NCBI GenBank assembly: GCA_046563655.1
Contig: CM102289.1
Location: forward strand, 6,262,001 to 6,326,000
Length of the DNA stretch: 64,000 nucleotides
DNA from: Yuukianura sp. NJ FZ-2021
Taxonomy: Eukaryota
Reading direction: 5' to 3'
The notes beneath the pieces are model-generated. The model was not told where the DNA came from. It saw only the letters and a list, made by a program, of their open reading frames with translations, and did no database searches. Below are positions 1-64,000 of the stretch, piece by piece. How positions within the stretch are numbered: the stretch's first letter is position 1; each line of letters begins with the position of its first letter. Position numbers and translations under genes: made by a program.

Positions 1-160
1 GTGTTGGTGATTTTCAGCTCAGTAAATTCAAACCACACTTTTTTCTTGTAAAAACGATTTCAACCTTTTCAGCATTCTTTTGCTATTGAAACCCTTCGTA
101 AAGTGCAACGAAAATAAGTTAATCCCACATCACATTTACGTCGAGGTCACGTAAACAAAT

Positions 161-3100
161 ATGTCCAACAGACGTGTGAAGGGGTCAAGGTCACTGGGTG
201 GATTTTGGTCAAATTTCTTCCGAGCTTCGACTGGATCCTCTTCTGATTCAAAAACGGAACCGGAGCCTGTGACGGGCCTATCAATGGTTGTGAGGTCAAC
301 GCCCCCTGTCTCCCGGAGGTCAAGTTTGGATAGTCTAAATACAATTCAAAGTACTCATAGCTTTGCCTTTGTGAGTCCAAAAGCATATGTGGGCCGAGGA
401 GAGCGTAGAAGAGGTCGCCGAATCCCCGTAGAAGCGGATGATAGTCACTTCCGTCAAGAACCACAAAAACCACAATTAAAGTCCAAACAAAAGAAAAATG
501 ATGATGGAACGCTCTGTTTTGCTCTCAAGTCAAAATACAATCTCCAATCCTGCGAATCCTTAGCAATTGGAACATTTACCAGGCCAGATCGAGTTGACCT
601 TGATCAACAGGTCAAACCTGGGCCATCATCTAGAGGTCACAGACTAGTCACTCCGTCGCCGTCGTGTCAAAGGAGGCGATCTCCAAGGTCAAAATTGCCC
701 AGTCATCAAAACTTGTCAAGAAAGCATCAAGTAGCCGAGAAAGGTCAAGTTCCACTTGACGCAAGCAAACAAGAAAATATCGCGGCTTCTATTCAAAAAA
801 AGCGTCGAGCTCCACTTCCACCGTCCGTCAAACCTGTTCAAACAAACACTTATGACGCACGGCGTGAACAAAGTCATCATCCAGAAGTTGATACAAGTCA
901 ACGACATCGTCGATGTCAAAGTGACACGACCGCTTGCGAACGATCTAGACCAAAAGCTCATGTAGCAGGAAAAAGACGAGCACCACCAACTCCGACGCAG
1001 GCTGGAATTTTAACAGAATCGAAGCATTTAGGGAATCAATCTGAAATGTTTGGAAAAAAGGAAATGCCGATTTCAAATCGCCCGCCATTAGGTCCAGGTT
1101 TAGATGTTAAGCCATTGCCACGTCCTTGGTATAAACGAAGGAGTAGCGGAGGTAGCAAAAGTCCCGCGAAATCGCCCAATCCAAAACCGATTATAAACTT
1201 GCCAAATCTATCAAAATTGGATCAAGAAGCTGCTCAAATTATTGAAGAAAATAATCGGCGCTCAGCTGAAGTTTCTCATAATCAAACAGCAAAAGAACTT
1301 ATAAACATGTTCAACTCTACGTTCAATACAAGTAAGGGCGTGGTTAGTGAAAATGAGTCGGCGGGGTCAAAGGTTAAAATCCAAACCACTCCAAACTCTG
1401 CCAAGTCTACAGCAAAACCAATAAGCCAAATTGATGTCATTAAAAATTCCAATGGCAAGGAGCCAGAAGTCGAAGACAGAAAAAAACTGGCAATTGTTCA
1501 ACCTCAAAAATCTAATTCAACGTCTGCTTCCGTCAAGGCGAACAGTCAACTTGGTGCATCTGCGCAGACAACTTCGCCAAACACTCCACGGAACAGTACG
1601 TCTGCGCAGAACGGCCTGAGAACTTCTGTTGCTCTGCAGAACGGAGCTACTTCGGAGTTCTGGGCATGTCCGCGCTGTACTTTGAATAATTCCGGGTGGA
1701 GAGCGTTTTGTGACGTATGTTTCTTTAGGAAAGACAGTGTAATTGTCTCAACTGTGCAAACACAAGTGACCGTTCAAAGTTCACAACCAGCAGCACAACC
1801 TAGCGGGAACGTTCAAAACTCTACGAATGTTGTGGCTACTGACTCATTAGTTGCGCCGACAGCAGATTCAGGAGTTGTACGCATGCGAGCTGAACCCCAT
1901 GATGATGTAACTTCGCAGTCGAATTTACCGCCTTGCCAAAACTTTTTGAGTCAACTTCCCTCTAAACAATCATTGCCAAAAGAGAAAGTTGGTTTGAAAT
2001 TGCTTGAAGACAAGAGTGAAAGTGACCTTAACATTGAAGCCCTACGTGAAGCTCGAGTTGCTTTTTTCACAAAAGCTGTTTCAAGTCCGGACTCAAATAA
2101 TTTTGAAAACGGAACAGATTTTAAGGAATTAAATTTCCCACCAGAAAGTGTTGACCGAGATTTGGAACTTGTTGAACTTTTGCTCCAAATGAACCGAAAC
2201 TTATCCGATCCGAACCTTCTTCAGAACGGACGCGGAAGTAAAAAGTTCCAAATGTTACATGATGCCATGTTTGAAAATTGTCAATCTGCCAATTTTGAAA
2301 AACTTTACAAAAGTTGGAACGACTGGCTAACTAAGGTTGTTGAACCCGTAGAAGCGACTAACACAATTATGCAGCGTGACATTCAGTTAACAATTAAAGA
2401 GCAACTAAATTTCTACAAACAAAAAATGGAAGAAGAAGCTCGTGAAAAATCGAATTCCGCCGCTTTAGTGGAAGCCTGTCGAAAACAAGGAGCAATTCCC
2501 AAGTATCTTCTTCAAGAAGCAGAACAAAGTGAAACTAATGGAAGAAGTCATAAGCAAAGTACAAAAATCTAAACTTAAGAAATCATTATTATGAAATCTA
2601 GTTTGACAATAATTTTAATGCTGTTTAAAATTTTAGATCATGTTCAAACGGCTTCTGATTTACTCCGAAGAATTGATTGGGCAATTTCGCATGGTGAATT
2701 TCGATTGGCTGCTAAATTAGCTTATGAACTTGCAGCACAAGATTTGGAAACACCAAAACGTACTGCAGACGTCGTAAAGCAAATCACGTTAGTTGTTTCA
2801 AACAATTTCATGTTGAAAAATTCTAAAATTTGATGCCACAATAATGAAAACGTTGCAAACTAACATGTTTTCAGCATCCGAGTTTATGTGGAAGATCGAA
2901 TGATGCAACAAGGGCCGTTTGCAATTTCTGTCAAAGATTCCATGACAGTGGGAGAACTGAAATTAAAAATTGAGTCCGACTGGAGCATTCCCGCCAATTT
3001 TCAAAAATGGATTCTAGGAAAGAGAATGGCCGAAAGCGACGACGACCGCCTCTCAGTTTTCAAAGTACAGGATGAATCTCTTGCTTTTTTGTATCTCGTG

Positions 3101-5361
3101 ACTCCAGAATTTGGTCCGCGGGAAGGTTCAAAAACCGAAAACTCAAAACAGCAACCACTGCATAAAGTGAACAATACACAGAATATGCCTAACTTGGGGA
3201 AATTAGAAATCAATTCTATGGACTTAGAAGCTTCTGGAAAGAAAAGTAATGAACTTCTTCCCAAAAAAGCAACAAAGATTATAGCTGTTGAAAACTTCGA
3301 GCCAACTTTAGCAGAAAATAACAAAAACCAAGTAACTGCAACAATGAACGGCAATTTGAAAGAAAATTTTGAAATGAAGAAAGAAATCAACGAAACCAAA
3401 GTTAGAGGATCTTTTTCGAAACAAAATTCAGAACAATCGCAAATCCAAAATGAACCACCCGACATCTCCAACACCATTGCCGAAACCATTTCAATCTCAA
3501 AAACCGAACTGCAAGTTTCAAAATTAAACATAACAACTACTCCAAAAGTTTTTAAAAGTGAGTACAAGCTTTCAAAAGTTGAAAAAGGAAACTCCGAAAG
3601 TGATATAAACTCAAACATTTCAAATCCAAATGCTACTCACGAAGTAAATTTTAAAATTATTAACGCCGTTGACACATTGTCAGCAATTAACCCACTTGTT
3701 TCAAAAACTGGTGATGCTAATTATACTGAAAGTACCAAAGAAAATACAAAAGTGATATCGAACATTTCAAGTTCTGCCGCCGCCGCCACTGCCACTAACA
3801 ACGCTTCTGAGGTTCCCGCTCAAATAACTAAAAATGATCATAGTCATTTACAGCAAAAGAAAGTGGAAACCCCAAAACCCGACTTAAGTTCACCTATTGT
3901 AACCAAATTAGATTCACGATTAAGTAACAACAATCCACCAAGATTGTTCGGAAGACGAGCATCACTAGAACAGCACAACCCCCGTTCTGTTGTTCAACCA
4001 TTCACGAGAAGACTTTCAGGATCCTTGACCAAGCAAATTCAAATGTTTGAGGCTCTAAACGCTTCTTCCAAATCTGTTCCCACGCATGCTCAAAAAAATG
4101 ATCTTGTGTCAGTTTCGTCAAAATCTCCTCAAGTACCAACCAAATCTAGTCACAACAACGCACAAGTCTTGGGAGCAACTGCTAAGCAGGTTTTTAGAAA
4201 TTTCAGTGCATATAAGAATTGAGTGACAAAATGTGAAATTCTGATTTTTTTTTAAATTTCTGTATAGGAACTTGCAGATAACTACCAAAAATTATTGGAA
4301 CTGGAGAAGTCTGATGTGATTCGAAGCGAAGTAGTGATTGAATGTCCAATTTGTTTTTCAACTGTTGACCCAGGTCAAGGAGTCGTCTTGCGTGAATGTC
4401 TCCATTCCTTTTGTGTGGAATGTGTTGCTGGTGTCATAGAATTTGCGGAAGGTGCACAAGTCAAATGTCCATATCGAGACCAAAACTACGCATGTGATTG
4501 TATCATTCAAGAACGAGAAATCAAAGCAGTAAAAACAAACTATTCAAAAATTCCAAAACAAAAGTAACAAGAAAAATTGAACAAAATCACAAATTTTGGA
4601 AAATTTTAGCTTGTGTCGACCAAAGTTTTCAACAACCTGCTTGCCAAATCCGTGAAATTGGCGGAATGCAAAATGTCGAATGCCTTTCACTGTAAAACGA
4701 CTGACTGTCCTGGATGGTGTGTATTTGAAGACACTGTGAATGTCTTTCATTGTCCAGTTTGTTCAAAGTCGAACTGCCTCAATTGTCGGGTAAGTTTGTA
4801 ATTTAAAACAAAAGTTAAGATAAATTATCAGTTTTAAATAAAATTGTTGCAGGCAATTCACGAAAAATTGGACTGTCAGCAATATCAAAGGCAGTTGGCT
4901 ATAGCTTCTGAAACTGATGAAGATGCCAAAAGTTCTAGAATAATGTTGGAAGTTCGTTGACCAAACAATTTCTTTCTAACTTTTTTCTCAAAATACTAGG
5001 CTCAATGGTCAAGTTTTTGAATTTATTTGTTTAGAAAATGATAGAACGTGGAGAGGCTCTGGACTGCCCAGCATGTCACGTAGTGCTCTTAAAAAAGTGG
5101 GGTTGTGATTGGGTTCGATGTTCTTACTGCAAAACGGAAATTTGCTGGGTCACAAAATCCTTTCGTTGGGGACCTAACGTAAGATTTTATACACTAAAAC
5201 TTGAAACCTAGTTTCAAGAAATAGACATAAATTTGAGCAAAAATTTAACTAAATTAAAGCTTATTTTTGGTTTTATTTAGGGAAAAGGTGACATCAGTGG
5301 TGGATGCAAGTGCGGAGTCAATGGGGTCAAGTGTCACCCGAAATGTACTTACTGCCACTAG
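161..5361 (+). CDS. RBCK1: HOIL-1/RBCK1-like RBR E3 ubiquitin ligase, 8 exons, ~1542 aa
   Basis: In-phase exons 161-2558, 2637-2787, 2875-4189, 4268-4528, 4610-4789, 4853-4951, 5035-5178, 5281-5361. [20 protein letters not shown]-like helix; UBL starting [12 protein letters not shown]1 [21 protein letters not shown]2 and C-terminus [40 protein letters not shown] as in HOIL-1. Confidence 0.93.
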
Positions 5362-5674
5362 CCACGCTGTATGCTCAAATACAAAAAATTTCAAAAGTCG
5401 CTAAGTACTAAAAAGTAAATGTAACTAACTACAAATTAAACAAAAAGATGCGTCCAGTATCTTCTATGGGGGAAAACAGTTAAACTTTTCTAACGTTTCC
5501 TTCGAAACATATATATCGATATTGTAGTGCTAATTTAAATTGTACAAATTAAGTTTTGACTAAATTTGAGTCTCACAAATGTCATTCCTATGCTAGACAA
5601 ATACGTTAATTACAATATCGTTACCTTTAAATCCAATCGTTATAATAGCATTCCTTCTACGTCTTGTCAGCCAT

Positions 5675-8177
5675 TTACAAACGTTCGCCATCGTCGATAG
5701 CGCTGGTGTCCTCTGGTGGACTTGAGCTAGCGTCGACTGCATCAACTTCCGTGTCTGTGCATACCATAGGCTTAGTTGCCTCTGCCAATTCTACGTCTGC
5801 GTTGACTTTTGGCTTGGATGCTGCCCAAGGTTGAAGCTCTGAACTACCAAAGATGACGTATACGATGCACCCAGCACCCATGACAGCCCCCGCAATGTAG
5901 AACACCATGAGCCACCCCTCCCGAGTTCCACTTTGAGTCAGCGCAGCCTGAAGCAGAGGACAAAAAAATCCGGGTAACACTCCATAGGTGTTCATAATTC
6001 CCGTAATGATTCCGGCATAGCGAGGAGCCAGTTCCAACACGCTGAACAAGTAGCCTCCAGTAAATGCCAATTCAACGAAAGACATTCCAGAGAAAATGGC
6101 AACAATTCCAGCCTTGTCGTCACATGTGATCAAACCCATCAGTAGGACGCAGAGTGCAAAGGAACCAGTTCCTAAAAAATTCGCAAATTTTAACAAAGGA
6201 AAAATACATAATAATTTGAAATTGAACCTGTAGCATACCAATAGTATTGAAGATTTTGCGTAAATTGGTCACTGAAAACCATTCTTTGAGTCGCATAAAA
6301 TCAAAAACTTTTCCGGAAATGATATGGATGATGACCATTCCCAGAAATGGAATCGCAGTCAAGTTTCCATTCTAAAATCAGAAGACAAAGTTTAAAAAAA
6401 TGTGTTTTTACTTTGTCATGTTTTTTGTGAACTTACAGTGCTGACGTCCATCTTGAATATTTCCTTGAAAAAGAGCGGAGGGAACATTGCAATTGTGAGA
6501 ATTCCCCAAAGAACACAAAAATGTACAAAGTGAACAACATTGACAGGGACGGATAACAAAATCGATTTGTACGGAACGACCAATTTCTAAAAAACCAAAC
6601 AAATGAAACAATGTTTTAGTTTCATTGAGAAGTTGGGCAAAATGGTAAAGTTTTGTTAACCAAACCAACTAAAGTGTACTACAAAATACCCGTGTAACTC
6701 CAGGTTGGACTGGAGCGTGTGCTTCAAGATATTTTAATTCTTCTTCAGAAATGCGAGAATGCTTTTCGGGCCAGTCAAAAAGAAAAAAGTAGGCCCAAAT
6801 GCACCAAAGGAGAGTCAAGGCACCTTGAATTAATAGAAATTTTTGTAAGTTTAGTTTAATTTTTGATTTTAACGTTTTTTGAATTACCTGGAATGTAGAA
6901 GATGTATTCCCAACCAAACATTTTACAAAGCCAAGCACATAGTGGGTTGGTCACAAAAATTCCGGCAGTGAGTCCGCAGAATGTGATTCCTAATAGAAAC
7001 CCACGCTCTGCAGATCCCGACCATCTCGCTGCCAATACAGCAATAAGTGGCATGAATGATCCCTGGAAAACGAAAACGCAAAAATTTAAATTTCCATTTT
7101 CAAAATTTTGAAACAAAAAAGTCTCGAGCTTACTTGAGCCATGCCTTGAAGAAACCTGACGACAAACAAATACCACGGACCCATAACAGCAGCAATGGGA
7201 TTGAGCACCGTTAAGATACCAATGCTTGCAACAGTTCCTAAAAGAAAATTTGTCCCACCGTAGCGATCCGCCAGCCTTCCGCCAATAATCTGCCAAATTT
7301 AAAACCAAAGTTAAAACTCTTCTCCAAACCTGATTTTTTAACGTTTCAATCAAACTTACGTTAGTGAAAAAACTGCCATAGAAAAAAGCCGCCAATATAT
7401 TGGCTTGAATGTTCTTGTCCCACTCAAATTCGCCCTAGTAAAAAATGGAGGAATTCTTCAATTTAAAAGAAAAATACAGTAAAAGTTGATTAAAAGTAAA
7501 TTTTTAGTTAAAATGTGACATACGCCGTCAGTGATTGGTTGGTTAGTGAGGTTTACGTCATAATCATAGTGACATTGACCCCATGCTTCGTCAGCCACCA
7601 GCATTTCTTCCAAAGTCTCCGTAGTTGCGTTTGCGAGATCTGTCAACTGGAGGGTAGGTTTTACCGTAACATTCTCTGACGTCACTGATGTTGTTGCTGT
7701 ATGACGCAATGGTTTGACCATGCAAACCAGAGCAATGCTCACATTGCTTCTTAGAAGTGTGACGAAGAGACTGGCAAAGAATGTCAGGACAAAAAATGAT
7801 AGTCGACAAGATAGCAGAAGCGGCGGTTCTAACAAAATAAGAAAAATTGCATTAGTAGGTCACAAGGTCATTGACCTCTTGGAAGACGTTCTTCTTTGGA
7901 GTTGTTAATCATAGTCTTACAGGTCAAAGGCTAATAAATATGCGAAAAATTATTTGCTTTAAACTTTAGCTTTTTCAATGAAAGCCAAAGACATATGAAA
8001 AATGTATACTTATTTTCAAGTGAATTACTGCACAATTGAATTTCAAAATACATGCATTTGCAAGTTTGCCAAATATCAAAAAGAAATTACCAAAAATTTG
8101 TGCATTTAATCAAAACAAAAACAAAACGTACCTGGTGATTCCTTACGCGGGGATCTGATTCGAATCGGTTGCACCAT
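5675..8177 (-). CDS. SLC17/sialin-like MFS anion transporter, copy 1 (multi-exon)
   Basis: ATG at 8177 (MVQPIRIR). Motifs LRSNVSIALVCMV, AAFFYG, ARWSGSAERG, GWEYIFYI, DWPEKHSRISEEELKY, LELAPRYAGIITGIMNT. Confidence 0.9.
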
Positions 8178-9573
8178 TTTGACACGTTCGTGCGTAGAAT
8201 CTACTGATTCTGTACACTCTCTAGGACAACTTCAACAAAAAAGTAAACCTCAAGTTCACTGCACCAAAATTGAAATTGTTATGAAATTTTGAGCAATTGG
8301 TTTCTGGAGTCCTCAGCTTAGTAGTTCCTCCGAAGGAATGAAGTGCTGCTATGAATTTTGTTCAGAATGAAAACAATATTCGACTGGTCCAAAACGTCGA
8401 TTGGACGACGGCTACTCGTAAGAGGTGGCAAGACACGATGTTTTTCTTTCTAGAAGGAACAGAGCACACCCAACCAACTTTTTCGTTTTGGAGCTCATCT
8501 ACCAATAACAAAGATGCAAATCCCAAACATCACGCGGACACCCAAGGTTCTTTTTGGTGGTGTGATTGAGATGATGAAAGTTTGGCTCCAAAAAACAACA
8601 ATTGGCAACAAAGTGCCATCGGTGAGTCACTGAAAAGCGTGGTTTTACAATTCCATTCATTTGCCTTAAACGACTGTTTTGGTCCCCCTAATCCAAAATA
8701 CAAGTTATCTTTTAGTCTAGTCCAATGCAAATTGCATTACTTTACACTCTTCTTCACTCCACAAACACTTGTCACTTTGTGCAAACAGAAATTGGCACGC
8801 AAAGTTGAGTCACCGGGGCCGCTTTTAACTTAACTCGTTTCTCGGAACGCTCATATAGGATGAGAAATGGTATGCTTTTATTCTGTGTAAAGCCTTTGGA
8901 ATGAAGTTCAAAACAAGTTAAACGTAAAGCGTCACTTTCTCGCGCATGCCAATTGTTGACATTGAAAAACGTTAATGACGTTAATTTTTCTTGGAAGAAC
9001 AAGTTTGACCCTGACGAGTCCTTTGAATTTAAGAAATTGACTTTCTTTACTGTGCTACAACTTAAGTTTAAATGCAAAATCATAAAGAAAAAACTGTCCG
9101 ATATGATGATTTCATCATGGAGGAATTTGTTTGTATTATGTAACTTTGCAAAGCACGGATTAATCCGTTCAGTCTTTGTAGTGCACATTGCGTGGGGTTG
9201 GAGTAATGCCAAAATATTTTTTACAAAACGAATAAACGCTGAACTGATAGGCACAAATAACAAAATTTTCCCAACTTGTGAGCAATTAAGTTCGAATGAG
9301 GTGACGCAGAATTTATTTAAGTTAAAGCAAAAATAGATTTTGACTAACCTTAAACTTTACCACAACTGTAGTTAAACCAAAACCTTCCTTTAGCACAAAC
9401 CCAATCCTACCGTTGAACTACAAAAAAAATTAGTGCTGAGCTGACCAGAATACTTCGTGTAACAAATTGGTGAAACCGAGGTAAAATTAATACTGTTCGA
9501 ATTAAAAAAAAACGACAAAACTGTTGAACTAAACTATTTAAGCAAAGTAGACTATTTGGTTTCTAAAAAAATC

Positions 9574-12012
9574 CTAAACTCGAATATTAAATTTTTTGTT
9601 GTTACTTAGCTTTGCAGTTTCGTCGTCCACGATAACTGTATCGACAATTGGCTTGAGCACTTCCATTTCCGCTTCTTCCATTATCTTAGGCTTCTGAACG
9701 GCTGCCCAGGGCTGAAGTTCTGAACTACCGAATAGAATGTACAGGATACATCCAGCCCCCATCACAGCCGATCCGATGTAGAAGAATATGAGCCATTCCT
9801 CCCTTGTGTCATTTGGGGTCAGTAAGGCGGCTAGAACGGGACAGATGAATCCGGGTAGCACTCCGAACGTATTCATAATGCCCGAAATGATCCCGGCAAA
9901 GCGCGGAGCGAGTTCGTACACACTGAGCAAGTAGCCACCAGTGAACGCGAGTTCGACGAAAGACAGCGTCAGAAAAATGCCAACAATTTCGCCATTGTTG
10001 TCACAGGAGAAGAAGTAGATCAGCGGAAGGCAGAGGGCGAACGAAGCAGTTCCTGCAGGTTTTAAATTAAAACGGGCAATAACTTTTTGTGTAAAATTTG
10101 CAACTTATTTTGAATTTACCAATTGTGTTGAAAATTTTTCTCAATGTGGTTACAGAACACCAATTTCTGCGACGAATTGAATCAAAAACACTTCCAGAAA
10201 ATAAATGCACGACGAGCATTCCCAGAAAAGGAACCGAAGTGAGAATTCCGTTCTGAAATTTTGAAATACAAGAGAAAAGTTCAGAAAAAAGATTGAACAA
10301 TCTTTAAAGTTTGCTTTAAACTTACGGTTCGAACATCCATTTTGAGTATTTCTTTGAAGAACAGTGGAGTGCCCATGCTGAGCGTCATGAGTGCCCAAAT
10401 CATGCAAAAATGCAGGAAATGACTCACATTTATCGGGCATGATGTCAAAATTGATCTCCAGGGCACGACCAATTTCTAAAAACAAAATTTGAAATACTTG
10501 AAACTATTATTTTGTATAATTAATTACAATTAAGTACTTTTGAAGCGGTTGTTCCAGGCTGAACTGCGCGATGTTTTTTCAGAAACGTTAGTTCTTCATC
10601 GCGAATTCTTGGATGATCCTCAGGCCAGTCGAAAATGAAAAAGTAGCAGATAATACACCACACAATGCCCATACCACCTATATTGAACGAAAAAAAGTAC
10701 AAATTACAAACCCGGCAAAATTAAAATTTTTCCGCTACATTATTCATTTTGAAAAATCTTGAAACAACCTTGAATGTAAAAGATGTAACTCCATCCCAAA
10801 CTTTTACAGAGAAAAGCGCTTAATGGATTGGCAATAAAAATGCCGACATTGAACCCAGCGAATGTAATTCCAAGTAGAAATCCACGCTCAGTGGATCCCG
10901 CCCATCGAGCTGCCAAAACTGTCAGTAGCGGCAGAAATGTTCCCTTAAAAATGATTTTTTTTTAATTTTTAAAATTTAAAAATTTTAAAAAGCTCTTTTT
11001 TTACTTCTCTGCACTTACTTGTGTAACACCTTGTATAAACCTTGATGCAAACAGGAAATCTGGACCTTGCAAAGCTGCAATCGGACTGAGGACGGTGAGA
11101 ACGCTGATGCTTCCAACTGCTGCAATCAAACAATTTTTCCCGCCATATTTATCTGCTACCCAGCCACCGAGAACCTAATCAAAATTTAAAATATAACTTT
11201 AAAAATGAAATTTATGAAATTTTTTTCCATTTTGAAATTTCAACTAAAAGGTTTTTAAACTTACATTGGTGAAAACGTTGCCATAAAAAAACGCTGCCAG
11301 CATGTGAGCCTGTACTCCTTTGTCCCATTCAAATACTCCCTAGAAAAATTGAAAAATTGAAAAATTTTGTTTTAATTAAACAAAATTTCACTGTAGTTTT
11401 TGTTAATTTCAATGTGATTAGCTTTCAATGTAATTTTAGTTTCAATGTAATTGTACCAATTCACGGGCTGGTCGATACGGGCCATTTGTGTCCTCTTGTT
11501 TGGATTGACAGTAGGGTTCGGATTCTTCCGCCAAATTTTCGGAGACTTCGGAACGTTTAACACGCGGCAGCTCAGTGACACTTTCCTCAATTGTAGATGG
11601 CGTTGTCAAATTTTCCAAAAATGGCGATATGGTGGGCATTTCAGTTTCATTGTGCAATTGAGCATGTCTTATTGGTTTAACCATACAGACTAGCCCGAAG
11701 TTCATGTTACTTCGTAGGAGCATCACAATTAGATTGGCAAAAAACGTGAGAATAAAGAAATTCAGACGACATGACATCAGAAGTGGCGGCTCTTAAATTG
11801 ATCAACAAAAAATTAATCAAAATCCAAAATGATTTTCATTGTGTGTCAATTTTGAATGTGACAAAGTGTCATTTTATGAAAAAACGAGTTTCATGACGAA
11901 AATCATGAACAGAATTAATGACCCCGCGTTTTTTTTAAGACTAAACTACACAAATCCAAAATCAAGGTCAAACTTTTTTACCTGGACGTTTTGCCGAAAC
12001 TGGTTTTGCCAT
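9574..12012 (-). CDS. SLC17/sialin-like MFS anion transporter, copy 2 (tandem paralog)
   Basis: ATG at 12012 (MAKPVSAKRP). Same exon layout and motifs as copy 1 (LRSNMNFGLVCMV, DWPEDHPRIRDEEL, VPWRSILTS, ELAPRFAGIISGIMNT). Confidence 0.9.
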
Positions 12013-13913
12013 TTTTCCTTACGATTTAGAACGGAAGACGCTAAAAACTTTTCACGCAAAATTTAAACTTTCTATGTACTATAAGCTTTCGAAATTGCTA
12101 CTGAAAGCAATAATGCTGCTGAAGTTGTGTTTCAGTTGAACGGAAGTTGCAAAATCGTAATTTTGCAAAACCCAAATACGTCTCTACGTTTTAGGTGGAC
12201 TAGAACTCAACTAAGTTGATGCTTCTGTTGCAAGTTGCGAAGGACTGACTGACAACTTGTGAATCTACAAGAGCGAAAGCTGAAGGTTACAGATCAATCA
12301 CAGATGCCACAAGACGCAAGCCGACCATTTAGAAGAATTTGACGTAAGAGTGAGGCAGCATATCGATTCTAATTCAGGAAAAGTGCTAACTAGGTTTTAA
12401 CAAAGTGTACAAATAGCCACACTGTACAAACTAAGTGGATGGGTAAATAGTAGTAATGGGACATACGTGGGGCATTATATGTGAAAGCTTTTTTGCAAAT
12501 TCCCAATCAGATTCACTCACCGCAAAAAAATTAGAACTTGTCTTACCATAACCATGAGTTGAACTTGACTAAAAAAGTTGCGAAATTGTTACTTTGGCGT
12601 CGCCTGTGCTAAAAGTCAAAAGCCGTCAGTTTTCTTTGTTAGCTGATAAACCAAACCGGTTTGAGGTTGTGAGTCGCAGGGTTCGTCTATGCCCTCACCC
12701 ACCCATCTCCTTCTTTAATTATTCTTTGTCGAATGAACATAAAAATATGATTTAAAGAATTTTTTTTTTATTGTTTATCACTACTAGACTAAATCTTTTC
12801 TATTTTTAGATGAGGTAAGGAATTGCACTTAAAGCAATATGCATATCAACTTTAAATTTCACCGTTGGGCAAAATTTTACCGGCTATTTTGTGTTTCATG
12901 TTGAAATCTAGCAACAACGTTGTATTTCCAAAGAAGATTTTATGAAGTAGCTAAACTTGAAATTTTTTTAGCATAGATTAAAAGCCTGGATTGAAGCCTT
13001 TTTATTTGAATAAATTTGGACATCTTGCCTCCTCATTTCCGCAACTTTACCACAGATTAGTAAACCTTTGTTGGATAGGGACGTGACTACCTCAATGACA
13101 ACAATGAAACATCACTGCCAATTTAACGCTTAATTCGTGCACAAGAGTCAAAAGTTGTTAAAAACGTCATCTCCACTGTATTTGTTCTTCTAATGGATCT
13201 TAGGTGGGTGGTAATCACCTGCAAAAGTATGACACCGAGCCTTGTACTTGGAACATACAGGTATAAATCAATGAAATAACGATGACGTTTCATTTCCATT
13301 TAAACTGTGTACACAAGACCTCGCCAAAACCCAAGCGACCTCAACCTCCAGCAACCTCTTTCCTTGAAGATGCCTAAATTCATTCCACTTTTGGAGGAAA
13401 TAGGTCATGTGAGAGTTACCTCCACATCTCTTACGTCAGTGCTCATCAACCTGTCACAAAAGTGACAATGACAACTGCTCCTAATCTTACTTTTTTTAAA
13501 AGAAAATTCAGCTTTTTCTAGATAATTCGTTTAATGTTTCAAACCTCAATAAATATTAACTTTGTGACAAATTTATAGGTCTGCGAATATGACGAAAACT
13601 TTTCTTATGTCACCGTGAATCATGTTACGAAAATTTTGAGATATGTTTTTGGCTGAACCATCCACGCGTTACGGTTCCACTAATTTCTGGTATTGAAAAG
13701 CTTTAATAATTTTGGCAAATTCTGGCCCCTGTTCCATCAGAGATGATGGACGTGGAGAATAATAGGTGATCTGCTTAGAATTAATGCGAAACAAAAATTA
13801 ATTTACTACTTGTGAGCACAAGTGTATTTTTTTGATTGGTTGGCAGTCTTTCTATTCGCACTGAGTTGGCAAGCAATTGAAATCTCGTCAAAATTGAAAA
13901 AAGTAGTTCAAGC

Positions 13914-16036
13914 ATGGGTCACTTTTCAAAAATATTGTCATTGTCAATTCTAACTTCTATTTTAGTAATACTAGTAGCAGCTGAAAATGAAACAACTTCG
14001 GACGGGTCGGAGGCAAAAGTTTTTGAAAAACATGAAAATCCAGACGTAGCGCTGCTTCAAGAGTATTTGCAAATTGACACCTCACATCCACATCCAGATT
14101 ATGGTAAAAAGAAATAACGTTTATAATTTTTTCTGTAAGCTGCAACAAGTTAGTTTTTCTTACAGAAGTATATTTTGTTTTCAATAGAATCAGCAGTGTC
14201 ATGGCTGGAAACTCAAGCGAAGTTGTTGGAACTGGAATTCCAGCGATACGATGTACCCTTGGACACAAATGAGACTACTCCAGTGGCAATCATGACTTGG
14301 CCTGGAAGTGATCCTGCATTGGAAACACTTTTGCTTTATAACCACATGGACGTAGTTCCAGTTGACAGAGTTCGAAAACTGCTTCCTCTTAAGGAATTAC
14401 GAACGTTATAAATTTAAAAGTGTAATTTCTTTTAGAAAACCTGGACAGTGGATCCATTCGGAGGCGAAGTAATTGAAAACAAAATCTACGGAAGGGGAGT
14501 TCAGGACATGAAATCGACTAGCGTTGAACAAATATTGGCCTTTCGAAATTTGAAATCCAAAAATTTCAAGCCCTTAAGAACTATTCATTTCGGCTTCTTT
14601 CCAGGTAAGTTTAAATGCAAAGAATTTGAAAAGCAGTTTTAAAAATTTTCTAAACTTAAAAAAAATTTTCTTTTGTGCCAGATGAGGAACTAGGAGGTCA
14701 TGCCGGAATAAAGTTATTCCTTGCCACGCCTGAATTTGAGGCCTTGAAACTTGGATTTGTGTTAGACGAGGGAATGTATAATGAGAAAGGCGTTCTGCAA
14801 GTGTCCTATGCTGAGCGCAAAGTTTTATGTAAGATTTAGCACCTTTTCCAATTGGCAATTATCACCGACTGAGGCTTGTTAATCTAAAATTGCAATTTTA
14901 AAATTCTACATGCGTCACTTCAAATAAACAGGGGTAAAGTTCACAATGTCAGGAACTTCTGGACATGGATCTTTGCTAACAAATAACACGGCAGGTGAGA
15001 AGTTGCAAAAGGTGATAAATAGAATGCTAAATTTAAGAAGTCATGAAGCACAGCGACTCGCAATGGGAAAATCAACTACACTGGGTGACGTCACTTCAAT
15101 TAACTTAAACATGATTGGGGTAACTTGAACACTGGAATATGCTTTCGCATAAATTTGTTAAAACGGTGAAATATTTCCAGGGCGGAATTCAAGAAAATGT
15201 AACGCCACCTCAACTTTGGGCTATTTTTGACATCCGTGTAACTCCGAGTTGGAATTTGGCCGAGTTTTCCAAATTTTTGAACGAAACTTGTGAGCTTGCT
15301 GGTTCCGACGTTACTTATGAGCTCAAAAATTCAGATTTTAGCACCGAAACATCAACTGAACTTACACTCAATACTTGGTGGGGAAAGGCTTTCCATGAAA
15401 CCTGCCAAGAAATGTAAGTTTGAAGTTTCTGGCAAAAACGCAATAAAAGCCTGTTTCAAAACAGATTATTAAAAAAAATTGCTTCCAGAAATTTGCCATA
15501 CGAGACCCGCGTATTTCCAGCTGCAACGGATGGCCGGCATTTGCGTAAAATTGGAATTCCAGTGCTGGGCATTAGCACTGCCTTCAATACTCCAAGCTTA
15601 ATGCATGCTCCCGACGAATACCTCCAAATACATGACTTTACTCAAGGAACTAACATCTACACAGCTTTGATCGAAGGACTAGCATCGGCACAAGGTCCAC
15701 AACCTGACCCTGTAGTTGAACCAAAAGAGCAAAAAAACGTTGACCTTGAACAGAAAGGCACAAGTCACCAAGAAGTTGATTCCGGTCCAAAGCCCAGCCA
15801 AAGTGAAACGACTCTTTACCCAGTTGATTCTAAACGAAAGTAAGTTTGCTTCAACATTTGAAATTTTGATCTAGCAAGTTGCAAATTGTAGTTACAAATT
15901 TTGCTAATTCTGAACTAATTCTTTTAGGAAAGTGAAGTCACATTCTGGAAGCGGACAAATCACTCCAATTACTTTGAACTTGACAATAATTTTGAGCCTT
16001 TGCATTTTCACTGCTTTTACAATTTTTCCAATCTAA
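13914..16036 (+). CDS. Aminoacylase-1-like M20A peptidase, copy 1, with signal peptide and hydrophobic C-terminal tail
   Basis: LLYNHMDVVP, IYGRGVQDMKS, FFPDEE, LDEG, GHGSL, PAATDGRHLR, LMHAPDEYL. Last exon 15928-16036 (phase-2 intron 15840-15927) encodes KKVKSHSGSGQITPITLNLTIILSLCIFTAFTIFPI*. Confidence 0.9.
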
Positions 16037-16731
16037 AAAAAGCGTTGAAAAAATAATAATTCTTCGATTTAAAAATTTTGAAATAATAAATTTTCCAAAA
16101 TGGTTGTTGTTACTAAACTAAAATCAGGAATTGTATTTTTGTAACCCAACCTTCTCATATCCAGGAGGTAATCGACGAACAATTTATTGACTGTTGGGAC
16201 GTAAAAAACAAATAAAATTCAAAATTCGAAAAGCAATGATGCATACTGTAGAATTGAAAATAAAGTACTATGTTCGTGCAGTGTATGACTTTCAAAAAAG
16301 ATTGATTTTATGCTGTTCCGGAGAAATTCCTCAATCCCCAGGAATTTGAAAAATTGATGATAGCAAGTAGATATTCCAGCCTAAATTTATTTCAGCCCAT
16401 TGTCAAAAAATTTTTATTCGTTAGTGTTACTCAAAAATCACTTTGGACTAAGCTCCTCCTGGATTTTTTTGTTAGCTATTACATAATTGTTGAAATTCAA
16501 ACTGACATAACCTTGACTGATGGAAGAAATCATGTTCTGGAGTAATCCAGAACTTGAATGCACATCGGCAATGTTATTGAAAAAGTATTTGTGTAAAAAT
16601 CACTTCTTTGATTAAGTTTTCGGTATTCTACCAAAAAATTATTGGAATGGTAGATAAGTGATCCTGTGCTTTCCAGAATTAATTCAAAATAAAATTATCA
16701 GGAAGAAATTCACTCAAGATTTCCTAAAACT

Positions 16732-18848
16732 ATGAAATTGTGGTTTTTAGCACTCAGTTGGCTTGATAACTTATGGAAGAAGGTTTTGGAAAATATCGGA
16801 AGAGAAGTTTTTTTTTCTTACAATAAACTATTCGCTATTTTTGAGTTATGATTTTAAAAACCCTCTTGATTTGGTTAGTTAGTTTTTTAATTTTGTGCAG
16901 TTGTGATGATGTGCAACTTCTACAAGATTACTTGCAGATTGACACTTCGCATCCAACTCCTGACTATGGTATTTAAAAATCATTGTGTAATTTAAATTTT
17001 ATATCGGATTTAAAACAATGAATTAATTTATTTTTTACTTTAAATTTAGAGTCGGCTGTTACATGGTTAGAAATTCAAGCAAACACTTTTGAATTGGATT
17101 TTCAAAGAATTGATTTGACTCCAGAAGAAAACCTCTCTTTCCCAATGGCATTAATAACGTGGACAGGGACAGACCCAACGTTAGACTCTGTTCTACTCTA
17201 CAATCATATGGACGTTGTTCCAGTGGATACAGTTGGAAAAAATCTAATCATTCAAGATTTTAAACAAAACCTATTTTTAAAAAAAGTTAATTTTTTTTAC
17301 TCCAATTAGTTGCATTTTTTTTCAAGGACTCTTGGACGGTAAATCCATTTGGTGGGGAAATCATTGAGGACAAAATTTATGGACGTGGAGTTCAGGATAT
17401 GAAAAGTGTTGGAATTGAACAACTAATTGCAATTCGAAACCTAATAGAAAGAGGATGTAGACCTTCGAGAACAATCCATGTTGGGTTCTTTCCTGGTAAA
17501 CTTTTCAAAATTTTGAAAAAAAATCACATTTTAAAGTGTACTTTTACTTATTTTTGTATACATTTTAATTTCAAAAGACGAGGAACAAGCTATGACTGGA
17601 TTAAGGTCGTTTATGAAAACTCCGATTTTCGAAACTTTGAAAATTGGGTTTGCCCTTGACGAGGGAATGCATAATGAGAATGGCGTCTTGGAAGTTTACT
17701 ACACGCAACGCTCATGTCTTTGTAAGATACTCCTCGTCACGATTCAAAAAAAAAATTGGACTTTCAAACATGTGGTAAAAACTGACTTCCACATTTTGAA
17801 TAGGGGTAAAGTTTACAATGCCAGGGACTTCCGGACATGGATCTATGCTGATGAATAACACTGCTGGTGAGAAGTTGCAAAAACTGTTAAACAGGATGCT
17901 GAATTTGAGGAATCATGAAGCACTGCGCCTCAAATTACAAAAATCAATCACTCTGGGTGACGTCACTTCCATTAATTTAAACATCATTGAGGTAAAGTAA
18001 AGTTCAAATTATGAAAAATGTTCCGTTTTGTTCCATTTGTTTTTAAATTTGAGTAATTTTGTAGGGCGGGATTCAAGAAAATGTTGTGCCACCTCAACTG
18101 TCGGTTACTTTTGACATTCGACTTACTCCAAGTTGGGACTTGGCTGTATTTCTGCAGTTTCTAGACGAGACATGCGCAGAAGCAGGGCCAGACGTGACTT
18201 ATGAGATTCTCGGTGACTTTACTGCTGAAGGTCAAGGTCAACCTGATTCTACGGATGTGAACAGTAAAACTTGGTGGAACCTGGCCATCTCAAAAGCCGC
18301 AGAGAAAAGGCAAGATTTTGAAAATCAATTATAATATGTACAACTCTTTTGCCAGTTTTCCTAAAAATTAGAATGTAATTTTTCAGGAACTTGAAAATTG
18401 TCCACAAGGTTTTTCCGGCATCGACTGATGGTCAATTTTTAAGAAAGATTGGAATTCCTGTACTCGGCATGAATACAATTTTCAAATCTCCGGGTCTAAT
18501 GCATTCCAACGACGAATTTCTCTACATGGATGATTTTACAGAAGGCATAGAAATTTATACAGAAGTCATTAGAAATCTGGCTTTGCCTACAACGAAAAAA
18601 TCCACTTCACATCATCGTATTGGAGGAACCAAATCACAGTAAGCACTACACTACTTAATCACTTGTCCGAAATTTTTGGCAAAGTTAAAATATTAAGCCA
18701 AAATATAAAAAGTAACGGTATACGTTGAATATTTGTCACATTTTTTTTCAGAAAATCAACATCGCGTGCTGCAGGTAGACGTCCAATGATAATTGAATTG
18801 GTCTTCCTTCTGGTGACTTTGGTGACAGCTGTATTACAATGGATTTGA
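16732..18848 (+). CDS. Aminoacylase-1-like M20A peptidase, copy 2; 5' end uncertain, hydrophobic C-terminal tail
   Basis: Same motifs as copy 1 (NHMDVVP, GRGVQDMKS, LDEG, GHGSM, PASTDG, MHSNDEFL). Last exon 18752-18848 encodes QKSTSRAAGRRPMIIELVFLLVTLVTAVLQWI*. First clearly homologous exon starts at 16901. Confidence 0.82.
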
Positions 18849-19471
18849 ATTTTTGAAACGTTTCAAATTTGTAGTGAGGTAAGTTGAGTTTATGTTTTAA
18901 AATGTATAAAAAAAAATCTGCTAAAAACTCAAGTTCAAAATTATATTGAACAAAAATCTTTTGTCTGTCACTTTTCGAAACGCCTTTATTGTTGTACAAG
19001 ATTTGAACTTCCAGAATTGTATTGTTTTTTTTTTCAGTATTGCCTTACAGTGGGTAATTTTTAATTAAATTCAACCTAACTCACCCAAACCTAAATGTAG
19101 AAACAGTTCCTGAAACATTAATAAAAACTTGGCAAACATCTTTGAAAATTTCTGACGTCTTTTGTGAAATGGAGTGAAAGGTTGTTTACGAACGAAGCCA
19201 AAATCAATATTCATTTGAAACTCTCCTTTTCATAAGTTTTTAATAATCGCCATAAGAGAATGACAATACTTTTCCATTTTACTTTAAAGTTTTTCTAAAT
19301 TTTACTAGGCAATATACATTAAGATATCAACATTTTTCAAAAACGGATGAATAAATTATGCATTTTCGGGCTCGTTCTAAAAATATTTTCCAGAAGTTTT
19401 TTCGCATTTGGTAATTGAACGTCCCAACATCAACACGAAGTTCATCACTGTCGAAAATTTACAACTTTAAA

Positions 19472-20801
19472 ATGTTAAGTGATCGGCGACTTTCAATTTT
19501 GTTGTTACCGCTCCGTGTTGCATCATTCTGTAAAACTGTTCCATATTTCTGGGATACAAAGAACTTTGAATGGAAAGTATCATCGTCAAGGTCTGTTTTG
19601 GTCAAGTGGAGATTGTTTCAGTTGAGCTTTTACGTCGTAACTATTGGAGCTGCGTTGAACACTTTGCGACTCTCAAACCAACGACCACTTTCACAGGTTC
19701 TAGGAAGCCTCGTTGGTCTTTGCGTACTTGGACAGGCGACAGTTTTCCAAATCTTGATGACATTTTATGGCGGGAATTTGGCATTTTTGGCAACAATAAG
19801 CTTTCGATTTTTCAAGAATATGCAAAGTAAGTGATAAAAATTTTTCGAACGAACCGTGGAACGAAAATTGGTATTTCTTTAATAATGCTAAAATCATTTA
19901 GGTCGATACGTCAAACAACATGCACCACGCATTGACCCGATCTGTGACATTTTACTAATAGTCGTCCCAGTGGCCGCAACTGCGCTCTGCTTCATGGGCT
20001 TCTGCTACAATATATACAAACCTCAGATCCCTGTGTTTATGTCATCGTTGAGTGACGACACAGAAGCTTCACTTCTGCGCATGCCATACTTATACATACC
20101 AACGGTCGTAATGCTTCTTGGAATTGACACCTTTGTAAGCTTGATGGTGCCCGTTGTGATCCTATTTACGCTCAACATCATCTTCATCACGAGTGAACTA
20201 AAGTAAATTTACCAAAAAAAAGAAAAAAACGCATTTTTTTTTTGCTCAAGGAAAAATTGAAGCTTTACGCGTAACACATTTTCCGTTAACTTTCAGAGCA
20301 AAGTCCACAAGTCCATACACTACAGAGAGTCTACGAAGACCGGAAACCGTACTAAAAATTTACCGCCAAATTCAAATCTTGTTGGCAGTTGAAAACCAAT
20401 ATTTCAGAGACCTTTGGGTAGCAGCGTTGGAAAGTACACTTTTTCTGGTAGTTGCGACGAACACGTCCTTGCTACTCTTCTACCGCCGAATACCACGCGC
20501 CGGCAGTATAATTCTTCTGGGAATAACTCTAATGGGTACGGCATTTCTATTTTTGGCGTACCTGGCTCTCGGCAGAGTCTACGACAAGTCAAGCAAGTGC
20601 GTCAATTCTTGGAAACGGAACACCAGGTTGGACAGAATCAATCGGAACTACGTGCTGACTTATCTCCGTTCCTGCAAGATCAACTGTTTCCAATTGAGCA
20701 GTTTCGGACCGATTCGCAAAGTTCATAGTATTCGCGTATTAGCCAAAATTATTTACTTTACATCCAAATCTGTATTGGTCATTGGTAGGAGAACACGTTG
20801 A
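19472..20801 (+). CDS. Divergent gustatory-receptor-like multi-TM chemoreceptor (3 exons)
   Basis: Multiple hydrophobic helices, about 390 aa. The C-terminus YLRSCKINCFQLSSF..IIYFT resembles arthropod 7TM chemoreceptors and the gene at 30719-32042. Confidence 0.6.
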
Positions 20802-21496
20802 TTTCACGACATACAACCCATGCATGCGTAAAACCCAATGCAACTGCGTCAATACCGATGCGTCAACTCATCACGTCGTCGAATCTACTCACGCGTTTGG
20901 CAATTACAATTTGTCATTCTTTCCTGCTTTCTGATGAGTATATTTGTTACAAACGATATAACTTTTACAAAAAAAAACGTATCTCCTAAATATGTTGTGC
21001 TACTTTTTTCGTTTTCTAAAATTCTTGTATGTGTTGTGTTGTAAGCAGTGGTATTGATTGAGGAGCCGCCGTGTTCTAGAATGATCTTGAATCTTAAATG
21101 ATCACAGTGAATATACTTTTGCCTTGGTGCATTCTTAGCTTTACTTGATGTTTGCGTGACTAATCACTGCATAGCTAACCACGGTTAAGCCAGAGTCATT
21201 TGTAAGGTGAGTCATTTGTAAAAGTAATTATAACTACGCGGGTGGAATAATTTTGGAGGAATAATTATCACTGGAGGAAGCAAGTATGAAGTATTTTCCC
21301 AGTACTAAAATTATTTAAATTTTCGAACTTGGAATTAGAAGATGTGTTTTTTCCTTCCTTCGAATTTCTGAAAACGACTGCAACTCATATCACGGAACTG
21401 CAAGTTCAGTTTTAAAGGTTCGCACAACAAGAGTGTTGCGTTTCTAGACAGAAGGGGGAAAGTTATCTAGAAAAAGGTTTCAAATTTTTGAGCAAA

Positions 21497-21816
21497 ATGT
21501 GCTTGGACTTTGACGAATTGATGGAGTGCGCTTTGTGCGCAGCTTGCTGTTACTTGTGCTGCAGTTGCTGTAAAGGTAAGCATTTCCCAAGTATTTTTCG
21601 AAAAATCTAATTTCTGAAAAATCATTTTGTGCAATTTTTTGAAATTTGACACACATTTTAGACAAAAAAGATCAACAACCGACCGTAATTCAACAACCAG
21701 TCATCGTCCAACCACAGCCGTATGGTCAACCGTATGGACAGCCATACGCTCAACCTGCACCATATCCACCACCACCGCAAGGCTACTACGGTCCACCACC
21801 GCAGCAGCGCTGGTGA
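21497..21816 (+). CDS. 77-aa Cys-rich / Pro-Gln-Tyr-rich microprotein (2 exons)
   Basis: Exons 21497-21575 and 21662-21816 (GTAAGC..TTTAG) give MCLDFDELMECALCAACCYLCCSCCKDKKDQQPTVIQQPVIVQPQPYGQPYGQPYAQPAPYPPPPQGYYGPPPQQRW*. AAAATG start context and a downstream AATAAA. Confidence 0.8.
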
Positions 21817-22668
21817 AAAGACATTTGACAATTTTCAAGGTTTAAAAAACTAAAAAAAAAATTAGCAACTCTGTTAAAAATAAACTGCTCCATCTGCTTA
21901 ATTGAATTATGTATTGAGATTTTTGAAAGGAAAAAAAACATCTCTTGCTTTTTTTTTGTTAGTTAATCCACAACTTTTCATGGATTTCATGTACTACCTT
22001 GTATTGGTAAATCAAAATTAAATAAAATTCACTCTTGATTTTACTTCCAAAATTTTAAAACCTCTCAATTCAAGTTATACTGAAAAATGTTATGACTCGT
22101 CTACAGTTTTTGAAGTATTTTTGGACTATGGATCGTTCTAATCACTTCTGTTTGCAATAGAATATCACTTCAAAGTCACATTGTTCTGAAATACTCCAAA
22201 AGTTTCGAACTTCTTCGAATCTTCCATTATTGTGCTGTTAATCAGTTGAACAAGGACACTTTCAATTCTAGAAAGTTTTTTTTTCAACTACTGACACTAT
22301 TTCATCATCCAGAAACAAATTTTTGTTGGGCAGCACCCACAGGTCACCGCTTTTTATTAACAAGAACTCAAGAATTTTTTCCTAACTGAATGAGCAAAAA
22401 ACAGCCTGATTGAGTGGCATTTTAGTACTCAATACAATGTGTTTTTTTTTCACTAACCTTGTGACTAGGACACAACATAAGTTAGCATACTTTTGTCGTT
22501 ATCCATAGTTAGAGTGAACTGGACATATGAATTGCACACTGACTGACTGACTGAAGGTCAGTGACGATAGCAAATCATACGCTGTGCGTGACGACAAACA
22601 GAAAACTGAAATCCACTTTGCGGTTTGCAAGTAGTTGATTTTTGACACTTCTCCGTAGTTAACGCAAA

Positions 22669-24634
22669 ATGTGGAACACAAAATTGCTCGTGTCAACGTC
22701 CATCATTCTAAGCGTTTTCCTGTTCACATCCATTCCAGATCATGCGCAGGGAGCCAAGATTTTGACCGTCGGTTTTATTTCATCCAAGAGTCACAAAATT
22801 ACATACGAACGTCTTCTAGAGGAACTTGGAGCTAGAGGTCACGAGGTCACAGTCCTTTCTCCAATTGTGTCTCACAAGAAAGTCAAAAATGTCAAACAAA
22901 TTTTGACGGTAGACGCTGAAAAAATGACAGAAGAGCAAGGAAAGGAAATGCCTAACTTTTTTGAAATGAAGGAGAAAGGCGAAGAAATGAATCCGTTCAA
23001 GATGCTGGATATGTTTGGAAAATACTGTAAAATTACATATGACCTCCCCCATGTCCAGGCGCTGCTCAAAGAAAAGTTTGACCTCGTCATTGTTTCGGCT
23101 ATATTCAACGAATGTGCAGCAGGATTTGTTTACAAGCTGAACACAACGATAATCATGATAAGTCCAGCAGGAGTAAGTTCTTGGTTGACACACTTTACAG
23201 GGGGGTCAAGTCCCCCTTCGTTCGTTCCCAACCTCTTCAATTCCTATACTGATCGAATGACATTCTACCAACGAACGATGAATTTTGTGACAGAGGTCAT
23301 GGGGTCAGTCGTCTACAACTTCTATTACTCACCATACATGGCTGAACTCTACCGAAATAAACTCAACGACTCTAGCATTCCATTGCCATTTGACGTTTTC
23401 AAAAACACAAGTTTGATGCTCTCAAACGGTCACTTTGCTCTTAATTCACCAAAACCATTCCTGCCAGACATTATCGAAGTTGCCGGCATGCATTGTGTTC
23501 CGGCACAAAAATTACCGGCGGTAAGTTCAAAATTGCTGAAATATCAAAATTCTTTTGCTTTTTGAAATGATAATCACGTTAATAAAACGTATTTTGAAAA
23601 AGAAATCAAAATTAGCTCCACATGTTTCTAGGATCTTGAAAATTTCATCAACGGAGCTGGTGAACATGGCTTCATTTACTTTAGCATGGGCTCCGCTATT
23701 CGAGGATCAACACTGCCAGAGAAAAAACGAAAAATGTTTTTGGCGGCATTTTCAAAAATGAAACAACGAGTTTTGTGGAAATGGGAAACGGAGACAATGG
23801 ACGACTTACCGCCAAATGTAAAACTAAGCAAGTGGTTACCGCAACAAGATATTTTGGGTCATCCCAAACTGCGGTAGAGTTTGAATCTTAGTTATTTATT
23901 TAATATAAATTTTTGATTTATATATTTTGATTACTTTTTTGCAGTGTGTTCATTACACATGGTGGATTTGGAAGTATTACGGAGTCAGTTTACCATGGAG
24001 CTCCTCTTATTGGTATTCCAATGTTCGGAGACCAAGGCCTGAACGTACAAGTGGCAAAAGAGAAAGGTTTTGCTTATCCACTTGATTTTAATGCACTTAC
24101 GGAGGATGTGCTAGTGTCAGCTATGAATACTGTCATCACTGATCCGAAGTACGTTTCAAAGAAAAATATATTTAACAAACCTAGATAACTTTTTAGGCTA
24201 GTACATGACGGAATTTAAAAATATTTGTTAGGTACAAGGACAGTGTACGAGCTTTGTCTCAAATTTTCCGCGATCAACCGCAGGCAGCTCTAGATCGAGC
24301 TGTGTTCTGGACGGAGTATATTATACGTCACAAAGGTAAATTTATATTAACAATTCCTTACTAAAAAAGAATTTTTTTCAATCCAATGTTCAATTTATAA
24401 TAATTTTAATTTTTTTTTGTAATACAATTAATTATAGGAGCACTTCACCTTCGGTCAGCTGCCAGGGATTTAAACTTTATGCAGTACTATTCACTGGACG
24501 TTATTAGTTTCTTGCTTGCAATTGTATTCATCACCTTCTATATAGTTGCCAAAATTATTTGCTTCATTTGGACCAAATTATGTGGCGGGAAAAAACAAAG
24601 TTCAGGTACAACTAAATCTAAGAAGAAGAACTAA
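22669..24634 (+). CDS. UDP-glycosyltransferase, copy 1
   Basis: Signal peptide, SKSH, signature [45 protein letters not shown] helix and KSKKKN* ER-retrieval tail. Confidence 0.95.
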
Positions 24635-25201
24635 CACCTAAACAAGAATAAAAACAAAACTAACCCATTACAATTTTAATTTGAGTAAAACAGCCAATTT
24701 TTAAAATTGAGTGTAACTCGTGGAATACCGTAATTTCAACGTATGTTTTAAATAAATATTGGTTTGAACAAAACTGAAAACGGTTACAACGAACAATCGG
24801 AGTGAAAAGTATATTTTATTTTTATATTTCGTCTATTTTATTTCATACATCTATTTTTTATACTTGCAACTTATTTGGTTCTATTTTTTTTCTTTCAATT
24901 TTGTATTACATGTTACCATAAAAGCATAAAAAAGTTCTTCACCGGTTACTTTTCATTGAACGCGCAATTAATAATAAAAGTTTCTGGGAAATAAAGTTCG
25001 ATGTTTTTACTTGCAAGTTTTACTATGATTTTATTATAATGTAGATTGCATGGAAAATCAATGAGCATCAAGACTAGCACCAAATTTTTAGTCAAAATCA
25101 AACAAAATCTCATGGGCTATTTTGTAAAGACATCGCTGTGAAATGATATGGTAAATACTCTACTCAAGCTTAACTCGAAATTTTGTTTATTTCATCTTAT
25201 A

Positions 25202-25402
25202 AGGTTATGTCAAAACTCTTGTTTTTAAATTTTCAAATTTTTTGAATCACACATCTGACGCGGCTCCGTTGCGTTAGCAATTCGGAATCAAAATTTTGAC
25301 TCAGCAACGTGAAATTTAAAAGAGTTTTGTGAAAATCAATAAAATTGGTACAAAAGTTGTTTTTTCTTGTTTTTTTTTTAAATCGGAGTTATGACATAAC
25401 CT
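25202..25402. mobile_element. Possible MITE-like insertion in the UGT1-UGT2 spacer
   Basis: Inverted repeats AGGTTATGTCAAAACTC / GAGTTATGACATAACCT (16/17 match). The surrounding ~280 bp is absent from the homologous UGT2-UGT3 spacer. Confidence 0.5.
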
Positions 25403-25689
25403 CTTACGCCATTTTAGTATAAATGGTCATTATAACAACCTTGGTTGAGCTCACTAGTGTGTTGAGCTCAAAAACTACGTGACCATTTTTGCACTTGTGA
25501 CAGAAACACTTCAAATTTTTTATTGACCTTGCGAACCAGTTATTCTAAACGGCTAAAGGTCATTTATGATGGAGATATCATTGTGTGCAGCAGAACCTAC
25601 AAAAATGAAGGCAGTGTCCTCTTCTACTTCACTCCAGTTTTGTAATTTGAAGTTCAGTTGATCTTTGGCACTTTGCCGTTAGTGTCAAA

Positions 25690-27738
25690 ATGTGGAACAA
25701 AAAATTGTTAGTGTTAATGTCCATCCTCTTGAGCGTTTTGCTGTCAATTCCTGACCATGCACAAAGTGCCAAAATCGTTAGTGTTAGTTTCTTTTCAGGT
25801 AAAAGTCACAAAATTACGTACGAGCGTCTCCTGGAAGAACTGGGAGCTAGAGGTCACAATGTCACAGTGCTTTCTCCAGTTCCTTCTAATAAACAAGTCA
25901 AAAATGTTAAACAAATTTTGACTTTGGACATGGAGAAAATGTTCCAGGAAAATCCAGGCACTTATCCCAATATGTTTGAAATGAAAGAACAAGGACAGCA
26001 CTTGAATCCGTTCATACTGTTGAACATGTTCGATCAACTTTGCAGCACAACCTATGACCTCCCACATGTCCAGGAAATTCTCAAAGAAAAGTTTGATCTA
26101 GTCATTGTCCCAGCTCTGTTTAATGAATGTGCGGCAGGATTTGTGTACAAATTGAACACTTCTATCATGCTGATCAGTCCGCTAAGCGCAAGTTCATGGA
26201 TGACAAGGTTCACTGGCGGGTCAAGTCCGCCATCGTTTGTACCCAACATTTTCACCCCTTGTACTCACGAAATGACATTTTATGAACGAACGATCAACTT
26301 CCTCACAGAGGTCTTCACGACACTCACCTACGATTACTACTACACTCCGTATATTTCAGAACTCTACCGAAACAAGCTCAATGACCCCAGCATTCCAAGT
26401 AGCTTCGATGTTCTCAAAAACTCAAGTCTTTTGCTATCCAATGGCCATTTTGCACTTGATTCACCAAAGCCTTATCTTCCAGACATTATAGAAGTTGCCG
26501 GCATGCACTGTGTTCCGGCACAAAAGTTACCTGAGGTAAGTTAGAAATTTTACAAATGCTTTTTCTTTTCTTTTTTGAAATTTTACTTTCAAAAATTTCC
26601 TTACTTTTTGAAATGTAAATCAAGATAACAAACCGGCTTTTAAAAAAAATCAAAGTTAACATCAAATTGAAAAACTTCTTTATGACTGTTTCCAGGATCT
26701 TGAGAAGTTTATTAATGGAACTGGTGAACATGGTTTCATTTACTTTAGCATGGGTACAGCTATTCGAGGGTCAACACTGCCAGAGAAAAAGCGAAAAATG
26801 TTTTTGGCGGCATTTTCAAAAATGAAACAACGAGTTTTGTGGAAGTGGGAAACGGAGACAATGGACGATTTACCGCCGAATGTAAAACTGAGCAAGTGGT
26901 TACCGCAACAAGATCTTTTGGGCCATCCCAAACTACGGTAGACTTCGAACTTTAATTGTTATTTGAATTCAATTTTTGATTTATATATTTTAATTTTTTT
27001 TATAGTGTGTTTATTACACATGGTGGATTTGGGAGTACCACAGAATCTGTTTACCACGGGAGTCCGCTCATTGGAATCCCAATTTTCGCAGACCAAAACC
27101 TCAATATGCAACGAGCGCAAGACAAAGGCTTTGCATATGTGCTTGATTTTAATACACTTACAGAAGAGAAAATTGTTTTGGCTCTCAACACTGTCATCGG
27201 CGACCCCAAGTAAGATTTAACATTAAACAAATGAGTTCAGCCTGGATTAGAACTATGGTTACTTTTGTTTCTCAAAAAGATTTTGAAATATTTTTAGGTA
27301 CAGAGAGAATGCGCATGCTCTGTCGAAAATTTTCCGTGATCAACCTCAAGCAGCTTTAGATCGAGCTGTATTCTGGACGGAGTATGTTATACGTCATAAA
27401 GGTAACAGAAAGTAGAAAGTTAATACATATTGAGTTTTGTTTGAAGATGTTTTGTTGTTCCGTATTTTTGGTTTTTATTGAGTTTATTCTATTGATTGAA
27501 CATTCTTCACTGATTTCATTATTGCTTTTTTTAATTGTTAGGTGCAACCCACCTTCGGTCCGCTGCAAGGGATTTGAACTTTTTGCAGTACTATTCTCTG
27601 GACGTTATTGGTTTCTTGCTTGCAATTGTATTCACCGCCCTCTACATAGTTACCAAACTTATTTGCGTCATTTGGACCAAGTTATGTGGCAGAAGAAAAC
27701 AAAGTCCAAGTACAACCAAATCCAAAAAGAAGAATTAA
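25690..27738 (+). CDS. UDP-glycosyltransferase, copy 2
   Basis: Same 5-exon structure, UGT signature and KSKKKN* tail as copy 1. Confidence 0.95.
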
Positions 27739-28502
27739 CACCTAAACAAGAATAAAAACAAAACTAACCCATTGCAATTTTAATTTGAGTAAAACAACCT
27801 ATTCTTAAAATTCAGTGTAACTTGTGGAATTCCGTAATTTCAAAGTATGTTTTAAATAAATATTGGTTTGAACAAAACTTAAAACGGTTACCACAAATAA
27901 TCGAACTAAAAAGTATATTTTATTTTTATACTTTGTCTACTCAATTTCATAATTTTTTTTATACTTGCAACGTATTTGGTTATATTATTTTTTTCTCAAT
28001 TTTGCAATACAGGTTAACCTGAAAACATAAAGAAGTTGTTCGTCGGTTACTTTTCATTGAACGCGCAATTAATAATAAAAGTTATTGGCAAATACAATTC
28101 GATGTTTTTACTTACAAATTTTACTGTGATTTTATTATAATGTAGATTGCATGGAAAATCGATAAGCGTCAAGATTAACACCAAATTAGTCAATAAAATT
28201 GCAAGGACTATTTTGTCAAGATAGCGTTGTGAAATGATATAGTAAATACTCTACTCAAGAGTTGTCTAGCGTGTTGAGCTCGAAAACTAGCGTGACCATT
28301 TTTGCACTTGTGACAAAAACACTTCAAATTTTTTATTGACCTTGCGAACCAGTTACACTAAACGACTAAAGGTCACTTACGATAGAGATATCATTGTGTG
28401 CAGGACCTACAAAAAATGAAGACAGTGTCCTCTTCTACTTCAGTCCAGTTTTGCAATTTGAAATTCAGTTGATCTTTGGCGCTTTACCGTTAAGTGTCCA
28501 AA

Positions 28503-30523
28503 ATGTGGAACAAAAAATTGTTAGTGTTAACGTCCATCCTGTTGAGCGTTTTGCTGTCAATTCCTGACAATGCACAAAGTGCCAACATCCTATGTGTAAG
28601 CTTTTTTTCAAGTAAAAGTCACAAAATTACGTACGAGCGTCTCCTGCAGGAACTGGGTGCTAGAGGTCACAATGTCACAGTGCTTTCTCCAATACCTTCT
28701 AACAAACAGGTCAAAAATGTTAAACAAATTTTGACTTTGGACATGGAGAAAATGTTCCACGAGAATCCAGACACAATGCCCAATATGTTTGAAATGAAAG
28801 AACAAGGACAGAACATGAATCCGTCCATACTGTTGAACATGTTCGATCAAATTTGCGGAGCAACCTATGACCTGCCACATGTCCAGGAAATTTTAAAAGA
28901 AAAGTTTGACCTAGTCATTGTTCCTGCTCTGTTTAATGAATGTACGGCTGGATTTATCCACAAATTGAACACTTCTATTGTGATGATTAGTCCGGCAAGC
29001 GCAAGTTCGTGGATGGCAAGGTTCACTGGCGGGTCAAGTCCACCGTCTTTTGTACCCAACATTTTTACACCATGTACTCATGAAATGACATTTTACCAAC
29101 GAACGTTCAACTTTGTCACTGAGGTCCTCACGACACTGGTCTACGATTACTACTACACTCCGTATATTTCAGAACTTTACCGAAACAAGCTCAATGACCC
29201 CAGCATTCCAAGTAGTTTCGATGTTCTGAAAAACTCAAGTCTTTTGCTATCCAATGGACATTTTGCACTTGGTTCACCAAAGCCTTATCTTCCAGACATT
29301 ATAGAAGTAGCCGGCATGCACTGTGTTCCGGCACAAAAGTTACCTGAGGTATGTTCGAAAAAAAATCTTAAAAACTTACTCTTTGAAATTCTATTTTCTT
29401 ATTTGAATTTCTAAAAAAATTCAAAATTATACCAAATTCAAAATCTTCTTATGATTGCAGGATCTTGAGAAGTTTATTAATGGAACTGGTGAACATGGTT
29501 TCATTTACTTTAGCATGGGCTCTGCTATTCGAGGATCAACACTGCCAGAGAAAAAGCGAAAAATGTTTTTGGCGGCATTTTCAAAAATGAAACAACGAGT
29601 TTTGTGGAAGTGGGAAACGGAAACAATGGACGACTTACCGCCAAATGTAAAACTGAGCAAGTGGTTGCCACAACAGGATCTTTTGGGGCATCCCAAACTA
29701 CGGTAGAGTTCGAATTTTAATTGTTATTTAAATTAAATTTTTGATTTATATATTTTAATTTTTTTATAGTGTGTTTATTACACATGGTGGATTTGGAAGT
29801 ACCACAGAATCAGTTTACCATGGAGCTCCGCTCATTGGTATCCCAATGTTCGCAGACCAAGACCTCAATATGCAACGGGCGCAAGACAAAGGCTTTGCAT
29901 ATGTGCTTGATTTTAATACACTTACAGAAGAAAAACTTGTTTTGGCTCTCAATACTGTCATCGGCGACCCCAAGTAAGATTTAACATATTAAACAAATGA
30001 GTTCAGCCTAGATTACAAATAAATCTATAGTACTTTTGTTTCTCAAAAAGATTTTGAAATATTTTTAGGTACAGAGAGAATGTGCGTGCTCTGTCTAAAA
30101 TTTTCCGTGATCAACCTGAGGCAGCTCTAGATCGAGCTGTGTTCTGGACTGAATATGTTATACGTCACAAAGGTAAATGTAAAATACAAATCTGTGCGCA
30201 TTTCGAGTTGTGTTTTTTTTTTTACAAAATGATGTTTCATCTATCGGTATTTTTCGCTTCTAATTAGTTTATTACCTTGGTTTTAACTCTACATAGACTT
30301 AATTATTGTTTTTTTTTAATTATTAGGTGCAACCCACCTTCGGTCCGCTGCAAGGGATTTGAACTTCGCACAGTACTACTCCTTAGATGTTATTGGTTTC
30401 TTACTTGCAATATTATTTACCACGCTCTACATAATTTCTAAAATACTTTGCTTCATTTGTGCCAAATTGTGTGGAAGGAAAAACCAAACCCCACATGCTA
30501 CAAAATCCAAGAAGAAAAATTAA
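28503..30523 (+). CDS. UDP-glycosyltransferase, copy 3
   Basis: ATG at 28503; same exon structure, signature and KSKKKN* tail. Confidence 0.95.
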
Positions 30524-30718
30524 CACCTCATGGTAAAAAAACAAATAAAATAATTTTTGTTTAAATCTTAAACACGAAACTTCTGATTTCTAAATTTTAG
30601 TATTTACGTGGCCTGACTTTGAACGTTGTGACTAACGATATACTATTTAAAAAATAAATCATTGGGTTGTGTTTTCATCAATCGTGTTTTTTTAGAGTTT
30701 TAGGAACTGAATTCAAGA

Positions 30719-32042
30719 TTATAGTGCTACAATAAACCGAAGTGAGAAGTAAATGAGGAACCCAACAGATGCGATAGTTGTTGATTTAGAAAAATAGAAA
30801 AAGCTTCCAACTTTCACTTTCAAAGGAGTGCATGAACGCAACTGCGCCCTCTCATACGGAGTTTTGCTTTGTCCTAAGTTTGACCTTTGAAAGGTCTTTG
30901 ACCTGATGTAAATATTTGCCGCTTTTGGAAAAATCAAAAATACTCCGCTGTAGGTTACGAGTGGGCAGGCAATAAATACAGGAATGTAAAGGCCATGAAT
31001 GGAGTCGTGAAAACGTATAGCCATGACGCTACACAAAATTGCGAAAGTATAAATGCTACATAGCATCAACGGAACAATTTTTCTGCCTAACTTTGAGTTG
31101 AATTCGTTTGTAACGATTTGAAGGCTTCGGTATGTGTCGAAGTAGTTTTCTTTTTCGGATGCATCTTCCGTGGTTAATGGAGATGTTTCGGTGTTCCTAA
31201 AAATTTTTTCAGCAAATTTGAATCATGTTTTCTATAAACTTGTAATTCGTAAGTAGCAATTAATGTTATCTTTGTACTTACGTTATTAGCCTGAGCCAAT
31301 CTGTTACGACACTTACAAAAACGCAAATAGTTGTTCCGTACATGTACAGCGGAGTTGCAACAAATAGAACAGTGATAGTATCATATATCCATAGCATAAC
31401 GAATTCCGTGATACCAAATCGAAAGTTAGGGTACACGGAGACTACGACTGAAAAGAAATAGCGCGAAGATTCGCGCGTCAGTGTACAGACAAGTCCAGTA
31501 ATGAAAACTACTGGGTAAAGGGACATCACGACGACTTTTGCCAAGGTTTTTGCATTTCTTCCTTGTTTTCGATTTACTTCAGCCAATAATAGCTTTTCTA
31601 GAAAAGCAAATCGAGTGGACACAAAAATTTAATTTGAACACCTCTCAACAGTCTTTATACTCTTACCTGATTTTCAAAAAAACTTACTGCGCAATTGGAG
31701 TTCCAGATCCAGAAGCATATTGAGTAAGTCTGGCAATTCTTTTTCACAAAATACCAAATTGAGTAACATCAAGAACAGCAAGAAATACCCCGTCAACCAC
31801 AAAATATCCAGCAAAATTTGTGCCACGTCCGCTTTGTACACCGATACAGTCCAGAATCGAAAAATTTGGAAAGCCGTGGCAAGAAACAAATTCAAAGCAG
31901 CGATGTACAACAACCAGATTGACTTTGACCTCGGCGCCTCAAAGCCATTTTGAGTAAAGCTTAGAATTGGCGAAAATTGGGGAAAGTACTTGAGGAGTAA
32001 AAAAGTGTGATGGATATCTTTGGTGTTAACGACTTTTACCAT
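30719..32042 (-). CDS. Divergent gustatory-receptor-like multi-TM chemoreceptor (3 exons)
   Basis: Hydrophobic helices; C-terminus RAQLRSCTPLKVKVGSFFYFSKSTTIASVGFLIYFSLRFIVAL* is typical of GR/OR-like TM7 regions. Confidence 0.65.
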
Positions 32043-32977
32043 CTTTGAAACACTGAAAGAATTTGAACCTCAAGAACACTTTTTTGTTTTTGATTTTGCT
32101 CACTTGAATAATAGTCTGAAGTTTTTGAAAAACAACCACTAATAATACGTTGGACGGGGCTGCACACGAAAACCCCAGAGACCTTGACTTTGTTGTTTCA
32201 AAACCTTTGAGGGTGTGGTCGAAAGTAGAAAAAACTGGAGACAGCATTCAAAAAACAAAAATATATGCATGTATTTGGTGTTACGTACTTTCACTATTGT
32301 CAGAAACTGTTTTCTAATATGTTTGTTTAGAAAAAAACTTCAGAAAAAATAGACAAAGACAGGTATCTTTCTACACGAGCCTTGTGCGTAATTTAAAGTG
32401 TTACCTTACCAGTTTTTGCATTGTAAGGCAGCAATTAAAGCATCAAGTATAATTCCACATCCCCACTTTTCAAATTCTGCAGTATAGATTTATTGCCTTT
32501 TATATACTTATTTTCCGCGTTATGGCAAAGTTTTCGGAGCTTTTCGGAGGAATTGAGTTGATAATTGGAAAACAAAATTATAATAATGTAATGTACCATG
32601 TAATTTCCAATCACTAGAGCTGAAATTAGGAAAGTTTTGTAATAGTACGGTTACTTCCACTTTAACTATTTAGGCCTAGAGTTTTTTTTTTTACAAGACA
32701 GTTTTGCCAAATAATATTTTCTGGAAATTTGAACATGCTTGATCCAATCTACAAGGTCAGATAATATCTGATCCAGTCCATATAAAATTCCTTCGCTAAA
32801 GTTTTCCTTGACAAACATTATATGTACATCACGTCGTAGTATTATGATGACTCTTCGTTCCACGCAAACGTCTTTGTGAAGCTAAATTTACGCCTAGGTA
32901 CGATATGTATGTGACGATTTCTAAACAAAACTCTGCCAAAAGTCCGAAATTGCATGAAGTCTAAATTGTTTGAACGT

Positions 32978-33329
32978 GGGGCGAGTTGGCTCAGTGGTTA
33001 AGCCGTCAATGCTTTTCCACTGGCCGACGTGAGTTCGCAACCAGCCCCTGGGGAAGGAAAAAAGAAGTCGAGGCCGTGGGTTCTCCCTGTCCCGAAGCAG
33101 GGAGACAAGTGCTGGACTTCTCTCCTTTCCTGGGGCTGCTCTGTGGACACCCCAAGATAAAGGAGTGTGTGTTGGGGCGACCGCTTCTGCAAGAACTGCC
33201 TGCTGTGTTACAGTACCAAGCTGGCCTTGAGTCAGAGGTCTGTAATCCTTTGGAGCAGCAGGTAAGAGCTTCGCAGTCTGTGGTGGTTACAAATTACTAC
33301 TCCTTGAACCAGTCCATAGACAAAAAAAA
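32978..33329 (+). mobile_element. tRNA-derived SINE-like element or Pol III ncRNA
   Basis: GC-rich island. A-box TGGCTCAGTGG (32987-32997), B-box-like GAGTTCGCAACC (33031-33042), GGGGC..GCCCC acceptor-like pairing, hairpin-rich body and a short A tail. Confidence 0.6.
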
Positions 33330-34797
33330 TACTCATTCAATCTGATTTGTTTATCAGAATACGGACGACCTCCGTATAATGATAGCAATTGGATTACCAT
33401 AATGAGTGTTTGGTCACAAAGGACAAAAAATAACGCTGTTTCTAAAGGGGTTGATGTTGAAATATTCCGTATAAGTGAATGCTCAGCGTGAGTCAGTCAC
33501 CTAAATATAGGTGACTGCTCCCCCCAATAAACATATATAAATTGTTTGAAACAGGTGTGTTGATTGGCGCACTTGAAAATGTAAATTGAGTGCTAAACTT
33601 TGTTAAAAGTTGCATAACTACATCTTAATTGTTTGGGCACTGCATAATTACAGTTTTGCAGTTAGTTCATGTGATTTTTTTAAACGAATAACTGAATACA
33701 CATTTACCACAATTGGTTTTTGAAGCACCAGTCACACCTTCGAATCAATAAACTCTGACATGGATTTTGAAGTTCTGGGTTTACTTGGACTTGGGTTTTC
33801 TCATATAGGAAGCCACGGTGTCCACGGACTGATTCCATCGTCTATTTTTATTACTGGAAGTGTCTCTTGGCGACTTGCTCTGACGCCCTTTGAATTTGCG
33901 TTTCTTCTCATATTTATACTGAACGTAAGGTCAAGGCTCATTACTAGTGCTAACGTATTTTAAATCCAGTTTGAATTCGATTTTGAAATTCTCTAGATTT
34001 TGATTTTGCGAATACTGCAAATACTTCCAATACACTTAAACGGCCTGTTCAAAGGAGATCCAAGTGGACGACGGAAGAGAGGAGTCAACACAAATTTCTG
34101 TCAGGATGATGCTGTGCTTCACTTGACATTTAACGTACACTACTATTGAAATTAAAAAAAAAGTAATTATAATTGAAAAAAATCATTATCAAAAATAATT
34201 TAACTGATGCAAAAATTTCAGCTAATTCAAAAACTTGACGCTGACGACTGCACAGGATACATACTGTGTGAACTACGTTCAATGAATCAGTCAAAAATTG
34301 GCAATAATATCACCGGAGAAGCCGGATTAGTTGAGATATTCAACAAGGAAACGTTTGTCAATACATTTTTTTGGTTCAACAAAATTTTACTTGTACGTTA
34401 TAATAATTCATATTTGAAAATATTTTTTTACCATTTCGGCAGATGGACCCAGTTGGCGTATTTATTTGAACAAGGTTTTTGCAATTTGGAAAACGAATTC
34501 GCCACCAACCAAACTTCGGCGTTTGAAGTTTTTAAAAGCGTAATTATAAGTTCAAATTTATCATGCGTACGACCCATTGGATGTGATACCACTTGGAAAG
34601 ATATCCTGTACTTGTTACAAACATGATAGGTTACGCTAATCTAAATTTTACACAAAATGTTTAAAACTGTAAGAATTAAAATGGAAAAAGTATTTCATTA
34701 GTCCACGAGTTATTTTTATTACTCAAAATCCAAGCCAAATTAAAAATTTGAAACAGACACCAAATCAATTACGTTTTTTCTTCTGAATATGCAATGT

Positions 34798-36938
34798 TCA
34801 CTCCTCGAAGGTCCAGAATTGACGAGGGTTTGATGCGTCCTTGTTAACGACGCGAGCCTTCTTGTTCTCACTGTGAATTTAAGTAAATCTCAATTTAAAT
34901 TTTATTAACTTAACAGTAATTAAGTTTTAAAATTGCATCCAATCAAGAGCTTTTACTCATCAAATTGCAGAACTCTTCCATCACTTTGACTCTTAATATA
35001 GAACAGAAATGCATTTGGTTTGATGGGTTCCAAACTCCACAATTGGTTGGATGACGCTCTTGAGGCCTTTAAAGAAAAATTTTAACGTTGAAATTGATTT
35101 TTACGCTCGTTTTTCTAGAAAATGATTACATAAACACAAGTCTCTCCAAGTGCCGTTTGTGAGGCGTCTAGCACATAGGTGGTGCCTGGGGTAGGTTGGT
35201 TGTCAACTGCAAACTCGTATACACCAGCAGCTTCCAAACAAAGCACAATGATATACGGAAATTTTGTTATGTGAGCGACATTAACGAGGGATGCTTTTCC
35301 ACGTGATCTCGAAATTTGGAATTCTAGAGTTATAGTCGAGTTCCTGATGTAAGCACAAACATTTCGGTGGTAGTTTTAGTTGCGAACGCCAAAAAAAAAA
35401 AAAATTCTACCTCAGTATTTGAACCCGCGTCCCCCGCCTCAAAGGACAAAAACCGCCCAGGCGCTTTCTCACTCGCCGCGCAAGAGAAACTATGGACACC
35501 TGGACTGAAAATTCCCCTTTTTTGTCGTCGACACAATAACGACTTTTTCACGGGTGAAAATTAATTTAAAATTTTTCATTTTCTCCTTCACTCTCACTCG
35601 AAACGACCCTGCTTTCTTCATGAGATCCTCTGAATTTGAAACTTCATGACGGCTTAGGAGAAGGTTTATTCGACGACTTTTAATTCGATGTTTTGATTTA
35701 AAATTGTCAGCCCAACTTCTACTTGCTCTAAAAAATTTTTGCTTGAATTTCGGTTGCCTTTTGAATTCCCCATTGTTGCAGATTTTTTGGCCGGAGGATT
35801 TTGCCTGAGTCACGTGAAGCCACAAAATTTTGAAGCACAAACTTTTTAATTTGGCGTAGCTTTTCTCTTCTTGTTGCTCCTTCCAAAACTTGATTTCTCC
35901 AAAAGGGTAGACGAGATTTGCATGGAATTGAAGCACATCCTTTACGTTTTAGTGTACCTAGGTAGGCTGTAGTAGGATGTAAGTCAACAAAATCCAGCAT
36001 TCTTTTCTTTTCGTGTAAAGGGATTTCGTTGGCACCAATATTTTCATTGTCAGATTCAAAATTTTCATCCATTTTTTCAAAAAAATGTTTAAAAACAAAG
36101 TTGTGGAACGTTTTTGAAATGACTATTGAGAGAAACTTTTGACTTTCCCTTTGTCTTGAGGTATCAAGTCCTCTTCTTCTCCAAAAACAATGTCATCAAG
36201 GAGCTGGAGGAAAGTTGAGTACAACTTGTCAGCAAAAGCGTCTGTACTTTCTCACATAGTGTTTAAATTATACTCCCCGAACTCATACTCAACAATTTTG
36301 ACGAACTTTTTCGCAATTTCGATTGGATTTACGTCCATTTTTTGAAAAAAAAATGGAGTTTTTAAAATTAATGTTCGATGTGAAAAAGTCGTTTTTGTGT
36401 CGACGACAAAAAGGGGAATTTTCAGTCCAGATGTCCATAGTTTCTCTTACGCGGCGAGTGAGAAAGCGTCTGGGCGGTTTTTGTCCTTTGAGGCGGGGGA
36501 CGCGGGTTCAAATACTGAGGTAGAATTTTTTTTTTTTTGGCATTCGCAACTAAAACTACCACCAAAATGTTTGTGCTTACATCAGGAACTCGACTATAAC
36601 TCTAGAATTCCAAATTTCGAGATCACGTGGAAAAGCATCCCTCGTAAGTATTCTTAATTAAACAAGTTATTTATAGTTTTATGGCGTTTACCATGTTGTT
36701 TGCATTGCCACACTTGGTTGGCCAATCCCTTCCAGGGAGTTGTCAATACTGCAGCGCCATTGCTTGATCCAGCCACAACATGCAGAAACTATATGAACCC
36801 AACAAAAGCGACAATCAAGCTGAAATTTGTACTGTATGACATATAATTTCTACTTTCCATTTAGAAATCATATCAACTTACGTTTTGGGTTAGAGTGTTG
36901 ACAATTTTGTACTTTTTACCGACGATTGGGTTGGCCAT
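34798..36938 (-). CDS. Ricin-B (R-type, beta-trefoil) lectin-like protein, 145 aa, 5 exons, no signal peptide
   Basis: Exons 36938-36882, 36788-36692, 35230-35130, 35066-34957, 34870-34798 sum to 438 nt in frame. Three QxW motifs (NQVW, NQLW, RQFW). Exon-for-exon paralog of 37677-39491. Confidence 0.85.
35285..36644 (-). mobile_element. Non-autonomous pogo/Tc1-mariner-superfamily DNA transposon with ~265-bp TIRs
   Basis: Near-perfect inverted repeats at ~35285-35550 and ~36379-36644 starting CGAGGGATGC, TA on the right flank. Internal frameshifted fragment FFRASRSWADNFKSKHRIKSRRI resembles the CENP-B/Tc5 HTH; no DDE domain seen. Confidence 0.88.
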
Positions 36939-37676
36939 TTTGGAATTTAGTGTATACAGTTGGCGTTCAACAGTCTACCTCGCACAAGCTGAAATGAGAA
37001 ATTATATGCAAGTTTGAAATAGAAAGGGTCTTGTAGAGCAAATTATTAATTAAACTGGATATTGCTAACCAAATTTTAGTTGATATTTTATTCAAACCAT
37101 TTAGGTTGTATGTGGTAACCGCAATTAACTAAATCAGTAATGACGATTGCCATGCGTGGCAAACACTTCCGGGTATAGAGTGAAAGATGTTTAACCGTAA
37201 GGTTTTAAGATTTTTCTGTCTCGACGACATTCCAATTATTGTTACCGCCAAATTGTTGATTTTCCCATCTGGTATCCCACACATGAAGGACATACCACCA
37301 GAATTCAAGATAGTTAAGTTGCCACATGCTACGTACATGATGTGTTACGGTATGCTATGTTGCTTAATGTCACGGTAACGCTGTGTTTCTAAACTTTACG
37401 GTACATAAGGTAAAGTTTTTTTTGCAATGTAACGGTATATTACGTACGATATGCTATGTAACATGCTTCCGAATGTGACGGTATGTTACGTTTACGTGCT
37501 GTATGTACTATCATGTATTAATTTTTCACCCAAGCTCAGATGAGACGTTGCTCACTCTGCTTTAATTCTTTGCAGCAAATTTAATAACCAAATTTTGATC
37601 AAGTTATTACAATTTTTGTGATTGTAGAATTTCAGGATTTGTATTATATAAATTTTGGATGTTAATCAGATAAAAG

Positions 37677-39491
37677 TTACTTGTATTCCACAGTTTTAAT
37701 AACGCGTCCTGTTTCAACGACTTCAACATCTTTGGTTACGCGTTCACCACCAACTATTTCAACCGTTCGAGTATGCGTAGTCGTCGAGTCGCCAGGGATG
37801 ACATGCACTTCCTTCGTCACCGTTGAAGTTGTTGGCGGAACCACGACATACTTGATCGTAATCTTACCCAAACGTCGCACGGTTTCTTCCAAATGAATCA
37901 ACCAAATTTCACGTTGGCGTATAGCTTCAACCTTGTCCGTAGCCTCCAACGACTTAAGCCAAGCTTCTTTTTCCTTCTTTTCCAGCTCCAGTTTCTCAAC
38001 TTGTTCCTTGACAACTTTCTCTTTCAGTTCAATTTCCCGCTCCTTTTTGTCGTATTCCTTAAGTTCAAGTTCAAGTCTAGCTTTGTCAGCTCGCGCCTTG
38101 TCAAGTTCAGCAGCATCGCCGCTTGTTTGAATAATGATAAGAATGCGAGTCAATTCCGATTGAACCCTGTCACGACCACTGATCCATTCTCCACGATCTT
38201 TCAAACTTTGCTCACGCCGTTCAAGCTCCAGCAGTGCAATTCGTTTTTCACGCTCAGCAATTTCGCGCTCTCGCTGTGCCCATTGTAGTTCCAGTTTTTT
38301 GCTTTGTTCAAGTTCGAGTTGGGCAAGACGCGCTTGCAATTCGGCGAGTTGGCGATCTTTCTCGTTAAGATCTTTTTCACGTTTGTCGCGTTCCAAACGT
38401 TCCCGCTCCAAGCGCTCCAGCTCAATTCTTTCTCGCTCGATACGCTCAGCTTCCAGGCGATCATGTTCAATACGATCACGTTCAACGCGCTCTCGCTCAG
38501 TCCTTTCATACTCAATTCGTTCACGTTCAATACGTTCTCTCTCGGCAACTGCTTTGGGATTGGTCAAAGAGTCAAACCATTCAGCATCTGCGCAAACGCT
38601 TGAGCTCCTGAAATGTAGAAACAAGCTAAGTTAGAGCGATATAAGCGCCATGTAGTGTTTACTTATCTAGTAAAATTTTACACTTCTTGGAAGCTCCATT
38701 TCTGTTCAGGTCCCCCAGTACGGGCAGCTACAGACAAATCCTTGTCGTTTCTAAAATTTCAAATTAACAAAATCATGTTTTCAAATCTTTAGAAGAAACG
38801 AATTTGTTTCAAAAAGTTTATTTTTCAAAAGAAAAACTTTTAACCCGTTAAATTGCAGATAACCACCATCTTTGTTTCGGACGTAACAAAGGTAGAAGTT
38901 GGATTCACAAGGCTCCAATGCCCAAAGTTGGTTGTTACATCCACCAAACGGCTTGATAAAAGTAATATAAATTGTATTCAATCTTTTGTTTTTTAAACTT
39001 TTTTTGTAATTCCTGTCTTATGCTTCAAACTTACCCAAATTACAACTTCACCTTTCGTTGTCAGCGAGGCGTCTAAGCTTTTTCGTTCTGAACCCTGCGG
39101 TAAATTTCGTGGAGTGAATGAGTAGTAACCATCACCTAAAAATTTTGCCACACAGTAACACTTTGTTGAATTACTGAATTGCAAGTAAAATTTTATACTG
39201 AAGTTTTTTTTTATTGTTTAGTATGCTTCTGTACCTTCTTTTGTTGCAATCCATTTGGAATTAGTGCCGTTATTGTCATGATTCCAGGAAAGCACATGCG
39301 TTCCTTCGTTCGTATTACCACCCGCAACATTCCATGACTAGAACGGTTGGAGTGGGAAATGTTAAACATTTTGTGAAATGTTGAATAACAATTGATTTTG
39401 AAATCAAATATTACAATTGGTACGCTTTTAATACCTGATTCTTGAGGTAGGACATGACTTTATAAGTTTCTTTATGCACAACGTACGCCAT
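37677..39491 (-). CDS. Ricin-B-like lectin domain fused to a long charged helical/coiled-coil region, ~455 aa, 6 exons
   Basis: Exons 39491-39435, 39337-39235, 39135-39035, 38951-38845, 38750-38682, 38607-37677 are in phase. NSKW/NQLW/EQKW repeats followed by ERERI-type repeats. Confidence 0.82.
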
Positions 39492-40430
39492 CTTTTCAAG
39501 GGTAGATCACTGTTGTGGTGAAGGTGTCGAAAGCCAAGTTACAAAGTAAATGTACCGCTGTTCCAGTTGAGTAATGACTTATTTCCATGCCTTGCATAAT
39601 ATCATTCGTGGTAAACGGTAAGTTACCGCAAATAGATTAATTAAACTTATCTTCAGTACTGTTCTAGAACTTCTTTTCAAGTAATTTTTCAGACATAAAG
39701 TATATTACCGCTTCCTAATTTGATAAATCAATTAATGGCAAATTACAAATTTCATTCTGATGCCCGGAAATTCACTGTGGGGGACCAGAATGAGCAAAAT
39801 TTCAAACATTTGAGACATGTTACTGAAAATGAGGATATAACATAACAAAGGTGCGTCATAAATTGCAACTTACTTTATTAATTTTGAAATCTACTAACTA
39901 CCTATAAGAACAATTTCTTCGTTTCGAAAAATTCTTCGTTTCCAAATACCAAGCACTGCGAAGATACCCCGGTATAGCTTAACGTGGGAAATCTGTGAAC
40001 TTTATATTTTGAGCCCATTTGTGTAACAGCGTAACAAACCTCTCAACTCAAATTTTCACGGGTTTTAAACCCGCCAAATTTCAAACGCAAGACGTTCCAA
40101 TTGACGTTGTTAATAAATATTGTTTTTTATGATGTATTTCACAATAATGACGACTATGTGCGTAACGTATGAAATGTGCATCGAGATTTTTTTTCGAACA
40201 ATTTAATAGGTCAAAGGTTAGGTCAACGGATTCAAGAAGTTTAGACTGAGCCATGAGCTCAATTTACAAGTTAGCGTTGGGATTTTGCAGTGTTGTTTAT
40301 GTGTCAAGGTTAGACAATAATTGAAGCCATTAATCCTTAAGTTTATTAACGATAGGGAGAGGATTTTGTTAGGGGGAAGAACAGGATGAGTCACTGCAGT
40401 GAATTCTTTAAGAGCATCCTTGTATTTCTT

Positions 40431-40453
40431 AGATGAGGTCATTGACCTCATCT
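40431..40453. promoter_or_regulatory. Perfect 23-bp palindrome containing an IR1 ecdysone-response-element consensus
   Basis: AGATGAGGTCA-T-TGACCTCATCT, about 490 bp upstream of the takeout/JHBP ATG. Function untested. Confidence 0.45.
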
Positions 40454-40939
40454 TCAGTGCTAACGGCATCGTCATACCCGTATACTTCTTGTGATTTATA
40501 TTTCATGAAGCATTGGATTGGGTTGTGTTTGATTGAAGTGACAGGAAAATGTATTGATTTCATAAACCTTGATGCATTCTGTATTTTTTGTTATTTAACA
40601 GGATTGTTGTTGATTGTTGAGTGATTGCATCACTGTTGTTGTTATTACGTAAGAAATGGTTAAATTGTCATCCAACAATCATTGAAGGGGTACTTTAGTT
40701 GCCTTCCTTGAACTTCTTCAAACGAATTGAAAAAATACCCAATGCCTTCATGTGTCTGGGCGACGTCAATTTATGAAACGATTAACGTAGGACTGACCGA
40801 GTTAGAACCATTGGCAACCTAACTCAACACGATGTCTTCAGTAAAGTGTACTCCTTCGACAAGACAGGAATATTGGGAAATTTGAGTCCCAATAAAATTA
40901 GCAACCAAATTGTGCAAAATTAGTTCTCGCAATTTCAAA

Positions 40940-42077
40940 ATGGTGTCGAAGTATTTTAGTAACCAAATCCTCTATTTATGTGCAGTTATAACAATTTTCA
41001 CCAAAGTTAAAGGACTTCCAGCTGATACAGATTCCGTTACACCAGGTAAAATTTCAGAAGCGGTATTTTTGAATTTCAAAAAAAAGTTAAGGCGCGCTTG
41101 TTCGAATTTTTGTTTTGCTTCCTTTCAGTTTCTACCAAACTAGAATCTACGACAGAGTATGAATACATCGGACCAATCCGAAAATGTCCGAATGGGTCCG
41201 ATGATGAGCTGAACAAATGTTTTGCGTTGATTCTTATGGATCTGAAACCAAAATTGGCAGCGGGAATTCCCGAAATTCAACTTCCCGCGCTTGATCCACT
41301 GTATTTGGATAAATTGGATTTCAAATCTGGTAGAGGCGCGGTTGTCATCAAAGCAGAATTTACGGATGTCAAAATCAAGGGGCTTTCAAATTTTACAAAA
41401 GCAGCTTTTACGTAAATCCCAGAATTTAAAAGAAGGTGACATTAAATGAATGTTCAAAATTATAAATAAAAATTCTTCCAGGATCAATCGAAACAAGAAA
41501 GTAATGGATTTTGAAATGGTAATTCCTCGTCTCAGGATTGACGGTACTTACAATTTGGGAGGAAACATTTTGGTGTTTCCGATTGGTGGAACTGGACCGT
41601 ACTGGTTTGACATTGGTAATCCTTTACCAGCCAAAATCTAACATTAAATAACATATGATTCGAATTAAATGTATTTGATTTCTTCCAGGACACGTTGACG
41701 TCAGTGGTCAACTGGAACTAAAGTTATTAAAACCCGACGACAAGGCCCACAGTGCTCTTGCCGTACACAAAATTCATTTGGATTTGAAAATTGGCGACAT
41801 CAAAATTGAACTGTTGAATCTCTTCAATGGAAACCAAGTTTTGGGTAACACATTCAGTTTTGAACTTTGGCGCCTTTAAATTATTACTTTCTCTGTGTTT
41901 CTCATGTTTTGAATTCTAATAGGTCCTGTAATCAACAATGTGATTAACGAAAATGGACTCGAGTTGTTCCAAGAAATCAAGCCAGGAGTAGTCAAACAAG
42001 TATCTGGAATTGTTAAATCCATTGCCAATGCTGTACTCGCAAATCTGTCTTTTCTCGGCAAATATATTAGCGATTAA
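40940..42077 (+). CDS. Takeout/juvenile hormone-binding protein family member
   Basis: Signal peptide, C..DDELNKC, GIPEIQLPALDPL, IKGLSNF, IPRLRIDGTYNLGGNILVFPIGGTG, LNLFNGNQVLG, VINENG. Confidence 0.9.
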
Positions 42078-42847
42078 GAAATAAACAAAACTCTTACGAA
42101 ACCTAATCAGTTTTAATATCCAGTAAACCTAACTCTTTTTTAGTAAAACGTTTTTCATCTGTTGAAAATCCGCCGTCAATATTAAAGTTCCAGCGATCAT
42201 TGCTGAATGTGGACTTAAAAGGAAAAGAACTAGTAAAACGGCAGCCTTATCAGCCTTGATAAATCGATTGATGAGTGCTGTTATACAATGAGCTGAGCTC
42301 TTATTAAGTAGTACTAATCGATCACTGTGCAATGCAGTTTCCATACAACATGCACAAATGTAATTGACACGACTGGGCAGTTACTCTGTATATTATAGTT
42401 ATAAGTTACTCTGGAAGCAACTAATTTGAAGGAAAATCATCTTTGATTGAGACTAATTAATTTAACTAACTGAAGAAAATACATTTTTATGGTAGCAGCG
42501 GAGGGTTCACTGTAATTGATTTTGGCAATTATTTGGTAGATCTTTTCTATTGTTCAAACTTTATTTGAGCTTAAAAAATTTAGTGTGGAATTCATTTAAT
42601 TTTTAAATTTTAAAGGCGCCATCTTTTTTGTTATTGTTTGCACCAACAGCTGACACAGAGGAATTTTTTTAAAAGGTAAATTGCTGAGAAAAATTAAGTT
42701 TTTAACTACATTTTAAATTAAACAAACTCGCCGGTTAAATTTGAAACGTTGTTCCGCTGTGATTCATCCATAATCGATTACCCAGATTCTTGTAAAGAGT
42801 CTGGCCCGGAGTCCGGAGAGAGATGTTAAAATGAGAGAGCAAATACT

Positions 42848-44822
42848 ATGACTCTTCTTGAATTGAGTAAGTTAATTTCAGTTATCTTATCTTTAGAAGA
42901 GTAATTAGGTCAATGTGATTTCGTAATTTATTTTTGACTTATTAATTTAGAGCAATTTTTTTATGGAACTCCTTTCGGAAACTCGCGAAGCTCATTTAAT
43001 TGAGATAAAAATCTCAATTAACTCAGTTTTTTACGCTGATTACGAATCTGTAATTAGTTTTGGCCGCTCATAACCCTAACTTAACCTAACCTAACTTTAA
43101 CTAAAATGTGCCCCCATGTATGAGATAGGGAGAAGTGAGATGCCCAGAGCTGTTACCCTGAGAGAAAGTGAAATTCCCTATCTCTCCCATAGAACCTTCG
43201 CGAGTTTGCAGAAGATATACCTTTTTTATACACAGTGATAACATTGTTCCGGTTTGCTTCTGCTCCAGTTTTCATGCTCAGCAGGTTATCAACAAATGTC
43301 TTTGCCGCCGTGTACAGAATGATATTCAGAAGTGACCACAGGTCATCACTACCATCGTCCCAACCACGGAAGGCCTTGTCTTTGACCTCGTTATTAATTG
43401 GCACGCAATCTGGGAATGCCACTTCTGCGGTCGCGGGAGATGGACGTAGTCGTGATATCGAATCAAGCGCTAGCAATGACCATATTTCATCTGAGACAGA
43501 CAACCTTATCGGTGTTATTGTTGACGCCATAGACTCCGGGTCTGCAGTGGTGGCAGCTACAGCTGAGCAACATAATCTAATAGCAGACACGGCAAGGTAA
43601 TTTCATTTGAGTAACGTTGACAACCTAATTCCAGTTTCAAATTACGTGTTTGATTTTTGTCTGACACCCAAACTGTTTGCTATATTTTCAGAGGACCAAA
43701 ACATAGAAAACTAGAGGAACAGGAAGGGACAATGGCTGATAGCTGTAATAATGCCTCCGGTTCTTCCCTTAGCAAGGGCAGTACTTCCCGAACGCGACCG
43801 AACAAAAAGTACTCAAGCAACAGAAACGAATGGAAATCAAGTACGTCTCGACCGGAAACGGGAGGGAAACCAATAAGTACTCCGAGGATGAACCATTTTG
43901 TCGCTTTCAGAGTTTCAGATTCAGAGGTAAGTGGCTTACCATTTGTGACGCTGACAAAAAAAAAGAAATTCAGACATTTTGAAATAATTTCAGGTAATTG
44001 AAAATGTAGCAAACGTTCAGGACCAAATGATGGATACCTCAGTTGAAGTCCAAAAGCGCAAAAGACTAGAAGTATCACCTGGAGAAATATTTAGGGACAG
44101 TGTGATACCGACGACAAAGTTACATTTTACTCTACACGTCATGGAACTTAAGAACGACGACCAAATACAACAGTAATTTAGCTAAAATGGGACTTACCAA
44201 ACTGAAAATCAATGAATCATGTAACATGATTCTTTGACTAAAAATTAGAGCAATAATGGCGGTACAGCGTGCTTGGGAGTCGTGTCAAGAAGATTTTCTG
44301 CGCAATCCAATTAAAGCCCGCATCGAAGGACTTGATCACTTCACTGACACTGTAATACATTCCTCCTCAATACTATTCTCAATTTTTGAATTCTATTTTG
44401 CACATTTGTCTTACATTTTAACAGGTTTTGTTTGCCAAGATGCAAGGAGATGACACAATTGCCAGGATGACAGATTTGGCTAATCGGATACGAGAGGAAT
44501 TTGAACTGCTAGAAATCCCCGGTGAAAGTTGGCCATTTAATCCACACATGACGATCGCTAAAATTCAAAAGTCAAAGACGCTTCGCAATTTGGTAAACAA
44601 TGATGTAACGTTTTTTAACTGCATTGCACCGAAATAGTACGAATCATGACTTATACTGCCACGAATCTTGTGCAGGGAATTCGATCTTATCCGCGTGAAC
44701 TGTGGAAACATTCGGAGTTTGTACATTTTGGATACCAAAGGATGGAAGGAATTCAACTTTTGTCAATGATGGGAAAGGATCCTTCAGGCTACTACCCGGT
44801 CGTCGCTGATTATGAATTATGA
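42848..44822 (+). CDS. AKAP7-like 2H phosphoesterase (2',5'-phosphodiesterase fold)
   Basis: NHFVAFRV, KLHFTLHVM, FNPHMTIAK (two HxT motifs), FG.Q....IQLLSM...D..GYY. Upstream exons 42848-42866 and 43236-43596 splice in frame; start less certain. Confidence 0.82.
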
Positions 44823-45035
44823 ATCATAAATTAAAAAACTAATACTTCGAATAAAAACGAAGGTGAGCCTTATTCAATACTATTTTTACAACACAAGTAC
44901 TTTAATAATTTATTTTATTGAACTGGTTTTTTACATTTTTTTTAATTAATTTTAAATCAATTTCTAGGAACTAGATTTTAGTTATTGTGGAAATATTGTG
45001 GAACGTTGAGCGTTGAAATCGGTAGCACCTTACGA

Positions 45036-45472
45036 TTAGTTGTGGCAGATGCAGGAGTCGCAGTAGGGCAAATAGCACGTACCTGAGATCCAAAAGTAAA
45101 AATTAGTCTTATGAATGTAACATTTTATCATGGCAATTTTATGAAAAATTGGTCTTACAATAAGAATATGGTGGATAGTTGCATCCAAGATGAGAGCAAC
45201 TTCCTGGACACGGGAACCATTGCAGGAGCAGAGCATCCTTTACGACTGCTTGCGAAACAGCATTGTTTGCCACCTTACCATCTTTCCCTCCTAAAAACAC
45301 AATTTCAGCAGAGTTAGCAATTTGGTAAACAACTTTTCAAAATATATTATTCGTGCTGGTTTGAATTTTAAATCTTACCGCTGCTAGTGCTGGTTCCAGC
45401 CATAGGAGTTTTTGCCGCGACGACAGTGAAAAGAAGAGCGACAGCGACGATAATGATTGTTTGCTTGAACAT
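45036..45472 (-). CDS. Secreted 90-aa prepropeptide with an 8-Cys C-terminal domain
   Basis: Exons 45472-45379, 45290-45159, 45082-45036 total 273 nt: MFKQTIIIVAVALLFTVVAAKTPMAGTSTSSGGKDGKVANNAVSQAVVKDALLLQWFPCPGSCSHLGCNYPPYSYCTCYLPYCDSCICHN*. Confidence 0.85.
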
Positions 45473-46298
45473 TTTGAAATTGAGAATTTTCAAAAGATTT
45501 TTCAAAAAAAAATTGTTTTTTTTTAGCCTGTGGAGCTTAGTTGTAATTTCAGGGTTCGTGAAAGTTTGAAAGCTTATTCGAACTGTGAATTTTCAAAAAA
45601 TATTGAGGGGATTTTATAGGTCTCCGGTGTTTACTTAAAACGTTTAATCATTTACTTAGTAATCACAAAAATCGTCAAATGTTTAACAAGAAATGAAGAT
45701 TTCGATGACAATAACACAACGATTCGGAGCTAACACTTGAATTTCGAATTTCCAAACAAGATAACATAGTTGCCGGAAATTTAATTGATTTGATCTAAAT
45801 CATATTCATCGCAATTGTGTTGTGATGATGATACAATTGATCGGAGCATGTCTCATGAAATTTTCATCAGCAGCAATTGAATCATTACGTTTTTTTTTCG
45901 GAATTTTTAACAAAAATATTTCCGACGAATTTTGTTAGTGAGATAAAGTGTTTCACTTTTCGCAGAAGTTTGGAGTTTCAACAAAGTAAAGTCCAATGCC
46001 CTCAAAATCAATCGACCTCGGCGTAATTTACTTCACGAAGTTTTCATAACTCATTAAATTAAATATTTTATAGAAACTAAATTAAAGTTATTCATACTAA
46101 AATAGACATAGTAAAAATTTTGTAGCGCAACTATAATGGAAGTGGCTGCTTAATGAGAGAACACTTCGAGAGAAACTGAAGAAGAAAAAAGAGAGAAAAG
46201 AAAAAAAGAAAAACTGATTTTCTTTTTTCTTTAGTTAATTGTCGTTTTCAACAAGTTTTTGCTTTGTTTGCGTCTTTTTTCAAAAATTTATTTTTGTC

Positions 46299-49200
46299 TC
46301 AGTTTTGTATAATCGAAGCTAAATATCTGTCACGAATTAGACTCAATGAAATTGCTTGTATCGGCGGAAAAGCATTTGTTTGATTTTGAAATGCAGTCAG
46401 AGACAATGAAGCTACTGAAAGGTACTTGCCGTACCGTTTGACCAAAAAACGAATTACTCCCAAATTTCCAAAAAATCGAGCAACCGAATTACTATAAAAT
46501 TTTTTGACTAAATTTTGATCAAGAATTTGAAGTCCATGAAATTCCCATTCCAGCGGCAAAATCGACTCCTTGTATGCCATTTTAATTTCCTTCAATCTCT
46601 TGAGCATGGGTTTGAGTGGATGTGATTTTGGGAGGTGGGAAATGAATTGATCTCGAACACTTCGGTACGAATTTTGCAATTCTAGCATAGTCGAGTCAAA
46701 TAGGTACGTCGTAGCGTCGTCTGGTTTGAGTCGTATACTGCTTACGTTTCCAAATAGGCGGCTCAGAGTATTTTTTGAATTTGTAGTAACGAACCGCCCA
46801 AAATTTTGAAACGGAACAACTGCCGCCGCTAATTTTCCATTGACAAATTCATATATAAATCCAAACGTCAAGTTTCCCACTTTTTCTTTGTCTAATACAA
46901 GAGTTAAGTTTTGTGTACTGAAGGTGTAGCGACGTCCATTTCCAATGACCTCGGAGTTGAGCAAGGTCATTGACCTCAGTGACCTGCAATGTTGAACAGA
47001 GTCACTTAAAATCCTTGGCGTTACTTCAACGTCTTCAAGAACAATTGATTTAAGATCCTTTTGAATTTCGGAATGAATGCCAGCGAAGTTAGTTTTTGTG
47101 TCAGAGTGCGAGTGCTGCAGAAATTCTTGTCCTTTGAAAACGTAATTTTTCGAATTGAAAGCTTCCCGCTCAAACGTTTTTAGACGAATTTTGGTTTGGT
47201 AGTCTTCTAGTGACGTCCAAAAATAACTCCCGCCAGAACATGCGTAATGTGCTTGCCCAAGATCATTTTGTGACGCTTCATTCCATTTCCAACTGGAGGG
47301 TTTGTTTTCTCCTTGTCGAAATAGTCGTAAACCGCGTAAATTCTTTAGTACATTTGTATCTGGAACAACTTTTTCTAAATTTCGAAAATTTGAAAATTTG
47401 CCGCCAGTGACGGGCTCAATAACGACGGATTTTAAGGAAGGAATTTGAAGAAGTAAATCGATATTGACTTTCTGATTGGTTCGAAGCATTAGAGCAGAAA
47501 TGTTCGGAAAAATTTCGTCAAAGGTAATCCAAATTTCAGAATCCAGTGAACAGGAAATGCAGCAAAGCGATTTCAAATTTTGAAATAACGGAAGGTTTTG
47601 GCCGTTCGAAAATGGTAGGAAGTTTCTTCTGTTTGAAATTTGTTCATCCGGAAAAATAATGCGAGAATGATGAGGCTCAATTGCTATTGCTGCTGCAAAT
47701 GTGACGTGAAAACCACGTCCGAGACTTAAGTACTCAAGAGATTTTGGAAAATTTTCCAGTATAAGCTTGTTCGACTCTTGTTTTGGAAATTTTAAATTTT
47801 TCAAAACAAGGTGTTTCAATTTTGGAAATTTCAAAATAGCTGAAGAAACTTCGTAATCTGACGTATTGACGTTGGTCAGATTAACTTTGTCCAAAATGAG
47901 TGACGTCAGCGTTTGCGCCGATGGTGAAATTAAAGAAGTTTGAAGACTTGAACGATGAAGTGCTAAGCGCCGAAGTTTGAATTCACTTTCTCCTGCCTTT
48001 TGCAAGAGTTTATCCGCAAAATGAAGTTGATTCATAAAAATGTCTCCGCGAGTGAAGTTTAGGTGCAGCAGTCTAAAAATGTTCACTTTAAGGTCAATGT
48101 CCGTTTTCATCGACAGTAAATCATCAAACGACCAATCACGGTTGCTGTAGTCCTTGTAGAAGAACAAATACGATTTGACACTTGATTCCGAAAGGTCGCC
48201 AGGAAAAGTTCGAAGGTCATTGACCTCAAAATCTGGCTGAGGAAGATCAAGTTCAAATTGATTCAAAAGTGGTAAAGCCGATTTTTGGCTAATCGGCTGG
48301 TCAAAAACGGCTTGTGTGATGTGAATGGAGTTTAGTGTTTTGGCATACTCGAGAGACGTGAAGAGGTCATCGACCTGGATGTAGACAAACCCAAGGTCAA
48401 GTCGGGTCACTCGATTTTCCCACTCCAAAGGTAGTCCCTGGTATACTTCATACTGAACTTCGTTTCCGTAGAGGAAGTATGGGTATGGAACATTTTGTAC
48501 AAATTCAAATCCAATTTGTCCACTAATTTCTTCCAGAACATCACGAATCCAAAATACAAATGGATAAATTCTTGTAAACACTGCAAAATTTTGACAAATT
48601 CCTTTCCGGGCATCGGAGTCACTTGAACTCACTATACCCTAAAAATCAAAATGAAATCAGTGGTTGGAATCTTCAAAAACGAAACTGGTTTGTGAAATTT
48701 TTGTTTAAAAAGTTATTACATGCACGTAATATTTTTCTTGTACTGGGGACAAAAAGATCATCCCATTGCCAGAGTCTCCATTACACACGGTTTGAAATAC
48801 TTCTCCTGATACCCAAACTCATTTCAAAAATTGTTTTTCAAATTCAAAATTTTGAAATTTGGAGATTTTTTCTACATACCTTGCTTACTGCCAGCACAGA
48901 ACTGAGACTCTGACAGAACGCGATGTAGTGAATTGTAGCACTCTAAACCGGACTTGACATTCAAGTTAATCTGACGAAGTGAGTCAGGGACGGTGCCATT
49001 TTCTGTTAGCCCGAACCCAGTGATCTTCATTTCAAACGTTAATAGAAAATGTTAAGTACTAAGATTTAGCTTACGCTATTAATTTCAAAAAGGTCTTTAC
49101 ACGTCCTCTAACTCCATTCCGAATGACGCCTACATCGGCGCTGTAGTCGTTCGGTAAACAAATCGGTGCGATATAGTCGTTGTACTCAATGGTTCCTGCT

Positions 49201-50230
49201 AACTGAAGCAAAGCAATGTCCGCTTGGTAGCCATTTTTTGGATCGTAGTTTTCCGAAATGTAGTGGCGATGTACCTGCAAAGGAAACATTTTTAAAAAAT
49301 TGTGCAATTAGTTTTATTAAAATAATTTATAATAATAAAATAAGTAATATTTTATCCAGTTTATTTACGGCAAAAATTTGTGACCCAGTAACTGCTGAAT
49401 TTTTGGAGAAAATCGTGCTAACTCCGCCCAGAATCACGCGATACCTCTCAGGCCCTGCTACGATACCTGCACGCCAATCATGTACTTAATAACAACTTTA
49501 CTCGAAAGTTAATTATAATCAAGTAATTGTGATTAAACTTTCATCACAAATAATTATGGAGGTAGGAGTTACAATGTGCGGCTGTTAGCACAACTTGACT
49601 TCTGATTATTGACCCTCCACATAAATATGTCCACTGGTTTTTGTCATTGGATACAAACAGCATAGCGTGCCATGGATTCAGTGATCTGTACGTTGGCACT
49701 CCATTAATGACTAGAGGTTTTACGTTTCCCTCAACGTTGCCACAGTCTATACGAATTAAACATTTTAGGTGCCAGGCAACTAACTGATTTAGCTTCAAAT
49801 TAATTTTTACATAGTTAATTAACTTATTTAATTTACCTTCTTTACATCTGTAGGCCATAAACCTAGCCTTTCCAGTCCACGCTCCATTTGCTCCACATCG
49901 TAGAGCCAATTCCTGATTAACATTTCTCGTTTGAAAGTCAAACGGCGTGTAGAACTTTTTACATTTGTATGCAGCGGTAGTTCCGGGTTCTTGTGCTAAA
50001 CTGCAATCCGTTGAGTTAGTACTGTTGAGCCCTGATCCAGAGCATGCCACTTCAACATTCTAGGATTAATTGAATATATGTTAATGAATTAATTGTAAAT
50101 GACTTAAGTATTGTCTTACAGCATTTGGATTCAATGGATCACACTTGCGGCTTTGCAAAGCTCCAGATCCAAAAGTCAACAAGGTCAAAATGGTAATCAC
50201 TGCCACAAGATTGTGAAAACTGAAAAACAT
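46299..50230 (-). CDS. Signal peptide-Sushi-like-S1A serine protease (ModSP-like) fused to a ~740-aa LRR-like extension
   Basis: 8 exons. CG..PL|VING activation site, LTAAHC, ADIALLQL, CNGDSGNG. The last exon from 48638 (GIVS..VFTRIYPFVFWI) reads on without a stop to 46299, with LxxLxL repeats. Confidence 0.82.
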
Positions 50231-50755
50231 GCTGTTAAAACAATTCAAATTCTCTGGAAACTACATAATACTCAAAAGCGCTAAAAGTTTACGAATTCCT
50301 TTGTTCCAGGTTTTTAATGTATTGTTACATTATTCCCTCTTCTTATTTTTTTTATTTCAAAAGTGATTTATTCAAAATGCAAATCGAAATACTTAACACA
50401 AGCCACACCTCAATATTTGAAGTTCTGGACAACAATTTCAAGGAAACAACTAAAAAGTTCTTTTTTAGGTAGGAGACAAAATTAAGTAATGCAAAAAATT
50501 GACGAAACTGGTTTTGTCTAAATAAGAAAATCAGTAATAAAAGATTCATTTATTTTTCACATATGTTGCAAAATCGGCCGCTAGTGTAATAATATGGCAC
50601 ACAAAGAATCTTACACTACTCAATTACTAATGCATACAACTAACCAAAAAGCTAATTTTTCGTACGATGATGTACAAACTACACACAAGTATTGCCTTTG
50701 TGCAGAATAAAAAAAATTATTCTTTTGTATTCTTCGTTGTCCCCATGGGTTTGAG

Positions 50756-51885
50756 CTATTCAGTGCAGAGCTTGCATGTACATTGGAAGTGATAGTAAGC
50801 TTGAAGGAAATGTTGACGAACGGTGACCGACGTGGAGTCATGGTCTTGAATCACATAGCAAATGGTGATTGGTTCGTTTGGTTCGATGAGACGTTTGGCG
50901 CGAATTTCCAGGGATAACACTGTTTTCTTGACCCCATCTTCAACCATCTCCTTTTCAACACTTATGTAATCACAGTTTGGATTGCAGTCATGAGTTATGA
51001 AACATCCCTTTTCACAAAACATATACATATACCTGAAAGACATTTAGAAAAGTTTTTTCTCAATTGCATGTTATGTTCGGCCTTATTTTTGCGAAATGTC
51101 TGAGCTCTGCATCACCTTGGAAGGTCCGGGTATGACCAAAAAGTGTTGATTTCTAAACAGTCCCGAACATGCTCAATTCTGTCAGAGTCGTATTCTGTCA
51201 AATTGCATTTTTCTCTAAGAAATGCCGTAACGAATTGCAATTCTTGACTGTGGACTGAACAACTTCTGCGATACTCACGATGACTTTCCAAGTTTTGAAA
51301 ATAGTTCCATAAGCTTGGATTTTTTTTCATGAAAAGCAATGTGCGCAAAACAACAATTGCCGTGTAGTGGCCCAGTGTCACGGTTTCTGGATGAACTCCA
51401 TTTTGACCAAAAATTGGACACTCTCCATTCGAATGCCAGACATCCTTAAAAATACAGAAAATGAGCTATTATCATATCTCACTACTTTAAAAAAGATTAA
51501 TTAAAAAGAAAAAAGATTATTATTAAATTTTTTAAAATACATTTTCACATGTTTGGTCACAGACAGGCCAGTGACATTTGGAACACGTTGTACAATCTTG
51601 AAGAGGTTTTCCACAAGAGACACAAATTATCAATGCTGCGCAGTCGTGAGCTGCATGTTCATTCCACGGCACGTAACCTGAATTTGGCACGCCTAAAGGA
51701 CTGATAATTAACGGAACGTCGTCCAGAATCAATTCGCCTTCCGGGATGGTCCGAGATGCTGCCATGTACTTTCCATAAACTTCATTATGTAGAATAGTGA
51801 CTGCTGGTAGCCATTGCACTCCGATTGTCGGAAGAGTTATAGGGCTCAATACTGCTGAACCCATAGCTTCTGTGTCCATTTTCAT
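50756..51885 (-). CDS. SMYD/msta-like SET-MYND protein, copy 1 (ends right after post-SET)
   Basis: YGKYMAASRTIPEGELI, CVSC..CSKCHWPVC, THDCNPN, EPITICY, FQCTCKLC; 3 exons. Confidence 0.88.
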
Positions 51886-52540
51886 TCCAGACTTCCAATG
51901 ACGGAGTAAAACTACAACTAAAGCCTAATATACAAATTAAACTTTGGTACAGCATCGTTAAGTAAAGTCAAAGAGTGTGTATCAGTAACTTTCAGTAACG
52001 CTTGGGCAAAGTTCAGACTGATTGTGTCATTAGTGTATCAAACCAAACGGCGGTGCGTGTGGTGTTGCTATTTATCAGTAGCTCTCAAAGCCTTCTTCTA
52101 TGGTAAACCTAAAGATGCTGATAGACGTGTCAACTCGTACCAGCCGAGACATAATCAAAGGTCACAGGTCAAGCAACTTTTGTGACAGCCAAGTCAAAAG
52201 CGGAACAAAAAAAAGAAGAAGTAACGTTGAATTTTATTCAGCCATGTACATATAGTGCACATGAAACTTCAAATTACCCAACTACAATAATTCCTTGCAT
52301 ATACCCCGAAGTCCAAGTGAGGTTTTTCCAGCTCGAGACAAAATTGGAGAAATAATTTTAATCAAAACGTTTACATTTAGGTCGGAAATTATTCAAGAAC
52401 AACAAGCAAGTGTTCATTTGCTTCGAAGTGCTGGGTATGTGCGAAGTCGGGCTATAAGCAAGGATTCAGGGTGGTTCAAAGGTAGTTAACTACGACACTA
52501 TAATAGTTGTTTGTATTGTACTCAAGTTTTTTTTTTGTTT

Positions 52541-53661
52541 TCATTCAACACTTTTGAGCTCATCGCTGCACCGCTGGCATGTACATTTGAAATGGAAGTA
52601 CTCTTGAAGAAACCGTTGGCGCTGGAAAACCGGCTTCCCGACATTGTTTCTAACAACATAGCAAATGGTGATAGGTTCGTTGGGTTCAATAATTCTTGTG
52701 GCGCGAAATTGAACAGTCCACACTTTTCTCTTGACCCCATCGACAATCAATTCGTTTTTGACGCCGCTTATGTAGTCGCAGTTTGGATTACAGTCATGGA
52801 TTACAAGACTTCCTCTCAAACAGAACATCCACATATACCTGGGAAGATTACAAAAAAAGAATTGGAAAAAAATTTAGCTAACTAATGTAATGCAAATCAA
52901 CTTCTGCTCTGACTCACCATGAATGGTCAGCCTGTGACCAATAGGAATTGACTGCCACACAGTCTCGAATACGTTCAATTTTCTCTGGATCATAGTCTAC
53001 CAACTTACATTTTTCTCTAATAAAGTCCGTAATGAATTCCAGTTCTTCACTGTGAACAGAAAGATTTCGTCGACAAGCACTCTGACTTTCCATATTTTGA
53101 AGAATATTCCAAATTGCTGGATTCTTGTCAATGGCAAACAAAATCCGCAAAACAACAATCGCATTGTAGCGCCCCACCGTCAATTTTTCTGGCAAAACTC
53201 CATTTTGAGCAAAAATGGGACACTCTCCGTTTGAATGCAAGTGATCCTTAGAAACACAAGGAATGAGTTATTACAATTGAAAAATTTTAAGTATTACTAT
53301 GTAATTCAGTTGATTTTATTTTTACATTCTCGCATGTTTGGTCACAGACCGGCCAGCGACATTTGGAGCACGATGTAGGTCCTTGAAGTGGCTTTCCACA
53401 TGAGACACAAATTAGCAAAGCTGCGCAGTCGTGAAATGCGTGTTCGTACCAAGGCAAGTCATCTGAACTGGGAGTACCGTAAGGACCGTAGCCCAGCGGA
53501 AGTTCGTCCAGAATCACTTCACCTTCCTGTATGGTCCTAGATGCAGCCATATAGTTTCCATAAATGTCGTTGTGCAAAATAGTGGCTGCTGGTAGCCACT
53601 GTACTCCTGGTTTGGGAACAATCTCGGAATAAAGTATCGAATTGTTGGTTTCTGTGTCCAT
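52541..53661 (-). CDS. SMYD/msta-like SET-MYND protein, copy 2
   Basis: Same 3-exon layout; IHDCNPN, EPITICY, FKCTCQRC. Confidence 0.88.
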
Positions 53662-54417
53662 TTTTGTAGAAATTTGCAACCACAGACTGGAATTTAAGTT
53701 GAAATTAATATTTGAATTAACTTTGGTCCAACGCTAAGAAGTTAAGTTCACAGTTATGCATAAAGTGTGACAGAGCTGTTGCATAACACAATGCTTACTA
53801 AACTAAAAGATCCACGCATTTTAGATTATAAAATGGCAAGTTAGTTGCGGTTATGAAATTATCCGCTTTAAAAGTTTTATTTCTTTTGCCAACGTGGCTG
53901 AGCTGCTATGCGTCTGTGACAAAAAAGTCGCATGATAAACGAACAAAACCAGAACCGCAATTACGAAAAACTTTGAACATGAAAATGAACTTAATCACTT
54001 AGGAAGTTTCCGAGGTCTCTGAAGATTACACGGTATTGAAAAGTAATAAAAGAATATGTTCAAACCCCAGCAGGTCTCAATTACATGTTGTAATGCCCGA
54101 CTTCAGTTCGTAAAAATTCAAATCGTAAATCGAAATGAAAATCTACCCCTCATTATTTTCATTGGTAATAACTCATTGTAAATTCTAAAGAAACGACTAC
54201 GTAAAAACTTTCGTTATCAAGGCGCAGGTTTTTAGAATCTGTTATTTTCGTTTATTGAGTAAAACCAGAAAAATAGAATAATTAAGTGACAGGGAAAGGG
54301 AATACGAGATTTAAACAATGTGTTTCATAACACTTAAAAGTATGTTTTATAAAAGTAATCAAGTTACTACATGTATTAATTTCTGAAGTACAATTTGAAA
54401 CCCAGTTTGGCGGTTTG

Positions 54418-55536
54418 TCAGTTATACCCGTTCAAGTTTTCGTCAATGCCTTTCAGCTCAGTTCTACATCGATTACATTGACATTGAAAGTAAAAATAAG
54501 TTTTAAGATATTGTTGGCGCTCAGAAACGGACATGGAGCCATGGCATATGGGAATGTATGATATTGTTATTGGTTCATAAGGGTCAATGACCCTGGTGGC
54601 GTGAATTTGTAAAACGATGACCTTTTGCTTGACCCCGTCCAAAATCACTTCTTGTTCAACAAATTTTTTGCTAGAGTTTGGTTCACAGTCATGAGCAAAA
54701 AGGCTTGCCTTGTCAAACACGACTGAAATGTACCTGAATTTAGAACACAAAAAATAATAAAGTTTTTAGTTTAATAAAAATTTTGTTGAAGTTATATAAT
54801 TTTTGTAGGTTAGGATACTTCGCCTCACCTTCCAATATAAGGGTACACCCAGTAACTATTGATGATGAGGGTACCCATGATTTGATCAATTGCATTGCGT
54901 TTGTACTCTGTCAACTGACATGTTTTCCGTAGAAAATTTGTAACAAAATCCAATTCACGAAGGTCTACTGAAGAGTTGTGTCGACGCTCATGATGATCTT
55001 CCATGTTTTGAAAAATGATTACATCCTCTGAATGTTTGGCGCAAATCAAAAAAGTACGCAGTACGTAAATGGCACTGTAATGTGACAAAGTCAACTGTTC
55101 CGGAAGTAGCACTTGCCGTTTAGCAAAAACGAGACATTCCGCTTTTGAATGCAATGGATCCTGAAAACAGCGAAATTTAAAAGATTGTTAAAAATGCAAA
55201 GTATATACTAGTACTTACATTTTCACAAATTTTGTCGCAGACTGGCCATTTACACTTGCTGCAAACTGCTTCTGCGTCAATGTGCTTTCCGCAGGAAAGA
55301 CAAATTGGCAATACATCATGTGACTCCGCTTCATTCCAAAATGGCTTGCATGGACTATCAGTTCCACTTGCACAGGAAATCAATGGAATTTCCTCCAGCA
55401 CAAGTTCATCTTTTTCGATTCTTCTGGAAGCAGCCATGTAGTTTCCAAAAATTGAATTTTTGAGAACAATAGTTGCTGGCTGCAACTTTTGTCCATTTTT
55501 GGAAGCAGGAGACGAATGTGTTGTAACCTCCATCAT
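54418..55536 (-). CDS. SMYD/msta-like SET-MYND protein, copy 3
   Basis: AHDCEPN, EPITISY, FQCQCNRC. Confidence 0.88.
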
Positions 55537-56905
55537 GTTCCTGACACTGGCCTTCACCAAACTAAATTGTTTGTTCTCTGTTTTGAAAAAATATTCAAAC
55601 ACAAAATAGATTAAGGTTTAGTTTTTACTAGTTTAGGTTAGAATGGGATAAGTTAGTGTGAAAATATTTCTGGTGGGAAATACAAATATTAAGAACGTAG
55701 GAGGTGATATGGGCAAAATTATTTGACCAAAAAGTGAAAAGGTCAAACGTTACAAATACTAGGTTACATTTTGGTTAAGCAAGATTTTCTTATGTTGTTA
55801 GTACTTTTTGACCTTTTCACTTTGTCACCCAATTGTTTCTCACCGTATTACATGGCAATATTAAAAATGCCACAACCCATAAACGAAAAGGAAATATAAT
55901 ATGAACTTGAGTCATAGGACGCTTGCAGGTAACGAAACGAAAATTATGTAAAGCAATATGTAATCCTATAAACTCACCAGTAGACGATATTGAATTAGGA
56001 ATTGATTTGCAATTACGGGATTAATTGTGACTCCAAGCAATTGAATACCATCGAAACTGAAAGTTCATATGAACACAGAGATTTTATAGGCACAAGTAAA
56101 AAAAAATGACCCCCTCCCCCTCCTTTGGTAGAAAACTTGACTGTTAAAAGTTGAAAATGCTAAATGACGCTGTCTAGAGTGAAAATCGATGTTATTGAAC
56201 AGGACTTTTTCGTCCTTTTTTCTTGTTAATCACAAGAAAATTACACGTGCCCAAGCCCATGTCCTTTGAAGTTTGAAACGTTTATGCTTGATGTCAAAAA
56301 AACTGCACGTAGCAAGCAACAAAATAAAACGTGCGTCATAAGTTTGCAGACCGCAAATGACTTGTCTGCATTTAAAAATTTACATTATACTACTACAGGA
56401 CAGAATTATTATTATTTTGTTTTCATTCAAATCAAGTTCCCGTTTGATGTAATTCTCAGTTTGCTGATTTTCCATTCAATGCGCGTCATTTTAGAGAAAA
56501 TTTTGTAAGTTGAAAACCTGTTTGTGTACGAATTTGCCGTCACCAATTGACGGTTTAAATTTGGTAAGGTTTGTTTTTAAAAACAAATTTGAATTTTGAT
56601 TTTATTCAGGCGGTACCAGTTGGAAAATTTGTTTGCCTTTTTTTAAAAAAAAAAACATACTTTTATAGAATAGTTGAATTCAATTCAAAGTTGAAACAGC
56701 AAGTATTTATAGAAAAACCTTAAGAACTATGAACATTCTGGAGCCAAATTTTACTTGTGTTTTATTGACAAATTTTTGAAACTTGAATAATTAGATTGAA
56801 AATTTTTCGAGTATGGAAAATCCATTCCTTTTAAAGTTTAAGCTAACATTTGACCTTTAGATAATTTTGTCATTATCTTTGCCCGAGTCTGTACACTTTT
56901 AGCTT

Positions 56906-58059
56906 TTAGATTTGATTTTCAACGGGCACGTTTTCGTTGTCAGTCAAATTTTCAAGTTCCCTTATACAGCGTTTGCATTTGCAAGTGAAGTAAAAATAGG
57001 CTTTGAGATAGCGTTGACGTTCAGCAACTGAATTGGAGTCATGTGACCGTGGAATATAGGAAATGCTAATGGGTTCATGTAGCTCAATGACCCTGGTGGC
57101 ATGTACTTCCAAAACCATGACCTTGCGCTTGACCCCATCCAAACTCACTTCCTTTTCAACTATTTTTCTTCTAGTGTTTGGATCGCAGTCATGAGAAAAG
57201 AGACTCGCCTTGTCGAAGATGAGAGACATATATCTGTAATTCAAAAACAAAGTAATTTTAATTAATAGCCTAAAATATAAGTTTTAGATTAAGTTAAACT
57301 TAAAGTTAGTGTGATTTCTTACCTTCCAGTGTCAGGGTATGCCCAGTAAGCATTTACGGTTAAGCATCCCATAACTTGATCAATTGCCTTCGGTTCGTAT
57401 TCGGTCAACTTGCATTTTTCCCGAATAAACTCTGTGATAAAATCCAACTCTCGTCTGTCCACGGGAGAGTGACGTCGATGCTCATGGTGAGTTTCTAAGT
57501 CTCGAACAATTTCCCAAATGGCTGGATTTTTAGCACAGAGCAAAAATGTGCGCAAGACAATGAGGGAGTTGTAGTGCGACAACGTCAATTTTGTTGGAAG
57601 AACTCCATTTTTAGCCAAAATTGAACATTCAGCCTCCGAGTGAGATGGATCCTTTTAACAATTTCCCATTATATAACTTATAAAAATGCATATTCTATGA
57701 TTTTTTCAAAAATTATAGCTTATACTTACATCCTCGCAAGTTTTGTTGCAGACAGGCCAATGACATTTGCTGCAAACTGCTGTTGCTTGAGCATGCTTTC
57801 CGCAAGAGAGACAAATAGGCAAAGCGTCATTTGACTCTACTTGATCCCAAAGTGGTTTACATGGACTTGCTGTTCCACTGGCGCCGGAAATGAAAGGAAT
57901 TTCTGCCAAAACGAGTTCGTCTTTTTCAATTCTCCTGGAAGCTGCAACGTAGTTCCCAAAAATTGGATTGTTGAGAATAATGGCTGCTGGGAGCCACTTT
58001 ACTCCAATTTTAGGAACTGTAGTTGGAGGGGCTGCGGAAATTGACTCGGGATTTCCCAT
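56906..58059 (-). CDS. SMYD/msta-like SET-MYND protein, copy 4
   Basis: SHDCDPN, EPISISY, FTCKCKRC. Confidence 0.88.
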
Positions 58060-58446
58060 GTTTCTCGTTCAAACAGCAAAGAGCAAATAGAATTCACCCT
58101 CCACAAGTTTTCAAAGTTATAATGCTGAGAAGGAAAATGAATTAGGTTAGCAAGAATAGAATTAGACTGACCTTATGTTCTGGTTCAGTTAGCTTTGGGG
58201 TCAGAGGTAACCCATACAATAACTGGTTAGAAGAAGATACTTTCTCTGTTTATCATTTTCACGGCATTTGTTCCTGTCTAGGATTTTTTAGGCTCAAAGG
58301 TTAAAGTCTATTGGGGAAATCCTCATGTACTGCTCAAGGTCAGCTAGTTAAGATAGGTTAGGTTATCATTGTGCAATAAAAAGCATTAAATTTCCAAAAT
58401 TCATTTAAGAATAATCGCAACTGGTAACCATTTTTGCATAATTTGG

Positions 58447-59071
58447 AAAACAGTATTTCGAATTTTCAAATTTCGCGGAATTCTCTTGTTTCGAAATCCA
58501 TAGGAAGCCATTCTATCCGTTTGGCAACATTTACATTTCAATAGTTACATGATTCAAAGGCTATACGGACCCAGCAGAGCTTGTGACTTCAGGTAAACTG
58601 TAACGTGGCTTTATTTACCTTTGACCTAAAGCATAATTTTTTTCGGTGTTTCATAACCTTACGCACATGGGACAGACGACATTTTTTCAAAAAAGGAGCC
58701 AAAGTTGGGCGAAATGTTGCAATCCGTTGGATAGAACAGACTCCTTCGACGGAGGATTTGTTGGTTGTTAAAATTGAAGATGTCAAAGTCAACGCGACGA
58801 AAGAAATTATACGAGTTTTGGACTATTCAACTTTTGACCTCAATGAAGATAGAATGACTCGTTTGAAGTGTTCTAAGCTGCCCATTCTATCTCGCGATTC
58901 AAAAGGAATAACGTTCCCAAAGTTTTAGAAAAAATGGACCAAATTCTGAACCAAAATCCAAGGTTATCGAATCTCGTGAATCCATGTGTTGAAAAGGTTA
59001 ATTTAAGTTTGAAAAGACGAGGATTTAATCAAACTCTCAACTACACTAGACCAATATTTTATAAGAAGTAA
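58447..59071 (+). pseudogene. Decayed copy of the adjacent WSCD-like sulfotransferase
   Basis: GILLFRNP*EAILSVWQH versus GILLIRNPWESIFSVWQH (TGG>TAG); VKIEDVKVNATKEIIRVLDY is homologous; frameshifts present. 5' limit approximate. Confidence 0.8.
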
Positions 59072-59400
59072 ATTGCAAGATGAAGCCATGTGAAAATTTC
59101 TTATTAGTAAAAGATTCACAGACTCATTATTGGCACTATTACGTTTTTTTTTTTGGTAATTTTAATGTGTAAGCCTAAATAAAACAACACACGTCGTCAC
59201 ATGCAAGAAAAAACACAAAAAAACAATTTAGAAGAAAAAACTACTGATCAGAAAACAGATGCGATATTTCGAATATTTCTGCAGGTCTAGAAGGTCAATG
59301 ACATACATTAAAATTGCAAATAGGAACATGTCAAATCGAGGCTTTGTTTCTCCGAAACCAATCGTTCAGTACTCGACTGCTTCTCAGTCCGAATAACAAA

Positions 59401-60554
59401 ATGACTTGCATTAAGTACTTGCTGATTTTACTTGTCTTTCTACATCCAGGAAGTGCAGCCAAAACGAAAAAAAGTTCAATACCAACCAGTACATCACTTT
59501 ATCCCTGGAAATATAGAAAAGGAGAATGTCAAAATAAAACTGTTACGCTTGACGTTGGCTATGAAGTTCCAGTAAGGTAAACTGAGGTCATTGACCTTTC
59601 ACAAATACGTTAAATGATCTTTGACCTCATTTTAACCTTTAATTTGTAGAGCAGCAGTTGCATTTCTGGGAAGTGGGAACAAATGGTTTCGAGAACTGGT
59701 TGAAGATGTGACAGGTCACATAATTGCTCCTGAAGTTGGCCAATTGAAACGACATCATCGACGAGTGAAACTCTCAGTTAAATGCAGTATTCCGAATTCC
59801 CGCATTCTTTTATACGGATCACACGATGTTGGATTCCATTTAGTAAAGTCAGGAGTCAAACCAAAGTGCTGGAGAAAAGCACTTGGTGACAATACTTTAG
59901 GGCTGGACACATTGTCCGAAAAAGTTTTCCAATTTCGTGGAATTCTGTTAATTCGAAATCCTTGGGAAAGTATTTTTTCAGTATGGCAGCACATGAGACT
60001 CAATCACTACTTGCTGCCGAAATCAATTGAACATCCATCCGATCTTGTTCCTGAAGGTATGATGTTGAAACTAAAGAAAATATTTGCCACTGATTAATTT
60101 TTTTGAATGCTGAGCAGAATATGTCGAGTTTTTCAAAAATGCTGCCAAGTCTTGGCGCGATGTTGCATTTCGTTGGATTGAAGGAACACCAAGTACAAAG
60201 GATTTGCTAATAGTAAAATACGAAGATCTAAAGGTCAATGCTACCAAGGAAATTATCCGCTCTCTGGACTACTTGGACCTTGAATTCAACGAAGACAGGA
60301 AAACCCGTTTGCGATGTGCAACTGCCCAGCCATTGACACAGTACAAAAGAAACACGTCATCAGAAATTTTCGAAAAACTGGACACAATTTTGGATCAAAA
60401 TACAAATTTATCTGAGCTATTGGAGGTGTACATTAAGGAAATCAATTCGAGTTTGGAAAGAAGAGGATTTTCTGAAAGACTTGACTACAGTCGACCAAAA
60501 TTTTCTAAGAAAATCGAAAAAGAAAATTTTGATTCGGAAAAACAAAAGAATTAA
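59401..60554 (+). CDS. WSCD-family-like sulfotransferase (3 exons, N-terminal signal/anchor)
   Basis: AFLGSGNKWFRELVEDVTG (cf. FPGSGNTW 5'-PSB), LLIRNPWESIFS (3'-PB), LIVKYEDLK, RLRC. Confidence 0.78.
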
Positions 60555-60839
60555 CACAAAAAGACAAATTTGGTTGTCAATTGTTTGAATTTAACGTAAA
60601 AGTAGTGTTACAGCAGCAATCAAGTTCCATGACAAAATTGTTAGGTTTGGTCAACTACGTTAGTGAAGAACAATTCTTTATATTACACTGAAAGCAAAAA
60701 GTTAAACGAGTTTTCATTTGTGTCGAAGTTGCTATTTCAGGGCCTTGAATTGCGAAATCGGTAAGGAAAATAAAAATGCTGTCTCTGGCATACTGAAAAA
60801 CTGAAAACTTTGAAAGCTGAAGTTTTTGAAACCATAAAC

Positions 60840-62079
60840 TCAAGTTGTGCCATGCACTGGCTCGGGAAATGGTGGATTTTTCGAAAGCATCATTATTTCA
60901 AAATACTTTCCAGCAGTCACCGCCGCGGTGTTCAATAATTGCTGTTCAGCCATGTTTCTAATGAGGTGAATCTTCACGTCAGCGTCAGGATGAAGAAAGT
61001 ATGCAAGAGACTGTCGTCCCCCAGATTCTTCCGGAAAGTGCTTCACACGGTGGACCTTAACAATTGACCTTTGACCTTTCATCTCACTAAGCTTTGTTAA
61101 CATTAGGTACACAGTGACCAAAATAACCTGAAATCAAATTACATCTTACCGTGGCCAAATATTTTCCGTGAGTCAGGGATTCTAGCATGTCTCCGACATT
61201 GACGAAAATAGCACCTTCGATTGGCTCGACGTCCAGCCATTCTCCATTTTGGTCTGGTAACTTATTTTTTTGAAATTTTCAAATAAGTTCAATTAGTCAA
61301 CTTTTTTGTACACACGTTTTTAAAGATTGCAAAAAAACCTGAACTTGAAGTCCGCGAGCCGTGGAGAAGAGGAATGTGAGCGTTGACATATCGGTGTGCC
61401 GTTCCATGATTAAGTCGGGGTTCAGCGATTCATTGGCGCCAATTCCTGAAACTTCCTGGTAAAAAATTGAGCTCATGTGAGTCTTTGACGGAATTTGGAC
61501 CTGCCCAAGAAGAGCTGATTGGTGATCCTGGATTAACTGGAATTCATTATTCAGTTGCAAACTGTTGGCGATTCTAGTGAGTAAGAATCTTCCGAGTGAC
61601 GTCATCTCATGGTCAAATCGGCTCACGCAGGAAGTGATTCCTGGCAAATCTGCTTCTGGAAATATTCCAGAATTGTCATCGGACATTCCGACTTTGAAGT
61701 CAAATCGTTCACGAAACGATTCTTTGACAGATCTTGAGTAACCACAAAGATCAATTCCTTTTCTCCCGCCCTTTTTGTAGACAAGCTTTCTTTCCTCAGG
61801 TAAACCAAAAAACGTCTTAGATTTTTCAAAGAAGCTGGAAATCTGTAAAAATTTGTCGCCAAAATTTTAGAAATTTGACTGAAATTTACTTAACACAATT
61901 ACTCGAACGATACTCACAGTAGTTTCTGCTACTCCATGACCTACTAGATAGAAACAAGTGTGGGATCGAAGCCCTTCGTCGATTTGTTGAGTGACCTGTC
62001 TAATCACGTCAGCATCAGATGACCTCCCCTGCAAATTAATTATCGGAAACCCATTTATGGAAGTTGTGGGATAAACCAT
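60840..62079 (-). CDS. 2-oxoglutarate/Fe(II) dioxygenase of the IPNS-like superfamily
   Basis: FPIINL, FYLVGHGV, HTDMSTLTFLF, WLDVEP.EGAIFVNVGDML, VHRV, RQSLAYFLHP (HxD..H and RxS intact). Confidence 0.9.
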
Positions 62080-63279
62080 TTTTCTTGTCTCCAAAAGTGT
62101 GAAATTAACTAAATTGGATTGAATCCTATTTAACAATTGGATCAACTGATGCTGAAGTACTGGCGTTTTAAACCCATAAACTAGTACATATAAGCGTGAG
62201 AACAAAGAAGCATTTCAGTTTTTACGATCCAATACGACATGTCAGCAACTTGGAGGTTTGCCACATAATTCAAAAATTTTAAACTGCAGACTAAAGAGTA
62301 AAGCACATATTTTAGTTAATTGTTTATACTTTCGTGATTTTTTGGTGTCTAATCTCGTCAAGTGTCGAAAAGCATGTAGAAAGCTGATCTCCGATGACTC
62401 ACAGAATGTTTAATGGTACCATTTACTGTGTTTACCGACAACGATATGCAGAGATTTGAATGTTAGTTTAAACGTTGTCAAAAAATGATGGCGAATGACA
62501 TCAGAAAACAGAACAAAGATCACGAAGACGATGCTAAGATGTTTACTACAAAGTAACTTGAGAGGTGTAAAGAATTGGAAAGTGCTGATGGAAGTCATTT
62601 AGTATGTAAGACAATTATTTTTATGAGATCTAAACTTTGATTCCAAAGTTTCGGTACCTCGACCTTGACTTTTCAGACGCTGAAAAAGTGTTATGCAATT
62701 TTGTTCATTTCGAATATGTTTACATTCCTTCGCAAAACTAAAAACGGAGTTTTCATTGATATGTAAATTCAAATTGGAGCGCTATGTTCTGCTGCAAACT
62801 TCGCTCTTTTCGAGTTCCATTTTCCACCAATGTTTTCTGAAAAACGGATGGTAGACTGTGATGGTGATGGTAGCTACAATCTCACCATCCGTTTTGAGAG
62901 TATTTTGGGCCTTTTTCTGAAACCCGTCTCTGCTCCGGACGGGACGGTAGGAATCCCTTTGTGTTGGGGGAGAATGAGACTTTCGGTGCCCGCGAAAACG
63001 AAATTGAATTTAAAATTAGGGGTTGAAGTAAACTTTATGGTGTCACTTGTACCCGCGAGGTTTAAAAAAGGCGTGTCTTCCAGGTGCGGTTACGTATGTA
63101 ACCGTCGGTTGTTTTTTCGACGGAAAAGTTGGAATAAGCTGGAATTGCACCTGTTGTACCCACAGTAGCCACTGACGTCGTGTAACAATTGTGTGTTTGC
63201 AATGACGTCGGTAGTTACGTTGTGTTACGCCATATTATTACCACTGCGTGGTTACATTGTGGTTGGGCATATATATAAT

Positions 63280-63545
63280 GTCAGTGGTTACAAATGACGT
63301 CAGTGGTTACAAATGACGTCAGTCGTTACAAATGACGTCAGTGGTTACAAATGACGTCAGTCGTTACAAATGACGTCAATGGTTACAAATGGTGTCAGTG
63401 GTTACAAATGACGTGCGTGGTTACAATTGACGTCAGTGGTTACAAATGACGTCAGTCGTTACAAATGACGTCAGTGGTTACAAATGACGTCAGTCGTTAC
63501 AAATGACGTCAATGGTTACAAATGGCGTCAGTGGTTACACATGAT
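63280..63545. repeat. 19-bp minisatellite, 14 copies, consensus GTCAGTGGTTACAAATGAC
   Basis: Read unit by unit. Unit junctions create TGACGTCA; units 2-7 recur as units 9-14. Confidence 0.95.
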
Positions 63546-64000
63546 TGTAACCACCCAATGTATATGCGGGTATATTGATTTTTTCATAAAACGTTCATGG
63601 GATAATGTTTATAGCGTTTGTTTACAAGAGAAACAGTTCGGGTTCACCTTAACCGGAATCCAAATTGGGCGCAAAAAATTAACTTAGTACCATCCCACCA
63701 TACATCAAAACCGAAATTGTTTTTGCTACCGTCTGGTATTGTGGATTGAAACTTGAAGCACAATCTACCATCACCGTCACCGTCAGAAAACCGAAATTAC
63801 CTAATGTTATTTACGGAGCGTGTTGTAGAATTGTATTGTAAACTGGTTGAGTTCAGGTTTAACTACGCGAATTGTAGCAGCTGCACTGAATAGTGTAGTC
63901 TCGCTGTTACAGTGACTACGCAATGTATAGGTATATGTTAGGATGCCACTTTTTGTTAGGCTAGGTTAAATTGGCTAGTTAAGTTGCTACTAGGTATATT

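Follow-up and report, generated by a model that had tools for sequence, protein, structure and literature searches.

A springtail gene model that joins a secreted modular S1A protease to a C-terminal leucine-rich repeat module

Structure of the gene

The window analysed here is a stretch of 64,000 nt from the springtail Yuukianura sp. NJ FZ-2021 (contig CM102289.1), and all coordinates refer to positions within it. On the minus strand, at 50230..46299, we observed a gene of 8 exons, all with GT-AG splice sites and all in phase, which encodes a protein of 1,116 aa (Table 1). In order, the protein comprises a signal-like start, a small cysteine-rich Sushi-like module, a complete S1A protease and a tail of 742 aa.

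An initial annotation of this DNA had taken a long 'orphan' open reading frame to be the terminal exon of a protease gene of about 1,120 aa. The gene model agrees: the stop-to-stop frame 46299..48638 (minus strand) has 779 codons and opens with the last S1A strands. By our estimate, a chance open frame of 779 codons would be vanishingly unlikely at about 37% GC and about 0.07 stops per codon. Exon 8 holds both the end of the protease and the whole 742-aa tail, and the tail is indeed intronless, as had been claimed, with its single exon of 2,340 nt set against seven short upstream exons of 86–223 nt.

Within the 64-kb window we found neither a paralog of this gene nor an adjoining immune gene. 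The SET-domain exon of the next gene lies only about 500 nt from the ATG. Near the 3' end, a scan for bacterial promoters and terminators, which has no bearing on a eukaryote, gave no match.

Table 1. Features of the protease-LRR gene in window positions (LRR, leucine-rich repeat; L001, a metagenome contig carrying a related gene)
Feature	Coordinates	Strand	Basis
Exon 1: 37-aa hydrophobic signal-like N-terminus, ATG at 50230	50120..50230	-	Read from sequence; GT donor, in phase with exon 2
Exon 2: Cys-rich Sushi/CCP-like module, Cys43/70/92/109 and Trp99	49837..50059	-	Pfam Sushi sub-threshold
Exon 3: linker Cys113, predicted activation bond Leu123/Val124 (KPL/VING), catalytic His169	49573..49746	-	Pfam Trypsin 31.2 bits
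Exon 4: protease	49369..49466	-	71% identity to L001 4552-4653
Exon 5: protease, catalytic Asp221	49101..49274	-	Pfam Trypsin 31.4 bits
Exon 6: protease	48880..49024	-	Pfam Trypsin 16.8 bits
Exon 7: protease, S1 Thr314, Cys316, catalytic Ser320 (GDSGNG)	48720..48805	-	Gene model
Exon 8, start: last protease strands, C-terminal helix, Cys352	48528..48638	-	Kept in 10 sequences
Exon 8, tail residues 1 to ~421: LRR solenoid	47265..48527	-	AF2, Foldseek, VIA
Exon 8, tail residues ~422 to 742: few LRR-like turns, then beta-sheet and helical domain, no recognised fold	46302..47264	-	AF2, Foldseek, VIA, ESM Atlas
Stop codon TGA	46299..46301	-	Sequence; sole stop of the frame
AATAAA, likely polyadenylation signal, starting 7 nt past the stop	46287..46292	-	Read from sequence

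Protease domain and N-terminal module

The initial description of an intact H/D/S triad, a non-Asp S1 residue and a GDSGNG motif was accurate. The triad is present as His169 (in TAAHC), Asp221 (ADIALL) and Ser320 (GDSGNG), and the S1 residue, six positions before Ser320, is Thr314 (TVCNGDS). The Pfam Trypsin profile (PF00089) passes its cut-off of 20.6 bits on exons 3 and 5 taken singly, and exon 6 alone scores below it; exons 4 and 7 and the 37-aa protease end gave no Pfam match when scanned singly. The Trypsin profile match, the triad motifs and the cysteine pairs together place the domain among S1A proteases.

We take the cysteine pairs to be Cys154/170, 289/303, 316/352 and the linker pair Cys113/241; all stand at the expected places, the pairing being assumed from the S1A pattern. 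The pair Cys316–Cys352, presumably 191–220 in chymotrypsin numbering, spans exons 7 and 8, and the protease therefore needs exon 8. In the S1 pocket, Thr presumably takes the place of Asp189, and Ser and Ala fill what we take to be positions 216 and 226. The readings of this pocket and of the activation site rest on residue numbering rather than on a structural alignment.

Exon 2 scored 13.9 bits with Pfam Sushi (E 0.075, cut-off 20.7), and HRM scored about equally; its Cys43, 70, 92 and 109 and Trp99 presumably follow CCP spacing. Pfam LDLa gave no match at E ≤ 1 on exons 1–2 or on the counterpart exon of L001. Thus, the earlier label 'ModSP-like' holds in part: Leu at the activation bond and Thr at S1 fit it, whereas LDLa is absent and Sushi stays below the Pfam threshold. 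A search for relatives of the Sushi-like module with the first protease exon returned 476 candidates, none at E ≤ 1e-3, which is weak evidence from a word search over longer proteins only.

Fold and composition of the tail

All of the leucine-rich motifs quoted in the initial annotation are in the translation of the tail. None of the Pfam LRR families rises above threshold there, the best being LRR_At5g56370 (12.8 bits, cut-off 27), and the relatives of the tail are mostly sub-threshold as well, with P0023 reaching LRR_2 at 21.1 against 20.9 bits. The AF2 model of the LRR part has a pLDDT of 87 and a pTM of 0.83. Foldseek returned 49 matches to it at E ≤ 1e-3, and all those listed are LRR-containing proteins, while VIA found 124 chains at Z ≥ 8, the best of them FBXL2 (Z 15.3, 302 aligned residues, model range 1–419). 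According to these models, tail residues 1 to about 420 are a curved, alpha/beta LRR solenoid, preceded by only about 9 residues that AF2 predicts to be disordered.

The C-terminal part (residues ~422–742) was modelled by AF2 with a pLDDT of 76.7 and a pTM of 0.76. It gave 0 Foldseek matches at E ≤ 1e-3, and none of 48,161 chains reached Z ≥ 5 in VIA. The best ESM Atlas score, 0.81, went to phage DUF clusters and was set aside as chance level. By the model, the last ~300 aa are thus a well-predicted domain that matches no solved fold. The tail had at first been called LRR-like over its whole ~740 aa. This stands for the first ~420 aa, where the tail is a solenoid as the structural check had been meant to establish, and for a short further stretch; it does not stand for the last ~300 aa.

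We counted 8 N-x-S/T sequons in the tail, and 4 of its cysteines are invariant in an alignment of 4 sequences. The middle of the solenoid is the least conserved segment of the tail (33–42%, compared with 41–68% in the other tail segments), and the linker reaches 74%.

Conservation of the fusion

The initial annotation had proposed to look for the same fusion in related genomes, and it was found there. L001, a 7.9-kb metagenome contig from another organism, carries the whole gene, and the order of its parts is unchanged. Across 775 aa of the tail exon, identity to the window is 50%; the protease exons reach 58–71%, and the signal and Sushi-like exons 38%. The last intron matches in place and phase, and the frame behind it is open for 767 codons. 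The counterparts of exons 6 and 7 are continuous in L001, which confirms the splice join between these two exons. The L001 gene likewise opens with a hydrophobic stretch and keeps PL/VING. Its protease exons score 34.9–41.9 bits with Pfam Trypsin, its Sushi-like module 14.2 bits (cut-off 20.7), and its tail matches 0 Pfam families. No LDLa-like frame lies directly upstream of the gene in L001, and the contig's flank and the window have nothing in common beyond the gene itself. Compared with PDB sequences, the 79-aa protease exon of L001 gave 60 generic S1 matches (kallikrein, trypsin, Grass, MASP-1, thrombin) and no subfamily signal.

A profile search yielded 44 matches at E ≤ 1e-3. All 7 that reach the start of the profile (P0004, P0006, P0007, P0011, P0012, P0014 and P0022) open with the protease end and continue into the tail, and P0001 also begins with the protease end, followed by the tail. 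Across 10 sequences of 28–69% pairwise identity, the junction from FTRV to ISGE contains no indel. All of the matches with a protease end are metagenome or assembly ORFs, and none of the 44 is a full-length annotated protease-LRR protein. No F-box was found by Pfam in the tail or in the 36 relatives scanned. Four matches were omitted from alignment A2: P0037 (a bacterial Roc-COR LRR protein) and P0043 (low complexity) were judged spurious from a Pfam scan, and P0047 and P0048 are near-duplicates of P0007 and P0024.

In 4 of the 44 matches, namely P0025 (Allacma fusca, CAG7681728.1), P0029, P0030 and P0046, an N-terminal hydrophobic anchor precedes the LRR module. These proteins, annotated as uncharacterised, are related to the first ~250–300 residues of the tail (E 8.6e-12 to 1e-3), but the anchor takes the place of the protease. 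The anchored relatives, together with the sequons and invariant cysteines of the tail, point to an extracellular setting of the module.

A probable single fused protein

It is very probable that the locus holds one real gene, encoding a secreted modular S1A protease fused to an LRR module and a C-terminal domain; its exon structure, intact triad and disulfide cysteines, conserved fusion and LRR fold were established at the DNA and model level. As a whole, the explanation that we prefer combines this single fused gene with a built-in role in recognition and initiation, and we give it about an even chance.

In the prevailing view, arthropod immune protease cascades begin once recognition proteins, distinct from the protease, cluster a modular protease that then activates itself. 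The protein described here resembles such initiators of the Toll and prophenoloxidase pathways (ModSP, Manduca HP14 and Tenebrio MSP) in being secreted without a clip domain, in carrying a small cysteine-rich module directly before the S1A domain, and in its non-trypsin S1 pocket and P1 Leu. It differs in two ways: the known proteins have N-terminal LDLa repeats (four in ModSP), of which there are none here, and they end at the catalytic domain, whereas here 742 more residues follow in the same exon. ModSP prefers Leu at P1, and proteases of its type depend on the separate recognition proteins PGRP-SA, GNBP1 and GNBP3 (PMC10732536).

The zymogen would be cut after Leu123 (KPL/VING), and the S1 pocket probably favours small or aliphatic residues; with such a preference, the enzyme could cut its own activation bond, as does ModSP with its P1 Leu. 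Chymoelastase-like specificity and autoactivation are thus compatible with the sequence (Thr at S1, Leu123 before VING). A short linker of invariant length joins the protease domain to the solenoid. The LRR module would remain on the catalytic chain as a built-in binding module. There it may gather zymogen molecules on a microbial or host ligand, or dock a substrate, and in this way start or direct proteolysis. That the protein is a self-contained recognition and initiator protease is, judging from sequence, a tentative reading that falls somewhat short of even.

Alternative explanations

The fusion may also be real without the tail being a sensor. The tail would then anchor or localise the protease (at the cuticle, in the matrix or on a cell-surface partner) or provide an exosite for one endogenous substrate, and the function would lie in development, moulting or digestion instead of immunity. 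LRR solenoids serve generally as scaffolds for protein binding, and the two best fold matches to tail residues 1–420, FBXL2 (6o60_C, Z 15.3) and FBXL17 (6w66_B, Z 14.6, 295 aligned residues), are substrate-adaptor LRRs. The well-conserved C-terminal domain and linker are what one would expect for a fixed partner, and the gene has no immune neighbour in the window. Against this stand the variable middle of the solenoid and the pairing of Leu at P1 of the activation site with an S1 residue other than Asp, a pattern described for the initiator ModSP; neither is decisive. We consider this explanation rather unlikely. Even if the tail only docks or localises, it would still be an unusual way to aim an S1A protease.

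Alternatively, the locus may give two products, either through an mRNA that usually ends or splices right after the protease domain or through cleavage of the tail after translation. In S1A proteases, the catalytic domain is normally the end of the protein, which speaks for such a separation. However, the frame is continuous and the linker length is fixed across the junction in the 10 sequences compared, which would be needless for separate products. Moreover, the sole stop of the frame, with AATAAA after it, lies behind the tail, and AF2 predicts only a few disordered residues before the solenoid. Two products are therefore very unlikely.

The reading of the locus as an assembly chimera, or as a protease pseudogene next to an open frame unrelated to it, is close to refuted even though no annotated full-length counterpart was found, since the arrangement recurs in an independent contig of another organism, the splice sites, catalytic residues and cysteines are all intact, and the 779-codon frame is conserved and folds at a pLDDT of 87, which marks it as coding.

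Origin and relation to other systems

For the single fused protein, capture of an LRR gene, as suggested initially, is plausible, given that stand-alone, membrane-anchored relatives of the module exist. Springtails have membrane-anchored LRR proteins, a family that probably supplied the module, and the S1A-LRR architecture likely arose when one exon coding for the ectodomain of a receptor was captured. A bolder version, which we regard as unlikely, is that springtails (or nearby hexapods) have a confined group of one-chain 'sensor-initiator' proteases. In these, a type-II membrane LRR receptor would have supplied its ectodomain as one captured exon; rigidly joined to an autoactivating ModSP-like chymoelastase, this ectodomain would couple recognition of a microbial or damage ligand to the start of the Toll or phenoloxidase pathway; the fold of their C-terminal domain is not yet solved. 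Were it true, such proteins would take over the part that separate recognition proteins and LDLa repeats play in insects.

Full-text literature searches brought up no description of an S1A protease followed by LRRs, springtails included. Here a conserved protease brings along a large LRR module, and whether a single chain can both recognise and initiate can be tested on it directly. Its source is a lineage that branched off early among the hexapods and whose immunity has been little studied. Horseshoe-crab Factor C and vertebrate MASP/C1r are Sushi-containing S1A initiators that couple recognition to self-activation, and Factor C unites sensor and protease in one chain. Their recognition or adaptor modules (EGF, CUB, lectin, several Sushi) are N-terminal, and we know of no C-terminal LRR in any of them.

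Regarding the LRR module itself, the likeness to FBXL proteins extends to the ESM Atlas, where FBXL-type clusters score 0.88–0.92 to the tail. It is limited to the fold, since identity is 12–13%, the F-box is absent here, and FBXL proteins are cytosolic, whereas the present module is preceded by a signal peptide or a membrane anchor. Mosquito LRIM1/APL1 are secreted arthropod LRR solenoids of humoral immunity, and the APL1B LRR (4xgo_B) matched the tail in structure at Z 12.2. LRIM1 and APL1 act together with TEP1 as proteins in their own right, and neither is known to be fused to a protease.

Gene model and protease domain

On the minus strand, a stop-to-stop frame of 779 codons (46299..48638) opens with the final strands of an S1A protease and its C-terminal helix. 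This bears out the initial annotation, in which a 777-aa ORF started with the last strands of the protease. Reading of the upstream sequence allowed us to join eight exons, all eight with GT-AG borders and with the phase kept throughout, into a predicted product of 1,116 aa (see table).

The catalytic residues His169, Asp221 and Ser320 each lie within their usual motif, and the residue six before the catalytic serine is Thr. The coordinates, motifs and size estimate proposed earlier were therefore correct. Judged by their positions, the protease cysteines are those expected for the family disulfides; one expected pair, Cys316/Cys352, would bridge exons 7 and 8, so that the protease would be incomplete without the tail exon. 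The reading frame ends with a TGA stop codon at 46301-46299, and AATAAA follows seven bases further on.

Exons of the protease-LRR fusion gene and other features in the window and in L001
Feature	Position	Strand	Remarks
Exon 1	50230-50120	-	GT-AG, in phase
Exon 2	50059-49837	-	GT-AG, in phase
Exon 3	49746-49573	-	GT-AG, in phase; Pfam Trypsin above threshold alone
Exon 4	49466-49369	-	GT-AG, in phase
Exon 5	49274-49101	-	GT-AG, in phase; Pfam Trypsin above threshold alone
Exon 6	49024-48880	-	GT-AG, in phase; Pfam Trypsin 16.8 bits
Exon 7	48805-48720	-	GT-AG, in phase
Exon 8 (terminal)	48638-46299	-	In phase; protease end and tail
Two similar membrane-protein exons	5675-6268, 9574-10104	-	Common C-terminal motif
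Three closely alike tandem UDP-glycosyltransferase first exons	22663-29414	+	Frames at 22663, 25651, 28494; Pfam UDPGT E 1.3e-21 on the first
317-aa frame	37677-38630	-	Largely Glu/Arg/Leu-rich repeats (ERIERERIE...)
AKAP7-type 2'-5' RNA-ligase-like exon	44422-44637	+	Pfam E 5.2e-06
Short frame, signal-like start, then GT donor	45368-45592	-	Follows the protease gene closely
Tandem cluster of at least three genes, MYND-like Cys-rich exon and SET-domain exon	50756-55617	-	Adjoins the protease gene on its upstream side; Pfam SET E 5.9e-07 at 50756-51043; similar frames at 51532, 53287, 55177 and at 50756, 52541
Weak sulfotransferase exon	59636-60554	+	Pfam E 2.3e-04, under cut-off
Weak non-haem dioxygenase N-terminal exon	61297-61866	-	Pfam E 4.8e-05, under cut-off
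L001: FTP (fungalysin/thermolysin propeptide) frame, upstream	1788-2084	-	Pfam E 3.1e-11

The fusion in other sequences

A word search with the terminal-exon frame returned only three relatives, one of which (P0001) likewise begins with a protease end. Scanning of metagenome contigs yielded L001 (7,941 bp), which carries the entire gene with its parts in unchanged order and thus makes it unlikely that the fusion is an artefact. Identity between the window and L001 is 38% in the signal and Sushi-like part, 58-71% in the protease exons and 50% over 775 residues of the tail exon. The exon borders are the same, except that exons 6 and 7 are contiguous in L001; this missing intron is independent confirmation of the splice join made between them in the window. 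The last intron lies at the identical codon boundary and is followed by an open frame of 767 codons.

The profile search, which covered 1.84 billion representatives, gave 44 matches at E<=1e-3, including 23 at E<=1e-10; no named genome contributed an annotated full-length counterpart to the 44. All seven matches that reach the profile start (P0004, P0006, P0007, P0011, P0012, P0014 and P0022) open with the protease end and continue into the tail, while the others begin further in and represent fragments or other architectures. Thus, the same fusion, which the initial annotation had proposed to seek in related genomes, was found. Across 10 aligned junctions (28-69% pairwise identity), the stretch from the FTRV strand to the ISGE tail start shows no length change. 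Because frame continuity and a fixed linker persist across such divergence, these alignments strongly indicate that protease and tail form a single polypeptide; that they are separate products is unlikely.

Structure of the tail

With Pfam, the LRR match of the tail stayed below threshold (12.8 bits vs 27). AlphaFold2 modelled the 742-aa tail from 46 aligned sequences with a mean pLDDT of 87.0 and a pTM of 0.83. Foldseek against the PDB gave 49 matches to this model at E<=1e-3, and those listed are without exception LRR proteins (internalin A, COI1, NLRC4, Roco, TIR1 and others). An independent fold search placed FBXL2 (Z 15.3) and FBXL17 (Z 14.6) at the top, with ~300 residues aligned and all rows confined to model residues 1 to ~420. 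On the basis of both searches, the first ~420 residues of the predicted structure form an LRR solenoid that is irregular and helix-backed.

Folded alone, the last 322 residues (pLDDT 76.7, pTM 0.76) are predicted to add a few LRR-like turns, followed by a beta-sheet and a helical bundle. For this part Foldseek found no match at E<=1e-3, none of 48,161 chains reached Z>=5 in the independent search, and ESM Atlas scores were at chance level only. The ~740-aa LRR-like region described at first was therefore about 60% right: it holds for the solenoid but not for the last ~300 residues, which are without a fold match.

In the relative P0006 (945 aa), similarity to the window tail ends at profile position 551. 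Beyond that lies a different and longer C-terminal portion, in which LRR-like motifs from the first half of P0006 apparently recur; what follows the solenoid thus varies within the family.

Origin of the LRR module

In four of the 44 matches (P0025, P0029, P0030 and P0046), an N-terminal hydrophobic anchor precedes the first part of the module, and there is no protease. Among these, P0025 comes from the springtail Allacma fusca, where it is annotated as uncharacterised. The window tail contains eight N-x-S/T sequons and four cysteines invariant across a 4-sequence alignment. The anchored relatives, the signal-like start of the gene, the sequons and the invariant cysteines all fit an extracellular module. 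Since anchored protease-free relatives exist, it is plausible that the ectodomain of an anchored LRR protein was captured as one exon. The tail is intronless in exon 8, as initially noted, but not universally so, as it is apparently split over two called ORFs per contig in at least two relatives (P0014/P0015 and P0012/P0019).

Relation to ModSP and possible function

The protein had been called ModSP-like, after the modular initiator serine protease of Toll/prophenoloxidase cascades. ModSP is described as having the layout LDLa x4, CCP, SP, as autoactivating with separate recognition proteins, and as the cascade's one chymoelastase-like enzyme, with Leu preferred at P1 (PMC10732536). Unlike ModSP, the fusion gene has no LDLa repeats in either the window or L001, and the upstream space is too small for them; the Sushi score is below the Pfam threshold in both species. 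The predicted activation bond of the fusion protein follows Leu (KPL/VING in the window, EPL/VING in L001, the slash marking the bond), which fits the Leu preference of ModSP. Because of this Leu and the Thr at S1, self-cleavage at the predicted bond is chemically plausible. The fusion protein may work like ModSP, and the earlier label is partly right, but we do not class the protein as a member.

The best reading is a zymogen with the LRR as a built-in binding module. It would be secreted and cut after Leu123, with the LRR and C-terminal domain remaining on the catalytic chain, and the LRR would either cluster zymogens on a ligand or dock a substrate. The solenoid middle is the least conserved part of the tail (33-42% vs 41-68% in other tail segments), which suits a variable binding surface but falls short of proof. 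As the main alternative, the tail would localise the protease or determine which endogenous substrate it cuts.

Full-text literature searches turned up neither a springtail protease-LRR fusion nor the present family. We regard the gene as a variant among modular S1A proteases. Its interest lies chiefly in the directly testable idea of a combined sensor and initiator.

Neighbouring genes

The FTP frame suggests that an M36-type metalloprotease gene adjoins the ortholog on L001; this neighbour is not syntenic with the window. The membrane-protein exons gave no Pfam match at E<=1e-3 and look like duplicated transporter genes. The 317-aa frame, also without a Pfam match, is probably a coiled coil. 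The short frame downstream of the protease gene starts with MFKQTIIIVAVALLF... and possibly represents exon 1 of a gene for a small secreted protein. The closest named relative of the UDP-glycosyltransferase exon is a Folsomia candida UGT (47%); taken with the Allacma protein, this match tentatively points to a springtail or a close ally as the source of the window. The MYND/SET tandem genes presumably resemble the arthropod SmydA type.
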